Shown here: piece after piece, positions 1 through 64,000 of the stretch
How positions within the stretch are numbered: position 1 is the stretch's first letter
How the letters are laid out: every line of letters starts with the position of its first letter
Assembly (NCBI GenBank): GCA_016931955.1
Contig: JAFGDV010000012.1
Location: forward strand, 37,510-101,509
Reading direction: 5' to 3'
Length of the DNA: 64,000 bases
From: Candidatus Altiarchaeota archaeon
Lineage (GTDB): Archaea > Altiarchaeota > Altiarchaeia > IMC4 > QMZM01
Position numbers and translations under genes: made by a program
The notes under the pieces: model-generated
The model's input: the letters and a program-made list of their open reading frames with translations, nothing else
Told to the model about the DNA's origin: nothing
The model's database searches: none

Positions 1-189
1 ATGTGCTCATATTTTCACCCAGATGAACTTCTACCGTTAAGGGGATTATTTTCCATCTCAAATTTCAAACGCAATTTAGAGATTATTGACAAACTATCAA
101 GAGAATACAACGTAGGCTACAAATTTCTTACTGCTTCAGAAGCGGTTGAAAACTTTGTTACATACTCTGGTAAACAAAGTAGTTGTTAG
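1..189 (+). CDS. 3' end of a CDS that starts upstream of the window; product unknown
   Basis: Open frame runs from the window edge to a stop at 187-189. AT-rich like the neighbouring glycan island. No recognisable motifs. Confidence 0.2.
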   Translation: MCSYFHPDELLPLRGLFSISNFKRNLEIIDKLSREYNVGYKFLTASEAVENFVTYSGKQSSC

Positions 190-1344
190 GTTGTATATGG
201 ACACAAAAAAGGGTAATGGGTCATCTAAAGCCAACACAGCAAATATCTTTTTTCCTCTGATGGAGTGCAACCAACCCCTCCAAGTTAACTTTTTTTCACA
301 TAGCAGTTTGTAGGCTGATTTGAAATCATTAATCAAATAAATCCATTTAACACGATCTTCTTGAGAATTTATAGGAGGATTATCCTTCCCAGTTATGTCA
401 ATATATGCTATGTAAGGCACATTAAGACCACACTTCGTCGATAACCTGTTCTGCCAGCCAGTTCGGGGATTTACTTCAATAAGCTTGAATTCGCCGCTAG
501 CAGCATCCTTCTTAAATTCCACATCAGCGATTCCATTATACCCAATCGCACTCAAAAAGGAAGTTGCAAATTCTGATATCTCTGGAACCCAGATACTCTC
601 ACACAAAGCACCATTACCAAAACGATGAGGCCATTGGCGTATTCTTTTAAAAGTGAAAGTTGCTAATGGTTTAAAATTTTTGTTCATATATAAATGGGCT
701 AGATACATCATATCATCACCACCCGGCACTATCTCTTGTAATAGTACTTCATAACCCTTTCGACGTGCCTTCACATATCCGTCTAAGAGTTCCTCTTGGG
801 AGTATGCTTCGAAGACTTTTACACCAAACTCTTCTACAAAACTCGCTGAATGACTTGGTTTGATTATACAAGGATAATCAATCTCCTCACTGATTTTCTT
901 AAGATCCTGATCATCTCTCGGAAAATAGGTTTTTGGGTGGGGCACAGAACTTTTAGCTAAAGATTTATAGAAGTCAGCTTTATTCACAAGTTGTTCAATA
1001 ACTTTAGGCTTACCAATAACAAAATCAAAATATTTTTCTAACCGCATCTGATGTTTAGAAAGAACAACAACACTTATGTCCCCTGTGGGAAATAATACCG
1101 CTCTTTTATCTTCTAAACCAAGGGATAACAAAAAGTTTATAAAAACTTCTTCCGAAACTAATGGATTTGGTGATATTAATTTCCTTCCGAATCGGGAGTA
1201 TAGCCCCACAGCTCTTTTATCCCATGTAACACCGATAACAGGGACTTTTTGTTCACTAAGACTTCGCAAGACGCCTAGACCATTAAGGCCTAATTCAATT
1301 ACTATTGCTGGAGGTTTACTTGAGACTTCCTTTATTTTTTCCAT
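136..1344 (-). CDS. ATP-grasp domain enzyme (carboligase-like) associated with the glycan cluster
   Basis: 402-aa ORF with a pre-ATP-grasp N-domain followed by an ATP-grasp-like core (…CIIKPSHSASFVEEFGVKVF…, …LLQEIVPGGDDMMY…). Sits at the edge of the glycosyltransferase island. Confidence 0.5.
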   Translation of the reverse strand: MEKIKEVSSKPPAIVIELGLNGLGVLRSLSEQKVPVIGVTWDKRAVGLYSRFGRKLISPNPLVSEEVFINFLLSLGLEDKRAVLFPTGDISVVVLSKHQMRLEKYFDFVIGKPKVIEQLVNKADFYKSLAKSSVPHPKTYFPRDDQDLKKISEEIDYPCIIKPSHSASFVEEFGVKVFEAYSQEELLDGYVKARRKGYEVLLQEIVPGGDDMMYLAHLYMNKNFKPLATFTFKRIRQWPHRFGNGALCESIWVPEISEFATSFLSAIGYNGIADVEFKKDAASGEFKLIEVNPRTGWQNRLSTKCGLNVPYIAYIDITGKDNPPINSQEDRVKWIYLINDFKSAYKLLCEKKLTWRGWLHSIRGKKIFAVLALDDPLPFFVSIYNLTTTLFTRVCNKVFNRF

Positions 1345-1436
1345 TATGGCATACTAAGGGTTTTATAGCCTATAGGGATATATTATTGTCTAATACCCTT
1401 ATTCTATTATCAAAAGAATAGATATATTTAACCAAC

Positions 1437-2597
1437 ATGAAACTAGCTCTTCTTGGACCTTATCCTCTAGATGCCAAAAACATTCAGGGAGGCGCACATG
1501 CCCACATATACGCATTAACTGAGCACTTTAGACACTATGCAGATTTATACGTACACGTCATTACTATATCACCAGAACTGGAGGACGATAAAACAATTGT
1601 GAAGGATAACATCACAGTACATTATATAGCCTCAAAAGGGCCCTTTAGATTGTTATCTGCCCTTACAACAGATCGGAAGAGGATAATCAAGAAAACAAAG
1701 GAAATCAATCCAGATATTGTCCATGCCCATTGTACCGTCTCGTATGGATTCCCAGCGAGCTCATTATCTAAGAAATTTCCAACAATCATGACAGTCCATG
1801 GAATAAGTTCTGAGGAGATAAAGACGTTTAATGGGCTTTCAAAGTATCCTAAATGGATCATAGAAACAATAATTGAGAGACACGTACTAAAAAAGATAAA
1901 GGATATAATCGTCGTATCGCATTATGCTAGTGGAAAAATCGAACCATTATGTAGAAAAAACAAGATTTATATAATACCTGTAGGAATTAATCGAGATTTT
2001 TTTGAGATAAAAAATAACGAAAAAAAAGGTGAACTATTATTCGTTGGTGGTATAGAACCAAGAAAAGGTTTATTATACCTCTTCAAGTCTGTGAAAATCA
2101 TGAAAGAGATCATCCCCACAATAAGGCTACATGTCGTAGGTAGAGTTCGAAAAAAAGGGTATTATAATAGACTTAGGGGATATGTGGATACAAATGACCT
2201 AACGGAGAACATAAGGTTTCTTGGCTCCTTAGATAAAGAGGGGCTTAAGATGAGATATAGTGAATGTTCAGTATTTGTTCTCCCCTCCCAAGAAGAATCT
2301 TTGGGTTTAGTTCTTGTGGAGGCCATGGCAGCTGGAAAGCCTGTTGTGGCTTCAGGTATTGGGGGAATACCTGATGTAGTTGATAATAATGAAAATGGTT
2401 TTTTAGTTGAATACGGAAACTCAAAACAACTTGCTGAAAGGATTACTGTACTATTAAACGATAAAAATCTAAGAGAGACCATGGGTACGAAAGGTCGTGA
2501 GAAAGCCAAAGAATTCAAAAATGAGGTTATTGCTAAACAGATATATGATTTATACAATAATATATTAGGTGAGTGCATTCATGGAAAAAAGAGTTAA
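1437..2597 (+). CDS. Glycosyltransferase family 4 (GT-B, retaining)
   Basis: 386 aa. C-terminal GT4 signature [30 protein letters not shown] (EX7E-type). Confidence 0.75.
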
Positions 2598-3096
2598 TAG
2601 TTTAGCACATATCCTGTATTTTTTAGTTAAACCGATACCAAGTATTATCGGCAATAAACTTCGATATCTTGTAGCCCGAACTTTCAATAAGGATTTTGGC
2701 AAAGGGGTTGTCATAAGAAAAAATACTTTTCTCGACGTCAAAAACATTAAAATAGGGGATTATGTTTCGATTGATGAAGGTTGTGTGTTTACATCCATTA
2801 GAGGGGGAAAAATTGAGATAGGGAACTATACAATAATATCTTCTAGAGTCAAGTTCTACCCTATGAGTTTTAAATTCGATTCAAGAGACGAATTAATCAA
2901 AAATCAGGGAGCTAATAGAAAGCCGATAATTGTTGGTAGAGATGTGTGGATTGGTGCAGATTCTATCATCTTAGGTGGTGTTAAGATAGGCGATGGAACG
3001 ATAGTTGGGGCGGGATCAGTAGTTTCAAAGGATATTCCAGCATACGCTGTTGTCGTGGGTAATCCGGCCAGGATTATAAGGGAAAGAGGCACATGA
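2569..3096 (+). CDS. Sugar O-/N-acetyltransferase, left-handed beta-helix (hexapeptide repeat) family
   Basis: 175 aa with hexapeptide repeats (…[13 protein letters not shown]…, [30 protein letters not shown]). Alternative start at 2581. Confidence 0.7.
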
Positions 3097-3141
3097 TAAT
3101 AAGTTAAAGCAGTATGTGAGAATAGTCACTCTAGTGGTTAT

Positions 3142-3705
3142 ATGAAAATAAAGAAGAAGCATATCATCAAATTACTAAATGAGATGAACCCTCTTAATGA
3201 GTTCCCTCATTTAATTTACGCATGCGTTAAGTGGATTCCGTATACAATTGGCAGTTATCTCAGAGTTTTGGTCGCAAAAATATTTTTGAAAGATGTTGGC
3301 AGTGGCGTCTATATCCGAAAGAATGCAGTATTTGATTTTAAGTACATCAAGATTGGGGATGGCGTCTTGCTTGGAGAAGACTGTATTTTGGCTGCTCGAG
3401 TTGGTGGGGAAATTGTCATAGGCGATAATTCATTGATTGGCGGGCGGGTTAAGTTTTATACAATTAACCATAAATTCGACGACCCATGTAAATTGATTAA
3501 GAACCAGGGTGTGGTGTATGGCCCTATCCTTATCGGGTCTGATGTGTGGATTGGTGCAGATTCTATCATCTTAGGCGGAGTTAGGATAGGGGATGGAGCA
3601 GTTGTGGGCGCAGGTTCTGTAGTTACAAAAGACGTACCACCATACACAGTGGTTGCTGGAAATCCAGCAAAAAAAATAAAGTCTAGGGATAGATCACAGA
3701 ACTGA
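3142..3705 (+). CDS. Hexapeptide-repeat acetyltransferase, tandem paralog of 2569-3096
   Basis: 187 aa with the same architecture ([30 protein letters not shown]). Shares an identical 35-nt patch with the upstream paralog. Confidence 0.7.
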
Positions 3706-4848
3706 TGAGTAGATTTTTTCAATAACTTCAATACGTTTAGCCCACGTGAAATTACTGTTCACTCGTCTGACACCATTAGCACCCATTTTCTTGGGTAGGA
3801 TATCATCATCAAGCAGCTCATCAATCTTATTAGCTAACTCTATATGATTTTCAGGTCTTACCAAGAAACCTGTTTCTCCATCCCTCACTACCTCGGGTAT
3901 AGCCCCTACTTGGGCGGATACAACCGGCAGACCACATGCCATTGCCTCTGCGAGAACGATACCAAAGCTCTCTATCCTAGATGGCATGACAAATACAGAT
4001 GCCTTATTTAGTAATTGCACTATCTCCTTTTGTTGTAGAAAGCCATGGAAATTAACTTTTCTAGTTAAGCCCTCTTTTGCGCATATGTTTTTGAGGTGAC
4101 TTTTGTAGTTCTTGGCTCCTTCTCGCCCAACAATATCAAGGAATGTGTTGGGGTGATTTTTTAGGACTTCCTTGAACGCAAAAAGTAGAGTGTCTATACC
4201 TTTTTGAGGTTCCAATCGTCCCACTGTTATTATTCGCTGTTCTCGTTCTAATCCAAAGTCCTTGAAAACAAAAGTATCGACACCAGGATATGCGACTTCT
4301 ATCTTGTTTTCGTTAATCTTATAAATCTTCTTCAATTCCTCTTTACTGTATCTACTCGGAACAATTGCTTTTGTGCTTAATTTTGTGGCTTGCTTGTCTA
4401 GATGCAAATGCAATGACCATCGTATAGCCTTATGGTTAAGTATTCCCTCTTTTCTTATGTCTGTAAGAGAGTAGGGATAAAGACGTGGATAATGTACTTC
4501 ATGAACCAAGGGTTTCTTTTTTAATTTCGCCCAGAAATTGGTTAGAATCATCTCAGGTTTTGCGCCATGTATTATGTCAATGTTTCTGATATTAATCGAT
4601 TTTCTCCACCAAGAGACTGCTGAACGCACATCTAATGGCCTGAATCCAGTGAACTTAGATGCTGAATAGAATATTATGCCGTCTATCTTAGGTAGAGCAA
4701 TATACGATTGCTTGGGTAGAACCACATCCAGAGTGTGACCTCTTTTTGCAAGTTCTTCCATCGTTTTCCACAGAACAATCTCTCCACCTCCGACGCCACT
4801 TTCAGTTGGTGTGCCTGCTACGAACATCAGGATTTTATAGGTCTCCAT
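3694..4848 (-). CDS. Glycosyltransferase family 4
   Basis: 384 aa. Motif [29 protein letters not shown]. Confidence 0.75.
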
Positions 4849-4852
4849 TATC

Positions 4853-6007
4853 TTAGACTAATTTTTCATATTCTTTTATGGCTTTTTTGGCTATTATTCC
4901 CCAGTCATAGTCTTTTATGATTTTCTTGGACTCTTCACCCATCTTCTTTAGAAGATTTTTCTCGTAAACCGTTATCACGGCTTCTGATATTGCATTACAG
5001 TCTGCTGTGGGCACCAACAACCCATTAACGCCATCTTTGACTACCTGCGGGTTCTCAGACGTGTTGGTCGCTATTACTGGAAGTTCAACGCTCATCGCCT
5101 CTAGAATAACGAGCGGAAGCCCTTCATAGAGAGTGGGTGTCACCGACAAATCTGCAAGTTTATAGTAGTTAAAGAGGAGTTCATCGTCGACATTTCTAAA
5201 ATGTTTTATTATGTCTCCCAGACCAAGTTTTTTTATCAGTGAGTAGACTCTTTCTTCATCAGTTCCGGTTCCGACAAGTATCAGTTTAACGTTTTCTATC
5301 TCTTTTCTAATCTTATCAAGAGCCTCTATTAGATAGTATACCCCCTTCACTTTTTCTATCCTATTCACATTTATGATGATAAAGTCATCATCTTTAAGCC
5401 CTAAGTCCTCTCTCGTCACAGAAGCTTTAGATACGTATTCTTCTATTTGGGAAAGATCAACGCCATCAGGTATGTTGAATATCTTCTTTCTTTCGACATC
5501 GAAAAGTTCTGCTATTTCTCTAGCTTGTAATTCTCCTTCAGAGGCTATGGCTTCTGATCTGTTCATACAAATTTTTAGTGGATAGTTAACTGGCGTCAAG
5601 AAAAACCTGTTTTTAAAGCCCTTCGCTTTATACCATTCGTTACCAAATGCTTGGACTACTATTGGTTTCCTGTTTTTTGACAGTATGTAGGGAAATGATG
5701 TTATCTCGTAGGCGTGCAGTATATCAAATTCTTTCTTTTTCAGGTATTTGGACAGATTTATGTTGAAGTGGTGGTATGTTCTATAGAATCTGAATCCTCG
5801 ACCGTATTGAACTCTTGGAGAGATAAAACGATATTTTACACCATCAAGATTTTCTGTCTTTTTTCTGCCTTCTTTTTCTGGTGAAGAGATTACTTCGACG
5901 TCAACTCCTTGTTCTGCTATGTGTTTCGCAAGGAAATAGACGTATCTTTCCATCCCCCCATATCCATGGAAGGGGAAAACCCACCTAGAGGACATCATAA
6001 CTTTCAT
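4853..6007 (-). CDS. Glycosyltransferase family 4
   Basis: 384 aa. Motif EGLPLVILEAMSVELPVIATNTSENPQVV. Confidence 0.7.
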   Translation of the reverse strand: MKVMMSSRWVFPFHGYGGMERYVYFLAKHIAEQGVDVEVISSPEKEGRKKTENLDGVKYRFISPRVQYGRGFRFYRTYHHFNINLSKYLKKKEFDILHAYEITSFPYILSKNRKPIVVQAFGNEWYKAKGFKNRFFLTPVNYPLKICMNRSEAIASEGELQAREIAELFDVERKKIFNIPDGVDLSQIEEYVSKASVTREDLGLKDDDFIIINVNRIEKVKGVYYLIEALDKIRKEIENVKLILVGTGTDEERVYSLIKKLGLGDIIKHFRNVDDELLFNYYKLADLSVTPTLYEGLPLVILEAMSVELPVIATNTSENPQVVKDGVNGLLVPTADCNAISEAVITVYEKNLLKKMGEESKKIIKDYDWGIIAKKAIKEYEKLV

Positions 6008-6121
6008 CCTATCGTGATATGCCTATATGTTATAACTAATATTGTATATTGTCATCTATTAGCATTTGTTAAAGTATCTATATTACATATATACAACATA
6101 CCACATAGGTTAAATAATAAA

Positions 6122-7318
6122 ATGAGGATTCTGTTCATCCACGACAACCACAAACATCTAGGTGGGGCTGAAACATATCTATTCCAACTCATGAAGCTAC
6201 TAAAGGGTAGAGGACATAGTGTTTACTTTTTCTCAATCGACAAGAATGTTGAAGCAAGAACAGAGGATATCTTCGTCTACAAAGAAAAAAGAAAGAACAG
6301 ATTAGCAAAGCACTTATCCTATTACTATCTCGATTGGGGCATATACAAAGCCCTCAAGAATTGGATAAAGGAGATAAAACCTGACGTAATCCATCTGCAG
6401 AATATTCAGAAATGTCCTATAACGTTGCTTCTTGCAGCAACCAGTTCAGGAATCCCCGTGGTATATACTGTCCACGACGTAGGAATCCTGTGTCTGACTG
6501 GTTTATGTATCAAGCCTTCTGGAGAAGTGTGCGGAGGAGGATTTGGGGTGAAATGCGTATGGAGTGGTTGTGTTAGCCTTAAAGGTTACTTATACAATTT
6601 TCTGCCGAAGATTATCAAAAAATATCTCATCAAAAACAGGATAAAGCTGATTATCTCTCCAAGCAGAGCATTCGAAAAACTTTTGGGAGATGATGGATAC
6701 GCGAACGTGGCCCACATAAAAAACTTCATAGATATTCAAAATTGTGATGTTGATCAAACAAAAATTGAGAGGGGTAATGTATTATTTGTTGGTATGTTGG
6801 AGCAGCATAAGGGAGTATATCCCTTGATGAATGCATTTTCTAGCGTATCCAATAAAATACCTTCGGCTGTCCTACACATAGTTGGAGAAGGTCGCGAAAA
6901 GGAAGGTATGACAAAAAAGGCCAACGAGTTGGGTTTTCTTGAGAAGGTGGTTTTTCATGGGAAAATTCCTAAAGAGGAGCTTGCAACATTTTATCAGAAA
7001 GCAAACTTGGTGGTTTTCCCCTCTGTTTGCATGGAGAATAGTCCCTACGTTATCAGGGAGGCTATGGCTTCAGGTCGGCCTGTTGTAGCCAGTAACATTG
7101 GTGGTATTCCTGAGCTTGTAGTTGAGGGGGAAACTGGTTTTCTGGTTAGCGTTAGAAACCCTGACGAATTGACTGAAAAAATACTTCGATTGTTGTCTGA
7201 CTGGAATCTTGCTAAGAAAATGGGGGAAAACGCAAGGAGGATAGCTGAAAAAGATTTAAAAGCGAACGATCATTTGGATAAAATCTTGGAGGTTTATACT
7301 TCACTTTCAGAGAAATGA
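6122..7318 (+). CDS. Glycosyltransferase family 4
   Basis: Start taken at the internal ATG 6122 (MRILFIHDNHKHLGGAETY…). The track start at 5909 would overlap the convergent gene. C-terminal motif ENSPYVIREAMASGRPVVASNIGGIPELV. Confidence 0.7.
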   Translation: MRILFIHDNHKHLGGAETYLFQLMKLLKGRGHSVYFFSIDKNVEARTEDIFVYKEKRKNRLAKHLSYYYLDWGIYKALKNWIKEIKPDVIHLQNIQKCPITLLLAATSSGIPVVYTVHDVGILCLTGLCIKPSGEVCGGGFGVKCVWSGCVSLKGYLYNFLPKIIKKYLIKNRIKLIISPSRAFEKLLGDDGYANVAHIKNFIDIQNCDVDQTKIERGNVLFVGMLEQHKGVYPLMNAFSSVSNKIPSAVLHIVGEGREKEGMTKKANELGFLEKVVFHGKIPKEELATFYQKANLVVFPSVCMENSPYVIREAMASGRPVVASNIGGIPELVVEGETGFLVSVRNPDELTEKILRLLSDWNLAKKMGENARRIAEKDLKANDHLDKILEVYTSLSEK

Positions 7319-8169
7319 ACGTATCTATAATAATCCCTTGCTCTGCCGAGCATGCGAAATATCTGGATGATCTGTTTAATGCTTTGTCAAAGCAGAAGTT
7401 TAAGGATGAATTTGAGGTTATCCTAGTTCTGGAAGACGGCAATTGGGGAATGGATGATAAGATAAGTAATTATCCATTGAACGTAAAATTGTGTTCTTCT
7501 CAGCTTAGGAATCCTGGAGCTAATAGAAATATCGCAATAAAGGAAGCTAATGGTAACGTGATTGCATTTATTGACAGTGATTGTGTACCCACTGAGAATT
7601 GGCTTGAGAACTTGATTAAACCCCTAGGGGAATATGATGGTTCTCAGGGGATTGATTATTCATACGACGACTCCTATCTTGGGAAGTTTATGGAAAAACA
7701 GCAGTTGAATTTTCTGTATAGCTCAGTTGTAGATGGGCGCTGTAAGTTCATAGACACACGTAATTGCGCCATACGGCTGGATGTGTTAAACAAGGTTGGT
7801 GGTTTTGATGAGAGATTGGAAACTTCTGAAGACAAAGACCTTGGCTATAGACTCTACAAATCAGGATTCAATGTTGTATTGAATAAAGAGGCAATAGTCT
7901 ATCACAGGTGGAGAAAAGGAAGCCTTCTGGGATTCTTTAAATGGGGTATGTGGTATGGCAAAGGCGACTACGTATTCAGGCAGAAATGGGATAAAATGTC
8001 TTTCCATTCTGGTTTTAGGAGCGCATTAAATGACTTGAAGTCTTCACTTTTTTACTTGATCAAAAGTCTTTGTTCCTCAGGTGATGAAAGAGAAGTCAAT
8101 TTGCTTTTTTCTTTCAGACAGTTTGGTGTAGCCTTTGGTAAGCTAAAGGCTATGTTGTTTAAAACCTAA
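7315..8169 (+). CDS. Glycosyltransferase family 2 (GT-A)
   Basis: N-terminus MNVSIIIPCSAEH…, a D-S-D-C motif (FIDSDCVP) and a DxD-like region. Its start overlaps the upstream stop (ATGA). Confidence 0.65.
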   Translation: MNVSIIIPCSAEHAKYLDDLFNALSKQKFKDEFEVILVLEDGNWGMDDKISNYPLNVKLCSSQLRNPGANRNIAIKEANGNVIAFIDSDCVPTENWLENLIKPLGEYDGSQGIDYSYDDSYLGKFMEKQQLNFLYSSVVDGRCKFIDTRNCAIRLDVLNKVGGFDERLETSEDKDLGYRLYKSGFNVVLNKEAIVYHRWRKGSLLGFFKWGMWYGKGDYVFRQKWDKMSFHSGFRSALNDLKSSLFYLIKSLCSSGDEREVNLLFSFRQFGVAFGKLKAMLFKT

Positions 8170-8907
8170 CGCCTCTAAGCATTCTCCATTAGTCAAATAT
8201 TTTACATCGGGTTTATCGGCTACGTGCTCAAATATCTTTTCCAGTCTATCCCACATTTCCAATTTCTCGACTTCCCATGAATGCCCCCATACATGGAATA
8301 TTCCGCCTTTCTTGAGAACTTTCTCAAAGAGTCGCTTTGCACGCGACTCCCAGCTGAAAATTGACTTCTGGGGCAAAGAATACGTCTTATGTAATTTTAT
8401 ATTTCTTGGTCGCGGATAGACCTGTACTGTTGTCGCGAACTCGAATGGATCCTTTGGGGGATCTGTAATACCCATCTCAACTGTTCTAGCTCCTAAGAAA
8501 CCTGCATCCTTGACTATCGCTTTAGTTTCATTGCTGAAATCGCCATAAGGGTAACAGAACATCTTAACTTCGTGTCCTAGAATATCTTCTAGATACTCTT
8601 TTGATCCCTTTATCTCCTCTCTCACATCTTTTATAGACAGTTGAGATAAATAGGGATGATTTAGTGTGTGTGCACCAATCTCATGTTTCCCATCTAAGTC
8701 TAACAAATCTTCTTTCGTAAGGGAACCTGTTTTTATACTCTCCTCAACCAGCTGTGACCTGTCTCCCTCATTCAGGGTATCTATTGCTTCAATCTTTGGA
8801 ACATAGAATGTCCCCTTAAGCGAGAATTTGTCCAGTAGCTCTGACAATTGTTTATCTAGGATGTGTCCGTCATCCCAGCTTGTTGTTACAAAAATCTTTT
8901 TTTCCAT
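8143..8907 (-). CDS. Polysaccharide deacetylase (CE4 / NodB-like)
   Basis: 254 aa. …TTSWDDGH… and …AHTLNHPYL… motifs typical of CE4 deacetylases. Confidence 0.6.
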   Translation of the reverse strand: MEKKIFVTTSWDDGHILDKQLSELLDKFSLKGTFYVPKIEAIDTLNEGDRSQLVEESIKTGSLTKEDLLDLDGKHEIGAHTLNHPYLSQLSIKDVREEIKGSKEYLEDILGHEVKMFCYPYGDFSNETKAIVKDAGFLGARTVEMGITDPPKDPFEFATTVQVYPRPRNIKLHKTYSLPQKSIFSWESRAKRLFEKVLKKGGIFHVWGHSWEVEKLEMWDRLEKIFEHVADKPDVKYLTNGECLEALGFKQHSL

Positions 8908-8911
8908 GTTT

Positions 8912-9811
8912 TCACAAACAGATTATTCTACGCTCTATGCTTCCTCGTATTCTACCTAGTTTGTAGGCAAACCATTGTACAAACTGGCAGATTGGTATCC
9001 CCACATACAATGCTTTGTCCCCTTTGTGGAAAGGCGCATTTAGGATTCTCCATGGAAGGCGGAGGAAAAGAGCTTTAAACATGACTTTATAGATTCCCCA
9101 GTCAATGGTGTGGTTCTTCCCTAGCATGTCTCTGTGTTTTTTAAAGTATCTTACATACCATCTCCCATATCTGTAAAACTGCCGATATAGTTCATACAAT
9201 GAGGTTCGATGTTTATGTAAGACGACTGCATCAGGTTCATAAATCAACTTATACCCTGCTTTTGTCACCCTCCAACCCATGTCTACATCCCCCCCAGAGT
9301 ACTGTGCTCCGTCAAAGTAGCCCAATTCCTCTATTATTTTCCGTCTGTAGGCAGCATTAGCTGTGACGATGTAGGGGTATTTTTCCTTGACATTCCATTC
9401 TTGTATTAGAACGTATTTGGCCGAGTATTTTTCTACCACCGTTTGTGGGTTGTATGCTACAACTTTTCCACCGACGCCTGCGATCTTGTCGTCTGTGAAG
9501 TTCCTCATCAAGTTTTTAAGCCAGTTCTTGTCTACTTCGCAGTCTCCGTCTGTGAATGCCAGTATCTCTCCTTTGGCGTTTTTTACTGCTAGGTTTCTCG
9601 CATAGAATTGCCCTTTTCTGCTTTCGAATAGGTATCTCACAGGATATTTCTGTATCACTTCTTTCGTGGAGTCTGTGGAGTTGTTATCCACCACTATGAC
9701 TTCCGTCTTTTCTTTTGGGTAGTTTAGATCCAGTATAGATTCTATGCATTCTCCCACTATCCTCTCTGCGTTGTGTACTGGCACAATTACTGAGACAGTT
9801 GGTAATTCCAT
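8912..9811 (-). CDS. Glycosyltransferase family 2
   Basis: VSVIVPVHNAERIVGECIESIL…, DGDC motif. Confidence 0.7.
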   Translation of the reverse strand: MELPTVSVIVPVHNAERIVGECIESILDLNYPKEKTEVIVVDNNSTDSTKEVIQKYPVRYLFESRKGQFYARNLAVKNAKGEILAFTDGDCEVDKNWLKNLMRNFTDDKIAGVGGKVVAYNPQTVVEKYSAKYVLIQEWNVKEKYPYIVTANAAYRRKIIEELGYFDGAQYSGGDVDMGWRVTKAGYKLIYEPDAVVLHKHRTSLYELYRQFYRYGRWYVRYFKKHRDMLGKNHTIDWGIYKVMFKALFLRLPWRILNAPFHKGDKALYVGIPICQFVQWFAYKLGRIRGSIERRIICL

Positions 9812-9876
9812 AATAGCACTTAGAGATTTATGGTAGTAGGATATATATGCTAAGAAGACAAAATAAATAGATCCCT

Positions 9877-11325
9877 ATGACACTTAAAAGAAAAGCTATA
9901 AGGAGTAGCATTTTAATATTCGGTAAGACTCTCTTTCAGAGAGGTGCCAGTTTTGTAAGTAAAATAATCTTGGCTAGGCTCCTTGTACCAGCGGATTTTG
10001 GTTTGGTCGCTATCGCATCTCTGGTTGTAAACGGCATAGGCTTGTTTAGGGATATCGGTATAAACTCTGCTCTAATTTATAAAAAAGAGGATGAAAGTGC
10101 AACAGCAGATACCTCTTTCTTGATTATCTGGGTGGTAAGCATCTTCTTATATCTTATTGCTTTCATGTTGGCTCCTTTTGTAGCTGATTTTTTTGGAGAA
10201 GAGGTAGTTGTGGACATTATTAGAATATCAGCTCTCACATTTCTTCTATACGCCGTTGGATTTGTTCCAATGACTTTGCTTGAAAAGAGGATAAAGTTCA
10301 GAAGGTATGTTGCTGTTGAGCTTATATCAACTGTTGTGGGTATATCCACTATGTTATACATGGCTTTTGTTGGCTTTGGTGTCTGGAGTCTTATCTACGG
10401 TGGCTTAATTGGCGGGTCTGCTGGAGCCGTTGCTGTCTGGTTTTTGACTTCCTGGAGGCCTAGATGGGTATTTGACAAAAAGATTGCTAAAGAATTGATA
10501 GGGTATGGGAAGTTCATGTTGGGTGTGACGCTTGCGATTTTTTTGATTCAGAATATTGATAATGCTGTAATTGGGAAGGTTATTGGCATGTCTATGCTTG
10601 GAATTTATACGATGGCATATTCTATCTGTAATCTTCCGGCGAATACCGTCATGCAGACTATAAATCAGGTGCTTTTTCCCACTTATTCTAGGATACAGGA
10701 TGATATCCCAAAGCTTAGGAGGGGTTATCTCAAGGTTTTTAATCTTGTTTCATTGCTTGTTTTCCCCATATCTTCTGGTATCTTCATCCTAGCGCCTGAG
10801 TTTGTCACGATTGTTTTAAGCGAGAAATGGATTCCTGCCATTCCCGCTATCCAGATACTGTGTTTTTTTGGTTTGTTTCGTTCTTTGGCTGGGACTACTG
10901 GTGAGGTTTTTAAGGCTTTAGGTAAACCTGATATTCCTTTTAAAGCCTATAGTGCTCAATTCTTGATTATTCTCTTACTGATTTATCCGTTCACTCTCCA
11001 GTTTGGTATTGTTGGAGCAAGTGTGGTTGTGACATCCTCTATTCTCCTTATAATGCTGTGGCTGCTATTCAGGGTATGTAAGGCTTTGGAGATCAAGTTC
11101 AGTTCTTTATCTGCGATTTCTGTAGTGCATTTGTTGTCTTCTTTGGTCATGGTCTTGATTGTTTACCTAATTAAAACAAGCCTAGGTATGACTCTTTTAT
11201 CTTTAGTTACTTCAGTCCTTGTTGGAGCGATAGTTTATGTCTCCACAGTATATGTTCTAACGAGAGGAAGGGCTGTTTCAGATGCTATGGAGGTTGTTTC
11301 TGCTCTTAGAGGAGTCAGATCATAG
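9877..11325 (+). CDS. Polysaccharide biosynthesis protein / oligosaccharide flippase (Wzx-like, MOP superfamily)
   Basis: 482-aa polytopic membrane protein with roughly 12-14 TM helices and a typical Wzx N-terminus. Confidence 0.65.
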   Translation: MTLKRKAIRSSILIFGKTLFQRGASFVSKIILARLLVPADFGLVAIASLVVNGIGLFRDIGINSALIYKKEDESATADTSFLIIWVVSIFLYLIAFMLAPFVADFFGEEVVVDIIRISALTFLLYAVGFVPMTLLEKRIKFRRYVAVELISTVVGISTMLYMAFVGFGVWSLIYGGLIGGSAGAVAVWFLTSWRPRWVFDKKIAKELIGYGKFMLGVTLAIFLIQNIDNAVIGKVIGMSMLGIYTMAYSICNLPANTVMQTINQVLFPTYSRIQDDIPKLRRGYLKVFNLVSLLVFPISSGIFILAPEFVTIVLSEKWIPAIPAIQILCFFGLFRSLAGTTGEVFKALGKPDIPFKAYSAQFLIILLLIYPFTLQFGIVGASVVVTSSILLIMLWLLFRVCKALEIKFSSLSAISVVHLLSSLVMVLIVYLIKTSLGMTLLSLVTSVLVGAIVYVSTVYVLTRGRAVSDAMEVVSALRGVRS

Positions 11326-11331
11326 CTCCCT

Positions 11332-12789
11332 TCAATCACGCTTTTTCCAAACATACATTCCTTCCGGGATTCTAGAATCATTCAGCTGATAATAGTCTTT
11401 CTCTAAGAGTAGATCTTCTGCTTGCTGAACCTCATCGAACTCAAAATCGCTGAGTAGGACTATTGGGGGTTTATTCTCTACTAAGATTTCGTTAAATTCT
11501 GTTAGATTAATTGTAACTAGTACAGATCTATCAGAGTAGTATTTCAAAAAATCTTCTCGTTCAAAGGTGGTTGCTAGAACCAGATCATCTGGATTTGATA
11601 CAACATTTATATACCTAGCTACATCCCTTATCTCTCCATGATACGCACTATTACCATGCATACCAATTACTCCATATACCGAAAAAATCACGAACAGAAC
11701 GAGAATAGGGAAATGGACATTTTTTGGCAGCATCTGAAGCCCTAATGCCGCAGAAATGATGAAAGGCGGAACTAGGGAGTACAAGAAGTAATCGTGTTCA
11801 TATACGGCTCCGGGCATCAAGACAAAAAACATCAAGCCATAGGCAAATAATATTAGAATGATTGAATTTTTGAATAATTTTTCTTTATCATCAAACTCAA
11901 ATTTCTTTGTTAAAGCATTCCAAAACCAGATGAATGATAGTGTAAGAACAATAAACCCGACTTGACTCATAAATCGGTCAAGAAAAACTCGGTAAAAACT
12001 AGGGGATAATAGTAATTCTAATCCTAAGTATTTATCTACTGCACTTGATAGATGAGCTACATTACCAGATAAGAGATTTATATGTAGCATATTAATCAAA
12101 AATGCAATAAATGCAACTATGGGTATCAAAGAGAATAGTTTGATATTAACTTTAGACCTAAACAGAATCGAGACCAAAAAGAATAAAAACACAAAAGGTA
12201 GGAAATAGTGGGAATCAAGTCCACCAAATAGGGTAATCAGGATAAGATAATAAAAATATTTTTTCTCATTATCCTCTATCCATTTGATAAATAAATAGAT
12301 AAATAAAAACTGAAAAAATAAACCTATGGGGAAACCAAACCGATCAAAATATACTGCTTCAGGAACAACCGCTAAGAAAATTGTTGATATAAGAGCAGTA
12401 TTTTTATCCCAAATTTTAGAGACAATAGCATAAAGGAGGATTATATTAGCTAACCCAAAGAGTATATAGGGTAAACGAATGGTCCACTCGTTAACACCTA
12501 GAATCATATGGAATAATGACAGGAGTATAACACCAAATTGGGGGTAATTAGAATAGTATATAAGTTTACCATCAATTACGTTGGTTACCGCCCCAAATTT
12601 AGTTTCTAAAAAACCATATCTTAGGTGATTTCTCTCCACCACACCCAATTGAGCGCCCATTAAATCATGATGTCCTACAAAACTCTCTGTTATCTCATAT
12701 GACCTAAACAACAAGCCAAGTACCAAAACTAGGAGAAGAGCCTTATTTTTAAAAAGGAATCTTTTAAGTTTACTAATCACGTTATCCAT
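11332..12789 (-). CDS. GT-C membrane glycosyltransferase (GT39/ArnT/PMT-like)
   Basis: 485-aa polytopic protein with an ArnT/PMT_2-like N-terminal region. Lies next to a polyprenyl-phosphate sugar synthase. Confidence 0.45.
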   Translation of the reverse strand: MDNVISKLKRFLFKNKALLLVLVLGLLFRSYEITESFVGHHDLMGAQLGVVERNHLRYGFLETKFGAVTNVIDGKLIYYSNYPQFGVILLSLFHMILGVNEWTIRLPYILFGLANIILLYAIVSKIWDKNTALISTIFLAVVPEAVYFDRFGFPIGLFFQFLFIYLFIKWIEDNEKKYFYYLILITLFGGLDSHYFLPFVFLFFLVSILFRSKVNIKLFSLIPIVAFIAFLINMLHINLLSGNVAHLSSAVDKYLGLELLLSPSFYRVFLDRFMSQVGFIVLTLSFIWFWNALTKKFEFDDKEKLFKNSIILILFAYGLMFFVLMPGAVYEHDYFLYSLVPPFIISAALGLQMLPKNVHFPILVLFVIFSVYGVIGMHGNSAYHGEIRDVARYINVVSNPDDLVLATTFEREDFLKYYSDRSVLVTINLTEFNEILVENKPPIVLLSDFEFDEVQQAEDLLLEKDYYQLNDSRIPEGMYVWKKRD

Positions 12790-12897
12790 CCCCAGTTATT
12801 AGAATATCTATGCTATATATAGATAGTTCATTAATATATAAAAACTGCGCATATATTATCATACATTATCCCATAACTTTATAATTTAAATAAACAA

Positions 12898-13788
12898 ATG
12901 ACATATAAAAACCAAAAAATAATTGCTATTGTCCCAGCATACAACGAGGAGGCAACCATCGGTAGCGTTGTACTAACTGCCAAGAACTATGTGGATAAGG
13001 TGGTTATAGTAGATGATGGTAGCAGTGATAAGACTTCCGCGATCGCTGAACTTGCTGGCGCTGAGGTTGCTAGGCATGACGAAAATATGGGCTATGGCGC
13101 AGCTATTAAAACTTGTTTTGATGTGGCGAAAAAATATAATGCTGATGTTATGGTCACATTGGATGGCGATGGTCAGCATAATCCCAGTGAGATAACAAAG
13201 GTGGTAAAATCTATAATCAATGGAGAAGCTGACATCGTTATTGGGTCGAGATTTTTGGGTAAGTCAAGCCGTATTCCGGGATACAGGAAATTCGGCATAA
13301 AGTTTCTGAATAGGATGACAAATCTATCCTCAAGAAAGGTTTCTGATACGCAGAGTGGTTTCAGAGCTTATTCACGAAAAGCAATCAACAGCTTGAGGTT
13401 AAATGAATCAGGCATGGGTATCGGCTCGGAGATATTAATGAACGCCCAAAAGCTTGATTTGAAGATAGAAGAGGTTCCAATCTCTGTCAGGTATGATGTA
13501 AGTAAGCCTTCTCAACATCCATTATCTCATGGAGCTAGTGTTTTGGGTACAGTTTTGAGTTATATTGAAGAGAAACGTCCGCTTGAGTTCTTTGGCTTAA
13601 TAGGCATATTATGCTTAACATCCGGCGTCGGTTTAGGTTTTTGGGTTTTTCAAAGATACAATGAAGTACATCAGCTTGCTACTGGAAGTGCTGTAATAAC
13701 GGCCATTCTTGTGCTTACCGGAATCCTCTCTATTTTTTCGGGGATCATAATTCACACAATCGTAAGTTCTCTCAGAATAAAGGAATAA
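12898..13788 (+). CDS. GT2 polyprenyl-phosphate sugar synthase (Dpm1/GtrB/ArnC-like) with a C-terminal two-TM anchor
   Basis: IVPAYNEEATIGSV…VDDGSSDKT…, followed by two C-terminal hydrophobic helices. Confidence 0.7.
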   Translation: MTYKNQKIIAIVPAYNEEATIGSVVLTAKNYVDKVVIVDDGSSDKTSAIAELAGAEVARHDENMGYGAAIKTCFDVAKKYNADVMVTLDGDGQHNPSEITKVVKSIINGEADIVIGSRFLGKSSRIPGYRKFGIKFLNRMTNLSSRKVSDTQSGFRAYSRKAINSLRLNESGMGIGSEILMNAQKLDLKIEEVPISVRYDVSKPSQHPLSHGASVLGTVLSYIEEKRPLEFFGLIGILCLTSGVGLGFWVFQRYNEVHQLATGSAVITAILVLTGILSIFSGIIIHTIVSSLRIKE

Positions 13789-13798
13789 TTCAAAGAAG

Positions 13799-14767
13799 AT
13801 GTATCCTTTAGTTTCAGTAGTTGTTGTAGTCTATAATGAAGAAAAATATATCCAAGGATGTATTGAATCTCTGTTGAGATTAAACTATCCAAAAAATCGA
13901 TATGAAGTTGTTGTGGTTGATGGCATGTCAACTGACAGAACACAAGAAATTGTTAAGAAGTACCCAATTAAGCTTGTAATCAATAAAGCTAGATTTTGTC
14001 CACCTGGGAGGAATCTTGGCGTTGAAAATGCGAGAGGGGATTATGTGGCGTTCACTGATGGGGACTGTGAGGTCGATGTTAACTGGTTGAAAACTTTGGT
14101 TGATGAAATCAGGAAATGCCCAGATGAAGTGGTTTCTGTGGGTGGTCCGAATCTTGTATTTGAGACTGATTCTCTTCTTGCCAGAACGATTGGACACATG
14201 CAGGAAACGTATTTAGGTTCTGGTGGCTCGGCACAATCATATAAGATTGATGAGCCCCGTTATGTTGAATCAATCCCCACTTGCAATATACTCTACAAAA
14301 AAGAGATTTTAGCAAAGGAGAGATATGATGATGAACTCAAAATTGGCGAAGACGCTGAACTGCATTTTAGGTTGAGGCGACTAGGATATAAATTTTTGTA
14401 TCTGCCAAACGCTATTGTATGGCATCACAGACGAAGTAAAATAGTGAATTTCATTGGGCATATATGGACATATGGGAAGGCTATGGGGGGGGTAACGAGA
14501 AAACATAAAAAAATCATAAGATTTTATGCCTTTTTACCTCCTTTGGCGATAATTGCTTTGATATTAGCATACCCTCTAATACTTTATTTTCCACTGATTA
14601 TTTGGATATATCTACTAGGGATTGGCATATATTCCATTGCTTTATTGATATCATCATTGCAAGTCTACAATAGGATAGGTATAACTGGGTTTATACTAAC
14701 CATGCTACTATTACCCCTACAGCATTTTATTTATGGGGTTGGGTTTTTAATGGGGGCATTATTATGA
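13799..14767 (+). CDS. Glycosyltransferase family 2 with a C-terminal membrane domain
   Basis: VSVVVVVYNEEKYIQGCIESLL…DGDCEVD…, with a hydrophobic C-terminal ~80 aa. Confidence 0.65.
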   Translation: MYPLVSVVVVVYNEEKYIQGCIESLLRLNYPKNRYEVVVVDGMSTDRTQEIVKKYPIKLVINKARFCPPGRNLGVENARGDYVAFTDGDCEVDVNWLKTLVDEIRKCPDEVVSVGGPNLVFETDSLLARTIGHMQETYLGSGGSAQSYKIDEPRYVESIPTCNILYKKEILAKERYDDELKIGEDAELHFRLRRLGYKFLYLPNAIVWHHRRSKIVNFIGHIWTYGKAMGGVTRKHKKIIRFYAFLPPLAIIALILAYPLILYFPLIIWIYLLGIGIYSIALLISSLQVYNRIGITGFILTMLLLPLQHFIYGVGFLMGALL

Positions 14768-15840
14768 AAATAATAACAGTTTTGGGGACTAGGCCTGAAA
14801 TAATTAAACTAAGCCCTTTAATACCCTTGCTTGATAAAAAATTCAAGAATATAGTCGTCCATACAGGCCAACATTATAATTGGGAGATGGACAAGGTTTT
14901 TTTCAAGGAATTGGATCTACGAGAGCCAGATTATAACCTGCATGTTGGTTCAGGGAATAGTGCGTATCAGATAGGTACAATAATCCTTAGATTAGAAAAA
15001 ATAATTAAAAAAGAAAAACCAAACGCAGTTATTGTTTATGGGGATACAAATACTACATTGGCTGGAGCACTAGTCGGCTCAAAGATGAATTTAAAAGTAA
15101 TCCATATAGAAGCAGGATGCAGATCAAGAAATAGAAAAACACCCGAAGAGATAAATAGGATACTGACGGATCACTGTTCAGATATGTTGTTCAGCATAGA
15201 CGAAGAGAGTTATAGAAACCTGATTGATGAAGGAATTGATAAAAAAAGAATATTCTTAAGTGGAAATACAATTACTGAGGTGCTTTCTAGGAATAAGAAA
15301 CTCAGTAAGAAATCAAAGATACTAAGGGATCTTGGCTTAAAAGAGAGGGAATACGCTGTTGTTACAATGCACAGAGCAGAAAATACTTCAAAAGAAAACA
15401 TCAAATGCATTATAAAGGCGCTAAATGAAATCTCCAAGGAGAGTGATATTGTATTCCCAATACACCCAAGGACTAAAAAAGTTATTTGTTCTAACAAAAT
15501 TCAGGTTTCTAAAAAGATAAAGATAACAGAGCCTCTGGGGTATCTAGATTTTATAAAGCTCTTATCTAACGCCCTATTTGTAATGACCGACAGCGGTGGG
15601 ATTCAAGCAGAAACAGTCGAATTAAACATTCCATGCTTAGTATTGAGAAATGAAACAGAATATAACGAATATATTCGCTTGGGTAAAATAATATTGGCTG
15701 GAACCGACACGAGGAATATAATAAAAGCTTCAAAGAAATTGAGTATAAGCCATGAGAAAATAAGAAAAATAAAGTATAAACCCAAAAAAAACGCATGTAA
15801 AAAAATAATAGAAGCAATAGAAAGCATGAGTACATATTAA
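14764..15840 (+). CDS. wecB: UDP-N-acetylglucosamine 2-epimerase (non-hydrolysing)
   Basis: MKIITVLGTRPEIIKLSPLI…HTGQHY… is a canonical WecB/MnaA N-terminus. 358 aa. Confidence 0.75.
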   Translation: MKIITVLGTRPEIIKLSPLIPLLDKKFKNIVVHTGQHYNWEMDKVFFKELDLREPDYNLHVGSGNSAYQIGTIILRLEKIIKKEKPNAVIVYGDTNTTLAGALVGSKMNLKVIHIEAGCRSRNRKTPEEINRILTDHCSDMLFSIDEESYRNLIDEGIDKKRIFLSGNTITEVLSRNKKLSKKSKILRDLGLKEREYAVVTMHRAENTSKENIKCIIKALNEISKESDIVFPIHPRTKKVICSNKIQVSKKIKITEPLGYLDFIKLLSNALFVMTDSGGIQAETVELNIPCLVLRNETEYNEYIRLGKIILAGTDTRNIIKASKKLSISHEKIRKIKYKPKKNACKKIIEAIESMSTY

Positions 15841-15880
15841 AAACCGTGAGGATTATCAAGATTTTTATCCAATAGATAGA

Positions 15881-17002
15881 ATGACTACTAAGGTATTATT
15901 TGTCAGATCAAATCCTGTTAATCCGGAGCCTAGAGTCGAAAAACAAGCACTTGCACTTGCTGAAGAAAATTTTGACGTCAACATCCTAGGGTGGGATAGA
16001 GAGGGTAGCCATCAGAGGATAGAACATAGAAACGAGTACACGATAAACAGGTTCCGACTTAAATCCAGTTATGGTTCTCTAAAACTACTTTTTTATATCC
16101 CTATCTGGTGGTTTTATGAATTTTATTATTTGATGACACGAGAATGGGATATAATACACGCTTGTGATTTTGACACATTATTGCCTGCAATAATTGCAGC
16201 AAAAATAAAAAAAAGGAGAATAGTTTACGATATTTTTGATTTTTACTCAGGCATGATTCCCACAGGAATCCCAGAAATAGTTATAAAAATCATCACTTTT
16301 TTAGAAAACTCCTTTCCGAGATTTGCGGATTTTGTCATTGTTCCAAATGACAGCATGACAAAACACATAAAAGGCATGAAGTCTAAGAGAATTATAACAA
16401 TCATGAATATCCCTAAAGACTTAGAGTATAACAATATGTTTATCAATTCTGAAAAAATCGATAAATTCCTGATATTTTATGGAGGTACATTTGGAAAAGA
16501 TCGCGGATTAGATGAGATAATAGGAATAGTCGAAGGTATAGATGATGTACAATTAGTTATTGCTGGTTATGGTGCTGACTCAGAAAAAATAAAAGATTTA
16601 TGCAACAATAGCAATAATTCAACTTTTATTGGTAGATTAAAATATGATGAGATTTTAGCTTATACACAAAAAGCAGACATGTTATTTGCATTATATGACC
16701 CAAATATAAAAAACAACATCTTCGCCAGCCCCAACAAATTATTTGAAGCAATGATGTTAAGTAAACCAATTATCGTCAGCGACAAAACATTTATGGCAGA
16801 TATTGTTAAAAAAGAGAGATGTGGTTTTGTTGTGGATTATAGAGATACTAATAGTATAAAAAACGCCATAATTAAACTCAGAGATGATCCCAAACTTTGC
16901 AAAGAATTGGGAAAAAATGGGGAAAACGCCCATGAAAAAAAATACAATTGGGATATTATGAAAAAAAGATTGCTAGAGATTTACAATTCTTTAAAAGAAT
17001 AG
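15881..17002 (+). CDS. Glycosyltransferase, GT4-like
   Basis: 373-aa GT-B-like fold. Confidence 0.5.
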   Translation: MTTKVLFVRSNPVNPEPRVEKQALALAEENFDVNILGWDREGSHQRIEHRNEYTINRFRLKSSYGSLKLLFYIPIWWFYEFYYLMTREWDIIHACDFDTLLPAIIAAKIKKRRIVYDIFDFYSGMIPTGIPEIVIKIITFLENSFPRFADFVIVPNDSMTKHIKGMKSKRIITIMNIPKDLEYNNMFINSEKIDKFLIFYGGTFGKDRGLDEIIGIVEGIDDVQLVIAGYGADSEKIKDLCNNSNNSTFIGRLKYDEILAYTQKADMLFALYDPNIKNNIFASPNKLFEAMMLSKPIIVSDKTFMADIVKKERCGFVVDYRDTNSIKNAIIKLRDDPKLCKELGKNGENAHEKKYNWDIMKKRLLEIYNSLKE

Positions 17003-17074
17003 GATAGCTACGGTTACAAATACAAATGTGTGTTGTCACATAACTCTTTTGTCTTATCACTACAGCGTAAATTC

Positions 17075-18304
17075 TCAATTTCTTCTTAACAAAACTAACT
17101 GTGTTAAAAAGAATAATATATTAACGCCAAACAAAATCCAGATTATGTTATCCAATGTTAGATGATATAAAAGAATAAACACTATCTCAAATGTTGTTAT
17201 TGCCAATAGATAGGGGATAAATCCTGTTTTCTTTAATGCTAGGTTGTAGTTCACTAGAAGCGTATTTACGCCTATGGGTAGCATTGCAACACCCAAGAGT
17301 TGTAATAAAGGAACTGAGTTAAGGTATTCTGGGCTGAATAAAACCCCTATAATAAATCTCGGGAAAAACCAAAAGACTGCCGCTACAAGAATTGACGTAG
17401 TTAAAACATAAAAAATGCTTGCGCTTAATATCCCTTTCGTTTCCTCGCCTTTCGCATAAACCTCAGAGACCTTAGGAAACATAACCATACAAACAGACGA
17501 AGTCACAAAAAGAATCAATCGCGCCATCGTCAAAGCAACATTATAAAAACCAGTCTCCTGAGAACTAAAAAAGTGTTTAACAAACACGGTTGGAGCCTCA
17601 ACCATAACAGTCATACAAAAGAGAGTTAAAAGAACAGGCCACGTATATTTGTATATGGCTGATATATCTATACTGTTATCTGATCGATCAAACAAAAACT
17701 TTAGGGGGATGAAAGCTATCAAAAAAGCAAAAAGATAACCCAAACCATAAGCAAGAAGAGCCCCATTAACACCCAAACCAAAAAAAACAAGGACTACTCC
17801 CAAAACCAATCTTGCTACAGACTCCAGAGAAAAATTCAAACCCAGTTGATTAAAGTCTTGTATGCCACGAAGAACCCCCCGATTAACAGGTAAAACAACA
17901 GCGAACACAATAGAAAAACCAACAATGACTACCGGTGTGATAGAGGGCAACTTCATGAAATCAGCAATAAACCAACTCAACAATAAGACAATAAAAAAGC
18001 CTAAAAAACCATACCTAGAGAGCTTTTTTATAGCTGAAAACATAAGAGAATTGATCTTCCCATACTGTTCTTTAGCCTTAAACTCGGAAACGAATTTGGT
18101 TATAACGGTAGTTATTGTCCCAGACGGAACTGCAAAGATCATAAGCAACGCCAACATGGAACCCAAGATACCATAGTCAGCAGGCCCTAAAGCCCTTGCC
18201 ATATAGATGTGATAGATGTAAGCGAAGAGATTGGCTATTACTGTGGCTATAAACATGATACCAGATTGCTTCATAAGTTGTTTAGACATGTTCTGTATCA
18301 CCAC
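17075..18304 (-). CDS. Polysaccharide biosynthesis / flippase family membrane protein (MOP)
   Basis: 409 aa with about 12 TM helices. Confidence 0.6.
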   Translation of the reverse strand: MVIQNMSKQLMKQSGIMFIATVIANLFAYIYHIYMARALGPADYGILGSMLALLMIFAVPSGTITTVITKFVSEFKAKEQYGKINSLMFSAIKKLSRYGFLGFFIVLLLSWFIADFMKLPSITPVVIVGFSIVFAVVLPVNRGVLRGIQDFNQLGLNFSLESVARLVLGVVLVFFGLGVNGALLAYGLGYLFAFLIAFIPLKFLFDRSDNSIDISAIYKYTWPVLLTLFCMTVMVEAPTVFVKHFFSSQETGFYNVALTMARLILFVTSSVCMVMFPKVSEVYAKGEETKGILSASIFYVLTTSILVAAVFWFFPRFIIGVLFSPEYLNSVPLLQLLGVAMLPIGVNTLLVNYNLALKKTGFIPYLLAITTFEIVFILLYHLTLDNIIWILFGVNILFFLTQLVLLRRN

Positions 18305-18305
18305 A

Positions 18306-18473
18306 AAATAAATTGTATATAGTTATATGGAGAGAGATAATAACTAATCGGGTTTGAATCAATTGCCTTCTTATCCGTACATTTTATATTATATATAATT
18401 ATTTTCATACAATGTTTATATTTAAGCAATTCAATCCATATATTAGCATATATCACACACGCTCCAGGTATTT
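18306..18473 (+). promoter_or_regulatory. AT-rich promoter region with TATA-like boxes upstream of the surface-protein gene
   Basis: Contains ttttatattatatataat and gtttatatttaag immediately upstream of the 18474 ORF. Confidence 0.3.
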
Positions 18474-21400
18474 ATGCACGAAAATAAAAATAATTTAAAA
18501 CAAGAGAACATGCGAAAAACACTCTACTTGATAATAGGCATACTAATAACAGTCAGCCTAGCTAACGCACAATGTGGATATTCTGGAACAGGAGACTGGA
18601 TTATAGATTCTAAGATTGATTGCAAGGACACATCGATTACATTAAACGGAAACATACTCATCAACACAGGAGGCTGGCTTAACGCAACCAATGTGTTTTT
18701 CACATTCAACAACACTGGTAAAGCCAACGAAACAACAAGAGGCACGGCACTTGAAGACGGAGGCAACCTGACTCTTGTGGACTGCCTTTATCAAAGCAAC
18801 GAACCAGTTGGTGGAACGGATATTGAAGACAACCCAGGCGGTTGGACTAACACATGGATCAATGTATGGAATGATGTTGGAAATGCAGACTGTAGGATAA
18901 TATTGAATAGAACAACCTTCAATGGCATAGGGATGCATCCCTTGAACATATTAAATAGTCGCTATGGCATCTACCCTATGGAGGGGCAGATGTGGGTGGA
19001 CAACTGCACATGCAATAAATCAGTTAACTGTTTCATTTCTACAGCAGATAGCACAAGAGGGGATAATAGAACAATTCGCTACTTGAAAAACAACAAATTT
19101 GAGAACATAAGCACATTCCCCTATGTCTTCCTCTATGATGGAGACAGTGAAACAGAATACTTGGAAATAACAGGAAACACCTGGTATGGTAACACATACC
19201 GTATGGGGACACTTGATTACACTGAGAAAGTTAAGATATACGACAACACCGCAAGCGGCACACCCAACTATGGTTTCAGCAACAACGGAGCAAGTGATGT
19301 CTTGATATACAACATGAACATTTCAGGACCGCCAACAGCAGTAGAGTTAAATTCAGGAAACCATGACTTTGAGATATACAATCTGAATATAACAAACGGC
19401 GGAATAGGCTGCAACTACGGCAACCGCAACATAACAATACATGATGTAGACGTCACAGGTAAGAAAGCATTTGTAGGAAGCACCGCAGTCGCAGGAAGCC
19501 CAAACTACAACAACCACTTCTACAACATGACATACACATTTGTTTTCGGGGCAGACATAGTAGGCTACCTGATAGCCTACACAGGAGAAAACTCAACAAT
19601 AGAGGACATCACAATAGTTGGGTCTCCCACAGACCAGACAGCGATAACCACAAAACACGCCACAGGAGGGACTGGGGGAAGCGAATACTATGTTAAAAAC
19701 GTCACATATGAGGACATAAGCATAGACAACATCAACACAGGCATCCGGATGAAATACTTCAACGACAGCACATTCAGAGACATCAGGATGACCAATGTGA
19801 ACAGCTACAACATCTACTTCTCAGGGAACAACTACCGAAACAGATTCATCAACGTCACACACGACAGCGTTTTCTTCGACAACAACGACGACGTATTCGA
19901 CTACTACAATTATCTTTCGGTGAATGTGACCGGTGACAACGTGTGGGGGATAGAAGTGTATAATAGGACTAGCGATTTGTTAACGAGCGGATCCACGACG
20001 ACGGGGAAAGTCGAGAAACTAGAAGTCAACGAATTCAAGCAGACCAAGGTGGCGACAAATTTACAGTATCCGCACACGATCAAGGTAACAGGATTGGTGG
20101 CGGACACGGACTACAACGTCACAGTAAACGGAGCATACAGTCAAACAAAAAAGACAGACGCACTGGGAGTACTGACATTCCAAGAGAATATAACAGACAA
20201 CACACGGATGACACTGAAGGCGACAACAGACGTATACCCGCCATTCATCACGATCATTACACCACAGAACACAAAATACGCGCAAGGAGCGCTGACGGCG
20301 GAGATCAGCTTAGACGAAGACGGAGACTGGTGCGCATACTCACTAGAAGGAAACCCCAACAAAACAATGACAGGAGCAGGAAAAAGCTGGACAACACTGC
20401 TCACAGAACTCGCGAAGATAGAGTACAGCATAAAGTTCTGGTGCAATGACACACAAGGACACATGGGGTCATCCGAGAAACGATATTTTACGATAGTAGA
20501 ATGCCTGGCAGACGGAGACTGCGGCATAGGACAATACTGCAACACAGGAGATGAGTGCAAAGACAAAAAAGGAGACGGAGCACCATGCAGTGCAGATAAG
20601 GAGTGCACGTCAAATGAATGCTGCCATTCAATATGTAGAAGTGTGTGCCCCTACTGCGGAGACGGATACTGCGACGGAGGAGAAACATGCGGAACATGCC
20701 CGCTAGACTGCACCTGCGCACCCGGAGGCGGACCAGGAGGAGGAACAGGAGGATCCGGAGGAGCCATCGGGACAGGAGGAATAGGGGCGAACTGCTTCGA
20801 CGGGATAATGAACCAGGGAGAAACCGGAATAGACTGCGGAGGACCCTGCAAGGCATGTCCTAGTTGCATGGACGGGATACTGAACCAAGGCGAGACCGGA
20901 GTAGACTGCGGAGGACCCTGCGGAGAATGCGCCATCGGAGCGACAGCGGCAAGCTGCTATGACAGAATAAAGAACCAGGGAGAACAAGGAATAGACTGCG
21001 GAGGACCCTGCAAGGCATGCAAGACAGGGAACATATTACAGGAGAAATTCATGATAGGGTTAAATCATCCCAGTGAAGTGGAAGCAGGAGACCACTACAC
21101 AGTAGGAGTGACAGTAGAGAATACAGGAGACACCACACTAAAAGAACTGAACGTGAAAGTAGGCAGCCAGATAAAGACAACCGACTTAGATCTGACAGAG
21201 AAAAAGACAGTGGAATTCCAACTAACCGCGCCACGAGAAGAAGGAGAATACATGATAAAAGTAGAAGCATACAATGGAACCCTAAGAGAAGAAGAACAAA
21301 CAAAGATACAAGTAAAGCCAACCCCGCTGACGCTGAGAGCCACAACAGTAGACAACACAACATATATTATAACGCAGACCAATTACACCGACGCAGTGAT

Positions 21401-21665
21401 AGAATTAATAATCACAAGAGAAAACAAAACAGTATACTGGGACTACATAAGCGAAGAAGAACACATAACACAGATACAGGCAGGAAACTACCAAGTACAA
21501 GCCAACCTCAGAGTAGACGGAAAAACACTGAAAACCAAACAAATAACGCCGACCACAGAAAAAGAAACAATACCCGAAGACATGACCACGATACTGGCAA
21601 TACCGTTACTGATAATAAACCTCGCTTTATTAGGAAGCATCACCAAAAAAATAATAAGAAAATAA
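18474..21665 (+). CDS. Secreted, heavily N-glycosylation-sequon-rich surface protein (S-layer-like) with Cys-rich repeats and a C-terminal TM anchor
   Basis: 1063 aa. Signal-peptide-like MRKTLYLIIGILITVSLANA (probable start at 18510). Dozens of N-x-S/T sequons. Beta-helix-like N/T/Y-rich body. Gly-rich linker. Three C-x7-NQGExG-x-DCGGPC-x2-C repeats. C-terminal LAIPLLIINLALLGSITKKIIRK anchor. Confidence 0.6.
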   Translation: MHENKNNLKQENMRKTLYLIIGILITVSLANAQCGYSGTGDWIIDSKIDCKDTSITLNGNILINTGGWLNATNVFFTFNNTGKANETTRGTALEDGGNLTLVDCLYQSNEPVGGTDIEDNPGGWTNTWINVWNDVGNADCRIILNRTTFNGIGMHPLNILNSRYGIYPMEGQMWVDNCTCNKSVNCFISTADSTRGDNRTIRYLKNNKFENISTFPYVFLYDGDSETEYLEITGNTWYGNTYRMGTLDYTEKVKIYDNTASGTPNYGFSNNGASDVLIYNMNISGPPTAVELNSGNHDFEIYNLNITNGGIGCNYGNRNITIHDVDVTGKKAFVGSTAVAGSPNYNNHFYNMTYTFVFGADIVGYLIAYTGENSTIEDITIVGSPTDQTAITTKHATGGTGGSEYYVKNVTYEDISIDNINTGIRMKYFNDSTFRDIRMTNVNSYNIYFSGNNYRNRFINVTHDSVFFDNNDDVFDYYNYLSVNVTGDNVWGIEVYNRTSDLLTSGSTTTGKVEKLEVNEFKQTKVATNLQYPHTIKVTGLVADTDYNVTVNGAYSQTKKTDALGVLTFQENITDNTRMTLKATTDVYPPFITIITPQNTKYAQGALTAEISLDEDGDWCAYSLEGNPNKTMTGAGKSWTTLLTELAKIEYSIKFWCNDTQGHMGSSEKRYFTIVECLADGDCGIGQYCNTGDECKDKKGDGAPCSADKECTSNECCHSICRSVCPYCGDGYCDGGETCGTCPLDCTCAPGGGPGGGTGGSGGAIGTGGIGANCFDGIMNQGETGIDCGGPCKACPSCMDGILNQGETGVDCGGPCGECAIGATAASCYDRIKNQGEQGIDCGGPCKACKTGNILQEKFMIGLNHPSEVEAGDHYTVGVTVENTGDTTLKELNVKVGSQIKTTDLDLTEKKTVEFQLTAPREEGEYMIKVEAYNGTLREEEQTKIQVKPTPLTLRATTVDNTTYIITQTNYTDAVIELIITRENKTVYWDYISEEEHITQIQAGNYQVQANLRVDGKTLKTKQITPTTEKETIPEDMTTILAIPLLIINLALLGSITKKIIRK
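20793..21020 (+). repeat. Intragenic triplicated Cys-rich module (identical 32-mers ggaatagactgcggaggaccctgcaaggcatg at 20826 and 20989)
   Basis: Direct nucleotide repeats encoding NQGETGIDCGGPCKAC three times. Confidence 0.6.
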
Positions 21666-21666
21666 A

Positions 21667-21918
21667 ATGTACATACCCTACCTAAACATAGACATAGACC
21701 TAATATGGCTGCTAGTGCTAGGAAACATGGGAATGATACTAGCACTAATACTGATACTAATAGAACTACAACAAGTAAGAAAACTGAGGAAAGCATTCGA
21801 ACACATGTTCGGACACTACGAAGAACTAATGGAAAAAGACACCAAAATATTCTGGAAAGAACTGGAAGAACTAAAATACATAATAGGAGCAAACAACAAC
21901 AAATCAACTGAACAATGA
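21667..21918 (+). CDS. Small membrane protein (hypothetical)
   Basis: 83 aa. N-terminal TM helix plus a charged tail. Shares the A/C-skewed composition of the island. Confidence 0.25.
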   Translation: MYIPYLNIDIDLIWLLVLGNMGMILALILILIELQQVRKLRKAFEHMFGHYEELMEKDTKIFWKELEELKYIIGANNNKSTEQ

Positions 21919-21924
21919 AGCATA

Positions 21925-22025
21925 CAATCTGACATAGGATACGTGTTCTACGAGATCGAGCTTGCTCTTACCGCCCCCATGCGGTCGACGAAGGGGATGG
22001 AAATAGCCGCAGACCAGGATCTCTA
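21925..22025. repeat. Degenerate copy of the 3' end of GT2 gene 28347-29063 (att-like)
   Basis: ctgacataggatacgtgttctacgagatcgagcttgctcttaccgcccc… aligns to 28375-28440. Near-identical to the copy at 26521-26590. Confidence 0.6.
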
Positions 22026-22118
22026 AGAGGATAGGGATACAGCCGCCTGAGACACTAAAAGCCCACCGAAACATCTGATAACGGAGTTGTTACTTTCTGG
22101 TGTAGCATTTTTAAACAT

Positions 22119-22140
22119 ATGTTACGTTATAATGTAACAT
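22119..22140. promoter_or_regulatory. Perfect palindrome ATGTTAC-N8-GTAACAT between a TATA-like ttttaaac and the ATG of ATPase 1
   Basis: atgttacgttataatgtaacat overlaps start codon 22139. Operator-like position on a leaderless promoter. Confidence 0.35.
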
Positions 22141-23419
22141 GGAACTACGTAAATTAGCCGAAGCCAACCCCTGGTGGCAGACCAAAAAAGTACCACAAAA
22201 CCTCCGAGGACGCGACAGACCCAAATACAGACTACTCCTAAAATCAATCACACAAAAAGAAGTCACAATAATAACCGGAGTCAGACGCTCAGGAAAAAGC
22301 ACACTAATGTACCAGACCATAGACAACCTACTCAAAGAAAAAACACCCCCAAAACAGATACTATTCGTCAACCTAGAAGACCCAAGACTCACAAACGACA
22401 CACTAGACGACATATACGAAGCATACAGAAGCGGAATCAACCCCGACCAGAAGGCACACATCTTCCTAGACGAAATACACCGAAGAGAAAACTGGGAAAA
22501 ATGGGTCAAAAGACACTACGACCTCGGCACAGACTGCAAATTCACAATCTCAGGATCATGCTCATACCTCCTGAAAAAAGAATACTCAACACTACTCACA
22601 GGCAGAAACCTCACCTTCGAAGTATTCCCCCTAAGCTTCCAAGAATACCTCACCTTCAAAGGCATCAACTTAGACGCCGAAGCACTGGAAAAAGACATCC
22701 TCCTAGAGAAACAGAGACACGAAATCCAGAAGGCGATGAACGAATACATGGAAGAAGGAGGCTTCCCAGACGCGTTCTTCAAAGAAGAAGACTTCAAGAG
22801 ACTGCTCCTAACACAATACTTCGACGACATAATATACAAAGACATCGTAGACCGCCACGAACTAAACAGCCGCAAAACAAGAGACCTTGCACTATACCTC
22901 GCATCCAACATCACCTCCCCACTATCCCTCAGAAACATCAGAAACACGCTCGGACTATCCTACGAATCAATAAAAGACTACATCACATACTACGCCGAAG
23001 CATTCCTCTTCTTCACAGTCGAACACTTCTCCTACTCCCTCAAAGAACAGAAGACACGCCCCTCAAAAGCATACTGCATAGACAACGGCCTCCGAAACGC
23101 AGTAAGCTTCAAGTTCACAAAAGACGACGGAAAACTAGCCGAAAACCTAGCCTACCTCCACCTAAGACAAAACAAAGACGACATATACTACTGGAAAGAC
23201 AAAAACGAAGTAGACTTCATAACAAAAAACCCCGACCACACACTAACCGCCATAAACGTCACATACACAGATGAAGTGGACGAAAGAGAAATAAAGTCGC
23301 TCAAAGAATTCAAACAAAAACACAAAAAAACACAAGAACTCATAATAATCACAAAAAACACCCAAAAAACACAAGAAGAAATCAAGTACATACCACTATG
23401 GAAGTGGCTGCTAGAATAG
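22139..23419 (+). CDS. COG1373-type ATPase (AAA_14 + DUF4143-like)
   Basis: N-terminal NPWW, Walker A GVRRSGKSTLM, Walker B …IFLDEIH…, C-terminal …IPLWKWLLE*. Strongly A/C-skewed coding strand. Confidence 0.7.
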   Translation: MELRKLAEANPWWQTKKVPQNLRGRDRPKYRLLLKSITQKEVTIITGVRRSGKSTLMYQTIDNLLKEKTPPKQILFVNLEDPRLTNDTLDDIYEAYRSGINPDQKAHIFLDEIHRRENWEKWVKRHYDLGTDCKFTISGSCSYLLKKEYSTLLTGRNLTFEVFPLSFQEYLTFKGINLDAEALEKDILLEKQRHEIQKAMNEYMEEGGFPDAFFKEEDFKRLLLTQYFDDIIYKDIVDRHELNSRKTRDLALYLASNITSPLSLRNIRNTLGLSYESIKDYITYYAEAFLFFTVEHFSYSLKEQKTRPSKAYCIDNGLRNAVSFKFTKDDGKLAENLAYLHLRQNKDDIYYWKDKNEVDFITKNPDHTLTAINVTYTDEVDEREIKSLKEFKQKHKKTQELIIITKNTQKTQEEIKYIPLWKWLLE

Positions 23420-23454
23420 AGACTAACCCAGATACTCCGAGGTTTAATTTACAT

Positions 23455-23481
23455 TTGCCGCCCACGCGGTCGACGAATAAA
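23455..23481. repeat. Short relic of the GT2 3'-end repeat (gccgcccacgcggtcgacgaa)
   Basis: Matches the ccgcccccatgcggtcgacgaa core of the copies at 21961 and 26540. Confidence 0.4.
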
Positions 23482-23530
23482 CAAAATTTGCCGTTACAAG
23501 GGCAAAGTTTTAAAAGAAAATTCACCCACA

Positions 23531-23576
23531 AATGCAATATTTATGCATAAATATTGCAATAGACTGCAATATTTAA
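23531..23576. promoter_or_regulatory. Nested palindromic operator-like element (three TGCAATATTT/AAATATTGCA half-sites; ATTTATGCATAAAT)
   Basis: Upstream of ATPase 2. A paralogous ~50-bp copy lies at 29132-29185. Confidence 0.35.
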
Positions 23577-23599
23577 ATACAACAACCACTATATATAAC

Positions 23600-24925
23600 A
23601 TGGACAAAAACACCCTCAGAGCAACAATAATATCACAAAAAAAAGAAACAAAAAAAATACTAAAACAAGAAAAAATCATAGAAAGAGAACTACAAAAAGA
23701 AACAGAAAAACAACTAAAAAACAACCTCATCAAGATCACCACAGGCGTCAGAAGATGCGGAAAATCAACCCTCGCCCTACAAACACTCCAAGACAAAGAA
23801 CACGCCTACATCAACTTCGACGACGAAAGACTCTACAAGATCACGACAAAAGACCTCGACACAATCCTAGAAACACTATATGAAGTATACGGAAACTTCA
23901 AATACCTCCTCCTAGACGAAATACAGAACATACCTGGATGGGAGCTATACGCAAACAGACTACAAAGACAAGGCCTCAACCTCATAGTAACCGGAAGCAA
24001 CGCAAAACTACTAAGCAAAGAACTTGCAACACACCTAACAGGAAGACACATCACACTTGAACTATACCCCTTCTCCTTCAGAGAATACCTAAGCTACCAC
24101 AAAATCAGCCCCCAAAAAGAAGACCTACAAATCGCAGAAGGCATCGGAAAAATCAAAAAACACCTAAGAGACTACATAGAAAAAGGCGGATTCCCCGAAA
24201 CATACAAAATCAAAGACAACACAAGATACCTAAAAGACCTCTACAACTCCATCATAAACCAAGACATCATAAGCAGATACAACATAAAATACGCAAACAC
24301 GCTAAGAGAGATAATCTCCTACACCATCTCAAACTACGCAAGCCCAATAACCTACAAAAAAATAAAAAACATATTCGACATAAAAAGCCAACACACAATA
24401 AAAAACTACCTCTACTACGCAGAAGAATCATACCTGATAACCCAGAGCCTACAATACACACACAAAATAAAAGAACAAACACGACTGCCCAAAAAAATCT
24501 ACGCCATAGACACAGGCCTCATAAAAGCAATAGGATTCAAGGCATCAGAAAACACCGGCAGACTAATGGAAAACCTCATCGCAATAGAACTACAGAGAAA
24601 AAAAACACAAAACCCCCTCCTAGAAATATACCACTGGAGAGACTACCAAAAAAGAGAAGTCGACTTCGCAGTCAAAGAAGGCCTAAAAGTAAAGGAACTA
24701 ATCCAGGCATGCTACGACATCGAAGACCCAAAAACAAAGGAGAGGGAAGAAAAAGCATTGATAAAAGCCGGGAAAGAACTCAGATGCAAAAACCTCAAAA
24801 TAATAACCTGGGACCACGAAGAAACAGGGAGAATAGAGTATATCCCACTATGGAAGTGGCTGCTGCAGCCGACGGGTTTTGTCCCGGCGACTGAGGAGAA
24901 TGTAGTGCCTAACCCAACAAATTAG
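23600..24925 (+). CDS. COG1373-type ATPase paralog
   Basis: Start chosen at MDKNTLRA (23600). Walker A GVRRCGKSTLA. C-terminal …IPLWKWLL, then a read-through tail. Confidence 0.65.
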   Translation: MDKNTLRATIISQKKETKKILKQEKIIERELQKETEKQLKNNLIKITTGVRRCGKSTLALQTLQDKEHAYINFDDERLYKITTKDLDTILETLYEVYGNFKYLLLDEIQNIPGWELYANRLQRQGLNLIVTGSNAKLLSKELATHLTGRHITLELYPFSFREYLSYHKISPQKEDLQIAEGIGKIKKHLRDYIEKGGFPETYKIKDNTRYLKDLYNSIINQDIISRYNIKYANTLREIISYTISNYASPITYKKIKNIFDIKSQHTIKNYLYYAEESYLITQSLQYTHKIKEQTRLPKKIYAIDTGLIKAIGFKASENTGRLMENLIAIELQRKKTQNPLLEIYHWRDYQKREVDFAVKEGLKVKELIQACYDIEDPKTKEREEKALIKAGKELRCKNLKIITWDHEETGRIEYIPLWKWLLQPTGFVPATEENVVPNPTN

Positions 24926-24964
24926 GCACCAAACCCAAAAAAAACACCCCGAATAGGGGAAAAC

Positions 24965-26311
24965 CTAAGGCAACCCCAATAAAGAGAAAAGCCACGCCGG
25001 AATATAATATATTACTATACTATCTGTTCCCCCTCTCCTCAGCTGATTCCTCGTCACCAAAACCGCCTCACCTACACCGTATTTTTCGCAGAATTTAGTT
25101 AGGCTACGAATGTCTTTCTTGTTAATGTAGGTCTGATACTTGACTTCGACAGGCAGCAGCCTTTTGTCCGCTAATACAATATCCACCTCATCCTTCTGCG
25201 GCGTACGCCAGAAAGATATCTTCTGCAGACTACCCACTATCTGAGACTCTATGAGATGACCTGCTATCCCACCACCTTCAAGCATGCTAAAGGGTTGATC
25301 CAATAACGCCAACACAATAGATGGGTGGACTATGAACTGTTTCTTGCTTGCACGCACCTGCTTAGATACGTTGACAGAGTAGTTGTAGGCCACCTTAATC
25401 AGAAAAGATTTCTCTAGTAGGCTTACATACTCTGCCGCCTGATTTCGGTTAATCCTGAGGTTGCCTGCTATGTTCACCAACTCAAAGAGTTGGGCGTTCG
25501 CCGCAGCCAGCAGCCTGAGCAATTCGTAGACCACGTTCTCATTCCCCCTGCTAGCCCGACTTATGTCTTCGACGGTTTTCTCTATCACCGACTCCCGAAT
25601 ATACTTTTTAATGTATTCTTCGTCGTCTTCGTCAAACAGCTCAGGGAAGGCGCCCCTCTCCAAGTATTGGATGAACAGTTCCATGTATCTAGCCCTATTC
25701 GCAGCGAAATGCAGGTCATATTCTCGTATCATGTTTTCGTTCAAGGCTATCTCGTCCCTAAGACCAAAGTATCTCACAAACTCCCTGAAGGAAAGTACTG
25801 GCAGATGAAAGGATAGTATCCTGCCGGCAAGCGTTTCCCTGTATTTCCTCAGCTCAAGAGACGATGACCCGGAGACAAAAATCTTCAGGTTCTCTTCGGT
25901 GTCATAGACAGTCTTAAGGAGATCAGGGAAGTTAGGAAGCTTCTGCACCTCGTCGAGGAAAAGATACCTCATACCTTTCCCATCAGAAAACTCCAGAAAG
26001 TAGTTGATTAGATCCCATGCCACCTCATACCTCTGGAAGTCTATGTCGTCGAAGGAGATATAGCAGACGTTCTTTTCTTCGGTCTTCACCAGAAGCTTCT
26101 TTATCATCTGCTTGAGTAAGACAGTCTTGCCTACGCGCCGCAGACCCACGACTGCCAGAATCTGCCTATTTTGACAGTATTTGAGTAGGTCTCCCATGAG
26201 GTCTCTCTCAAACTCTGGAGTAGTGAAGTCTTTTTTCTCCCACCACGGGTTCTGCCTGAAAAGCAGTCTACTGTGTCTTTCGTCCATCGTATTATCTATT
26301 AGGAAGAACAT
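24965..26311 (-). CDS. COG1373-type ATPase paralog
   Basis: …QNPWWEKKDF…GLRRVGKTVLL…YIPAWLFSLL. Confidence 0.65.
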   Translation of the reverse strand: MFFLIDNTMDERHSRLLFRQNPWWEKKDFTTPEFERDLMGDLLKYCQNRQILAVVGLRRVGKTVLLKQMIKKLLVKTEEKNVCYISFDDIDFQRYEVAWDLINYFLEFSDGKGMRYLFLDEVQKLPNFPDLLKTVYDTEENLKIFVSGSSSLELRKYRETLAGRILSFHLPVLSFREFVRYFGLRDEIALNENMIREYDLHFAANRARYMELFIQYLERGAFPELFDEDDEEYIKKYIRESVIEKTVEDISRASRGNENVVYELLRLLAAANAQLFELVNIAGNLRINRNQAAEYVSLLEKSFLIKVAYNYSVNVSKQVRASKKQFIVHPSIVLALLDQPFSMLEGGGIAGHLIESQIVGSLQKISFWRTPQKDEVDIVLADKRLLPVEVKYQTYINKKDIRSLTKFCEKYGVGEAVLVTRNQLRRGGTDSIVIYYIPAWLFSLLGLP

Positions 26312-26321
26312 CCTTATAAAG

Positions 26322-26380
26322 TTTATGCACTAAAAACGTGCACAAAATAAAATTTTATGCACAAAAACTGTGCACAGAAT
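26322..26380. promoter_or_regulatory. Tandem 27-bp operator-like repeat, each unit with a TGCAC-N8-GTGCA inverted repeat
   Basis: tttatgcactaaaaacgtgcacaaaat / tttatgcacaaaaactgtgcacagaat, directly upstream of ATPase 3 on the minus strand. Confidence 0.35.
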
Positions 26381-26415
26381 CTAAAAAGCCACAAGATTAA
26401 GAACGACGCTATTGA

Positions 26416-26600
26416 TTATCTCCCCAAAAAACCAGGGAAAGCATTCAAACACTACGAATAAAAAAAGAACTGGAAAAACTGAAACATATAGTCTACATCA
26501 CAGAAGAAGAAAAAAACTAAAGGCCGAGCTTGCTCTTACCGCCCCCATGCGGTCGACGAAGGAGATGGAGATGGCCGCAGACCCTCAACTGCCCCAGACC
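26416..26600. repeat. Direct repeat: ~105-bp intergenic segment plus a degenerate GT2 3'-end copy (partner at 28246-28440)
   Basis: tccccaaaaaaccagggaaagcattcaaacactacgaataaaaaaag… aligns with 28246-28350. gagcttgctcttaccgcccccatgcggtcgacgaagg aligns with 28406-28440 and is near-identical to 21961-22000. Confidence 0.65.
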
Positions 26601-26710
26601 CCTTGCCACAGAATCCTCAGACATTATAAGGTACAGATGACAAAAAACATAGTATTCCATCAGATACAACCAACAATATTTAAACCCAGAAAACAAAAAT
26701 AAGATAAAAG

Positions 26711-28093
26711 ATGACAATCATCGACTCCCTGAAAGCCCAAAACGAATGGTGGAAGACCGGGAAAGTACCCACAGCACTCCTAAAAAAAACCAAAAGAGAA
26801 GAATACAAGACAGCAGAAAAACTCCTCAAAGAAGAAAGAATAACCGCAATAACCGGACCACGCAGAACCGGAAAAACAACCCTCCAATACCAGCTCATAC
26901 ACCACCTCCTCCAAGAAACCGAACCCAACAAGATACTCTACATATCCATGGACGACCCATCACTAAGACCCCACACACAAAACCTCCTACAAGAAATACT
27001 GGAAACCTACTACAGAGAAATCCTCCTCGAAGAAAAAAGAAACACACAAGTCCACGTCTTCATAGACGAAATACACTTCCACACAAACTGGGAACAATGG
27101 CTGAAAAAATACTACGACCAAAGATACCCAATAAAATTCACGATAACAAGCTCATCCTCAGCCCACCTATCACAGAAGTCAAAAGAAAGCCTCGTCGGAC
27201 GAATCATCGAAATACTACTACTCCCCCTAAGCTTCAGAAGCTACCTCGCCCTCACAGGAAAAAACCAGCTCACAGAACACTACAACAAACTCAGCCTCGA
27301 AACAATAGACGCAGACAAAAGATTCCAGCTGCTAAAACACGAAGAAGAAGCACGGATCATGTTCTCAAAATACCTCCTATACGGAGGACTGCCCGAGTCC
27401 ATAAAAACAGGAGAAATACACCTATGGCAGGAAAAACTAATATCAGACGTCCTAAGAAAAGTTATATACAGAGACATCACAGGACTCTACGACGTCAGAA
27501 CACCCACAAAACTCGAAGACCTCTTCGTCCACCTCACATACAACACCAGCAAAACATTCTCATACACCTCCCTCTCCCAAAACCTCGGCATAAGCACAGA
27601 AGCCATAATAAACTACACACGCTACCTCCAGGAATCCTACCTCATAGGCGAACTACGACTCCACACAAAAAGCATCGAAAAAAGCCTCCGAGCCAACAGA
27701 AAATACTTCATAATGGACTGCGGACTACAGAACGCCATAACAAAAACCACCGACCTAACCGAAGCCAACACAGGCCCACTAATAGAATCCACAATCGAAA
27801 AACACCTCTACGCATACGCCAAAAAAGAAAACCACAACCTACACTACTGGAGAGAAAAAGAAGAAGTAGACATAATACTAGACACCAAAAAAAAGACACT
27901 ACCAATAGAGGTAAAATACAAAAACAAGATAAAAAAAGAAGACATGCGAGGACTACTCAAATTCATGGACAAATACAAAACAGACAAAGGATACATGATA
28001 ACCAAAGACCTCCTCCAAAAACAAAAAATCAACGGAAAAGAAATCCAACTAATACCAGCATGGCTATTCCTACTAGCAATACCCGCCGCCTAA
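26711..28093 (+). CDS. COG1373-type ATPase paralog
   Basis: …QNEWWKTGKVP…GPRRTGKTTLQ…LIPAWLFLLAIPAA. Confidence 0.65.
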   Translation: MTIIDSLKAQNEWWKTGKVPTALLKKTKREEYKTAEKLLKEERITAITGPRRTGKTTLQYQLIHHLLQETEPNKILYISMDDPSLRPHTQNLLQEILETYYREILLEEKRNTQVHVFIDEIHFHTNWEQWLKKYYDQRYPIKFTITSSSSAHLSQKSKESLVGRIIEILLLPLSFRSYLALTGKNQLTEHYNKLSLETIDADKRFQLLKHEEEARIMFSKYLLYGGLPESIKTGEIHLWQEKLISDVLRKVIYRDITGLYDVRTPTKLEDLFVHLTYNTSKTFSYTSLSQNLGISTEAIINYTRYLQESYLIGELRLHTKSIEKSLRANRKYFIMDCGLQNAITKTTDLTEANTGPLIESTIEKHLYAYAKKENHNLHYWREKEEVDIILDTKKKTLPIEVKYKNKIKKEDMRGLLKFMDKYKTDKGYMITKDLLQKQKINGKEIQLIPAWLFLLAIPAA

Positions 28094-28245
28094 AAAAAAA
28101 AGACTGAGACAACAGCCTGCTTCTTTCCCGCCTGAACATATAAAAAGATCACTATTAGCATGATCATGGTTATACAATTCAGAAACCAAGTGACTGAACC
28201 CTAAGACCTGAAAGAAATAATAGGAAACAACAACGAATCAGCTTA

Positions 28246-28440
28246 TAATCTATCCCCAAAAAAAAACCAGGGAAAGCATTCGAACACTACGAATAAAAAA
28301 AGATCCAGGAAAAAACCAGCCTGCATCACAGAAGAAGAAAAAAAAACTACTTCAGATACAGGCGGAGACAATGCCTGACATAGGATAAGTGTTCTCCGAG
28401 ATTAAGCTTGCTCTTACCGCCCTCTCGGTCAATGAAAGTG
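28246..28440. repeat. Resident copy of the direct repeat (intergenic ~105 bp plus the genuine 3' end of the GT2 gene)
   Basis: See 26416-26600. Confidence 0.65.
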
Positions 28441-29063
28441 ATCGGGACCTCCTTGACTCGGGAATAGCGGCCGCGAACCAGTATTTCTAAGAGGATCTTG
28501 AAGCCGACCGGGTTAAGGACGACGCCGTCAATAACTTCTCTGCGGAAGAAGAAGAAACCAGAGACCGGATCCCTGACAGAGGTGAGGGGGCGAGCCAAGA
28601 GGACAGCACCCCGAGAGGTTAGACGACGACGAAGAGGCCAATTCTGGATACAACCGCCACGGACATAGCGGCTGCCGACGGAGACATCGGCTTCGCCCCG
28701 CAAAATAGGAGCCACCAAAGCAGGAATAGCGTCTAGGGGATGAGAGAAGTCGGCGTCCATGACGCCAAATATGCCGCCCGAAGCCTGAGAGAAGCCGGCG
28801 AGGACGGCAGAGGAAAGACCTAATTTGCCGGAGCGGACGATGATTTTAAGATCGGGGTAAGGGCTTTGAAGAGAACGGACGACTTCGGCGGAGCCATCTG
28901 GGCTGTTGTCGTCTACGATGATCAGTTCACCGCGGAGGTCGTTGCGGGAAAAAACCTTGAAGAAGGCAGGAATAAGCTTGGATAAGTTCTCGCGTTCATT
29001 ATAGGTGGGTACGACGACTGAGACCCTGGAGTTCTCCAAGGGAGGGAAAGAAGTCCTATGCAT
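28347..29063 (-). CDS. GT2 dolichol/polyprenol-phosphate mannosyltransferase-like (Dpm1-type, soluble form)
   Basis: …VSVVVPTYNERENL…VDDNSPDGS…DADFSHP… GC-rich (core-like) composition, unlike its neighbours. Confidence 0.7.
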   Translation of the reverse strand: MHRTSFPPLENSRVSVVVPTYNERENLSKLIPAFFKVFSRNDLRGELIIVDDNSPDGSAEVVRSLQSPYPDLKIIVRSGKLGLSSAVLAGFSQASGGIFGVMDADFSHPLDAIPALVAPILRGEADVSVGSRYVRGGCIQNWPLRRRLTSRGAVLLARPLTSVRDPVSGFFFFRREVIDGVVLNPVGFKILLEILVRGRYSRVKEVPITFIDREGGKSKLNLGEHLSYVRHCLRLYLK

Positions 29064-29131
29064 GATAAAGGATATAAACAGATACGGAAATAAATAAGTT
29101 TGCTGTTATGAGGTGGGGATAATCTACCCAC

Positions 29132-29185
29132 GGATGCAATAGTTATGCATAGATATTGTAATAGACTGCAGTATTTGGATACGAT
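29132..29185. repeat. Copy of the ATPase-2 upstream palindromic element
   Basis: ggatgcaatagttatgcatagatattgtaatagactgcagtatttggatac is ~85% identical to 23531-23580. Confidence 0.45.
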
Positions 29186-29209
29186 AATAAAAGATCACTG
29201 AGGGATAAT

Positions 29210-29245
29210 GGGAGGGGCTGCTAGGATAGAGGAGTTGATACCCCA
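29210..29245. repeat. Relic of the ATPase 3'-terminal motif plus the left 21-bp direct repeat of the AbiE-like module
   Basis: tgggaggggctgctaggatagag matches tggaagtggctgctagaatagag (23401-23423) at 20 of 23 positions. gatagaggagttgatacccca recurs at 31174-31193. Confidence 0.5.
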
Positions 29246-29307
29246 GTAGTCGTCGAGGACAAAGGAGAAGAAAGCCCCACGCATTTTACGGAACATACAC
29301 GGTAATG

Positions 29308-29350
29308 TACTAAAAATAGTAAAAAAAATGATATTTTACTAAAAATAGTA
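29308..29350. promoter_or_regulatory. Two TACTA-N4-TAGTA palindromes 29 bp apart next to a TATA-like tttatagg, upstream of the AbiEi-like gene
   Basis: tactaaaaatagta at 29308-29321 and 29337-29350. ATG at 29379. Confidence 0.4.
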
Positions 29351-29378
29351 TTTATAGGTGAAAAACACATAACATAAC

Positions 29379-30221
29379 ATGCTAGAACTGATCTACGGGA
29401 CAAAAACAAAGACCAGGATACTGGAAGAGCTCGCAACAGCAGGAAAACCAAAGACCAGAAAAGAACTAATAGAGCTGACAGGATGCGGCACCAGGGGAGT
29501 ATACGAGCAGACAGAGGAACTAATAACCCTAGGCATAGTCAAAGAAACCAAGAAAGGCTGGAAAAAACTAGAGCTAAACCCAGAACACCCACTATACCAG
29601 GACATCAAAAACACGGCACTCGCAGCAATAGACTACAAAAAAAACCTCATAAAAAACCTCCTCCAGACAATAGACCAAATACTAGAAGACGACTACTATA
29701 TCGGATTCTACACAGCAGCCACAAAAAAAATCACACCAATCGACTACACACCAGAGAAACACGTATACAAGGTACTGGACACAGAATACGAAAAAAAAAT
29801 AAAGAAAATCAAAACATACGACAAACTAAGGGAAATAGACATACAAAAAGAGAAAAAAGGGTTGATTAAGGCAGTATTCCTAAAATGCCAGAAAATCCCG
29901 GAAGACGTGACAAGAGAAGAAATACAAAACCAGGAAGTGTGGATAGCAAGCACGGAGAGGGGTATAGTAGAATGCTTCACCCCAGAAAACAAATACTTCA
30001 CCAGATACGGAAGCTGCCTGGCCCTGCTACAAAACAAAATAGAAAACACAATAGACGAAAAACAACTACTGAAAATAGCAGGAGAACTCAACATAAAAAA
30101 AGAACTAGTTAAAGTCATGGGCAGCTTCAACCACCACCTCAAAAAAAGACTATTCAACGCAGAACCCAACACAGAAGAGATCAAAGAAGTCAAACAGGCG
30201 ATAAACACGGTATTAGGATGA
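29379..30221 (+). CDS. AbiEi-like antitoxin / transcriptional regulator (N-terminal wHTH)
   Basis: TRILEELATAGKPKTRKELIELTGCGTRGVYEQTEELITLGIV winged-helix. Stop overlaps the start of the downstream NTase by 4 bp. Confidence 0.5.
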   Translation: MLELIYGTKTKTRILEELATAGKPKTRKELIELTGCGTRGVYEQTEELITLGIVKETKKGWKKLELNPEHPLYQDIKNTALAAIDYKKNLIKNLLQTIDQILEDDYYIGFYTAATKKITPIDYTPEKHVYKVLDTEYEKKIKKIKTYDKLREIDIQKEKKGLIKAVFLKCQKIPEDVTREEIQNQEVWIASTERGIVECFTPENKYFTRYGSCLALLQNKIENTIDEKQLLKIAGELNIKKELVKVMGSFNHHLKKRLFNAEPNTEEIKEVKQAINTVLG

Positions 30222-31177
30222 AGACAACATACACGACAGAAGAAAAAGAAGGGATCCTAGGCATAATAGAAACCTGGGGGAGAGAACAGATAACCCAAGA
30301 CGTCTTCAGAAAAATACAACTACAGACAGGCATACCTTCAGGACTGATAGAGACAACATTCTGGCACATAGACACACTCTATCAGCTGAAAAAACTCGAA
30401 AAACCACCCATATTCAAAGGAGGAACCTGCGTACAATGCTACATCCCAGCAGGCCTGCAGAGAGCATCAAACGACCTAGACTTCAATTCAAGGATAGCCA
30501 ACCCAGCCACCATAAGGGAGCAGATAAAAAAACTAAACAAAAAACTGCTAAACAAAGGAAACGCCACACAGATAAAAAAATACGGCGAAAGAATAAGCTA
30601 TGGAACATTCGACTACCAGCTAAAAGACGAAATATCCGGTGTTATAACATTCAACAGGAGAATGCCCTCCCGCCTTGGAGAATACGTCAAAGCAGGCGAA
30701 CTAGAGGTTCAGGCAAAAAACATGAAAATCCAGGTAAACTACAAACACGCCTGGATGCCCGCAATAAAGACGATAGACAAAAAACCAAGATTCTTCATAC
30801 TCGAACACCAAAAAATGAAAGGATTCACCTACCCAAGCTCAAGCCTGAACGACCTAATCGCCGACAAAATACTTGCAACAACAAAAGAAACGGGGAGAGA
30901 ACGATTCAAAGACGTATACGACCTGATGACTCTGTTCATGCAAAAATACGAGAAAAAACAGATACTCGAGAAACTGGAGAGGATACTGGAGAAGAAAGGG
31001 CAACAACCAGAGACCACGATAAAATCCTCGGCAACGAATATCGGGAGATTCACAGAAAAAAGCCTCGAAGCACAAGGATTCAAAAGCCTCGTATGCAAAG
31101 ACGGCAGAAAACTCATAGAAAACTGGGAAACCAACTGCTTAAAGCTAACAGAGAAGATGAACTCGTTGCTGAGATAG
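30218..31177 (+). CDS. AbiEii-like nucleotidyltransferase toxin (DUF1814 / Pol-beta NTase fold)
   Basis: FKGGTCVQCYIPAGLQRASNDLDFNS matches the hGG…DhDh NTase motif of AbiEii-family toxins. Translationally coupled to the upstream wHTH gene. Confidence 0.55.
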   Translation: MKTTYTTEEKEGILGIIETWGREQITQDVFRKIQLQTGIPSGLIETTFWHIDTLYQLKKLEKPPIFKGGTCVQCYIPAGLQRASNDLDFNSRIANPATIREQIKKLNKKLLNKGNATQIKKYGERISYGTFDYQLKDEISGVITFNRRMPSRLGEYVKAGELEVQAKNMKIQVNYKHAWMPAIKTIDKKPRFFILEHQKMKGFTYPSSSLNDLIADKILATTKETGRERFKDVYDLMTLFMQKYEKKQILEKLERILEKKGQQPETTIKSSATNIGRFTEKSLEAQGFKSLVCKDGRKLIENWETNCLKLTEKMNSLLR

Positions 31178-31194
31178 AGGAGTTGATCCCATGG
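31174..31194. repeat. Right 21-bp direct repeat of the AbiE-like module (gatagaggagttgatcccatg)
   Basis: Matches 29225-29245 at 20 of 21 positions. Overlaps the toxin stop codon. Confidence 0.5.
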
Positions 31195-31354
31195 AAGACC
31201 CCTTGAGGAGGAGGCTTCTCGATTAATCTTGATTAAAGATCTCATGGTATAACCTTTAACTTCAATAGGGAGGTAGGGGTAGGGTGATATGCGTATTTAT
31301 ATACTTATGTTCACTATAGTATACAAAATATGAGGAATTTGTTCACCGAATAAG

Positions 31355-32641
31355 ATGGAGCACAGAAAAATCATAATACAATGGAAAGAATACACACCAC
31401 CGAAGACACAACCCAGAGAAGTGAACATCGACCCCACAACAGACTTCATCACCACAATAACAGGCCCAAGAAGAGCAGGCAAAACATACCTCTGCTACCA
31501 GCTAATGAACCACCTAATAGACAAAGGAACCCCCCGAGAAAACATCCTATACGTGAACTTCGAAGACGAAAAACTCATAGGGGCTAAAGCAGCAGACCTC
31601 GAAAAACTGATGAACACATTCCAAGAACTAACAGACACCAACCCAGAACACAACACCTACCTCTTCCTCGACGAAATACAGAACGTCAAAGACTGGGACG
31701 CATGGATAAGGAGAATACACGACACCCAAAAAAACGTGAAACTAATACTCACAGGCTCATCCTCCAAGATGCTAAGCCGAGAAGTCACAACAAAACTACG
31801 CGGCAGAATACTAAACCACGAAGTATACCCCCTAAGCTTCAAAGAATACCTCACATGGAAAAACACCCCATACAACCTAAAAACACTAACAGAAAGCAGA
31901 GACAGAATCGAAGTAAAAAAACAATACAATGAATACCTGACAAACGGAGGCTACCCCACAATAGCACTCAACCAAGCACCCAGAGAACAGATACTCCAAA
32001 GCTACTACGAATCAATGATATTCAAGGATGTGGTAGAAAGACACAACATCAAAGACGTCAAAAAACTGCGCATACTCGCAAAACTACTATTCGAATCCAC
32101 ATCAAAAGAGATGTCCTACAACAGGCTAGCAAACAAACTCAAATCCCTCGGATTCACAGCAAGCAAAAACACCATAATAGAACACATCAGCCACTTCGAA
32201 GACGCATACCTATTCTTCCAGAACATGAAACACGAGTACTCCATCACAAAACGGATGGGTGCGATAAAAAAGATCTACTGCATAGACAACGGACTACTCA
32301 ACACAGTCAGCTTCAAATTCGCAGAAGACACCGGAAAACTGATGGAAAACCAAGTCTACATAGAACTAAAACGCAGAAACAAACAAGTCTACTACCACAA
32401 AGACAAACACGAATGCGACTTCCTCACACAAGAAAAAAACAAGATCACATCAGCCATACAAGTAACCCACACACTAAACGACGAAAACGAAGACCGAGAA
32501 ATAAACGGCCTACTTGAAGCCATGAGAACCCACAACCTACAAGATGGAACCATCCTCACCTTCGAACAAGAAGAGACAAGAAAAAAAGACGACAAAACAA
32601 TACGGATCACACCAGTCTGGAAGTGGCTGCTGGAGACATGA
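31355..32641 (+). CDS. COG1373-type ATPase paralog
   Basis: …ITGPRRAGKTYLCY…FLDEIQN…ITPVWKWLLET*. Confidence 0.65.
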   Translation: MEHRKIIIQWKEYTPPKTQPREVNIDPTTDFITTITGPRRAGKTYLCYQLMNHLIDKGTPRENILYVNFEDEKLIGAKAADLEKLMNTFQELTDTNPEHNTYLFLDEIQNVKDWDAWIRRIHDTQKNVKLILTGSSSKMLSREVTTKLRGRILNHEVYPLSFKEYLTWKNTPYNLKTLTESRDRIEVKKQYNEYLTNGGYPTIALNQAPREQILQSYYESMIFKDVVERHNIKDVKKLRILAKLLFESTSKEMSYNRLANKLKSLGFTASKNTIIEHISHFEDAYLFFQNMKHEYSITKRMGAIKKIYCIDNGLLNTVSFKFAEDTGKLMENQVYIELKRRNKQVYYHKDKHECDFLTQEKNKITSAIQVTHTLNDENEDREINGLLEAMRTHNLQDGTILTFEQEETRKKDDKTIRITPVWKWLLET

Positions 32642-32711
32642 GATCGAAAGAAAAACAGACCAGAGAGTATCTTTGTTGACCAAAATTTATAAATAATGGA
32701 CAACATAGATG

Positions 32712-32788
32712 TAAAGTGATAACATGGGACCGCGAAGAAAAAGGGAGAATAGAATACATACCACTATGGAAGTGGCTGCTGGAATAAA
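32712..32788 (+). pseudogene. 3'-terminal fragment of a COG1373 ATPase gene (ATPase-2-like)
   Basis: ataacatgggaccgcgaagaaaaagggagaatagaatacataccactatggaagtggctgctggaataa is ~88% identical to 24799-24866. No upstream ORF. Confidence 0.5.
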
Positions 32789-32984
32789 GAGGTTATTTCA
32801 TAGATGGCTGCTTGAGGCAGAAAGAGAAGAGCCCAGAAGAGAGCAAGGTAGTGCCCTGGAAAAGGCAAGATATAAAGGAGGTGAGGGGAAATAGGGGATA
32901 TAGTAGGGGCTCCGATGAATGCATCCCAACGAGGATAGAGAGAAAAGCTTTTAATCCCATATCGACAGAATACTTTAAGAGAAG

Positions 32985-33185
32985 ATGAAATGCGCACTGG
33001 ATAAGGAGGAAGGAATACCAGATAAGAGAAGATGCCCCAAAAAGATGCTCAACGGACCATGCGGCGGACAACTAAAGGGAAAATGCGAAGTAAACCCAGG
33101 ATTAGGGTGCGTGTGGGTGCAGGTATATGAGGAACTCAAGAAGAGGGGGAAAGAAAAAATACTCAAGGAGCTGTGCATGAGATGA
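32985..33185 (+). CDS. MetV-like small zinc-ribbon protein (MTHFR C-terminal-domain family)
   Basis: …RRCPKKMLNGPCGG…C…C… motif. Overlaps the metF start. Confidence 0.5.
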   Translation: MKCALDKEEGIPDKRRCPKKMLNGPCGGQLKGKCEVNPGLGCVWVQVYEELKKRGKEKILKELCMR

Positions 33186-34060
33186 CGCTGAGAAGAGAAT
33201 TAAAGAAAAAATTCACTTATACGGGAGAACTAGAACCCGGGAAGATTTCAGAGTTAAAGGAGATAGTAGAGGAAGCCAGGAAACTGAAGAAGTATGTTAC
33301 GGCATGTAATGTAACAGACAACCCGCAAGCTTATGCGTACATAAGCAGCCTGGCGGCGTCGTATATGATACAGGAGAAGGCCGGGATGGAGGCCATATAT
33401 CAGCTGACTTGCAGAGACAGGAATCGATTAGCGCTGACTTCAGAGCTGCTGGGGGCGGCGGCGCTGGGGATAAAGAATGTGCTGGCGTTGACTGGAGACT
33501 ACACTACGTTGGGGGATATGCCTGAGGCGAAGCCTGTATTTGATTTAGATGCGTGCCGGCTAGTGCATATGATCAAGGAGATGAACGAGGGAAGAGATAT
33601 AAAGGGGAACCGAATAGAACCTAGGACGGAATTCTTTATCGGAGTCGCAGCGAACCCCAACGCTATACCATTAGAACCGGAGATACTGAAGCTGGAGAAG
33701 AAAGAAAAAGTGGGGGCGGAATTCGTGCAGACTCAGGTAGTGTATGAGATGGAGATAGTAGAGAATTTCCTGGAGGCAACGAAGAACGTGGAGATACCGA
33801 TACTGATCGGGGTGTTCCCGCTGAGATCATACGGGGTAGCGGAGTACTTCGACAAGAACGTGCCCGGAGTCAAGGTACCCGAAAAACTGTTGAAGGAACT
33901 GAAGGAGATAAAGGAGGCTGGGGGGGCTCGGGAGGAATACGATAAAGTCAATGAAAGATTCTTTTCCGGACTAATAAAAGGGATAAAGAAGACTGATGCG
34001 AGGGGATGCCATATAATGGCGGTGAATTACTCGGAGATTGTGGAGAAGCTGGTCGTCTAA
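33173..34060 (+). CDS. metF: Methylenetetrahydrofolate reductase-like (MetF)
   Basis: 295-aa TIM-barrel MTHFR signature (…VTDNPQAYAYISSLAASYMIQEKAGMEAIYQLTCRDRNRLAL…ALTGDY…). Confidence 0.65.
   Translation: MHEMTLRRELKKKFTYTGELEPGKISELKEIVEEARKLKKYVTACNVTDNPQAYAYISSLAASYMIQEKAGMEAIYQLTCRDRNRLALTSELLGAAALGIKNVLALTGDYTTLGDMPEAKPVFDLDACRLVHMIKEMNEGRDIKGNRIEPRTEFFIGVAANPNAIPLEPEILKLEKKEKVGAEFVQTQVVYEMEIVENFLEATKNVEIPILIGVFPLRSYGVAEYFDKNVPGVKVPEKLLKELKEIKEAGGAREEYDKVNERFFSGLIKGIKKTDARGCHIMAVNYSEIVEKLVV
34001..34053. repeat. 53-bp direct repeat (genuine 3' end of metF), left copy
   Basis: aggggatgccatataatggcggtgaattactcggagattgtggagaagctggt. Partner at 34721-34773 with 2 mismatches. Confidence 0.7.
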
Positions 34061-34398
34061 GTTTTTTCCATAAGGATCTTTTTGATGATGGGTCTGACCA
34101 CTGGTATGTCCTCCTTCACGACAAGCCACACCCTCTTAGGGTCCATCCCAAAGTAGAAATGGATAGCCTTATCCCTCATACCCGCTATATCCCGCCAAGG
34201 CACTTCAGGATGCTTATCCTTCACAGGAGAAGGCACGTTTTTTGCCGCTTCGCCTATGACCTCGACACATCGGATGACGGCTTATTGAGTCTTCTCATCC
34301 CCTAAAAACACGTCATAAGACATATCTCTGATGAATTCCTCGGCAAGCTCCATGTTCTCCAACATATCCTTCAGATAGATTGACACGTTCCTTTTCAT
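34057..34398 (-). pseudogene. HEPN (DUF86) toxin gene with an in-frame TAA stop
   Basis: Minus-strand translation gives MKRNVSIYLKDMLENMELAEEFIRDMSYDVFLGDEKTQ*AVIRCVEVIGEAAKNV…RDKAIHFYF… (Rx4HxY HEPN motif). The stop is at 34282-34284. Start overlaps the MNT stop by 2 bp (34396-34397). Confidence 0.5.
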
Positions 34399-34688
34399 AC
34401 ATAAACCGCCTCCTCTAGGACTCTATCCCGCAACTCAGCGCGAAGATCCTTTTTAGGAACAACATCAGCCTTAACGCCGAGAACATCACCCAAGAAATTC
34501 TCCAAGCCAACAATCCTGAGAAGACTCACCGGCTCCTCGAATTCGACGAGGAAGTCAACATCACTTGACTCATCCTGCTCACCCCTGACATAAGACCCAA
34601 AAACACCGATACTCTTAACCATAAACCTCCTCGAAAGCTCAGCCCTATGCTTAGACAAAGCAGTCCTAATGTCACCAAGGGTTACCAT
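34395..34688 (-). CDS. Minimal nucleotidyltransferase (MNT) antitoxin
   Basis: GVFGSYVRGEQDESSDVDFLVEF, the Pol-beta NTase motif of MNT antitoxins. 97 aa. Confidence 0.7.
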   Translation of the reverse strand: MVTLGDIRTALSKHRAELSRRFMVKSIGVFGSYVRGEQDESSDVDFLVEFEEPVSLLRIVGLENFLGDVLGVKADVVPKKDLRAELRDRVLEEAVYV

Positions 34689-34720
34689 ATTAGGATATTG
34701 GACTTAGAAACTATAAGCCA

Positions 34721-34773
34721 AGGAGATGCCATATAATGGCGGTGAATTACTCGGAGATTGTGGAAAAGCTGGT
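34721..34773. repeat. 53-bp direct repeat, right copy (duplicated metF 3' end, retains a stop)
   Basis: aggagatgccatataatggcggtgaattactcggagattgtggaaaagctggt. Confidence 0.7.
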
Positions 34774-34902
34774 TTAGAAAAAAAGCTCTCCAGACCATTT
34801 CTTTAGTTGGGTGAAACCCCTTTCAGAGAGAATATTGCCTGCAGCCAAAAAGACCTTGAGGAGAAGGTGATTAAGGATTATGCAGCCTGATATAATACTG
34901 TA

Positions 34903-35751
34903 TCACTTAGAGGAATACATCACTCCATTCTTGTCCTTGACAGTTAATTCAGCGGGGGCGAAGATATCCGCCGGAATATTATAGAAGTCGCGGTCAGCCT
35001 GCTGGAAGATGTCGCAGAAAGACCTGCCGAAAGCAGAGGAATTCTTGGAGACGGACCTCTCAGTCAAGGAAGGAACCCAGTCACTTACCTGAAGAAAGAC
35101 GTTACCCTTATAGATGATGGCGTCATTGGCCTCGAACATGCAGTCTTCGCTCAATTCCACCATGGGAACGGAACCCTGAGCGGAGACGATGTTGTTGACG
35201 TCAAAGCCCAGGTTAAGGAGACGGAAGACAGCGACCTCGACGACGCGGGAAAGAACATTGACCAAGCCAGTCAAGGAATTAGGACGAAAAACACCGATGA
35301 GAAGGTCAGAGGCGCCAGTATCCCTCAGGATGGATTCAAGAAGAGGCCTAGGGGGGAAAGAACTGGTCTCAAGCAAGAGGGCGGCAACATCAGAGGACTC
35401 AAAGTAGTTGATCCTAGGCAGAAGACCCGGAGGCTTGTCCGCTAGGATGCGGGCAGGGCCCGAGCCCATGGCGGAAAAATCCCCGGACTTGACACGCCAG
35501 CCCGCCATCTGAGATCCAAGGGTTGCGACGGCAGGGGCCTCGTCGATCCTGACCTGGACGACGTCGTCTATCATAACCTGACCCAATCCTGCAAGAGAAG
35601 CCTCAGCCACCCACAAAGCGGTATCCAAGTCAGGCACAGAATTCAAGCCGACGTCTAAGACAGAGACTGAGCCAAAATCAAGCTCCAACATAAGGGATGG
35701 ATCCACCTTAAGGGATTCAAGGATCCCATAAGCGCGCTTGTTTAGGTTCAT
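34903..35751 (-). CDS. mch: Methenyltetrahydromethanopterin cyclohydrolase-like (Mch)
   Basis: 282 aa. …AGWRVKSGDFSAMGSGPARILA… and …FYNIPADIFAPAELTV… resemble Mch hallmark segments. The call is from memory of the family. Confidence 0.45.
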   Translation of the reverse strand: MNLNKRAYGILESLKVDPSLMLELDFGSVSVLDVGLNSVPDLDTALWVAEASLAGLGQVMIDDVVQVRIDEAPAVATLGSQMAGWRVKSGDFSAMGSGPARILADKPPGLLPRINYFESSDVAALLLETSSFPPRPLLESILRDTGASDLLIGVFRPNSLTGLVNVLSRVVEVAVFRLLNLGFDVNNIVSAQGSVPMVELSEDCMFEANDAIIYKGNVFLQVSDWVPSLTERSVSKNSSAFGRSFCDIFQQADRDFYNIPADIFAPAELTVKDKNGVMYSSK

Positions 35752-37325
35752 TTTCCAACGGAGGGGAAAAGGGTCCCATCCTTGTGAGGAAGATACAATG
35801 CGTTAAGATACTCCTCATTAAAATCTTTAGATTCTGAGAGATTAAAGTATGTGACCTTTTTGGCGAGGGATTCCGCCCCCTTCTTCACCTCGTCGTCGAC
35901 CAACGCCATATATGCGCCCCTGAGGGAGCCGTTGCCGATGAACTCGAACCTCTCCCTTGGGATATCAGGAAGCAAGCCAATGGTTATCGCCTTCTCCAAG
36001 TCGATGTGGTAGCCAAAGCCGCCTGCTATGTAGATCTTCTGCAGATCATTGAAGTCAACGCCCACCCTGGAAAGGGTTCTGGCGCCGGCATAGATGGCGG
36101 CCTTACCCAACAGGATATTGCGGACGTCCTTCTCGTTCAAGGAAATATCCCTGCCGTTGACGGTTTCGTCTCCGAAGACGACTACGAATTCGAGGCCGTT
36201 GGCTCCGGACCGCAACCTATCAGAGGGCATGTCGGAGAACCTGCCCTGGTGGTCTATTACATCCCTCCTGAATAGGCCAGCAAGTAAACTGATCAAACCG
36301 GAGCCGCATACGCCGGCAGGCTTCTCATTGCCTACGGTAGAGTAGACCACGTTAAGGTCTTCGTCTACGTCGATGCGCTCAATGACTCCCATAACAGCAG
36401 GCATGCCGCAGCTGACCTCGCCCCCCTCAAAGGCCGGGCCGGCTGAGGTAGAACATGCAAGAAGCCATTCACTGCAGCCTAAGACGACTTCGCCGTTGGT
36501 ACCCACGTCGACCAGCATGGAAGGCTTCTCTGATTTATGCAAGCCGCTGACAAGGATGTCAGCTACCACATCCCCGCCAACGAAGCCGGCGATGCCCGGC
36601 ATAGAATAGAGGCTGCCAGAGCAATTCAACCTGAGTTTCTCCGCATCCAGGCGGCGAGGTAATCTAAACTCTGAAAGTTCAGGGTCCTCCAAGACAATAC
36701 GAGGATCCCGGTCCAATAGGATGTAGGTCATGATGGTGTTGCCTGCAGTGACAATGTGCTTTACCCGCACATGCTCTCTGCCCTCGATGAGGGAAGCGAT
36801 GACTGAGTTGACTGTATCGATGATTGATCTGTTAAGGGATTCCACGCCTATGTGCTCAGCGTATTTCAAGCGAGTCAATACGTCGCCGCCGTAGGTTACC
36901 TGCCTGTTGTATTCAGAGGCATAGGCCACAGGCTTCTTGGTCGAGAGGTCGACGAGGTAGGCGAATACAGTAGTCGTGCCGACGTCGACCGCCACGCCGA
37001 CGTCGAAGCCCGACAATTCAGACAATTCCAGACTAGGAGACTCGGAAAGGATCTGATGCTCACCCAAGCGGCTCTCAGGCGGGACGAAGACGATCAAGTC
37101 AGACGCTGGAAAGGTCTGGCATGCCAGGTGCAGGTCACCTGATTTAGGCTTCAAGGACCTGACCCTGCCCTCCTCGATTCTGACACCGCATCTGCCGCAT
37201 CTGCCTTTGCCATAGCAGAGGGCGGACAAGCATATGCCTGCTTCCATGGCTGCATCAAGGAGGGACCTGTCTTCCCCGATCCTGACAACCCTGCCATCCG
37301 GTTGAAAGGTTACAATGTACTCCAT
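35748..37325 (-). CDS. Reductive activator of corrinoid proteins (RACo/RamA-like): [2Fe-2S] ferredoxin + ASKHA ATPase (COG3894)
   Basis: N-terminal plant-type ferredoxin C-x4-C-x2-C (CYGKGRCGRCGV) followed by a ~450-aa ASKHA/DUF4445-like domain. Adjacent to CFeSP genes. Confidence 0.5.
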   Translation of the reverse strand: MEYIVTFQPDGRVVRIGEDRSLLDAAMEAGICLSALCYGKGRCGRCGVRIEEGRVRSLKPKSGDLHLACQTFPASDLIVFVPPESRLGEHQILSESPSLELSELSGFDVGVAVDVGTTTVFAYLVDLSTKKPVAYASEYNRQVTYGGDVLTRLKYAEHIGVESLNRSIIDTVNSVIASLIEGREHVRVKHIVTAGNTIMTYILLDRDPRIVLEDPELSEFRLPRRLDAEKLRLNCSGSLYSMPGIAGFVGGDVVADILVSGLHKSEKPSMLVDVGTNGEVVLGCSEWLLACSTSAGPAFEGGEVSCGMPAVMGVIERIDVDEDLNVVYSTVGNEKPAGVCGSGLISLLAGLFRRDVIDHQGRFSDMPSDRLRSGANGLEFVVVFGDETVNGRDISLNEKDVRNILLGKAAIYAGARTLSRVGVDFNDLQKIYIAGGFGYHIDLEKAITIGLLPDIPRERFEFIGNGSLRGAYMALVDDEVKKGAESLAKKVTYFNLSESKDFNEEYLNALYLPHKDGTLFPSVGK

Positions 37326-38686
37326 TCTTTCCCCAGGAAAACACCCAACTGAGAGGAATCCTGCGGACCAACGATGACATCCCAGCCAGTTCGGCGCTCC
37401 AGTTCCTCCTTCAGGGACTCCATCACCCCGGGAATGATCAATTTTTTGTGATTGACGCGCTCGGAGAGACGGCTTTTCTCCAACGCCCTGCTGATGGCTT
37501 CCACAGATAACTTGTCGGCTGCGACGGCGACCGTCGCTGCGAGGCCGCCGGAGTCTATTATTAATAGAAAACAGGAAACACCCGACCTCCTAAGATCGTC
37601 TGAGACGCTGAAGTAGGTGAGGGTGAAGTTAGTGGACAGCAAGACAGGAGAGAACTCGTTGGGTTCACCGATCTCATAGAGCTTAGGCTCCACTGTAGGC
37701 TCGACGCGAGGATCACCGTAGATGTTCGACCTAAGGATTAGGAGAGGTAGGAGAGACCACCGCTCGATGGAGTGCACGATGAAGAGGCTGGCGAAGCGGT
37801 GCAGTAGGAGGGATGCAATCGTGGATTCTAGGTAGGGCTTCGATTCGTCACCGCAACCCCTCATCCAGACGGAGGCCGTAGACGCCATTAGAGGGAACCC
37901 AAGTTCTCCAACGCCGTCTAAGGCAGCCTTCCTCAGGAGGGTGAACTTGTTGACGGTACGGGCAAGACCATCATCCCTTACATCGATCCCAGGATCGAGG
38001 ATCAGGTTGCTGAAACCCTCAGAGATGATCCTCTTGGAGAGGGAGGAGAGACCCTCCACCGTGGGAGAATAGACGACGAAGGCTGTATCGTATTTGCGGG
38101 CAAGCTTCAACACAGCAGACCAGTTCTCGCTGTCGGCTGCGTAGAGCAGAGGCCTGCGAGAGCCCACAAGCTCCAAGCCATCCCTGAGGACCTCAGGTTT
38201 AAAGGAGCAGAGAATCAATGGACCAGAGAAGTTCTCCGATACCAGTTCAAGGGCCTTCCTAAAGCGGTAATCTTTATTAGATGCAGACCTGACCGAGACA
38301 CCGTCCAAGGACAATCTCATGCCAGCCCGCTCCACAGAAAAATCCTTGACCAATTTTATTCTATCCAGTATTTCCTCCTCAGGCATAAGGTCGCTGACGT
38401 CCATGAAGAAAGGCGGGGGATTGAAGAACCTGAACTCGTGACGATAGAGGACCTCTTCGCCGCCGACTGATAGATTAGAGAAGGATGAAGCTTGGACAGG
38501 CGGCATCAAGAGTTTATTTAATGTGTTCCATTGCTCATCTGATAGTAGAGGGCAATCAGAGGGCTTGGCTTCTCGCTCCAGGAGCTTCAAGGCATAAGAC
38601 ATGCAGGTCTTAAAACCACATCTGCCGCAGTCCGTCTTCGGAAGATGCCCGTACAATTGAAGAGCTGTCAGCCTTTTCACGTTCAT
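37310..38686 (-). CDS. cdhE: CO dehydrogenase/acetyl-CoA synthase corrinoid Fe-S protein large subunit (CdhE/AcsC, gamma)
   Basis: Start at MNVKRLTALQLYGHLPKTDCGRCGFKTCMSYALKLL…DCP, the N-terminal [4Fe-4S] motif of AcsC/CdhE. The upstream 99 codons in the track look like a no-stop artefact. Confidence 0.55.
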   Translation of the reverse strand: MNVKRLTALQLYGHLPKTDCGRCGFKTCMSYALKLLEREAKPSDCPLLSDEQWNTLNKLLMPPVQASSFSNLSVGGEEVLYRHEFRFFNPPPFFMDVSDLMPEEEILDRIKLVKDFSVERAGMRLSLDGVSVRSASNKDYRFRKALELVSENFSGPLILCSFKPEVLRDGLELVGSRRPLLYAADSENWSAVLKLARKYDTAFVVYSPTVEGLSSLSKRIISEGFSNLILDPGIDVRDDGLARTVNKFTLLRKAALDGVGELGFPLMASTASVWMRGCGDESKPYLESTIASLLLHRFASLFIVHSIERWSLLPLLILRSNIYGDPRVEPTVEPKLYEIGEPNEFSPVLLSTNFTLTYFSVSDDLRRSGVSCFLLIIDSGGLAATVAVAADKLSVEAISRALEKSRLSERVNHKKLIIPGVMESLKEELERRTGWDVIVGPQDSSQLGVFLGKEWSTL

Positions 38687-39693
38687 CCCTCCACCCACAT
38701 GGAATAGGGCGAGTGGGTGCTGTAAAGATCCCCGGGCTTGAACAAGGCATCGAATAGAGACTCCAAGCAGTCGACTGCGAAGGGGTGCAGCATCATGAAC
38801 AGGTCGGCGCCGGACAGCAAGGCCATGGAGGCGGTAGAGGACTCCCACAGGGGACCCCGCAGCTCCCTTGGACCCCATTCTTCGTTGTGCATCCACGCCT
38901 CCCTGGCACTCCAGGCATTGGAGGTTGCGGACGCGATAGGCAGTGAAAGGAAGGGATCGCCCTGGAGACCCAGAAGCCGGCAACGCTCCATCGCAGAGAT
39001 GGAGTATTCAACACCATAGCCTATGCCGCCAGTAAATAGATCCATTATGATGTTCGAAGGCTTAACGCCCAGCTTCATCAGGTTCCTGTTGAAGCGGCGC
39101 ATCTCGTCAGGGTTCATCGATATGAGAGAGACAAGGGATTGATCATGTTTAACCGCGGCTTCCGCAACCTGCCTGTAATTCATGTCGGGGCCGACCGAGG
39201 ACAAGACAACGGATTCGCCGGAGCATACCTCAGCAGCCTTGGAAAGCAGTTCCGGATCCTTGTCTGGGTTGCCGGAGCCGCCTATTATCAATGGAACCTT
39301 GACCGCCTGCAATACATCCTCTATCGTTTTACAGGCCTCTGCTATGGATGTATTCCCCACCTTCGGGTCAGTGCTCACCAAGTGAAGTGTTATCATCTTG
39401 GCAGCGTATTTTTTGACGCGCAGCCTCGCCCAATCGCGGGGGTCCTCCATGGCGTCGCCGAAGCAATGCCTCACGTTCCCAGGAAGATGGATCGGGATAT
39501 CAAAGACGTCCTCCGAGATCACTGGATGACATGCCTTGAAGCCGTCAAAGTAGTGGAAGGCTGGCGTGTTTTCTCCGCCGATCCTATAGGACTTGTCTCT
39601 GGTCCCGCCATCCCGCCTAGTGGCTCCTATGGACACGACACTGATCCTCTGCTTGTATCCCTCCTTCGGCAGCTTGAATCTGGGAGAAGCCAT
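38683..39693 (-). CDS. cdhD: CODH/ACS corrinoid Fe-S protein small subunit (CdhD/AcsD, delta)
   Basis: Start at MASPRFKLPKEGYKQRI (39693). TIM-barrel-like ~337 aa. Stop overlaps the cdhE start. Confidence 0.45.
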   Translation of the reverse strand: MASPRFKLPKEGYKQRISVVSIGATRRDGGTRDKSYRIGGENTPAFHYFDGFKACHPVISEDVFDIPIHLPGNVRHCFGDAMEDPRDWARLRVKKYAAKMITLHLVSTDPKVGNTSIAEACKTIEDVLQAVKVPLIIGGSGNPDKDPELLSKAAEVCSGESVVLSSVGPDMNYRQVAEAAVKHDQSLVSLISMNPDEMRRFNRNLMKLGVKPSNIIMDLFTGGIGYGVEYSISAMERCRLLGLQGDPFLSLPIASATSNAWSAREAWMHNEEWGPRELRGPLWESSTASMALLSGADLFMMLHPFAVDCLESLFDALFKPGDLYSTHSPYSMWVEG

Positions 39694-39700
39694 CGTTAAA

Positions 39701-40279
39701 TTATTTAGTGTAGACAGAATAAAACCAGCTAACATCATCCAATGTGTTGATGCTCCTGAAGGAAAGAAGCTGAGGATCATATTTTAACAGACGCTCTGGT
39801 CTCACCTTAAGGACATCCATTCGGTCGATCAACGAGGTTATCCTCTGATTCAGTTCAATAGTTTTGAGGACGTCGAGGACCTTCTCCCTCCGGTAGAAGG
39901 CATGCAGTGGCTCCAATAAACCCGCGGGATTCAGGGGGACCACGCCGTCGCCTTCGAGGAGGGAGTAGAGGAAACGGATCAGTTCAGTGTTGAGGAAGGG
40001 CATGTCACATCCTGCGACGAAGAGGAAATCTGCATTGGAGGCTTGGACGCCGGCATAGATAGCGCCCAGGGGGCCCGCATCGTAGTCTTCGGGGATAATA
40101 TGGGGATAATCCGATAACCTGGATTCCAGGCCGCGGGCGCAGACGAGGAAGGTCTTATCAAAAAGGGAAGAAAGGATATCGTAGCCGAAGGAGAACAGGG
40201 GCTTGCCTCTGAAGGGGATGAATGGTTTGTCTCTGATCCTTTTACTCTTGCCCAAGAGCATCAAGGCATCAACCATCAT
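39701..40279 (-). CDS. Molybdenum cofactor guanylyltransferase-like (MobA family)
   Basis: …LLGKSKRIRDKPFIPFRGKPL… and …DYDAGPLGAIYAG…GCDMPFL… are MobA-like NTP-transferase motifs. Confidence 0.5.
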   Translation of the reverse strand: MMVDALMLLGKSKRIRDKPFIPFRGKPLFSFGYDILSSLFDKTFLVCARGLESRLSDYPHIIPEDYDAGPLGAIYAGVQASNADFLFVAGCDMPFLNTELIRFLYSLLEGDGVVPLNPAGLLEPLHAFYRREKVLDVLKTIELNQRITSLIDRMDVLKVRPERLLKYDPQLLSFRSINTLDDVSWFYSVYTK

Positions 40280-41592
40280 GTAAACTTATTCACGACGGAC
40301 GCTGAAATAAGGGAACAAGACAGGCCGATGAATAATGGATCGACTGCCGCTAGGGGGAGAAAATGCCAAAAGACTGCGGCAAGGGAGCCGCACAGTATGG
40401 AGGAAAAAGCTGCGGAAGAAGACAACCTGATAGAGAACAAGGCTGAGAGAATGGGGACGAGGATGCCTGAAGTCCACACAGTGGAGAGGAATATCAATGC
40501 GGGAATGATCCTCTGGAGGTACAAAGCAAGTAAGAGACTTAGAAAGCCGAGGGAGAAAACCATAAGCCGGCTGAAGGGTACAAGAAATCTGTCGTCATCA
40601 GAGAACCTGCGGAAGAGGTCATGGGAGAGGCTGCTGGCGCCCGCATGCAGGAAGGAGTCCGCTGTGCTCATTATCGCGGAGAGCAATCCAATATAGAAGA
40701 CCGCCTGGAGGATTGGGGGTAAGAGATTGGAGCCAACGGCAAAGATCGCCTGGTCTGGGTCGTCTAAGCCGTATTGGATCGATACGAGACCGGATAATAC
40801 AACCACTGAGTCTATCAGCATCCAGACCACGATAGAGAGGAGGATCGCCTTCCTCAAGTCGACTGACGGGGCTGAGGCGAAGATCCTCTGATAGATTGGA
40901 GAAGAAGTGATGGGCAGAAAAAACAGGAGGACACACCAGACAAGGATCTCCTGAGGGTCCATCAAGGAGACCGGGTTCAGGAATTCATGCGGCAGAGATC
41001 CAGGGCCAGCGGAGAGGAGGTAAGGTAGGAGGATGAGTAGAGAGAGTAACATAAAACCCAGCTGCAGGAAATCGGATACGACGACTGAACGCATGCCTCC
41101 GAGGAGGGTGTAGAAGACTACGACGACTGAAAACAACAGCATCGAAGAATTGAAGGATAGGGACGTCGTGAGCTCCAGCAATCTGCCGCCCGCGATGATG
41201 GACTCAGGAACAAGACAGAGAACAGCCAGTAAGAGAGAAGATGAGACAACTACTCTATTATCATAGAAGCCGCCGAGGAAGTCCGGCAAGGTGAACCTGT
41301 CGCCCTTGATCCTTGGAAGAAGCCACATCAGGAAAATATTTCCTGAATAGAAGGGAAGGATGAACCAGAGGACTCCCAAGCCTGTCTGGTTGGCGATGCT
41401 TACACCGCCTATCAAAGCAGAGGCTCCATAGAAGGTCGAGACGACGGTCGCAACCAGGAGGGGAAAGGAAAGCTGGGTGTCCGCTAAGATAAAGGATCGC
41501 TCACTGCCGACGCTCCTGAAGAACAAGCCGACCAACAAGAGCAAGACAAAGTAGGCCGCAAACAAGAGGGTTAAGTCCATAAGACTACTCAA
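40276..41592 (-). CDS. Sodium:solute symporter-family-like membrane transporter
   Basis: 438 aa with about 12-13 TM helices. Confidence 0.4.
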   Translation of the reverse strand: MSSLMDLTLLFAAYFVLLLLVGLFFRSVGSERSFILADTQLSFPLLVATVVSTFYGASALIGGVSIANQTGLGVLWFILPFYSGNIFLMWLLPRIKGDRFTLPDFLGGFYDNRVVVSSSLLLAVLCLVPESIIAGGRLLELTTSLSFNSSMLLFSVVVVFYTLLGGMRSVVVSDFLQLGFMLLSLLILLPYLLSAGPGSLPHEFLNPVSLMDPQEILVWCVLLFFLPITSSPIYQRIFASAPSVDLRKAILLSIVVWMLIDSVVVLSGLVSIQYGLDDPDQAIFAVGSNLLPPILQAVFYIGLLSAIMSTADSFLHAGASSLSHDLFRRFSDDDRFLVPFSRLMVFSLGFLSLLLALYLQRIIPALIFLSTVWTSGILVPILSALFSIRLSSSAAFSSILCGSLAAVFWHFLPLAAVDPLFIGLSCSLISASVVNKFT

Positions 41593-42554
41593 TAGACAAT
41601 CCTAGAGGATTCAACCGATTCAGGCTTCACGGTTATCTGTTTAGGGGATACAAGACTCCGCCAGAGAAGGATCTCAGAAAACAGGCGGACTGGGAGGATC
41701 AGGAGATAGGAGATGGCTGGGCCGACGATGAATGCCAGACAGCAGGTGAAAAATGCCAGGACTGCAAGCACCAAGCTGATGAGGAGCCATATAAGATGGA
41801 AGACGAAGACCTTACCGGCATTGTTCTTGACTATCTCCACCGAATTCCTGACGGCATCCATAAGGCCCCTATTCGATAAAACAAGTTCGATGCGGACGAA
41901 GGTGAATAGCAGGACAAGGACCGTCTCTATTAGGACCACGATAAAGACACCGACGACGAAGACCAACAGACCCTGCATGATGTTGTCCATAAATACGCGT
42001 AACTGCTCCTCTGAGGCTGAAGAGAGCACAGACGCCGTCCCGGGGACCCAGAGCAAAAAAAACAACAATATAGGCAGGATGGTGATGATGCCAACAAAAA
42101 GCTCGAAGAAGAAGAGCTTCACCGCATTGGAAAACTGAGTCCCTAGATGGGAGGTCCACTCAGAAACATTCTTCTTCGATGCGGTCTCCTCCAGGGGCTT
42201 TATGACTGACAACGTTATGAGGATGACGACGATGCTAGAAAGCCAGCCCAACGCCGTCCTGACGAAGAAGGAAGGCTTCGTGTACTCGCAGACCATCAGG
42301 GATACTAGTGAGGAGAGGAAATCAGCCCCCGAGGGTGTGAACTCGCATGGCCGCTCCACGAGGTTGAATGCGAAATTCAGGCCCATCGACAGTATGGAAA
42401 CGAGGAAGATGAAGACAAACAACGCAATAAAGGCAGACAAGACCCTGTTATAGTTCTCCTTGTAGAGGTTGTATCCTGATTTTATGGCATCGGTTACATC
42501 ATCCATGTAACTTAATTGTAGACTGGAATATAAATACATGGACGAGATAGGCAT
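41589..42554 (-). CDS. Polytopic membrane protein (hypothetical)
   Basis: 321 aa with multiple TM segments. No motifs recognised. Confidence 0.3.
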   Translation of the reverse strand: MPISSMYLYSSLQLSYMDDVTDAIKSGYNLYKENYNRVLSAFIALFVFIFLVSILSMGLNFAFNLVERPCEFTPSGADFLSSLVSLMVCEYTKPSFFVRTALGWLSSIVVILITLSVIKPLEETASKKNVSEWTSHLGTQFSNAVKLFFFELFVGIITILPILLFFLLWVPGTASVLSSASEEQLRVFMDNIMQGLLVFVVGVFIVVLIETVLVLLFTFVRIELVLSNRGLMDAVRNSVEIVKNNAGKVFVFHLIWLLISLVLAVLAFFTCCLAFIVGPAISYLLILPVRLFSEILLWRSLVSPKQITVKPESVESSRIVY

Positions 42555-43701
42555 TGTGGGGATAAACTCGAGGGCGGCGGCAGACAGCGCCCGAAGTCTT
42601 GGATTAAAGGTTTATCTGGTAGACTACTTCGACGACGTGGACGTCAAAGCGGAGAGACGTTATTCACTGCAGAGCGAGCCATTAAAGCCCAACCTCGAGG
42701 TAGAGTACACCTCAGACAAGCTGGTGGACGCAGCCATAGAAAAACTCGGGGGAGAAGTCAGTTCACTGATAACGACTTCAGACATAGGCTGCAATCCAAG
42801 GCTCATAGAAAAACTCGAAAAACACTTCACTGTTCTTGGGAACAACTCAGGGCAGGTGAAGAAGGCAAAAAACTGGAGGACGCTGAAGAAGGCCCTGGAC
42901 GAGGAGGGTATAAGGCATCCGAAGACGGAGACCGCAAGATCTACCAGAGAAATAGAAAAAAAACTGGGAGAGATTAAGACGCCTGCGGTGGTCAAGGGTG
43001 TGGGGATTCAGCCGAGGCTCATAAGGGGTCTGGAAGACATGGAAGGGCTTAAAGACCTCAGGATAGAGGATGAGGCCCTGATCCAGGAATACATCAAGGG
43101 GGTGGAGGTAAGCGCATCGGTCATGGCCGACGCCGAAAAAACGACGACGCTCTCAGTTAACAGACAACTGGTGGGGATAGACTGGTTATTCGCCAAAGAG
43201 ATGGCATACTGCGGGAACATCGTGCCACTGGATTCAATGTATGACGAAAAAATAGCGGAAAAATCAGCAGGGATAATAGATAGACTAGGGTTGATAGGTT
43301 CGAATGGAGTCGACTACATAATATCAGAGGATGGACTGTACTTCATGGAAGTGAACACCAGACTCCAGGACACACTTGAATGCGTCGAAAAATACAGGGG
43401 AATAAACATGGTAAGAGAACACCTGAAGGCCTTGGAGGGAAACACTGACATACATGGAAAGGCTGGAGGATGCTATGGTAAAGGGATACTGTATGCGAGG
43501 GAAAGGCTGAGGGTCGAGGATCTAAGGAGGATAGACGGGGTGAAGGACATACCACAGAAAGATTCAACCATCAGGATAAACGAGCCCGTATGCAGCATCT
43601 ACGCCTCGGGGAACACACACGACGAAGTATTGGAAAAACTCAGGGAGAAAGCCAATCTTTTAGACAAACACTACAAAATAGTTACAGGATGGGGATACTA
43701 G
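42538..43701 (+). CDS. ATP-grasp superfamily ligase (COG2232-like)
   Basis: 387 aa. ATP-grasp core …VVKGVGIQPRLI…EALIQEYIKGVEVSASV…YFMEVNTR…. Confidence 0.45.
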   Translation: MDEIGIVGINSRAAADSARSLGLKVYLVDYFDDVDVKAERRYSLQSEPLKPNLEVEYTSDKLVDAAIEKLGGEVSSLITTSDIGCNPRLIEKLEKHFTVLGNNSGQVKKAKNWRTLKKALDEEGIRHPKTETARSTREIEKKLGEIKTPAVVKGVGIQPRLIRGLEDMEGLKDLRIEDEALIQEYIKGVEVSASVMADAEKTTTLSVNRQLVGIDWLFAKEMAYCGNIVPLDSMYDEKIAEKSAGIIDRLGLIGSNGVDYIISEDGLYFMEVNTRLQDTLECVEKYRGINMVREHLKALEGNTDIHGKAGGCYGKGILYARERLRVEDLRRIDGVKDIPQKDSTIRINEPVCSIYASGNTHDEVLEKLREKANLLDKHYKIVTGWGY

Positions 43702-44423
43702 AAACAAGGAATCTGGGCATAGAATTCAATGGGAAAAAGATACTGGATGACGTGAACATCGACCTATGGGAGGGACACGTGCATGCAATAGTAGGCCCCA
43801 ACGGCGCGGGGAAGTCAACGCTGGCTTACACGATAATGGGGCTTGGAGGATACAGGAACATCTCAGGGGATATCCTATTCCAGGGAGAGTCGATAAAGGA
43901 TCTCAGAATAGATGAGAGGGCTAGGAGGGGTATGACGCTCGGATGGCAGGAGCCCGCCCGCTACGAAGGGCTCTCAATAGAAAAATTCGTCACCGCCGCG
44001 GTAGAAGACAAAAGCCACAAAAAGATCAGGGAGGTATTGGGGAAGGCGGGGTTGAACCCGAACCTCTACCTCAAGAGGGCGGTAGACAGAACCCTGAGCG
44101 GAGGCGAGAGGAAGAAGATAGAATTGGCATCGATTCTTGCTTTGAAACCGAAGCTTGTGATGCTGGACGAACCGGACTCTGGGATAGACGTGGCCTCCCT
44201 CAGAAACATATTTGATGCCATAAAGCTACTGAAGGAAAACGGGTCAACCGTTGTATTGATCACGCACAGCCTGGAGGTATTGAATCAGGCAGAACACGCA
44301 TTCCTTATGTGTTGTGGAAAGATAGTGGAGCAAGGCAAAATCGAGAAGATACGGAAATACTTCGAGAAAAAATGCATACCCTGCACCCACGAGAACATAC
44401 CAGATCTGAACGGTGGAGCCTAG
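43689..44423 (+). CDS. sufC: Fe-S cluster assembly ATPase SufC
   Basis: Start at MGILETRNLGIEFNGKKILDDVN…GPNGAGKSTL…LSGGERKKIEL…LDEPDSGIDV. ABC ATPase with SufC-like layout. Confidence 0.7.
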   Translation: MGILETRNLGIEFNGKKILDDVNIDLWEGHVHAIVGPNGAGKSTLAYTIMGLGGYRNISGDILFQGESIKDLRIDERARRGMTLGWQEPARYEGLSIEKFVTAAVEDKSHKKIREVLGKAGLNPNLYLKRAVDRTLSGGERKKIELASILALKPKLVMLDEPDSGIDVASLRNIFDAIKLLKENGSTVVLITHSLEVLNQAEHAFLMCCGKIVEQGKIEKIRKYFEKKCIPCTHENIPDLNGGA

Positions 44424-45348
44424 AATGGATGGTGTAGAGGAACTATATAGGCTGAGTAAGCTGGACAAGGCCTTAGAGGACCCAAATGTAGGGCACATAG
44501 TGATCAATCTGAATAAGATACTCGATAAAAGGCTTATCCCCGGCCTGGAGATAGATGCACGAGAGCTTGAGGACGGGATCGATGCAAGGATCACGGTCAG
44601 AGAAGGCACGGTGATAGAAAAACCCGTGCACCTATGTTTTGGGGTGACGCATGAAAAAGCAGTCCAGAGGATAAAAACTGAGGTGGAGATACAGGAGAAT
44701 GCTGAGGTATTGTTTCTGGCACACTGCATCTTTCCCAACGCAGTTGATGTGACGCATATAATGGATGCGAGGATAACAGTAGGAGAGAACGCGAAATACA
44801 CCTACCTGGAGAAGCACATACACGGAGAATACGGGGGGACAAAGGTCTACCCCAAAGCCAGGGTCGAGCTCGGGAAAAACTCAAGATTCAAGACCGAATT
44901 CGAGCTATTAAGTGGGAGGGTTGGGCTGATAGAGATAGACTATGAGACAGTCTGCAGGGAAGAGAGCGTGATGGAGATGACCTCCAAGGTAAGTGGGAGA
45001 GGCAACGACATAATAAGGATAAGTGAGGTAGGGCACCTGGTGGGGGAGCATGCGAGGGGTGTGCTGACCTCCAGGGTGGCGGTAAGGGAGAACGCGAAGG
45101 CCGAAGTCCACAATAAACTGAATGCCACAGCAGCCTACGCCAGAGGCCACGTAGACTGCAAGGAGATCATACAGGACAACGGGATAGCGACCGCTATACC
45201 AATAGTGCAGGTAAGCCACCCCAAGGCGCACATAACACACGAGGCATCGATAGGGAGCGTGGACACTAAACAGTTGGAGACATTGATGGCAAGGGGCCTC
45301 ACAGAAGACGAAGCAGTTGAGCTTATAATAGAGGGCCTGTTAAGCTGA
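44413..45348 (+). CDS. SufB/SufD-family Fe-S assembly protein
   Basis: 311 aa with a beta-helix SufBD-like C-terminal region. Overlaps the sufC stop. Confidence 0.55.
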   Translation: MEPRMDGVEELYRLSKLDKALEDPNVGHIVINLNKILDKRLIPGLEIDARELEDGIDARITVREGTVIEKPVHLCFGVTHEKAVQRIKTEVEIQENAEVLFLAHCIFPNAVDVTHIMDARITVGENAKYTYLEKHIHGEYGGTKVYPKARVELGKNSRFKTEFELLSGRVGLIEIDYETVCREESVMEMTSKVSGRGNDIIRISEVGHLVGEHARGVLTSRVAVRENAKAEVHNKLNATAAYARGHVDCKEIIQDNGIATAIPIVQVSHPKAHITHEASIGSVDTKQLETLMARGLTEDEAVELIIEGLLS

Positions 45349-45359
45349 AGAGATCCTGA

Positions 45360-46418
45360 TCAGAGCATGTCCAGCAGGTGAGAGGGTAGCTGTAAGAGGA
45401 ATCTTGCAGTGAATGTTGGACTGCAGAATAATGAGTGGACTGTTTTTGAGGCGGAATCCATGTCGCCTCCGTTCTCCAAGAGTTGCTTATGTTCTGATAT
45501 TAGGGAGAATAAGCGATCCTTGCTATTGTCCGAAAGCCTGGAGAGGAGGTTATGGATCCAAAGATGAAGGCGAAGCTCCCAGCCGATAGCTGACCTCCAA
45601 CTGCGCTCATAATCTGGGAGACTGGAAAAACCTGCTGCGATACCGCCCATGACGATACCCCCACCAGAGGAAGCCTTCACCTGACCTGCGGCATCGCCCA
45701 CGGTAATGATCCTCCCATAGTCCGTCCTCAGATTGGGCTCATGGAGGGGTATGACACCATAATTCCGGGCTAATATCCTAGGATCCCTTACCCTGCCAGC
45801 CGCAGAAAGCCCCTTCAGGAAGCGGTCCAGGTGAGGGGTTGGATTCAGCATAGAACAGCAGCCTACGCGAGCATAATCCCTGACAGGAATGACCCATGAA
45901 AAAAAACCAGGTACATTGAAGTGCAGTTCCACAACGTCTGGATCAGATTCCACCTCCAATTCATACTGCACCCCCACGAGGAACCTAGTGGGCTTATCCA
46001 AGCCAAGTCTATGCTGGATTTGGTAGTTTGTGCCAGTAGCCAGAACCACCCTGTCAGCTTCTATGCTATTGAGATCCCTCACGCCCTCGTTCACGAGAAC
46101 TGCGCCGGCATCTACTGCCGAATCCAAGAGGAAGCGGTCGAACTTTCTTCTGTCCAAGACGTAGGCCTTTATCTCTCTACCATCCACGAGAAAGGACTCA
46201 CCTGAAGGGGAGAAGATCCGGGCAGATGACACGCCGTTGAGTATGAAATCCTTACTAGGGGATATGTTAAGCCGCTGAAGACCAGACTTGCTCACCAAAC
46301 CGGCACACTGTACTGGCTGAGTCAGATGCTCCTCGTAGATCTCAACACTATGCTCTCTAACACAGCTTAAGGCTGCGAGGCTGCCAGCAGGCCCGCCTCC
46401 GATAACAGAGATTTTCAT
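45360..46418 (-). CDS. Geranylgeranyl reductase family FAD-dependent oxidoreductase
   Basis: MKISVIGGGPAGSLAALSC… Rossmann FAD motif. 352 aa. Confidence 0.6.
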   Translation of the reverse strand: MKISVIGGGPAGSLAALSCVREHSVEIYEEHLTQPVQCAGLVSKSGLQRLNISPSKDFILNGVSSARIFSPSGESFLVDGREIKAYVLDRRKFDRFLLDSAVDAGAVLVNEGVRDLNSIEADRVVLATGTNYQIQHRLGLDKPTRFLVGVQYELEVESDPDVVELHFNVPGFFSWVIPVRDYARVGCCSMLNPTPHLDRFLKGLSAAGRVRDPRILARNYGVIPLHEPNLRTDYGRIITVGDAAGQVKASSGGGIVMGGIAAGFSSLPDYERSWRSAIGWELRLHLWIHNLLSRLSDNSKDRLFSLISEHKQLLENGGDMDSASKTVHSLFCSPTFTARFLLQLPSHLLDML

Positions 46419-47497
46419 TATACCCTGAGGTCGACTATGTCTCCAGGATTCGGTCCAGTAGAGATGAGGGTGGCTTTTATACCTACTCCATCTTCGATCC
46501 CCCTCACATAATCCCTCGCCCTATGGGATAGTTTATGGTATTCTCTCACGCCATTACATTCAGGGAAGATCTTGTCCAAACAGGTGATGCCGATCTGTGT
46601 GGCTCCGTTGACCATTGCAGAATACTTTGCTAGTTCAAGATCGAAGTCGCCTATGCGTCTCTGTCTCTGGGTCACTGTCCCCTTCTCCCCCAGGTACTTC
46701 GCAAGGACATCATTCACGGAAGATCCCTTGATGCCCTTCTTCTCAGCCGCCCCCAAGACCTCCTGCCAGAGGGGGTATTGGGATATGTTTTCTTCAGTTA
46801 TCAGGGTATTTTGGGGGCCTTCGCCGACGCGAGTAGTATACGCCTTATAGATCACAAGCACGTCGTCTACCTTCGTCGGCCCGATGCCTACGTCGACTGC
46901 GGCCATGCCCGCTGAGGTGTCCTTTGACGTGACATAGGGGTAGGTTCCATAGAATAGGGAAAGCCCGAAGCCCTGACTAGCTTCCACGAGAACCTCCTTA
47001 CCTGAATCAATAGCTGAATTAACCTCCAACGGCACATCAGCCAGGTACTCCCTCAGTTCGGGAAAGTCCCTGGCAAGCTTTATCGTGCGGTGAGCGCGTT
47101 CAGCATTAGCCGGACCGCAGCCGCTCCCTGTGGTGCCGACCTTTGTGTGCAGGAATTTGTCTCCAGCATCCTCCTCTTTGTGTCTCTGTTCTATGACCGC
47201 GCATCTGCTGTCGACGAAGATCCTGCCTTCAGTACCGGTCATCTTGACCTCCTCCTGGAACCTCTTAGGGTCGACGAGGACGCCGGCTCCTACCAGGAGC
47301 CTTGAGGCCTCATTAACGAAGCCGCATGGTATCATCCTCAGACCGTATTCCCTTCCCTCCCAGTAGACGGTGTGCCCCGCATTCGGTCCAACACCCGCCC
47401 GCGCGATTATGTCGGGTCTATCCTTCAAAGCCAGATAGGATATGATCTTGCCCTTGCCTTCGTCGCCGAAGTGTCCACCGACAACAATGGTGGTCAT
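46418..47497 (-). CDS. purA: Adenylosuccinate synthetase (short archaeal type)
   Basis: MTTIVVGGHFGDEGKGKIISYL… P-loop GDEGKGK of PurA. 359 aa. Confidence 0.75.
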   Translation of the reverse strand: MTTIVVGGHFGDEGKGKIISYLALKDRPDIIARAGVGPNAGHTVYWEGREYGLRMIPCGFVNEASRLLVGAGVLVDPKRFQEEVKMTGTEGRIFVDSRCAVIEQRHKEEDAGDKFLHTKVGTTGSGCGPANAERAHRTIKLARDFPELREYLADVPLEVNSAIDSGKEVLVEASQGFGLSLFYGTYPYVTSKDTSAGMAAVDVGIGPTKVDDVLVIYKAYTTRVGEGPQNTLITEENISQYPLWQEVLGAAEKKGIKGSSVNDVLAKYLGEKGTVTQRQRRIGDFDLELAKYSAMVNGATQIGITCLDKIFPECNGVREYHKLSHRARDYVRGIEDGVGIKATLISTGPNPGDIVDLRV

Positions 47498-47850
47498 TTT
47501 CGTCTCCTGTAGTCGTCTTCCACCCTGACCACGTCATCCAGTTCAGGGGTGCTGGATTCAAGGATCCTTGAATCCTGGAGGGGGATTATCCTGTGTTTCT
47601 CTCCCGGATTTATGGTGATGCATTGACCCATCTTCAAGGTGAATGCTTCGCCGTTTTCCCTCTCGATCCTGACCTCGCCCGCTATCACGCACATGGTCTC
47701 CTTTTTCTTTTCGTGGTAGTGGAGGCTGGACCTACATCCTTTCTTCATCTCAAGAACCTTTCCAGCATATTCCTTTTCCGCAGCATACCATAGCTCGCTG
47801 CCCCATGGTTTCTCAACAATCTTAGCCTTCTCGACCTTCAATTTAGTCAC
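47494..47850 (-). CDS. Cupin-domain protein
   Basis: 118-aa cupin barrel (…HYHEKKKETMCVIAGEVRIE…GEKHRI…). Confidence 0.45.
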   Translation of the reverse strand: MTKLKVEKAKIVEKPWGSELWYAAEKEYAGKVLEMKKGCRSSLHYHEKKKETMCVIAGEVRIERENGEAFTLKMGQCITINPGEKHRIIPLQDSRILESSTPELDDVVRVEDDYRRRK

Positions 47851-48547
47851 CGCCTTTAAGTACTACTACGTTTGTCGGATACTGAACGCCTAGGGATTCT
47901 ATCCCGCTGTTGTTTATCCTGAACCTCAGCTTCATCCCCTCCGGGAGGAATTTATGCTTCCTAAGTATCACCGTCCTGAGGTCTGTTCCCTCCTCCTTGA
48001 TGAACTCCAAGATGATCTTAGACCAATAGCGTGTCAGGTCCCCGCCGACGGGCACAATCCTGCCTGAGTCGATGTCGGTGTAGACTTGGTTGGTTATAAG
48101 GACAGGTATGTCATGCCTTCTGGCGATCCGCAGAAGCTGAGCTATCAGTCTACCCAGTTCCCGGGTATCCTTCTCCTCCTGCAGCCTATACAGTACCGAT
48201 ATGGAGTCGACGATGATGAGGCTGACATCTGAACCCGAGACAATATCCGATAGCTTCTTTATGGCAAGCTTCTGTTCGTCGAAGTCAGTGGGCTCGAAGA
48301 GCAGCACATTGCTTAGAACGTCCTTGAGTTTTTTTCCGCAAATCTGCTTCAATCTCTCAGTGGAGAAGCCGCCTTCGCAGTCCATGTATATCACCTTCCC
48401 CTTACCGAGAGCGGCCGTTGTCGCCATCAAGGCAAAGTTTGTCTTCCCCGAAGCCGGCACCCCGTAGATATGCGTTATGGTCTTCGGCTGCAGGCCCCCT
48501 CCGAGGAGGACGTCAAAATCCCTTTCTACACTGATCATCTTATGCAT
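47843..48547 (-). CDS. radB: RecA-superfamily recombinase paralog RadB
   Basis: 234 aa. Walker A THIYGVPASGKTNFAL. KaiC/RadB-like size, with no N-terminal HhH domain. Confidence 0.6.
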   Translation of the reverse strand: MHKMISVERDFDVLLGGGLQPKTITHIYGVPASGKTNFALMATTAALGKGKVIYMDCEGGFSTERLKQICGKKLKDVLSNVLLFEPTDFDEQKLAIKKLSDIVSGSDVSLIIVDSISVLYRLQEEKDTRELGRLIAQLLRIARRHDIPVLITNQVYTDIDSGRIVPVGGDLTRYWSKIILEFIKEEGTDLRTVILRKHKFLPEGMKLRFRINNSGIESLGVQYPTNVVVLKGGD

Positions 48548-48565
48548 GAGTTAAGTTATTCTACT

Positions 48566-49672
48566 TCAGGATATAAAATTATTTCCATGCTTTTTGTACA
48601 TCTCCTTGCACAGCTCCTTCAGCTCCTCCCTATTAGACAATCCCATCTTCTCGAAGTATTCGTCGAAGATGCTGTCTTCGTTGAGGTCCAGGATCTTGAG
48701 GCTTAACAGCTCGTTCGATGCGGTCGGCATGATCGATACATCAAGGATGGTGTAGTCAGGATAACGGCTGTCCCAGTCATGGAAGACATCAAAGTAGTCG
48801 CCGTCCACCTCAGCAGACAGGGAAACTCGGAGACACTTGCAGTCCCGGTTTTCTTCTATGATGTCTTCAACCATCTTGTTTATCTCAGATGGCTTCTTCC
48901 TCCCAGCGGATTCCCTGACGACCCTCATCGGAGAGGACTCCACTGGAATGAATTCAGGCCTATCGAAGCGGAAGTTTTCGAAAAAAAGAAAACCGTTTAC
49001 GTTCATCGACTCGTTGAAGCTTATCCTCTCGGTGCTGCCGATATAGAATGCCGATGTGGTGTCTGAGACCTCCTCTATGGGCTGGTGCCTGTGAAAATGC
49101 CCTGATAGTATGAGGTCGTATTTTTCTGCAACGCCCCTCAACGCCGCCAGAGAGATCTCATGGGGCTCAAGGTAGTGTTCTATCGCCTGATGGATGCACA
49201 GTATGTCGTAGTCGTTGCCTGAGACCTCGGACGAGATCTCCCCAAGTTTCTCCTCAGCCATCCTCTTGTCTCTGGTGTATTGGAAGCCATGGACACCAAC
49301 CCTCTTTCCATCGATGTCGAAGACTAGGTGAGGGCTTTCAGAGGTCAACACATGTATGTTTTCGTGTATATCAGAGAGTATCGGGGTATAGCTGCTGCCT
49401 ATGTAGGTCTCTATCTCATGGTTCCCGATACACAGGATACAGGGTGTTGAATCAGCCACCTCCATCAGCCTTCTGACTGCAACCTGCATGCTCTTCGGAT
49501 CGGGTCTCGTGTGATGGAAAAGGTCCCCGCCGAAGATGAACAATGAGGGATCACGGGCTAATGCCTTATCCAGTGCCTCATTGAAGGCCTTCTCGTAGTC
49601 TTTGAGCCTCTGCTTCTTCAGCCTGTGCCTGAAACCCAGGTGGCAGTCGCTGATGCAGCAAATGGATGCCAT
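48566..49672 (-). CDS. Mre11/SbcD-like calcineurin-type DNA-repair phosphoesterase
   Basis: …ISDCHLGF…FGGDLFH…GNHE…GHFH… phosphoesterase motifs I-V. Confidence 0.5.
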   Translation of the reverse strand: MASICCISDCHLGFRHRLKKQRLKDYEKAFNEALDKALARDPSLFIFGGDLFHHTRPDPKSMQVAVRRLMEVADSTPCILCIGNHEIETYIGSSYTPILSDIHENIHVLTSESPHLVFDIDGKRVGVHGFQYTRDKRMAEEKLGEISSEVSGNDYDILCIHQAIEHYLEPHEISLAALRGVAEKYDLILSGHFHRHQPIEEVSDTTSAFYIGSTERISFNESMNVNGFLFFENFRFDRPEFIPVESSPMRVVRESAGRKKPSEINKMVEDIIEENRDCKCLRVSLSAEVDGDYFDVFHDWDSRYPDYTILDVSIMPTASNELLSLKILDLNEDSIFDEYFEKMGLSNREELKELCKEMYKKHGNNFIS

Positions 49673-49716
49673 AAAATCCTCCCTATATACGCCTATGACT
49701 AATATAATTAAGGATT

Positions 49717-50235
49717 ATGATGGCATTAAACTACAGCGAGCTCCAGGGCATATACAGGTCGGAGAAGACGTCAGCTGCCCTGCATAAGGTCCCTAACAAC
49801 TTCTATTCAGAGCTATCCGAGCTACTCTCCAAGGTAGACCCCGAATACAGGGAATCAACATCGAAGCTCGCAGAAGAGATATACCTGATGAGGATAGGCA
49901 AGATCATGAGACTGGTATTGAGGAGGGGAGATGCCACCCCTCCGATGAACATGACACCACCCGAAAAGGAGGTATATGGAGAATTCACTTCCACCCTATC
50001 AAGGCACAGGGAAAGAATCCTGGGCATAGGGGGTAGGGAGGAAAAAACTGAAGAGAAGAGGGAGGTGGAAGACTACGACAAGGTCGCTGTTAGGATTATT
50101 GCATCAATACCAGCCATAATCGGCTCAGACATGAAACACTACGGGCCCTTCAGAGAGGATGAGGAGGTGAAACTCCCAAAGGCCACAGCAAGGATCCTTG
50201 TAGGGCAGGGTGTTGCGGAGGAGGTCTCAGGGTAG
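49717..50235 (+). CDS. GINS-like (Gins51-type) replication protein, tentative
   Basis: 172 aa. N-terminus …YSELQGIYRSEKTSAALHKVPNNFYSELSELL… resembles the GINS A-domain. Divergently placed next to the repair genes. Confidence 0.3.
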   Translation: MMALNYSELQGIYRSEKTSAALHKVPNNFYSELSELLSKVDPEYRESTSKLAEEIYLMRIGKIMRLVLRRGDATPPMNMTPPEKEVYGEFTSTLSRHRERILGIGGREEKTEEKREVEDYDKVAVRIIASIPAIIGSDMKHYGPFREDEEVKLPKATARILVGQGVAEEVSG

Positions 50236-51006
50236 TTTACTGTCTGCGATCCCCCTCACCAGATCCGTCTTCGTTAGGACCCCAAATTCCTTGGTTATCA
50301 CGGGTAAACCTGATATCCTCTTCTCAAGCATCAAGGTCGCTGCCTCTCCGACCGTTGTTTCAGGCGTTACCGTTACGGGATTGCGGGTCATAAGATGCTC
50401 CACCCTCAGGCCCTTTATGTCCTGGTGAGTGCCTTTATCAAGCGCCTTCCTGAAGGTCTTAAAGCCCCTCGCTATATCCCTCTCCGTCAGTATCCCAACC
50501 AACATGCCCTTATCCGTCACCAATAGACGGTGTATTCCATGCTCCAGCATCAGCTTTCTAGCGGATACTATGGTATCCGCTGGATTCACCAGCACCGGCT
50601 TCTTTGTATAGAAATCCCCCACAATCTTGTCTGAATAGAGGAGTTTTATCACCAGATCGGTCTTCGTTATCAAGCCCACGATTTCTTCGTCCTCCACCAC
50701 GGGAAGGGAAGAAAAACCGTATTCGAGCATGATCCTCGCAGCGTCCCTGAAGTCGGCCTTCAGGGGGATGACCACCAGGTCTTTAGTCATCGCTGCTGAA
50801 ACGTGTATCTGCGTGGACTTGAGTTTCCTCTCCCTGCCTGTTGCAAGCCTGTTGGCTATGTCTTCCTCGGCCAGTATGCCCACAACAAATCCTTCATCGG
50901 TCACCAGAAGCCTTGAGACATGGTTTTTCTCCATCAATGCGAGCGCATGGCTCAGGTTCTGGTCCTTGTCTATCTTAACCGGCGCCCTCTGCACTATAGT
51001 CTCCAT
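50227..51006 (-). CDS. CBS-domain protein (4 CBS motifs)
   Basis: Repeated CBS signatures (…GILTERDI…, …GLITKTDL…). Confidence 0.6.
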   Translation of the reverse strand: METIVQRAPVKIDKDQNLSHALALMEKNHVSRLLVTDEGFVVGILAEEDIANRLATGRERKLKSTQIHVSAAMTKDLVVIPLKADFRDAARIMLEYGFSSLPVVEDEEIVGLITKTDLVIKLLYSDKIVGDFYTKKPVLVNPADTIVSARKLMLEHGIHRLLVTDKGMLVGILTERDIARGFKTFRKALDKGTHQDIKGLRVEHLMTRNPVTVTPETTVGEAATLMLEKRISGLPVITKEFGVLTKTDLVRGIADSKLP

Positions 51007-51009
51007 CTT

Positions 51010-51918
51010 TCATCTACCCTCCTTGTCTATGATATATTTCTTAAGCTCATCGTATCTCTCCTTTATGGTCGATTTTGTGGTTCCGGGAAACCCCTTGATC
51101 TTCTGTGGGATGTTCTTGTCCCCCACCGTATGGCCTGCGAGGTATACTGCTGCGGCTGCGACGCTTATCGGGACCTTGCCGGAGATGATAGAAAGGTCAG
51201 TGGCCTCTTTAACGATATCTGTCGCCCTGGCGAGCGTCATGCCGGAGGCGTTGAGTTTTATCGCCAGCCTGGGAACGTATTCTATCGCTCCTGCAGTAGG
51301 TATCTTCAAGTCAAAGCCCTGAGCTATCTTCCTGTAGCTTTTCCCTATGTCCTTCTTCGCTCTCCCCGAGACCTCCTCCAACTCCTCCAGTGTAACAGGA
51401 ACGTGATGTTGTCTTGTTATTATGTAGATCACTGCAGCGACCATGCTCTCAATTGACCTGCCCTTGACGAGGCCTTCCGCGGCACATTTTCGGTAGAGGC
51501 GGGCGCATTCCTCCTTCATGTTCATCGCTATGTTCAGGTAGGAACACATCCTGTCCAGCTCAGGTAAAGCCACCGAGAGATTCCTCTGGAGAGAGGTGGC
51601 CATCCTCGACCTCTTCTGCCATCTACGCAGACGATACCATTTAGCCTTCTTCTCGACGGGGATAGCTTTCCCCTTTATGTCTCTATCATATTTGTCTATC
51701 TCAGTGGTCAAACCCTTAGTGAGCTTCCCATACCTCAGGAGACCCCCAGTCCTTGACCTCTTGTCCACGTCCTCCCTATCGAACGCCCTCCACTCGGGCC
51801 CGAAATCGAATAGCTTCTCTTCTAAGACAAGACCGCAGTTTTTGCAAAAATTTTCGCCGTGAACGTAATCGCTTACTATTCTATTGCTCCCGCAGTTCGT
51901 GCACTTTTTCTCTGGCAT
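51010..51918 (-). CDS. tfb: Transcription initiation factor IIB (TFB)
   Basis: N-terminal zinc ribbon CTNCGS…CKNCG plus cyclin-fold repeats. 302 aa. Confidence 0.8.
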   Translation of the reverse strand: MPEKKCTNCGSNRIVSDYVHGENFCKNCGLVLEEKLFDFGPEWRAFDREDVDKRSRTGGLLRYGKLTKGLTTEIDKYDRDIKGKAIPVEKKAKWYRLRRWQKRSRMATSLQRNLSVALPELDRMCSYLNIAMNMKEECARLYRKCAAEGLVKGRSIESMVAAVIYIITRQHHVPVTLEELEEVSGRAKKDIGKSYRKIAQGFDLKIPTAGAIEYVPRLAIKLNASGMTLARATDIVKEATDLSIISGKVPISVAAAAVYLAGHTVGDKNIPQKIKGFPGTTKSTIKERYDELKKYIIDKEGR

Positions 51919-51989
51919 TTTTTGTGGGATTATGAATTATGAGGGATAGTAAAAAAGGTTATATATCATGTAAAACAAAGAAAAAGGGT

Positions 51990-53555
51990 CTATTTCCTCC
52001 TTAAAGCTGCTCGAACCAGGCCGACGAAGAGGGGGGCAGGTCTATCGATCCTCGACTTGAATTCAGGATGGAACTGTGACGCAATAAAGTGGGGATGCTT
52101 AGATAACTCGGCGATCTCCATGAGATCCTTCTCAGGATACCTGCCAGAAAACCTCAGACCATGCTTCTCCAAGGTTTCAATGTACTTCGGATTAACCTCC
52201 CAGCGGTGCCTGTGTCTCTCAGATATCTGTCGTTCACCGTAGATGGTGTATGCTAGACTATCATCCGCTATCTCACATGGGTAGGCGCCAAGACGCATAG
52301 TCCCACCCTTTCTGTGTATGTCCTTCTGCTCCGGTATCAGGTCTATCACAGGATGAGGTGTTTTTGGGTTGGCTTCCGTGGTGTCGGCTCCCTCAAGCCC
52401 GCAGACGTTTCTCGCAAATTCTACGACAGAGAGTTGGAAACCGAAACATATCCCTAAGAAGGGGATGTTGTTTTCTCGTGCATACTTTATCGCCTGGATC
52501 TTGCCTTCAACGCCCCTGTCTCCGAAGCCCCCTGGCACAAGTATGCCGTCTACCATGCGCAGATCATCCGCAGTCGTTTCCTCCGATTCAAGCCATCTGA
52601 TGTTCACCCTGCAGGAGCATGGTATGCTCGCATGCTTGAGTGCCTCCTTGATGCTCAAATATGCGTCAGATAGTGCAGTATATTTCCCGACTATGCCAAT
52701 GGTGACCTCCTGCTTGAATTCATGCATCTTATCAACGAGGTTCTGCCACTTGAAGGTATACGATGCCTTCCGGGTGAGCTTCAATTTTTTTATGATAATG
52801 TTGTCCAGATTCTGTTTCTTAAGTATGGCCGGGAGATCGTATATCTCATCCAGGTCGGGATTGGAGAGAACACCCTCTTCGCCTACGCCGCAGAAGAGGG
52901 AGATCTTATGTTTTGTCTTCTTGCTCAGTTGCTCCTTGCATCTGCCGACGACTATGTCAGGCTGTATTCCGAGGCTCTGCAGTTCCTTCACTGAATGCTG
53001 CGTCGGCTTGGTCTTCTGTTCGCCGGAGATTATGACAGGGACATAGGATAGGTGGATGAACAGGAAGTCGTTTTCAGGTTCACGGCTCATCTGCCTCAAG
53101 GCTTCGATGAATATCATGTTCTCCATGTCCCCTACAGTGCCTCCAACCTCCACCATGACCACTTCGGCTTTAAGTCGGCTGAGCCTTTCCTTTATCTCAC
53201 ATGTGACTTGGGGTATCATCTGGACCGTCTTCCCCAAGTAGTCCCCCCTCCTCTCCTTCTCTATAACCGCCTTGTATATTTGGCCGGTTGTTATGTTGGA
53301 GTCCCCGGTAAGGTCGGTGCTCAGGAAACGCTCATAGTGTCCCAGGTCGAGGTCGGTTTCGCTGCCGTCGTCTAGGACGTAGACTTCGCCATGTTCGTAG
53401 GGGTTCATGGTCCCCGGGTCGACGTTCACGTAGCCGTCAATCTTTATCGGCAAAACAGAGTAGCCTGAGTCTTTGAGAATCCTTCCTATTGAAGCAGTGG
53501 TGACGCCTTTTCCCAGGCCAGACAAGACCCCACCTGTCACGATAATGTATTTCAT
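51990..53555 (-). CDS. pyrG: CTP synthase
   Basis: MKYIIVTGGVLSGLGKGVTTASIGRIL… and a GATase C-terminal domain. 521 aa. Confidence 0.85.
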   Translation of the reverse strand: MKYIIVTGGVLSGLGKGVTTASIGRILKDSGYSVLPIKIDGYVNVDPGTMNPYEHGEVYVLDDGSETDLDLGHYERFLSTDLTGDSNITTGQIYKAVIEKERRGDYLGKTVQMIPQVTCEIKERLSRLKAEVVMVEVGGTVGDMENMIFIEALRQMSREPENDFLFIHLSYVPVIISGEQKTKPTQHSVKELQSLGIQPDIVVGRCKEQLSKKTKHKISLFCGVGEEGVLSNPDLDEIYDLPAILKKQNLDNIIIKKLKLTRKASYTFKWQNLVDKMHEFKQEVTIGIVGKYTALSDAYLSIKEALKHASIPCSCRVNIRWLESEETTADDLRMVDGILVPGGFGDRGVEGKIQAIKYARENNIPFLGICFGFQLSVVEFARNVCGLEGADTTEANPKTPHPVIDLIPEQKDIHRKGGTMRLGAYPCEIADDSLAYTIYGERQISERHRHRWEVNPKYIETLEKHGLRFSGRYPEKDLMEIAELSKHPHFIASQFHPEFKSRIDRPAPLFVGLVRAALRRK

Positions 53556-53600
53556 CTACGGTATAATATTTTCTCTTACCCTCTTATATATTATCTGGAG

Positions 53601-54149
53601 ATGAGAGTAAAATTCGCGACCTCCAACAGGCACAAGGTCCAGGAAGGCAACGTCGTCGGCGGAGAGTATGGTATAGAGTTCATCCAGTTGAAGGAACCCT
53701 ATCCTGAGATAAGGGACGACGACGTCAGGGAAGTTGCGAGAGAAGGTGCTGGATTCGTCTACGATAAGGTTAAGTTTCCAGTGATAGTGGAAGACACCGG
53801 CTTATTCATCGAGTCCTTGAAGGGATTCCCCGGATCCTATTCCGCCTTCGTCTACGGTAAGATCGGATGCGAGGGCATATTAAGGCTTCTATCAGGGATA
53901 GAAGACAGGAAAGCATGGTTCACCTCAGCCATAGGATTCTGCGATGAGTCCGGTGTCCGGATCTTTGTGGGAGAAGCCCGGGGAACGATCTCTGAGGAAG
54001 CCAGGGGAAATGCAGGATTCGGGTATGATCCAATCTTTGTTCCTGGAGGCTACGAGAAAACGTTCGCCGAAGACCCTCAACTGAAGAACCAGGTCTCACA
54101 CCGTAGGAAGGCGTTCCAGAAATTCTGTCAGTGGATCAGTAGTAGGTGA
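53601..54149 (+). CDS. Non-canonical purine NTP pyrophosphatase (Ham1/RdgB/ITPase)
   Basis: MRVKFATSNRHKVQE…FGYDPIF… 182 aa. Confidence 0.75.
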   Translation: MRVKFATSNRHKVQEGNVVGGEYGIEFIQLKEPYPEIRDDDVREVAREGAGFVYDKVKFPVIVEDTGLFIESLKGFPGSYSAFVYGKIGCEGILRLLSGIEDRKAWFTSAIGFCDESGVRIFVGEARGTISEEARGNAGFGYDPIFVPGGYEKTFAEDPQLKNQVSHRRKAFQKFCQWISSR

Positions 54150-54180
54150 GGGAGACTATGTATTGCTGCTAAGCGATTTG

Positions 54181-54345
54181 GTCGAGCTTTTCTAAAGCTC
54201 GAGGGTGAACCTTTAGCAAAGGTTGCTGGCGGATGGATCGGTAACAGGTGAATCTGCGGAAGCAGATTCCATTCTTTTTCGCCAATGTTTTCCGTCAAAA
54301 CTGCTGTAGCAGTTTTGGGCGCCAAAATCGGAGATTTTGAGTGTC
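54181..54345. other. Cluster of four perfect hairpins in a convergent intergenic region (candidate structured RNA or terminator array)
   Basis: tcgagcttt-tct-aaagctcga; gaatctgc-ggaa-gcagattc; caaaactgc-tgta-gcagttttg; caaaatc-ggag-gattttg. Confidence 0.2.
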
Positions 54346-54518
54346 TTTCTAGGAAAAAGGTTGCTGGTAGTGCCTAACTGGGAGAGTATATCAATATATT
54401 TATATATCAATATAGTTTCATATAACTACATTTACATACTGAAGTAGAACTATGATAGCATACTAGCATATCCACATATCAACATAATTCTATATGACCA
54501 TATCTGCATGTCAAGGGT

Positions 54519-55790
54519 TCAGACTTGTTCGCCGCCTAGGACGTATATTTGTTCGCCGAACTGCAGCACGTTCAGTGAGATGTTCACCTTATCGCCTACT
54601 TCGGTGTCAGCCTTCAATAGTGCGCTGAAGTTCTCGTTGTTTGGTACCATGACCACTTGGTTGCTGATGACTACCTTAGATGGCAGTATGACGTATCCCG
54701 TCTTGCTGAAGGAGGCATTCGTCATGCCCGCGTTTTTTAGTGTTTCCCCTATTTCCATGAGGTCTGATTCCTTTGAAGCCGTGAACATGATACCCCCAGG
54801 GTTCAGGGAATAGTTCACCCCCACAGCAGCCAGGATCTCCTTAACCCCTGAGTGAGATTTGTTGGCGTATATTATCGTCCTATTGTCTGAGTGCGAAGCC
54901 GACACCCCCTCAAGTCTATTTACCCTCTCGAGGGTTTCGTTGTCTATTGTCTTGTTCACCATGAACCTTGGCGGCATTACCTCGACCTCCGTTGCCTGCA
55001 GCCCGGAGAGCATCTCAGGATGGAAGTCCGATTCTATGACTGCCTGCGCTAGTATCCCTGTTATGTTTATTGCTTCTGCGTTAACGACTTGGCCTGAAGG
55101 GACCCTCTCACTAACGAAGCCGAGCACTCCGCTAAAGAAGCCCTCTTTTGTTTTCATGAGTGGGAAGGCCAGGAAGTATTCCCCCACCCGGGTATCGAAG
55201 CTGCATGGTATGTAGGCTGTGTCGGTTCCAGGACCTGAGATATTCACTGGCAGGGTGCCGATGCATGCCCTCATGAAGTCGTGGTTGCCTCTCCCAACAT
55301 TTGAGTCCATTATCTTCTTCAATGTAAGCGTCTGGTTTTCATCAACCTCGTCGAATATGAACCTGCATAGTAGGTAGGTCCCTGACAGGAAACGCTCTCC
55401 AGTGTAGGGGTTCTCCACTATTTGTGGATTACCCACTTCGATGATTATCTCCTTAAGCCCTGGGAGTGATGTGTTCTGGATAGCCTCTATCGTGTCGAAT
55501 TCGACGGCTGCTGTGATCCTCGAGATCAGCTCGGGTCTTACTTCCCTGATCGATGTGAGTATGGTAGAATTGAATATCTCTTCAACAGTGTAGGCATCCA
55601 CTTCTGGGAAGCTGGATTCCCCCCCAGAGGAGGTTCTGTCGGAGAGGAACAGTATAGACAAGGCTGACAACAGCATGACGCCTATGATGACATAGATCAG
55701 TATATTTGAGCCTTTCTTTCCCTCCTTCTGCTTTGAGCCTTTCTTCTCCTCCTGCTGCGTCGCCCTGAACTTTTTCTTCTTTTTCGCCAT
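54519..55790 (-). CDS. Membrane-anchored extracellular sequon-rich protein (hypothetical)
   Basis: N-terminal Lys-rich tail, a single TM helix (ILIYVIIGVMLLSALSILFL), then a ~370-aa ectodomain with many N-x-S/T sequons. Confidence 0.4.
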   Translation of the reverse strand: MAKKKKKFRATQQEEKKGSKQKEGKKGSNILIYVIIGVMLLSALSILFLSDRTSSGGESSFPEVDAYTVEEIFNSTILTSIREVRPELISRITAAVEFDTIEAIQNTSLPGLKEIIIEVGNPQIVENPYTGERFLSGTYLLCRFIFDEVDENQTLTLKKIMDSNVGRGNHDFMRACIGTLPVNISGPGTDTAYIPCSFDTRVGEYFLAFPLMKTKEGFFSGVLGFVSERVPSGQVVNAEAINITGILAQAVIESDFHPEMLSGLQATEVEVMPPRFMVNKTIDNETLERVNRLEGVSASHSDNRTIIYANKSHSGVKEILAAVGVNYSLNPGGIMFTASKESDLMEIGETLKNAGMTNASFSKTGYVILPSKVVISNQVVMVPNNENFSALLKADTEVGDKVNISLNVLQFGEQIYVLGGEQV

Positions 55791-55835
55791 TCTACGGTTG
55801 TTAAGTTATTAATTTTAAATGATAAATCATTAAAA

Positions 55836-56510
55836 ATGGCTGAGTTTATCAAGATATCATACACGGGCAGCTTGGATGATGGGCGAGTATTCGATACGAC
55901 AAGCGAGGAAGTGGCTAAAAAGGAGGGCATCTACGACGAAAAAAGGGTCTATGGTTTCCTCTATATGATAGTCGGCGAGGGGCAGGTCATCAAAGGACTT
56001 GATGAAGCCTTAAAGGATATGAAGGTGGGTGAAGAGAAAACCGTCAAGATCCCGCCAGAAAAAGCCTACGGTAAACGGAATCCTGAACTCATCAGGATCG
56101 TTCCATTAAAGAAGTTCAAGGAACAGAAGATAAACCCGATACCTGGAATGCCAATCGACATCGATGGCCAGATTGCCCGGGTTCAGACCGTCGCCGGCGG
56201 ACGGGTCAGAGTCGACTTCAACCATGAACTGGCTGGCAGAACCCTCACATTTAACGCCAAGGTTGAGGTAAAAGCTGAGACAGAAGACGACAAAGTGAAG
56301 TTCCTATTAGAGAAGAACTTCAACAAAGTAGAGGGCTTCAACTCGAAGGTGGATGGTCAGGAGTTATCTGTTACAATACCTGAGAAAGCCTACAAGGACA
56401 GGAATCTATTGCTGAGGAAGGCTGCGTTCTCGGCAGAAGCCTTCAAACACCTCAACATTGGCAAGATAACCTTCTGTGAGGTCTGGGGGAAACCTGAAAA
56501 GAAAAAATGA
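55836..56510 (+). CDS. FKBP-type peptidyl-prolyl cis-trans isomerase (long archaeal, SlyD-like with IF insert)
   Basis: MAEFIKISYTGSLDDGRVFDTT…. Confidence 0.75.
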   Translation: MAEFIKISYTGSLDDGRVFDTTSEEVAKKEGIYDEKRVYGFLYMIVGEGQVIKGLDEALKDMKVGEEKTVKIPPEKAYGKRNPELIRIVPLKKFKEQKINPIPGMPIDIDGQIARVQTVAGGRVRVDFNHELAGRTLTFNAKVEVKAETEDDKVKFLLEKNFNKVEGFNSKVDGQELSVTIPEKAYKDRNLLLRKAAFSAEAFKHLNIGKITFCEVWGKPEKKK

Positions 56511-57376
56511 TCGGTGCCGCTCAGAGAGAGATCCTGGAAGTCCTAATCGAGTTATACGACAAAAAAAAGGACTCCATTAAGGGCGAAGACATATCCCAGG
56601 TTCTCAAGAGGTCTCCTGGGACCATACGGAACCAGATGCAGACCCTCCGCGCACTGGGCTACGTCGACGGCGTACCAGGCCCCAAGGGAGGCTACACTCC
56701 CTCAATGAAGGCCTATCAAGTGCTTGGCATAGAACCTGTTGAGAAACCACACGACGTTCCCCTCTATAAAGAGGGTGTGAGGATCGAAGGGGTATCGGCA
56801 CACAAGATACTCTTCATGAAGGTCACGCACCCAAGCGAATGCCGGGCGGTGATAAGCATCCTCGGCGACACCCGTAAGATGGAGGACGGAGACGTTATAA
56901 CGATCGGGCCGACACCCGTGAACCACGTCATCATAAAGGGCAAAGTGACTGGCAGAGACGACGTTAAAAGGGAGATAATGGTGGACACATACAGCATCAC
57001 AAGCATACCCAAGGGCAAGGTGTGCGACATCGCAACAAGAAAGCTCATAAGCCTCAGATCAGACATGGATATAAAGGAATGCGGCAAGACTCTACTAGCG
57101 AATAGAATCAACGCAGCCCCAATAATCGACGACGAACGGCTTAAGGGGATAGTAACCGTCGAAGAGATCGTCAGGGCGATAACCAACGACAAGAAGAACA
57201 TCAAAGCGAAGGACATAGCAATAAGGGACATCTTCACCATCGGCAAAGAATCCAAGCTGCTCACCTGCATAAAAAAGATGGAAAAACTAGACGTTGGGCG
57301 GTTGATTGTCACAGATGAGGGAAGACCCGTCGGCATAATAACCAGGACAGACATCCTCCAGAGGATGGTGAAGTGA
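56507..57376 (+). CDS. Winged-helix + tandem CBS domain regulator
   Basis: N-terminal wHTH (…ISQVLKRSPGTIRNQMQTLRALGYV…) followed by two CBS pairs. Confidence 0.5.
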   Translation: MIGAAQREILEVLIELYDKKKDSIKGEDISQVLKRSPGTIRNQMQTLRALGYVDGVPGPKGGYTPSMKAYQVLGIEPVEKPHDVPLYKEGVRIEGVSAHKILFMKVTHPSECRAVISILGDTRKMEDGDVITIGPTPVNHVIIKGKVTGRDDVKREIMVDTYSITSIPKGKVCDIATRKLISLRSDMDIKECGKTLLANRINAAPIIDDERLKGIVTVEEIVRAITNDKKNIKAKDIAIRDIFTIGKESKLLTCIKKMEKLDVGRLIVTDEGRPVGIITRTDILQRMVK

Positions 57377-57516
57377 GCTGGGGAAACCAAGATTACCATA
57401 CCCTCTTGTAATCATTCTCACAATAGTCTTCGGGGTCCACAGCTTGTCTCTTCTGAGCCCGTATCCCCCACTGGATCTCATTTTTAGTCTCCCGGATAAA
57501 TTAAATACAGAAAGAG

Positions 57517-58191
57517 ATGAAAAAACTGTTTATCCCAGCCTATCTGAGAAAGAATCCTCTGCCAGCGGTTGAAAAAGCATTGAGTCTCATACAGGGATAT
57601 GAGAGGATCGGTTTGCTGACCACCAGCCAACACCTGAACCAGCTTGATTCAGTCAGCGAATTCCTGGAAAAAAAGGGCAAGAAAGCGTTGATCGGTGGCC
57701 AGATACTGGGCTGCGACATAGAAAATGCCGCTAAGATCGAAGAACAAGTCGACTGTTTTTTATACATCGGCTCAGGCAGATTCCATCCCCTGGGGGTGGC
57801 ATTGAAGACGGATAAGCCAGTAGTGGTCTCCAACCCCTACTCGGATTCCGCCAACATGATAACCGAGGATGAGAAACAGAAATACCTGAAGAAGAGGAAG
57901 GGCAGACTGTTGAAGGCCCTTCAAGCAGAGGTTTTTGGAGTGATTGTCTCAACCAAAAGCGGACAGTTCAGCCTCGAAAAAGCATTGAGGATAAAGGAGA
58001 GGCTCGAAGATAGGGGCAAAAAGGCCTTCATATTCGCCGGCTCAGAGATCAATCCGGGAAACCTGCTGCCCTTCAAAGTGGATGCGTGGATCAACACAGC
58101 ATGTCCTCGTTTAGTGGACGACCACTTCAGTAAACCGATACTGAATCCAGAAGAATTAGACACGCTTGAGGAACTGCTTAGAGGAACCTGA
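57517..58191 (+). CDS. Dph2-like (diphthamide synthesis) protein, unusually short
   Basis: …VDCFLYIGSGRFHPLGVAL… resembles the Dph2 repeat-domain signature. 224 aa against ~340 canonical. Confidence 0.35.
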   Translation: MKKLFIPAYLRKNPLPAVEKALSLIQGYERIGLLTTSQHLNQLDSVSEFLEKKGKKALIGGQILGCDIENAAKIEEQVDCFLYIGSGRFHPLGVALKTDKPVVVSNPYSDSANMITEDEKQKYLKKRKGRLLKALQAEVFGVIVSTKSGQFSLEKALRIKERLEDRGKKAFIFAGSEINPGNLLPFKVDAWINTACPRLVDDHFSKPILNPEELDTLEELLRGT

Positions 58192-59680
58192 TCTCCCCTG
58201 GAAGCTCACCCAATCTTTTCCTGAACCCCTTAGGCCAGTTTTCAGGGTCAAGGCCTTTCTGGGCTGTGAATGCTGCAAGCCATCTCTCCAATCCTATGCC
58301 AGTGCAGCCCGAATAAAGTTCACCCCCTTGAGCCTTCACATTGAAGCCCTTTGGATATTTGTCCCCATTATTTGAGGCATTCTGGAACTCCAGCCACTCA
58401 GATTCCTCACGTGAACCCTTATAGGGCATGTATGCTTCAAAGTCTATCGTCCCTATCTTCTTTTCTTCGTCGGCTATTCCAACCATGCCCTCCTGCGCCA
58501 TGAACCAGGGGGTCACGAAGGCCATCCTCCACTCAAGTTCCAGTATTCCATTGAAGATCTTCTTATAGTGTTCCACGATCTCCTTATGTAATCGCTCTAC
58601 TTGCTCAGGGTAACCGATCCATACAAACTCTATGCGGTGGAATTCGTCAACGCGTTCTATGCCATGTATGCCGCCGGATTCATACCTCATCGAGGTGCCG
58701 GAGCGGTCGAATACCTTCAGGGGCAGGCTTTCCTCAGCTATCATCTTACCCGCCAGATAGGGCCAGAACGGCGGACACTGAGCGTAACACATTCCGCCAA
58801 TGGGTTCCTTTATCCGCTCCTTCACCAACTCCGTAGGAACCTCACCCGTTATCTTGTATACGTCTATCACCTCCTCCCAGAGTTCCGGGTCGCGGCTCTG
58901 CGGCGGGCATAGGTAGTATATCTCACCGTATAGATTCTTCGCGTGACCTGACTTCTTCCACACATCCCATGTCACGGCCTTCGGGATTACGACTTCGTCC
59001 ACGTCTAGGGGCTTCAATAGTTCGTCTACGACGATCTGCTCCATCGTCTTCATCATCTTCGTGGCTATTGGACCGAATATCCACTGGCCTCTGCCACGGT
59101 GCATTATCCAGTCCCTTTTCTCCATCTCCAGGCTGGGGTCCTTATCCCAGGCATGTTTTTTCTCCTCAGAAGACCATATGAGTTCCCAATGCTCTTCCTT
59201 TCCCTCATAGTATTGTTTGTCTACTTTCTCCTGGATCAGGCTTATCATTCGGTCCACGTAATTCCTCTGCAGGAATTCCTCGTCCAAGTTTTCTAATTCG
59301 AGAACACAGTTTTTTTCTTTGAATTCCAGTTTTTTCGCGTATGCTATGTCTATCTTTTTCTTCGGCTCCTTCTCTAGCTCGAATTCTATCTTATACTTTT
59401 CTGCCCTGACCTCTCTCACACCTACGTGGTGTTTCTTTCCCAGCTCGGCCGCCAGAAGGTTTTTCATGCGGAAGACTGCGTCATGTGGGCGCACATGTCT
59501 TCCAGAAGTGATCCTAAGCATCAGGCGATCGCCTTCCAGTTTGGAGGACTCTATCTTAGCGCCCTCACCCTTGGGTGCGCCCTTCTCCAGGACAGAAGAA
59601 GACTTCAACAGAATATCTCGGACATCAACGCCCTCCAAGGGCTTGTTGAAAACCAATGTACAATCAAGAATGAACCTCAT
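58178..59680 (-). CDS. Class II aminoacyl-tRNA synthetase, possibly methanogen-type seryl-tRNA synthetase
   Basis: Motif 2 …SMRYESGGIHGIERVDEFHRIEF… and motif 3 …GCTGIGLERW… 500 aa with an atypical N-terminal domain. Confidence 0.4.
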   Translation of the reverse strand: MRFILDCTLVFNKPLEGVDVRDILLKSSSVLEKGAPKGEGAKIESSKLEGDRLMLRITSGRHVRPHDAVFRMKNLLAAELGKKHHVGVREVRAEKYKIEFELEKEPKKKIDIAYAKKLEFKEKNCVLELENLDEEFLQRNYVDRMISLIQEKVDKQYYEGKEEHWELIWSSEEKKHAWDKDPSLEMEKRDWIMHRGRGQWIFGPIATKMMKTMEQIVVDELLKPLDVDEVVIPKAVTWDVWKKSGHAKNLYGEIYYLCPPQSRDPELWEEVIDVYKITGEVPTELVKERIKEPIGGMCYAQCPPFWPYLAGKMIAEESLPLKVFDRSGTSMRYESGGIHGIERVDEFHRIEFVWIGYPEQVERLHKEIVEHYKKIFNGILELEWRMAFVTPWFMAQEGMVGIADEEKKIGTIDFEAYMPYKGSREESEWLEFQNASNNGDKYPKGFNVKAQGGELYSGCTGIGLERWLAAFTAQKGLDPENWPKGFRKRLGELPGEIRFL

Positions 59681-59734
59681 GTAATATAATTAAGCAGAGA
59701 ACACATTTAAGTCTATAACATACCATATTGCCTG

Positions 59735-60526
59735 CTAGGATATAATAGCCATCATAGTACGTCTAAAGCTTCCCGTTTCCCTTATCAGTGTTTCTTCGCC
59801 ATTGATTTTTTGAATGTATGTGACCTCTACAGTAAATTCTTCTTCCTCAAACCAGTCAGGACAGTTCTGTCTTAACACGACCTTTGTAGATTCCCCAAGC
59901 TTCAGGGGCTTGTCAAATTTTCGTGAACAGCTATTACCTTCATTATCTATAACTTTAATAGACTTCAATGTTATGGGAGTGCCAGCAGCATTTAGAGTGG
60001 TGTCGATGGCATCACATAAGAGCACGTCTCCGAAACCTATGCTGGAAAAATTCCTTACTTCATATATCCGGCCCAGTCCATAACATCCTCTATCGCTTTC
60101 CCAGCCAAAGGCTGAAAAGACGAATACTGAGTTTAGGATAAACACAAGGATGAATAACCCCGCCAGTATTCTTACGATATTTCTGAAACCCCTCCTATCG
60201 AAGAACGAACGAGAAAGCAAACTGGCAATAAACCACCAGTAAATCAAAAACAGGATACTTAGTATTACTACTCCCCCAATATTCACAGTAGCCAACAATA
60301 GGATTACCAATATGACAGGCAGATTGGGGATAATGAATGGCCATCCAAAGTATGTGAAGGTGGTCATCTGATGTGAATACATCGGGAGTTGGTAGGGAAC
60401 CCCAAACTTTAGGAATCTGTATATATGATACAGGATATCCGGATACAGGATAAGGTTAGCCGCCAGAATAACTGTAAAAAACTTGATTTTGTTTTTAGTC
60501 GGCTTCAGGAATTCCTTAAAGCTCAT
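59735..60526 (-). CDS. Membrane protein (hypothetical)
   Basis: 263 aa with about 4 TM helices and a C-terminal soluble domain. Confidence 0.3.
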   Translation of the reverse strand: MSFKEFLKPTKNKIKFFTVILAANLILYPDILYHIYRFLKFGVPYQLPMYSHQMTTFTYFGWPFIIPNLPVILVILLLATVNIGGVVILSILFLIYWWFIASLLSRSFFDRRGFRNIVRILAGLFILVFILNSVFVFSAFGWESDRGCYGLGRIYEVRNFSSIGFGDVLLCDAIDTTLNAAGTPITLKSIKVIDNEGNSCSRKFDKPLKLGESTKVVLRQNCPDWFEEEEFTVEVTYIQKINGEETLIRETGSFRRTMMAIIS

Positions 60527-60558
60527 GTTAGGTTATCTGTGCGAGTAGATAAATACGT

Positions 60559-61326
60559 TCAGCCTACGTACGCCCTTAGTATGTCTTCTATGTCGACTAT
60601 GCCTTGGAGGTGTCCTTTTTCGTCGGTGACGGGCAGCCGTATGATGTCTCTTTCAAGCATCAGGGCTGCTGCTTCCTTGACGTCTGCTCCAGGTTTTATG
60701 GTCACCGCTGGCGTCCTCATCGCCTTCTCCACGTGGACTATCTTGGGCCTGCCGGACTCCTTCGACAACCTTACGGAGCCCGCCCTGATCATGTCCATCC
60801 TGGTAAGCACGCCGATGACCTTCTTCTTTTTTAGTACAGGGAAGCCTGAGAAGTTGCTGGCGTACATCTTATCCCATATCCCAGAAATCTCATCCCCGGG
60901 TTCGCAGAATACCACTTCAGATGTCATGACGTCGGCTATTTTCTTCTTCACAGGATTGTGGGAGTGTTTCATGAATGCAGCAAGCAGGTCACGGGCTGAG
61001 ATGATGCCTACGATCCTGTCGTCTGCTACGACAGGCAGCTGTCTTATCCCTGCTTTTATCATTTTCTGGGCGCATGAGAGCAAGTCTTCCTCAAGCCCTG
61101 AGGTGACGACGTTCTTCACCATTATGCCCCCCACCAGGAGGTTTGCCTTGTTTGAGGTGACCCTCATCACGTCGCCTCTAGTGATGATGCCAACAAGTTT
61201 GTCTTCTTCGACGACTGGAAGAGACCGCCTGCGGTGACGACGCATGATGGACCTTGCTTTCGTTACCAGATCCGATGCATGAATGCATTCCGGATCCGCC
61301 GTCATAACATCTTGGACTAAGACCAT
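60559..61326 (-). CDS. CBS-domain protein (4 CBS)
   Basis: Repeated CBS motifs (…GIITRGDV…, …GIISARDL…, …GVLTRMDM…, …GIVDIEDI…). Confidence 0.6.
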   Translation of the reverse strand: MVLVQDVMTADPECIHASDLVTKARSIMRRHRRRSLPVVEEDKLVGIITRGDVMRVTSNKANLLVGGIMVKNVVTSGLEEDLLSCAQKMIKAGIRQLPVVADDRIVGIISARDLLAAFMKHSHNPVKKKIADVMTSEVVFCEPGDEISGIWDKMYASNFSGFPVLKKKKVIGVLTRMDMIRAGSVRLSKESGRPKIVHVEKAMRTPAVTIKPGADVKEAAALMLERDIIRLPVTDEKGHLQGIVDIEDILRAYVG

Positions 61327-61375
61327 TTTTCAGGTTTGGTTCCTAGAATCCAGGAGACGAAAAAGCCCTAGAAGA

Positions 61376-61921
61376 TTAATCCTCGCTTGCACACTCTTCA
61401 CACATCAATCTTCCATTGAAGGGTCTCAGGTTCTCTGAATAGTTACTGCAGACCTCACACACCCCTGAGATAGTTACTTCGGGGGATGGTATGTCGGCTA
61501 TATCCCATTGACTATGTTCTCTTATCAGTAGATGGAGTGCCGGCTCAACGCGAACCAGATCAAATTCCGAGAGTATTCCGATGATGTTGCTATCCTTTGT
61601 GACCACAAGCCTCCTCACCTCGTTGTCTCTCATCTTCCTGGCTGCGTCGTCGATGTCCTGTTCAGGCTTTATCGTTATGAGGGGTGAAGTCATTGTCTCT
61701 GACACCTTCACTTGTTTTGGATCTTTTCCGTCTGCAACCACTTTTGCGATTATGTCGGTGTTTGTTATTATTCCCACGCCGACGCCATTGTCTATAACGA
61801 TCACTGAATCTATGTCGTTCTTTTTCATGACTGATGCAACCCTCTGAATGTTTTCATCAGGCGTCACATAGATGACTCCTCTAGTCATAGCATCCCCAAC
61901 CTTTAGTTCCATTTTAGCCAT
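61376..61921 (-). CDS. CBS pair fused to a C-terminal zinc ribbon
   Basis: Two CBS motifs, then CEVCSNYSENLRPFNGRLMCEEC. Confidence 0.5.
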   Translation of the reverse strand: MAKMELKVGDAMTRGVIYVTPDENIQRVASVMKKNDIDSVIVIDNGVGVGIITNTDIIAKVVADGKDPKQVKVSETMTSPLITIKPEQDIDDAARKMRDNEVRRLVVTKDSNIIGILSEFDLVRVEPALHLLIREHSQWDIADIPSPEVTISGVCEVCSNYSENLRPFNGRLMCEECASED

Positions 61922-61967
61922 TCATTTAATTTGTTTCAATAAAGTATAAAGGAACTGGGGTTAAAAT

Positions 61968-63686
61968 ATGGGACCTGACTTTGAAGTGAGGGATAAAGAC
62001 GTCGGCGGGAGGATTGGGAAGCTCAACATAGATAATAAGACCGTTGAAACGCCGTTGCTGATGCCGGTATACAATCCAAACAAGCCCCTGATAAGCATAG
62101 AAGAACTGAGGGATAGATTCAACCTAAAGGCCTTGATGACTAATTCCTACCTTATGTTGAAGGATGACACCCTCAGGGAGAAGGTGCTCGCGGAGGGCGT
62201 CCACAAGTACCTGAACTTCGATGGTTTAATAGCAACTGATTCAGGCTCATTTCAGCTGATGTCGTATGGGAGCGTTTCCACGACGAATAGGGGGATAATA
62301 GAGTTCCAGGAAAGGATCGGCTCAGACATAGGCTCCTTCCTCGATATACCCTCGCTGCCAGATTCTTATAAGCCCCGGGCGGCTGAGGAATTAGATACCT
62401 CCTTGGAGAGGGCTAAGGAAGCATTGAACGCAAAGTTTGTCGTCAACGCCGGCATTCAGGGTTCAACGCACCTCGACCTCAGGAAGAAGGCTGCCTTAGG
62501 AATCGGGGGAAACTTCAGGCTGTGCGCCGTTGGTGGCATCGTCAGGTTGATGGAGGATTACCGTTTCTCTGACCTCGTGGATATCATCGCAACGGTGAAA
62601 GAGAATCTGCCTTCAGATAGGATTGTTCACGCCTTCGGCTTAGGTCATCCTATGGTTTTTTCTCTCGCTGCCGCCCTCGGATGCGACCTTTTTGATTCCG
62701 CTGCCTACGCCCTCTACGCCCAAGATGGTAGGTATATGACTGAGGCTGGGACGAAGAGGCTGGACAACTTGGATTATCTGCCGTGCTCCTGTCCAATCTG
62801 CAGTAAGTATGGTATGGAACTAAGGGAGTTAGAGGAGGGGGAACGGATTAAAAACCTGGCCTTACATAATCTCTACATCAGCTTTGAGGAATTGAACAGG
62901 GTCAAGCAGGCTATCAGGGAGGGTAGTCTCTGGGAGCTGTTGTCCATGCGCACCAGATCACATCCAGGGCTTTTTTCAGCCCTCAGTAGGTTATCTGACC
63001 ATAGTGGATGGCTTTCCAGGCTCGACCCCATCACAAAGAAGACACCATTCTATTACACGGGAAGGGAATCCAGGTACAGATCCGAGGTCGTGAATGCGCG
63101 TAAAAGGATGAAGAGGGTTTCATCCGTTAACAGGATAAGACTTCAGCCCTTTGGCAGAGTGCCTGTTGAAGTCTTGGACGTCTACCCCTTCGGGAGCTTC
63201 AGTTCGCCTGAGGGTGTGGTCAGAGAGGATCCACCTTTTAGCGTTAGAGACATCGAGAAGTTACGAGCCATTATGGAGTACCAGTTCGGCAGTGGTGCCT
63301 CAGACCTTATAGAGGATGGCTTCAGGATAAAGAAGTCCAGGAAGACTGGGAGGATCAGATGGATTTATAGGAAAAAAGAACTTGTCGCCTCAGTGCGCGC
63401 ATCGGATCACATGATAATACCCAAACAGTATCTTGCGGAAAAACTCAGGGAGAGATTCAAGTACCCGAAGCTTAGGGTTGTCATTGATGATGAAGCTGTT
63501 CCCTTTGTCTCCGAGGGGAAGAGCGTCTTCGCCAGATTCGTTGTATGGGTGGATCCTGATTTGAGGGCTAATGACGAGGTCTTAGTAGTTGATCGAAAGG
63601 ACGAGCTTATCAGGACCGGTACATTGGTTCTCGCACCTAAGGAGGCTATTGATTTTAGTAGGGGTGTTGCCGTCAGGGTCAGATGA
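61968..63686 (+). CDS. tgtA: Archaeosine tRNA-guanine transglycosylase (ArcTGT, with C-terminal PUA)
   Basis: MGPDFEVRDKDVGGRIGKLN…TPLLMPV…, Zn site CSCPICS. 572 aa, typical ArcTGT length. Confidence 0.8.
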   Translation: MGPDFEVRDKDVGGRIGKLNIDNKTVETPLLMPVYNPNKPLISIEELRDRFNLKALMTNSYLMLKDDTLREKVLAEGVHKYLNFDGLIATDSGSFQLMSYGSVSTTNRGIIEFQERIGSDIGSFLDIPSLPDSYKPRAAEELDTSLERAKEALNAKFVVNAGIQGSTHLDLRKKAALGIGGNFRLCAVGGIVRLMEDYRFSDLVDIIATVKENLPSDRIVHAFGLGHPMVFSLAAALGCDLFDSAAYALYAQDGRYMTEAGTKRLDNLDYLPCSCPICSKYGMELRELEEGERIKNLALHNLYISFEELNRVKQAIREGSLWELLSMRTRSHPGLFSALSRLSDHSGWLSRLDPITKKTPFYYTGRESRYRSEVVNARKRMKRVSSVNRIRLQPFGRVPVEVLDVYPFGSFSSPEGVVREDPPFSVRDIEKLRAIMEYQFGSGASDLIEDGFRIKKSRKTGRIRWIYRKKELVASVRASDHMIIPKQYLAEKLRERFKYPKLRVVIDDEAVPFVSEGKSVFARFVVWVDPDLRANDEVLVVDRKDELIRTGTLVLAPKEAIDFSRGVAVRVR

Positions 63687-64000
63687 ACTGGAGGGGAAAA
63701 TAGATTTCATACCGCTCCTGTCTGCTTTTTTCTTCTCCTTGCAGGTAGTTGCATAGGTAGTATGGTAGGTAGACTATTCCGTCAAAGACTGCCTCAGCTA
63801 GGAAAAGTTTCCCAAGGAGCTCGGATACCTCCCCACTTGAGTGCTCGACTGGGTCTTTTGGGTATGTTGTGTGTTGTACTTCATCTACTTTTAGAAGGGA
63901 TTCCAGGTCATAGGCTTTGTCTTCAATCTTTGGCACATGTATCTTTGACCGTACATAGTAGTTCTCTTCAGGGTAACCGTAGCCCCTGGATGCGACCTCT
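63679..64000 (-). CDS. Partial CDS running off the window end (unknown)
   Basis: Open minus-strand frame continues past 64000. Only the C-terminal ~100 aa is visible. Confidence 0.2.
   Translation of the reverse strand, partial: EVASRGYGYPEENYYVRSKIHVPKIEDKAYDLESLLKVDEVQHTTYPKDPVEHSSGEVSELLGKLFLAEAVFDGIVYLPYYLCNYLQGEEKSRQERYEIYFPLQFI

What the first reader, a model, noticed from the sequence alone, without database searches (positions are those of the whole stretch)
29210..31194. AbiEi/AbiEii-like wHTH + nucleotidyltransferase module flanked by 21-bp direct repeats and carrying its own double-palindrome operator
The pair 29379-30221 (wHTH regulator) and 30218-31177 (Pol-beta NTase with GG…DLDF motif) overlaps by 4 bp, which is the type IV TA / abortive-infection AbiE architecture. 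Two TACTAaaaaTAGTA palindromes 29 bp apart (29308-29350) sit at the promoter. That matches AbiEi autorepression through paired inverted repeats. The module is bracketed by GATAGAGGAGTTGAT(A)CCC direct repeats (29225-29245 and 31174-31194), so it looks like an inserted cassette.
Basis: partly seen in the sequence, partly recalled or inferred. Interest (0 to 1): 0.55.

Follow-up and report, generated by a model that had tools for sequence, protein, structure and literature searches.

The report
Archaeal AbiE-like toxin-antitoxin cassette
This is a two-gene AbiE-type toxin-antitoxin (abortive-infection) module with its own conserved double operator, sitting in a defence island of an uncultured Altiarchaeota archaeon; it is a divergent but essentially ordinary example of a known system, and its short flanking repeats are leftovers of a neighbouring ATPase gene's end, not a classical transposon footprint.

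Summary
Two ORFs (29379-30221, 30218-31177) overlap by ATGA. Two identical TACTAAAAATAGTA palindromes lie 29 bp apart next to a TATA box. A 15-nt exact repeat (21/24 when extended) brackets the pair.

The downstream protein is a true DUF1814/AbiEii nucleotidyltransferase: Pfam 61 bits, with motifs I, II and IV and the phospho-acceptor serine all invariant.

The double operator (TTACTA-N4-TAGTAA twice, exactly 29 bp apart, abutting the TATA box) recurs in all 10 distinct related loci. These range from Altiarchaeota to Methanoperedens and Thermoplasmata.

The flanking repeat is not chance (0 of 5000 shuffles). No empty site was found.

Related AbiE modules elsewhere, and a HepT/MntA pair 3 kb away, are each bounded by an in-frame pseudo-copy of the neighbouring gene's 3' end. 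Cassette-like insertion is therefore plausible but unproven.

Verdict: a divergent variant of a known system, of moderate-to-low interest.

The parts
29118..29187 (+). Relic copy of the palindrome-bearing promoter/5' region of a DUF4143 ATPase gene (compare 23516-23585)
   Evidence: 81-88% identity to 23516-23585 / 23524-23574, E 1.6e-11.
29208..29245 (+). Relic 3' end of a DUF4143 ATPase gene (reads W-E-G-L-L-G-stop, stop at 29227-29229). It contains the left direct repeat, 29219-29242.
   Evidence: 21/24 identity to the ATPase tail at 23398-23421 and 22/29 to the relic tail at 32766-32794. The exact 15-mer is at 29225-29239.
29307..29322 (.). Distal operator palindrome GTACTAAAAATAGTAA (consensus TTACTA-N4-TAGTAA)
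   Evidence: Conserved in 10 distinct orthologous loci, 29 bp upstream of the proximal site.
29336..29351 (.). Proximal operator palindrome TTACTAAAAATAGTAT. It covers the expected BRE position and abuts the TATA box.
   Evidence: Same conservation. In the fetched loci the motif is found almost only at this promoter position in AbiE-like loci, and in none of the 80 control loci.
29351..29356 (+). TATA box TTTATA, 22 nt before the ATG, which implies a leaderless or near-leaderless mRNA
   Evidence: Read from the sequence. A TATA-like element sits at -27 to -32 in most orthologous loci. Its function is inferred.
29379..30221 (+). Antitoxin/autoregulator gene: N-terminal wHTH, a long helix, and an AbiEi-type (NTase-like fold) C-terminal domain. 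A conserved loop with low model confidence spans residues 113-125 (ITPIDY).
30218..31177 (+). Toxin gene: DUF1814/AbiEii nucleotidyltransferase
   Evidence: PF08843 E 2.2e-16, 61 bits against a cut-off of 22.5. PADLOC AbiEii E 5.6e-14. Invariant in 21 homologues: K67 G68 G69, S84, D86, D88, K217, R227, D232, D235. The motifs align to JHP933 and MenT4.
31167..31190 (+). Right direct repeat. It covers the last codons of the toxin gene (L-L-R-stop), in the same register as the ATPase-tail L-L-G/E-stop, plus 13 nt downstream.
   Evidence: 21/24 identity to 29219-29242. Alignment with the ATPase tails.

Best explanation
The locus is an AbiE-type toxin-antitoxin / abortive-infection operon of an Altiarchaeota archaeon, lying in a defence island.

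Shown:
- The second gene encodes a DUF1814/AbiEii nucleotidyltransferase with all catalytic motifs intact.
- The first gene encodes a two-domain protein: a winged helix plus a C-terminal domain with the AbiEi fold.
- The two genes are translationally coupled (ATGA), and the pairing is conserved across archaeal lineages.
- Two copies of the palindrome TTACTA-N4-TAGTAA, 29 bp apart and abutting the TATA box, are conserved with the pair.

Inferred by analogy with S. agalactiae AbiE and M. tuberculosis MenAT:
- The toxin adds nucleotides to tRNA 3' ends and so stops translation.
- The antitoxin binds the toxin through its C-terminal domain and a conserved flexible loop. This drives auto-phosphorylation of the serine two residues before the DxD motif (S84 here), which switches the toxin off.
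- The antitoxin's winged helix binds the two palindromes, occludes BRE/TATA and represses its own leaderless operon.
- Loss of antitoxin supply, for example during virus infection, frees the toxin.

Origin of the repeats: the module most likely entered as a small cassette at the 3' end of a DUF4143 ATPase gene. That gene has since been mostly deleted, leaving its promoter relic and tail on the left and a second tail copy fused to the toxin's stop codon on the right. This last step is the least certain.
For: Toxin:
- PF08843 at 61 bits. 117 homologues all carry PF08843, and NCBI names this protein an AbiEii/AbiGii family protein.
- Motif I (G68 G69), S84, motif II (D86, D88) and motif IV (K231-D232-x-x-D235) are present. 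All of these except K231, which is nearly invariant, are invariant in the 21-sequence alignment. They align to JHP933 and MenT4. The spacings G69 to S84 (15) and G69 to D86 (17) equal G50 to T65 and G50 to D67 of S. agalactiae AbiEii (PMC3985639; 10.64898/2026.01.19.700257).

Antitoxin:
- Relatives hit HTH_11, MarR, IclR and HVO_A0114 wHTH models.
- Residues 113-125 have pLDDT below 50, yet T112, A113, A114, I118, T119, P120, I121, D122, Y123 and P125 are invariant.

Pairing: the same two-gene order, with the 4-bp overlap, is seen in L002, L007, L009, L096, L097 and L100. L003 has the order without the overlap.

Operator: the spacing is 29 bp in 10 of 10 distinct loci. The motif is absent from the 80 unrelated control loci.

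Cassette:
- The repeat is beyond chance in its placement, 0 of 5000 shuffles.
- The left copy is continuous with an ATPase-tail relic, and an ATPase promoter relic lies 20 nt upstream of that.
- The module sits in a different genomic context in every lineage.
- Analogous modules are bounded by in-frame pseudo-copies of the neighbouring gene's 3' end in L012 (124 nt), L014 (73 nt) and at the window's HepT/MntA pair (53 nt).
Against: - No experiment exists for any archaeal AbiE.
- The antitoxin fails every curated AbiEi sequence model. It is 85 residues longer than S. agalactiae AbiEi.
- Foldseek against the PDB returned only wHTH regulators among its listed hits, and none at E <= 0.001.
- The structure alignment was shallow, only 7 sequences.
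- The operator layout differs from the characterised AbiEi operators, so the stoichiometry and even the sign of regulation are inferred.
- On the cassette step: the repeat is only 24 nt, no empty site was found, no recombinase gene is recognisable in the 64-kb window (read by eye only), and five of the nine orthologous module loci tested (L003, L007, L009, and L002 and L100 with only borderline 14-15-nt matches) show no clear flanking repeat.
Confidence: 0.75

Rival explanations
1. The flanking repeats are not an insertion footprint. They are debris from recombination and deletion among the five paralogous DUF4143 ATPase genes of the island, and they happen to lie on both sides of the AbiE pair.
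For: Both copies belong to the ATPase 3'-end sequence family. More tail copies lie nearby: the real tail at 32608-32641 and a relic at 32713-32790. Orthologous modules L003, L007 and L009 have no flanking repeat. No empty site was found.
Against: The right copy starts exactly where homology between toxin orthologues fades, and it supplies the toxin's stop codon. The placement is significant, 0 of 5000 shuffles. The same layout, a cassette bounded by a neighbouring gene's 3' end, recurs independently in L012, L014 and at metF. There the distal copies diverged under purifying selection, which in-situ debris would not do.
Confidence: 0.35
2. The pair is what remains of a larger integrated mobile element that targeted the gene's 3' end. 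The integrase and other genes were deleted, and the addictive toxin-antitoxin pair survived between the two attachment-site copies.
For: Direct repeats spanning a stop codon with a short identical core are typical of integrase attachment sites in gene 3' ends (established knowledge). AbiE stabilises mobile elements (PMC3985639, PMC11062541). In L012 and L014 the distal gene-end copies look like imported orthologous ends.
Against: In four independent cases the insert holds only the TA pair, or only ATPase genes, with no other relic ORFs. That is unusually clean for random decay. No integrase fragment was seen.
Confidence: 0.25
3. The two genes are a transcription factor and a nucleotidyltransferase with a non-toxic housekeeping or regulatory role, not a toxin-antitoxin or defence module.
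For: Some DUF1814 relatives, such as ANT(2'') and LnuA-like enzymes, are not toxins. These appear among the fold matches. S. agalactiae AbiE gave no phage protection in E. coli (10.64898/2026.01.19.700257).
Against: - The toxin carries the AbiEii-specific motif IV and the phospho-acceptor serine.
- The partner has the AbiEi fold.
- Distribution is patchy and the genomic context varies.
- The module lies among five PDC-S01 ATPases and a HepT/MntA pair.
Confidence: 0.08
4. The palindromes are basal promoter elements (their A/T-rich cores resemble TATA boxes) or sites for a different host factor, not the antitoxin's operator.
For: The cores (AAAA, AATT, TTTT) are TATA-like. No binding data exist.
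Against: The conserved part is the arms TTACTA/TAGTAA, while the core varies and includes CTTA and TAAG. The sites travel with the antitoxin gene into unrelated genomes and contexts, always 29 bp apart. They diverge in the one lineage (Thermoplasmata, L011) whose predicted recognition helix also diverges.
Confidence: 0.1

Closest known systems
AbiEi/AbiEii of Streptococcus agalactiae and Lactococcus lactis (AbiE; classed type IV, and type VII in a 2026 preprint)
   Different: - The antitoxin is 280 aa rather than 195. It has a long connecting helix and matches no Pfam AbiEi model.
- The operator is two direct copies of a 16-bp palindrome, 29 bp apart, at an archaeal BRE/TATA promoter. In S. 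agalactiae it is two mutually inverted 23-bp repeats 3 bp apart at a bacterial -35/-10 promoter.
- The host is an archaeon, and nothing has been tested experimentally.
MenA/MenT systems of Mycobacterium tuberculosis (MenT1, MenT3, MenT4; Rv2827c-Rv2826c)
   Same: The toxins share the DUF1814 fold and motifs: the MenT4 sequence motif aligns, and MenT1 and MenT4 are fold matches. Rv2827c is a wHTH plus C-terminal-domain antitoxin that binds four repeats arranged as two pairs. That is closer to the four half-sites seen here.
Archaeal AbiE systems catalogued in defence surveys (PMC12988326; PMC3632139)
   Same: Detected through the AbiEii component. They are enriched in DPANN and related archaea, form archaeal clades of their own, and are found in defence islands next to PDC-S01 ATPases.
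   Different: The papers read here do not mention this antitoxin family, its operator or the cassette boundaries.
Integrase attachment sites in gene 3' ends, and integrase-less att-flanked elements (CIMEs) or integron cassettes
   Same: Short cargo segments bounded by direct repeats that include the end of a neighbouring gene. Several cassettes sit in tandem at one site (the pseudo-copies of the GT gene's 3' end).
   Different: No integrase, attC-like hairpin or integron platform was identified. The repeat lengths are very unequal, 24 to 124 nt. The resemblance is a lead only.

Membership tests
AbiEii / DUF1814 nucleotidyltransferase toxins (PF08843) | Match to the family profile above its curated threshold | tested here: met
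   PF08843 E 2.2e-16, 61 bits against a cut-off of 22.5, residues 59-270. Eighteen PADLOC AbiEii models hit, best E 5.6e-14.
AbiEii / DUF1814 nucleotidyltransferase toxins (PF08843) | Pol-beta NTase motif I (hGG/S) and motif II (DhD) at the AbiEii spacing | tested here: met
   K67-G68-G69 and D86-L87-D88 are invariant in 21 homologues. G69 to D86 is 17 residues, the same as G50 to D67 in S. agalactiae (PMC3985639). The motifs align with JHP933 and MenT4.
AbiEii / DUF1814 nucleotidyltransferase toxins (PF08843) | DUF1814-specific motif IV (+DxxD) | tested here: met
   K231-D232-V-Y-D235. D232 and D235 are invariant and K231 is nearly invariant. The motif aligns with the JHP933 sequence RDLFD.
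AbiEii / DUF1814 nucleotidyltransferase toxins (PF08843) | Ser/Thr phospho-acceptor two residues before motif II (T65 in AbiEii, S78 in MenT3) | tested here: met
   S84 is invariant. It aligns to the S of JHP933 (FSEDLDF) and of MenT4 (FSTDLDF). Actual phosphorylation cannot be tested with these tools.
AbiEii / DUF1814 nucleotidyltransferase toxins (PF08843) | Growth inhibition through nucleotidyl transfer (to tRNA 3' ends in the MenT toxins; the AbiEii target is not established in the papers read) | not testable with these tools
   Requires expression and biochemical assays.
AbiEi antitoxins (COG5340; Pfam AbiEi families) | Match to a curated AbiEi sequence model | tested here: not met
   No AbiEi family in Pfam at E <= 1 or in NCBIfam. 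Ten distant relatives also lack AbiEi hits. The profile finds no PDB AbiEi by sequence. The only signal is PADLOC AbiEi at E 5e-4 on residues 158-250.
AbiEi antitoxins (COG5340; Pfam AbiEi families) | Two-domain architecture: N-terminal winged helix plus the AbiEi-type C-terminal domain | tested here: met
AbiEi antitoxins (COG5340; Pfam AbiEi families) | Encoded immediately upstream of a DUF1814 toxin gene and co-transcribed with it | tested here: met
   A 4-bp overlap here and in L002, L007, L009, L096, L097 and L100. Exception: in L004-L006 the antitoxin homologue is followed by a HicB-like gene instead.
AbiEi antitoxins (COG5340; Pfam AbiEi families) | Autoregulation through repeats in its own promoter | tested here: inconclusive
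   Paired palindromes are conserved with the gene in 10 of 10 loci. The layout differs from the 23-bp IR1/IR2 of S. agalactiae (PMC7319586). Binding and repression are untested.
AbiEi antitoxins (COG5340; Pfam AbiEi families) | Conserved flexible loop needed for toxin binding and neutralisation (D85-E86-I87 in AbiEi) | tested here: inconclusive
   A low-confidence loop at residues 113-125 carries the invariant I118-T119-P120-I121-D122-Y123. Its equivalence to the AbiEi loop was not established by superposition.
Mobile cassette with target-site or attachment-site repeats | Direct repeats at both boundaries beyond chance | tested here: met
   A 15-nt exact match, 21/24 when extended. None of 5000 shuffles reached 15 nt.
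Mobile cassette with target-site or attachment-site repeats | An empty site with a single repeat copy in a related genome | tested here: inconclusive
   A genome scan with the GT protein found no relative closer than 56% identity. Exact look-ups of the GT and ATPase5 proteins return only the same arrangement. Nothing was found in the viral contigs.
Mobile cassette with target-site or attachment-site repeats | A recombinase or transposase that could move it | not tested
   None was recognised by eye among the window's ORFs of 150 aa or more. No profile search was run on all ORFs.

The most novel reading that the evidence does not exclude
The whole 22-35 kb island may be assembled from small defence cassettes: the AbiE pair, the HepT/MntA pair and single DUF4143 ATPase genes. 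Each cassette would be inserted at the 3' end of an 'anchor' gene and bounded by an in-frame pseudo-copy of that gene's end that was imported from a diverged lineage, with no integrase in the cassette. That would point to a cassette-accretion mechanism in archaea that I did not find described, acting in trans or through a DNA intermediate. The near-total lack of T-ending codons in these cassette genes could be a trace of that intermediate.
Probability: 0.15. Interest if true: 0.75.

Novelty: new variant of a known kind. Interest (0 to 1): 0.38.

Why it matters
AbiE is among the commonest anti-virus systems and is enriched in small-genome archaea, yet no archaeal example has been studied. This locus offers a clean, testable archaeal case:
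- a toxin with every catalytic residue and the phospho-acceptor serine;
- a previously unannotated antitoxin family that is AbiEi-like only by fold;
- an operator whose sequence, 29-bp spacing and position against the TATA box are conserved across phyla, which makes repression of an archaeal promoter by a TA antitoxin directly testable.

The repeat pattern around this and neighbouring cassettes may also show how archaeal defence islands are built.

Tried and rejected
- Sequence search of the antitoxin profile and of the toxin against PDB chains gave nothing useful for the antitoxin and only RqcH noise for the single toxin sequence. The toxin profile reached JHP933 and MenT4.
- The empty-site search failed. 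The genome-contig scan with the GT protein returned only distant glycosyltransferases, 56% identity at best. Exact look-ups of the GT and ATPase5 proteins returned the same 7.5-kb Logan contig.
- The metagenome scan with the antitoxin profile gave six more loci, all about 40% identical. They were useful for the operator but not for the insertion site.
- Viral contigs hold no toxin relative and no double-operator match.
- There are no tRNA genes in the window, and no Rfam family in the 18-36 kb stretch that was scanned, so there is no tRNA-type attachment site.
- I considered and dropped a regional strand-specific mutation bias as the cause of the T-poor coding strand. The two minus-strand genes inside the island and the promoter-bearing spacers are ordinary.
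- The 266-nt repeats around the L097 module contain a CRISPR leader and repeats and lie next to a cas1/cas2 relic. I do not count them as an insertion footprint.
- I first guessed T70 as the phospho-acceptor. The published spacing (G50, T65, D67) points to S84 instead.
Full report
**Source and setting.** The antitoxin and toxin proteins are identical to NCBI entries from a Candidatus Altiarchaeota metagenome-assembled genome (locus tag JW778_02130 for the antitoxin; contig of 114 kb). NCBI calls them 'hypothetical protein' and 'nucleotidyl transferase AbiEii/AbiGii toxin family protein'.

The pair lies in a defence island at roughly 22-35 kb. The island holds:
- five DUF4143/AAA_14 ATPase genes, at 22139-23419, 23543-24925, 24965-26311 (minus strand), 26711-28093 and 31355-32641. 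All five hit Pfam AAA_14 and/or DUF4143, and the 31355-32641 protein, the only one scanned against PADLOC, hits the candidate defence family PDC-S01 at E 2e-118;
- a family-2 glycosyltransferase (GT) gene, 28347-29063, minus strand;
- a HepT/MntA pair, 34057-34688, minus strand.

Core metabolic genes follow (metF-like, mch). There are no tRNA genes in the window, and no Rfam match in the 18-36 kb stretch that was scanned.

**Checking the observation.** TACTAAAAATAGTA occurs exactly twice in 64 kb, 29 bp apart. The exact 15-mer GATAGAGGAGTTGAT occurs only at 29225-29239 and 31173-31187. It extends without gaps to 21/24 at 29219-29242 and 31167-31190. In 5000 dinucleotide-preserving shuffles of the two boundary regions, no exact match exceeded 14 nt.

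**The toxin.**
- The 319-aa protein matches Pfam AbiEii (PF08843) at 61 bits against a threshold of 22.5. It also matches 18 PADLOC AbiEii models.
- A database search returned 117 archaeal relatives, from Methanoperedens, ANME, Thermoplasmata and Altiarchaeales. All carry PF08843.
- In a 21-sequence alignment spanning 29-64% identity, these residues are invariant: K67, G68, G69, T70, S84, D86, L87, D88, F89, D212, K217, R227, D232 and D235.
- A profile of that alignment aligns the GG...S-x-DLDF block and the +DxxD block to H. pylori JHP933 and to M. tuberculosis MenT4.
- These blocks correspond to motifs I, II and IV defined for S. agalactiae AbiEii (PMC3985639).
- The spacings G69 to S84 and G69 to D86 equal G50 to T65 and G50 to D67. 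S84 is therefore the counterpart of the T65 phospho-acceptor reported in the 2026 preprint 10.64898/2026.01.19.700257.

The toxin is a full member of the family and looks catalytically competent.

**The antitoxin, by sequence.** The 280-aa protein has no significant hit in Pfam or NCBIfam. PADLOC gives only weak hits: AbiEi at E 5e-4 on residues 158-250, and PDC-M05A at E 3e-4 on the N-terminus. The family is small:
- seven close relatives in the 5.8-billion-protein collection;
- 45 cluster representatives at E <= 1e-3 among 1.84 billion.

Distant members hit generic winged-helix models (HTH_11, MarR_2, IclR, HVO_A0114) at their N-termini and nothing else.

**The antitoxin, by fold.** An AlphaFold2 model (pLDDT 83.5, pTM 0.68) shows a winged helix (residues 1-66), a long helix (73-102) and an alpha/beta C-terminal domain.

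The protein therefore works like an AbiEi, and has its architecture, but it is not a member of the curated AbiEi sequence families. A stretch of low model confidence (113-125) is nevertheless almost invariant (TAA..ITPIDY.P). This recalls the conserved flexible loop that AbiEi and MenA3 need for neutralisation (preprint, section 10), but I did not establish that the two loops are equivalent.

**Conservation of the pair.** The antitoxin-then-toxin order with a 4-bp overlap recurs in:
- another Altiarchaeota MAG (L002, 65% identity);
- Methanoperedens (L007, L008, L096, L099);
- other metagenomic contigs (L009, L097, L100).

A JGI metagenome (L003) has the same gene order but with a 75-nt gap instead of the overlap. 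In Thermoplasmata (L011, L012) a more distant antitoxin-toxin pair is separated by a small extra ORF. The flanking genes differ in every lineage: polysaccharide synthesis genes, SNF2/SWIM genes, a CARF protein, a CRISPR locus. One lineage (L004-L006) has the antitoxin homologue followed by a HicB-like gene instead of a toxin. A more distant Altiarchaeales toxin (L013, L014, 38% identity) is paired with a 195-aa partner that lacks the winged helix.

**The operator.** In all 10 non-redundant loci, the 130 nt upstream of the antitoxin gene contain two sites fitting TTACTA-N4-TAGTAA, start-to-start spacing exactly 29 bp. The proximal site ends at or within 2-3 nt of a TATA-like element, and the ATG lies 42-50 nt after the start of the proximal site.
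- The arms are conserved, while the 4-nt core varies: AAAA, AATT, TTTT, CTTA, TAAG, TAAA.
- In Thermoplasmata both the sites (TTACTT-N4-AGGTAA and CTCCTG-N4-CAGTAA) and the predicted recognition helix have diverged.
- The strict pattern occurs at this promoter position in 14 of the fetched AbiE loci and in none of the 80 unrelated GT control loci fetched. The one exception is a single extra site in L007/L008.

I read this as the antitoxin's operator. Because the proximal site covers the expected BRE position and abuts the TATA box, repression by occluding TFB and TBP is the likely mode. This is an inference.

The layout differs from characterised AbiEi operators. S. agalactiae has two mutually inverted 23-bp repeats 3 bp apart, each bound by a monomer. 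Rv2827c has four repeats in two pairs (PMC7319586). The short distance from TATA box to ATG implies a leaderless mRNA.

**The flanking repeats.** The left copy is not anonymous sequence.
- Positions 29208-29231 match the last codons and stop of the ATPase gene at 23398-23421 (21/24). Positions 29208-29236 match a relic ATPase tail at 32766-32794 (22/29).
- Twenty nucleotides upstream, 29118-29187 is an 81-88% copy of the palindrome-bearing region in front of the ATPase gene at 23543.
- The left side therefore looks like an ATPase gene that has lost its body, leaving a promoter relic plus a tail.
- The right copy supplies the toxin's last codons (S-L-L-R-stop), in the same register as the ATPase W-L-L-E/G-stop. 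It lies where toxin orthologues stop being alignable.

It is not met as to position, because the copies do mark the module's edges.

I could not find an empty site. No close relative is present in the genome collection, and exact-protein look-ups return only the same arrangement.

**Parallels that bear on the cassette idea.** I compared 800 nt upstream and downstream of each related module.
- L012 (Thermoplasmata): the module lies between the 3' end of an epimerase gene and a 124-nt copy of it, 85% identical.
- L014 (Altiarchaeales): the module lies between the tsaD 3' end and a 73-nt copy, 81% identical.
- In the window itself, the HepT/MntA pair lies between the metF 3' end (34001-34053) and a 96% copy (34721-34773).

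Each distal copy keeps the reading frame and its own stop codon. In L014, 9 of 11 differences fall at third codon positions and cause only 2 amino-acid changes. In L012, 26 differences cause 9 changes against 17.8 expected. In both cases 0 of 5000 simulations did as well. These copies therefore diverged as functional gene ends in different lineages and were then brought together. That is what attachment sites of integrating elements look like, and it is not what in-situ duplication followed by decay would produce.

To the left of the AbiE pair, three pseudo-copies of the GT gene's 3' end (about 26525-26600, 23430-23490 and 21929-22050) divide the ATPase genes into three blocks. No insert contains an integrase, and none was recognised by eye elsewhere in the window.

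Against generality: L003, L007 and L009 show no flanking repeat, and L002 and L100 show only borderline 14-15-nt matches. The long repeats around L097 contain CRISPR leader and repeat sequence next to a cas1/cas2 relic, so they probably have another cause.

**Composition.** The AbiE genes and four ATPase genes share an extreme codon usage. Only 36 of 2354 codons end in T (for example TTT 1 against TTC 73, and CAT 0 against CAC 53). A3 is about 0.5 and C3 is 0.3-0.44. Neighbouring core genes, the two minus-strand genes inside the island and the promoter spacers are ordinary. The L002 orthologue shows a milder form, and L003 and L007 show none. This sets the cassette genes apart from the core genome. 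I have no tested explanation for it.

**Mechanism and comparison.** The best-supported reading has three parts.
- A DUF1814 NTase toxin blocks translation by adding nucleotides to tRNA 3' ends. [quoted passage not shown]
- An AbiEi-fold antitoxin neutralises the toxin, probably by inducing auto-phosphorylation of S84.
- The same antitoxin represses the operon through the double palindrome.

The toxin is a family member. The antitoxin is AbiEi-like by fold and by context but fails the sequence-model test. AbiE systems are already known to be common in archaea, including DPANN lineages, and to sit beside PDC-S01 ATPases (PMC12988326). The system as such is therefore not new. What may be new, since I did not find it in the papers read, is the antitoxin family, the archaeal operator design and the repeat-bounded cassette pattern.

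**Verdict.** This is a divergent variant of a known system, with moderate-to-low interest for the module itself. The cassette-boundary pattern and the codon bias are the parts worth a further look.

Noticed in passing
window 34001-34053 and 34721-34773, flanking 34057-34688 (- strand): A HepT/MntA (HEPN/minimal NTase) pair lies between the 3' end of the metF-like gene and a 53-nt, 96% identical, in-frame copy of that end with its own stop codon. The HepT ORF is only 59 aa (profile positions 83-116 of 120), so it is probably truncated.
   Followed up: partly
L012 217-340 / 2548-2671; L014 3270-3342 / 4954-5026: AbiE-like modules in a Thermoplasmata MAG and an Altiarchaeales MAG are bounded by the upstream gene's 3' end and an in-frame pseudo-copy of it (124 nt at 85%, 73 nt at 81%). 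The copies differ mostly at synonymous sites (0 of 5000 simulations did as well). They therefore look like imported orthologous gene ends, like attachment sites, and no integrase lies inside the insert.
   Followed up: partly
window 21929-22050, 23430-23490, 26525-26600 versus 28347-28422 (and 26426-26518 versus 28261-28346): Three pseudo-copies of the C-terminal coding end of the GT gene, one of them with its downstream 86 nt, separate the DUF4143 ATPase genes into blocks. It looks as if cassettes had been added one after another at the same site.
   Followed up: partly
window 22139-23419, 23600-24925, 26711-28093, 29379-31177, 31355-32641: Six + strand island genes almost lack T-ending codons: 36 of 2354, with T3 0.00-0.03, A3 about 0.5 and C3 0.3-0.44. 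Neighbouring core genes, the two - strand island genes and the promoter spacers are ordinary. As a side effect the other forward frames stay open for hundreds of codons (for example 26746-28107 and 30436-31206). Unexplained.
   Followed up: partly
window 18474-21665: The large S-layer-like or surface-protein gene shows a steady fall of T at third codon positions, from 0.25 at its 5' end to 0.03 at its 3' end. It also contains internal 51-66-nt repeats at 20792-21019.
   Followed up: no
window 23533-23558 (and imperfect copy around 29126-29176): A perfect 26-bp palindrome (ATGCAATATTTATGCATAAATATTGCAT region) sits in front of the ATPase gene at 23543/23600. A degraded copy lies upstream of the AbiE module. 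It may be a regulatory site of the ATPase genes.
   Followed up: no
window 32713-32790: An isolated in-frame relic of an ATPase C-terminus (KVITWDREEKGRIEYIPLWKWLLE-stop, about 90% identical to the tail at 24797-24865) lies 70 nt after the intact ATPase gene 31355-32641. A 26-nt palindrome (32669-32710) lies between them.
   Followed up: no
L004 6001-7120, L005, L006: In one lineage the antitoxin homologue (59% identical, with both operator sites) is followed by a HicB-like antitoxin gene instead of an AbiEii toxin. This is either an orphan or re-partnered regulator or a consequence of the contig ending there.
   Followed up: no
L003 7849-8059; L012 2392-2552: Tandem repeat arrays start right at or after the toxin stop codon in two unrelated loci: 36 nt x3 followed by 20 nt x5 in L003, and 23 nt x about 7 in L012.
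   Followed up: no
L097 1191-1456 / 3899-4164, ORF 3607-3885: A Methanoperedens-like AbiE module sits inside a CRISPR locus. It is flanked by 266-nt, 95% identical repeats carrying what look like leader and CRISPR-repeat sequences, and a cas1/cas2-like relic ORF lies just downstream of the toxin gene.
   Followed up: no
L007 10782-10796 (= L008 6289-6303): A third exact TTACTA-N4-TAGTA site lies about 10 nt upstream of a PRiA4_ORF3-domain gene, 3.2 kb downstream of the Methanoperedens module. It may be a second target of the antitoxin, or it may be chance.
   Followed up: no

What the first reader, a model, noticed from the sequence alone, without database searches (positions are those of the whole stretch)
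34001..34773. HEPN-MNT toxin-antitoxin cassette inserted at the 3' end of metF with a 53-bp target duplication, and the HEPN toxin carries an in-frame stop
The last 53 bp of metF (34001-34053) are repeated at 34721-34773 with 2 mismatches. The repeats bracket a 667-bp segment encoding an MNT antitoxin (34395-34688) and a DUF86/HEPN gene whose start overlaps the MNT stop (34398-34057). The HEPN reading frame has a TAA at 34282-34284 (…GDEKTQ*AVIRCVEVIGEAAK…) and keeps the Rx4HxY motif downstream. This is a toxin-inactivated TA module preserved as a recognisable insertion.
Basis: seen in the sequence. Interest (0 to 1): 0.6.

Follow-up and report, generated by a model that had tools for sequence, protein, structure and literature searches.

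The report
Decayed toxin-antitoxin cassette behind metF
A small HepT/MntA toxin-antitoxin gene pair sits between two converging carbon-fixation genes (metF and mch) of an uncultured archaeon, bracketed by two copies of the last 53 bases of metF, and its toxin gene carries a stop codon; this is a well-preserved but ordinary relic of mobile DNA, not a new kind of system.

Summary
The repeat 34001-34053 / 34721-34773 is real: 53 nt, 2 mismatches, none in 100 shuffles. It brackets 667 bp that encode MntA (34395-34688, -) and HepT (34057-34398, -). HepT has an in-frame TAA at 34282-34284 and an intact RX4HXY motif. The closest relatives found (Logan contigs L014 and L015, about 78% nt identity; L016) have metF and mch tail-to-tail, overlapping by 8-16 bp, with no TA genes and only one copy of the metF end. 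So this is an insertion.

"Target duplication" is not established. The extra DNA relative to those relatives is 848 bp (34055-34902), and copy 2 is followed by 129 bp of unknown origin rather than by mch. Fifty-three bp is att-like, not transposon-like, and there are no inverted ends, transposase or integrase.

My best reading is an integrase-less, decayed integrated cassette resembling a streptococcal CIME. It entered by recombination within the metF 3' end, supplied metF's new last codon and stop, and displaced the old end. The toxin was then knocked out at a conserved Asp codon. Relic 3' ends of a glycosyltransferase gene flank AAA_14 cassettes in the same window, so the region is an integration hotspot. 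It is a new member of known kinds, of modest interest.

The parts
32985..33185 (+). metV (small zinc-ribbon partner of MetF); its stop overlaps the metF ATG (ATGA)
   Evidence: PF12225, E 7e-18; colinear with L014 and L016
33182..34060 (+). metF (methylenetetrahydrofolate reductase), intact; the last codon (GTC) and the TAA stop come from the inserted DNA
   Evidence: PF02219, E 3e-37, profile positions 8-282 of 287; 100% identical to NCBI protein P0001 from a MAG labelled Candidatus Altiarchaeota; similarity to L014 ends at 34054
34001..34053 (+). Repeat copy 1: the working 3' end of metF (RGCHIMAVNYSEIVEKLV)
   Evidence: keeps the Gly codon conserved in 7 of 7 homologues
34057..34398 (-). 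hepT pseudogene (HEPN RNase toxin, 113 codons). TAA at 34282-34284 replaces a conserved Asp codon. RX4HXY = RDKAIHFY is intact. No frameshift and no second stop
   Evidence: PF01934, E 4e-28; alignment with the HepT partners from L017, L019 and L020, 51-55% identity, 50 invariant columns
34395..34688 (-). mntA (minimal nucleotidyltransferase antitoxin), intact, with GSX10DXD = GSYVRGEQDESSDVD
   Evidence: PF01909, E 2e-19; PDB 1WOT minimal nucleotidyltransferase, E 3e-12; NCBI protein P0121; motif definition from PMC7641770
34689..34720 (-). 32-bp unique segment upstream of mntA. It holds a TATA-like TTATAG at -28 to -23 from the ATG, a likely promoter of a leaderless transcript (inference only)
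   Evidence: read from the sequence; no significant similarity to the DNA upstream of copy 1
34721..34777 (+). Repeat copy 2 (34721-34773) plus its own stop: a displaced relic of the metF 3' end reading RRCHIMAVNYSEIVEKLV*. It carries Gly->Arg at the conserved Gly codon and one synonymous difference
34774..34902 (.). 129-bp spacer of unknown origin between relic copy 2 and the mch stop; absent from the relatives. Its minus strand is open for 42 codons, in frame after the mch TGA, and contains T5 and T7 runs. Removing 34774-34903 recreates the L014-type junction GCTGGT|CACTTAG
   Evidence: no similarity to any fetched locus or to the rest of the window; no protein homologue; no Rfam family; fold z-score 0.0
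34903..35751 (-). mch (methenyl-H4MPT cyclohydrolase), intact, with the same C-terminus (...YSSK*) as in L014
   Evidence: PF02289, E 6e-63

Best explanation
This is a class I HepT/MntA (HEPN-MNT, type VII) toxin-antitoxin cassette of foreign origin. It was integrated between the formerly overlapping convergent genes metF and mch of an archaeal Wood-Ljungdahl cluster, and it is now decaying.

Shown:
- The cassette and the second copy of the metF end are absent from the closest relatives found.
- metF now ends in DNA that belongs to the insert.
- A relic metF end lies on the far side of the cassette.
- No recombinase lies in or near the insert.
- hepT has one nonsense codon, while mntA and all HepT motifs are intact.

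Inferred mechanism. A small circular DNA carried a surrogate copy of the metF 3' end next to hepT-mntA, like an attP site. It recombined with the chromosomal metF end inside the 40-bp identical core (Campbell-type integration). The recombination was done either by a site-specific recombinase supplied in trans or since lost, or by homologous recombination. The result is attL (copy 1: chromosomal left part plus element-supplied right part, last codon and stop) and attR (copy 2: element-supplied left part plus the old chromosomal end, TTAG and downstream DNA).

What remains is an integrase-less remnant comparable to a streptococcal CIME. An addiction module is expected to be the last part of such an element to be lost. 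The TAA in hepT is the next step of decay: the toxin is lost first and the harmless antitoxin persists.

The 129-bp spacer between copy 2 and mch is most simply an older, separate insertion that had already pulled metF and mch apart.
For: Identity of the genes:
- Pfam HepT-like, E 4e-28, and NTP_transf_2, E 2e-19.
- RX4HXY and GSX10DXD are both present, as defined in PMC7641770.
- The two genes overlap by 4 nt in operon order antitoxin-toxin.

Insertion:
- L014 is colinear with the window except for 34055-34902.
- metF and mch overlap in L014, L015 and L016.
- Each relative has one copy of its own metF end.
- GC is 0.455-0.475 across the cassette, against about 0.52-0.57 in mch and the genes beyond it. 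metF itself is only 0.46-0.51, so the contrast on that side is slight.

att-like rather than TSD-like:
- The repeat is 53 bp with sharp ends.
- There are no inverted repeats at the cassette ends.
- The non-synonymous mismatch (Gly->Arg at a codon conserved in 7 of 7 homologues) lies in the left tip of the relic copy. In a Campbell model that tip is element-derived and never expressed.
- The other mismatch is synonymous.

Same pattern nearby:
- The 3' end and downstream flank of the glycosyltransferase gene (28253-28496) has two degenerate relic copies, 21780-22032 and 26421-26583.
- They are 82-95% identical and are separated by AAA_14/DUF4143 cassettes. The working copy is on the gene and the relics lie distal to it.
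- This matches the tandem accretion described for CIMEs at 3' ends of protein genes (PMC7563491).

Toxin decay:
- There is a single TAA where three homologues have Asp.
- The 50 columns that are invariant across the four aligned sequences (window HepT included) show no other damage to the ORF.
- TAA is a normal stop in this genome.
Against: - No integrase, no parent element and no second copy of the cassette was found. There is nothing in the 64-kb window. The closest MntA among 5.8 billion proteins is only 60% identical. Viral contigs hold nothing related.
- Copy 2 does not abut the sequence that follows metF in the relatives, so an extra event (the 129-bp spacer) has to be assumed.
- The nearest relative is only about 78% identical in DNA, so the state just before insertion is not observed.
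- Three other HepT/MntA loci (L017, L019, L020) show no flanking repeats. This is not a general property of such cassettes.
- Site-specific and homologous recombination cannot be told apart from this sequence.
- The TAA could be a consensus or sequencing error in a MAG.
Confidence: 0.55

Rival explanations
1. A true target-site duplication. A linear cassette was pasted into staggered cuts 53 bp apart in the metF end, and gap filling duplicated the target.
For: The two copies directly flank the cassette and have sharp ends. They differ at only 2 of 53 positions, which could be later drift in the unused copy.
Against: 53 bp is far longer than the duplications I know of for transposases or casposases (general knowledge, not looked up here). 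There are no terminal inverted repeats. The window has no transposase or Cas1. Copy 2 is not followed by the native downstream sequence. The analogous glycosyltransferase relics are about 110-250 bp long and only 82-95% identical, which does not look like a target-site duplication.
Confidence: 0.1
2. One complex illegitimate event. The whole 848 bp (34055-34902) entered at the TC of the ancestral GCTGG-TC-ACTTAG junction by end joining or template switching. It brought along a metF-end fragment and 129 bp from a donor genome, or copied the local metF end during repair.
For: The L014 alignment puts both break points at the same dinucleotide: L014 positions 1803-1804 align to both 34053-34054 and 34903-34904. 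The spacer has no local source. Elsewhere in the window, an AAA_14 gene seems to have been gutted and refilled, leaving 5' and 3' relics at 29118-29182 and 32713-32790.
Against: It needs a donor that already had the odd junction of mntA promoter next to the last 53 bp of metF. That only moves the problem elsewhere. The 96% identity of the fragment to the resident metF end, against about 84% between L014 and the window over the same stretch, argues for a same-lineage origin.
Confidence: 0.2
3. An assembly artefact. The MAG contig is a chimera of strain variants joined at the shared metF-end sequence, and no single genome holds both copies.
For: The source is a metagenome-assembled genome. The contigs of the relatives L014 and L016 break at a repeated gene end in the same region.
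Against: The junction between mntA upstream DNA and copy 2 (34720/34721) is a novel adjacency that a graph mis-join at the repeat would not create. The copies differ at two positions and have different flanks on both sides. Gene order on both sides is colinear with independent assemblies.
Confidence: 0.05

Closest known systems
Class I HepT/MntA (HEPN/MNT, type VII) toxin-antitoxin systems, e.g. Shewanella oneidensis SO_3166/SO_3165 and Thermococcus cleftensis HepT/MntA (PMC7641770)
   Same: The Pfam pair PF01934/PF01909, RX4HXY in the toxin, GSX10DXD in the antitoxin, the antitoxin gene upstream and overlapping the toxin gene, and small proteins of 97 and 113 codons.
   Different: The toxin ORF is broken by TAA at codon 39, so as written it cannot make the RNase. 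Identity to the nearest homologues is only 51-60%. Activity and AMPylation are untested.
CIMEs (cis-mobilizable elements): decayed integrated elements of streptococci that keep attL/attR but have lost the integrase and transfer genes; they sit at 3' ends of protein-coding or tRNA genes (PMC7563491)
   Same: Direct repeats made of the target gene's 3' end, an intact target gene, no recombinase inside, and cargo only. Tandem arrays with relic repeats also occur nearby in the window, at the glycosyltransferase locus.
   Different: The host is an archaeon. The unit is 720 bp, smaller than classical CIMEs (1.2-13 kb). No cognate ICE, IME or integrase is known, so whether the repeats are true att sites is unproven. 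The outer repeat is separated from the native downstream gene by 129 bp.
Archaeal integrated plasmids and viruses with tyrosine integrases of the SSV or pTN3 type (from general knowledge, not looked up here)
   Same: Direct repeats of some tens of bp at the 3' end of a gene, with the element supplying a replacement gene end.
   Different: Those elements usually target tRNA genes, are kilobases long and encode the integrase. None of that is seen here. The window has no tRNA gene and no integrase.
Decay of chromosomal TA systems by toxin inactivation, e.g. ccdO157 between folA and apaH in Escherichia coli (from general knowledge, not looked up here)
   Same: A TA pair inserted between two core genes and absent from relatives, with the toxin inactivated while the antitoxin stays intact.
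   Different: A different TA family and domain of life. Here only one genome is available, so the frequency of the null allele is unknown.

Membership tests
Class I HepT/MntA toxin-antitoxin system | Toxin with a HEPN (HepT-like, PF01934) domain carrying RX4HXY | tested here: met
   PF01934, E 4e-28, profile positions 1-120 of 120; RDKAIHFY is present; motif definition in PMC7641770
Class I HepT/MntA toxin-antitoxin system | Adjacent MNT antitoxin (PF01909) with GSX10DXD | tested here: met
   PF01909, E 2e-19; GSYVRGEQDESSDVD in the translation; 4-nt ATGA overlap with hepT
Class I HepT/MntA toxin-antitoxin system | Complete toxin reading frame | tested here: not met
   TAA at 34282-34284, where three homologues have Asp; TAA is a genuine stop here. 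It is therefore a pseudogenised member.
Class I HepT/MntA toxin-antitoxin system | RNase toxicity neutralised by MntA-catalysed AMPylation of the motif Tyr | not testable with these tools
   Needs expression of a repaired hepT with and without mntA
Integrated element with att repeats / CIME-like remnant | Direct repeats flank the insert, one of them being the 3' end of an intact target gene | tested here: met
Integrated element with att repeats / CIME-like remnant | Insert and second repeat are absent from the orthologous site in relatives | tested here: met
   L014, L015, L016
Integrated element with att repeats / CIME-like remnant | No recombination or transfer genes inside the element (this separates a CIME from an ICE or IME) | tested here: met
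   Only hepT and mntA lie between the repeats
Integrated element with att repeats / CIME-like remnant | The repeats are sites of a known site-specific recombinase (cognate integrase, parent element, or the same att used by other elements) | tested here: inconclusive
   No integrase among about 58 ORFs of the window. No close cassette relative in the protein or viral collections. The rest of the genome was not available.
Integrated element with att repeats / CIME-like remnant | The outer repeat continues directly into the native downstream sequence | tested here: not met
   129 bp of unknown origin separate copy 2 from mch. This can be reconciled only by assuming an earlier insertion.
Transposon-type insertion with target-site duplication | Terminal inverted repeats, a transposase, and a short fixed-length duplication | tested here: not met
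   No inverted repeat at the cassette ends; no transposase; the repeat is 53 bp
Integron gene cassette | An attC-type imperfect inverted repeat at the cassette end, and an integron integrase and attI nearby | tested here: not met
   No inverted repeat of 14 nt or more in 33000-36000 apart from an unrelated pair inside mch/RACo; the spacer folds no better than shuffles; no integrase in the window

The most novel reading that the evidence does not exclude
The 720-bp unit (one 53-bp copy of the target gene's end, a promoter, and mntA-hepT) would be a self-contained integrative cassette. It would circularise and re-enter chromosomes by recombination with gene 3' ends, without an integrase of its own. 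The relic glycosyltransferase ends flanking AAA_14 cassettes would then show the same process operating region-wide. That would be a general, recombinase-independent route by which TA and defence cassettes spread among related archaea.
Probability: 0.1. Interest if true: 0.65.

Novelty: new member of a known kind. Interest (0 to 1): 0.3.

Why it matters
HEPN/MNT pairs are described as the most abundant TA modules in prokaryotes (PMC7641770), yet how such two-gene cassettes enter chromosomes is rarely visible.

Here the entry scar is unusually clean. Both repeat copies, the rebuilt stop codon of metF, the displaced old gene end and empty sites in relatives are all preserved. The cassette sits inside a core carbon-fixation cluster of a poorly known archaeal lineage.

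It also captures the expected order of TA decay, with the toxin lost first and the antitoxin kept. Together with the relic gene ends nearby, it marks a 13-kb stretch (about 21.8-34.9 kb) as an integration hotspot for defence-type cassettes.

This is useful as an example and as a strain marker. It does not change what is known about TA systems or integration.

Tried and rejected
- Exact-protein look-ups of the window's MetF (two start choices) and MntA found no contig on record.
- Genome and metagenome scans with MetF returned only relatives of 60% aa identity or less, with different gene order. For example, L002 has a different gene (no mch) downstream of metF. They were not informative about the empty site.
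- The protein search gave the useful relatives P0002 and P0003.
- I looked for the cassette or a metF-end-bearing element in viral contigs, using a degenerate 47-nt pattern and the MntA protein. Nothing was found.
- I tested whether the 129-bp spacer is a relic gene end. Its 42-codon minus-strand frame has no credible homologue among 1.84 billion representatives; the 4 hits have no or only very short (at most 25-residue) aligned stretches, mostly in much longer proteins. It has no DNA similarity to any locus or to the rest of the window, no Rfam family, and folds no better than shuffles.
- I tested whether the repeat homology extends left of 34001/34721 in degenerate form, after noticing GGACT.A.AAA in both flanks. 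The score was no better than shuffled sequence, so I rejected this.
- I looked for flanking repeats around three other HepT/MntA loci (L017, L019, L020). Only chance-level matches turned up.
- Stop-codon reassignment was considered for the TAA and rejected. TAA ends 13 of 46 Pfam-supported genes, including metF itself.
- HepT gave no sequence hit to solved structures at E<=0.001.
- A shared 8-9-mer (AGGRGATG) between the metF repeat and the glycosyltransferase relics was noted by eye and judged compatible with chance.
Full report
**1. The observation**

The window holds a 53-nt direct repeat at 34001-34053 and 34721-34773, with two mismatches. A search allowing 3 mismatches finds only these two sites, and none in 100 dinucleotide-preserving shuffles. 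Copy 1 is the end of a 292-codon metF (33182-34060; PF02219, E 3e-37). metF is preceded by metV (32985-33185; PF12225) with an ATGA overlap.

The 667 bp between the copies carry two genes on the minus strand. One is an MNT nucleotidyltransferase gene (34395-34688; PF01909, E 2e-19). The other is a HepT-like HEPN gene (34057-34398; PF01934, E 4e-28). The HepT ATG overlaps the MNT stop by 4 nt. The HepT TAG (34057-34059) overlaps the metF TAA (34058-34060).

The HepT frame contains one in-frame TAA at 34282-34284. RDKAIHFY lies downstream of it.

**2. Detail of the repeat**

In the metF frame, the mismatch at position 4 turns GGA (Gly) into AGA (Arg) in copy 2. That Gly is conserved in all seven MetF homologues inspected. 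The mismatch at position 45 is synonymous (GAG/GAA). The exact core is 40 bp.

Copy 2 keeps the frame and ends with its own stop (...EKLV*, TAG at 34775-34777). Copy 1 runs on into insert DNA (...EKLVV*, GTC TAA). Similarity stops sharply at both ends. A local alignment of the left flanks scores no better than shuffles, and the right flanks differ at once.

**3. It is an insertion**

The window's MetF is identical to an NCBI protein from a MAG labelled Candidatus Altiarchaeota, on a 114-kb contig. The MntA is annotated in the same record. The next closest MetF proteins are P0002 (85%) and P0003 (68%).

Their contigs (L014 and L015; L016) have metV-metF followed directly by a convergent mch that overlaps metF by 8 and 16 bp. 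RACo and cdh genes follow, as in the window.

BLASTN of L014 against the window gives three colinear blocks:
- L014 1-640 aligns to 28408-29047.
- L014 700-1804 aligns to 32944-34054.
- L014 1803-3382 aligns to 34903-36482.

Relative to this relative, the window therefore has 848 extra bp at 34055-34902. It also has a second, unrelated 3.9-kb insertion at 29048-32943. Each relative has only one copy of its own metF end.

**4. Where the simple picture fails**

If the event were a plain 53-bp target duplication, copy 2 should run straight into the mch end, as the metF end does in the relatives (GCTGGTCACTTAG in L014). Instead copy 2 is followed by TTAG and 125 more bases before the mch stop at 34903.

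This 129-bp spacer has:
- no similarity to any fetched locus or to the rest of the window;
- no protein homologue for its one open frame;
- no Rfam match;
- no unusual fold.

Removing 34774-34903 recreates the L014-type junction exactly. The most economical history is therefore two events. An older 130-bp insertion separated metF from mch and gave metF the end ...CTGGTTTAG. A later event added the 720 bp made of the cassette plus one repeat copy. A single complex 848-bp event cannot be excluded.

**5. What kind of repeat it is**

Fifty-three bp is far longer than the target-site duplications I know of for transposases or casposases (general knowledge, not looked up). The cassette has no inverted ends. 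None of the roughly 58 ORFs of 110 aa or more in the window matches an integrase or transposase family. The window has no tRNA gene.

The anatomy is that of an element integrated into a gene's 3' end. There is a working gene end whose tip comes from the insert, and a displaced relic of the old end beyond the cargo.

In a Campbell-type model with the crossover in the 40-bp core, both mismatches become pre-existing attP/attB differences. The Gly->Arg difference then lies in the left tip of the incoming copy, which is never translated. That would explain why a damaging change sits there. Drift in an unused copy explains it equally well, so this is consistent with the model but is not proof.

Decayed elements that keep their att repeats but have lost the integrase are known in streptococci as CIMEs. 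They sit at 3' ends of protein-coding genes and often form tandem arrays, with the most decayed unit farthest from the target gene (PMC7563491).

**6. The same pattern nearby**

A self-comparison of 17-36 kb and alignments show the following.
- The 3' end plus downstream flank of the family-2 glycosyltransferase gene (28347-29063, minus strand; working end 28253-28496) has two degenerate relic copies, at 21780-22032 and 26421-26583.
- The relics are 95% identical to each other over 59 nt, and 82-84% identical to the working copy, with indels.
- AAA_14/DUF4143 ATPase genes lie between the three copies (22139-23419, 23543-24925, 24965-26311 minus strand, 26711-28093).
- The contigs L014 and L016 both begin at window positions 28408 and 28405, inside this repeated gene end. 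This is what an assembly break at a repeat would look like.
- Between the glycosyltransferase gene and metV lie a 5' relic (29118-29182) and a 3' relic (32713-32790, reading RIEYIPLWKWLLE*) of another AAA_14 gene. They enclose an AbiEi/AbiEii pair and a fifth AAA_14 gene.

GC is 0.35-0.49 across the cassettes (about 0.38-0.46 over most of them) against about 0.50-0.58 in most core genes. metF, at 0.46-0.51, is intermediate. The stretch from about 21.8 to 34.9 kb is thus a hotspot where accessory cassettes have piled up between core genes, several of them bounded by relic gene ends.

Against a general rule, three other HepT/MntA loci from other organisms show no flanking repeats.

**7. The toxin**

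The pair meets the definition of class I HepT/MntA systems: RX4HXY in the toxin and GSX10DXD (GSYVRGEQDESSDVD) in the antitoxin (PMC7641770). In that family MntA neutralises the HepT RNase by oligo-AMPylating the motif Tyr.

The window HepT was aligned with the HepT partners of the MntA homologues P0125, P0128 and P0123 (57%, 54% and 59% MntA identity), from L017, L019 and L020. HepT identity is 51-55%. All three have Asp where the window has TAA (KTCDAVIRC versus KTQ*AVIRC). Fifty columns are invariant across the four sequences, and there is no frameshift or second stop.

TAA is a normal stop in this genome: 13 of 46 Pfam-supported genes end in it, metF included. As written, then, the toxin is truncated after 38 residues, upstream of the catalytic motif, and mntA is intact.

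The lack of other damage means the mutation is recent, or it is a consensus or sequencing error. Reads were not available. No closer copy of the cassette exists in the collections searched; the best MntA is 60% identical.

**8. Verdict**

Insertion and toxin interruption hold. 'Target duplication' is better read as att-like repeats of a decayed, integrase-less integrated cassette, and the neighbourhood shows that an extra 129 bp has to be accounted for.
- The mechanism of entry (site-specific or homologous recombination, or a complex illegitimate event) is inferred, not shown.
- It is a new member of known kinds: a HepT/MntA TA system and a CIME-like remnant at a gene 3' end.
- Interest is modest. 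Its value lies in the clean scar and the hotspot context in a little-studied archaeal lineage.

Noticed in passing
window 21780-22032, 26421-26583 and 28253-28496: Two degenerate relic copies of the 3' end plus downstream flank of the GT2 glycosyltransferase gene (28347-29063, minus strand) lie 1.7 and 6.4 kb downstream of the working end. The relics are 95% identical to each other and 82-84% to the working copy. AAA_14 cassettes lie between them. This is the same working-end-plus-displaced-relic pattern as at metF.
   Followed up: partly
window 22139-23419, 23543-24925, 24965-26311 (-), 26711-28093, 31355-32641: Five paralogous AAA_14/DUF4143 ATPase genes lie within 10.5 kb. They are about 65-78% identical in DNA where alignable and have lower GC than the core genes. 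No recombinase lies among them.
   Followed up: partly
window 29118-29182 and 32713-32790: A 5' relic (promoter plus first codons, MHRYCNRLQYLD...) and a 3' relic (RIEYIPLWKWLLE*) of a sixth AAA_14 gene, 83-88% identical to the gene at 23543-24925. They enclose AbiEi/AbiEii and the fifth AAA_14 gene, as if the old gene had been gutted and refilled.
   Followed up: partly
window 29048-32943: A second insertion relative to L014, which has only 59 bp here. It holds an AbiEii toxin gene (30218-31177, PF08843), its upstream partner (29379-30221, no Pfam hit) and an AAA_14 gene.
   Followed up: partly
window 29219-29242 and 31167-31190: A 24-nt direct repeat (21 of 24 identical) brackets the AbiEi/AbiEii pair. 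The second copy covers the AbiEii stop codon. It may be another cassette scar or chance.
   Followed up: no
L014 position 1 (= window 28408) and L016 position 1 (= window 28405): Two independent assemblies of different relatives both break within 3 bp of each other inside the glycosyltransferase 3' end. This suggests that the gene end is repeated or variable in those genomes too.
   Followed up: no
window 34056-34062 (-), 34702-34708 (+), 34905-34911 (+): The 7-mer ACTTAGA is part of the ancestral metF/mch overlap TCACTTAGA. It occurs three times within the 850-bp insertion region, against 10 times in the whole window on both strands. The sites are the HepT stop, the 32-bp segment upstream of mntA, and the mch stop. 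This is unexplained and may be chance.
   Followed up: partly
window 34774-34905 (-): After the mch TGA stop, the same frame stays open for 42 more codons. It ends in a TAA that overlaps the stop of the relic metF copy. The peptide has no homologue.
   Followed up: yes
window 23533-23558 and 32669-32710: A perfect 26-nt palindrome lies at the start of the AAA_14 gene at 23543. An imperfect 42-nt palindrome lies in the gap between the fifth AAA_14 gene and the 3' relic.
   Followed up: no
window 2941-3079 / 3541-3679 and 20726-20857 / 20888-21019: Two further repeats. One is between adjacent hexapeptide-transferase paralogues (77% identical). The other is an internal tandem repeat in the 1063-aa CARDB-like protein (73-83% identical).
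   Followed up: no
window 20000-34000: Very strong A-over-T skew on the coding strand (AT skew up to about 0.6) in plus-strand genes, most marked in the accessory cassettes.
   Followed up: no
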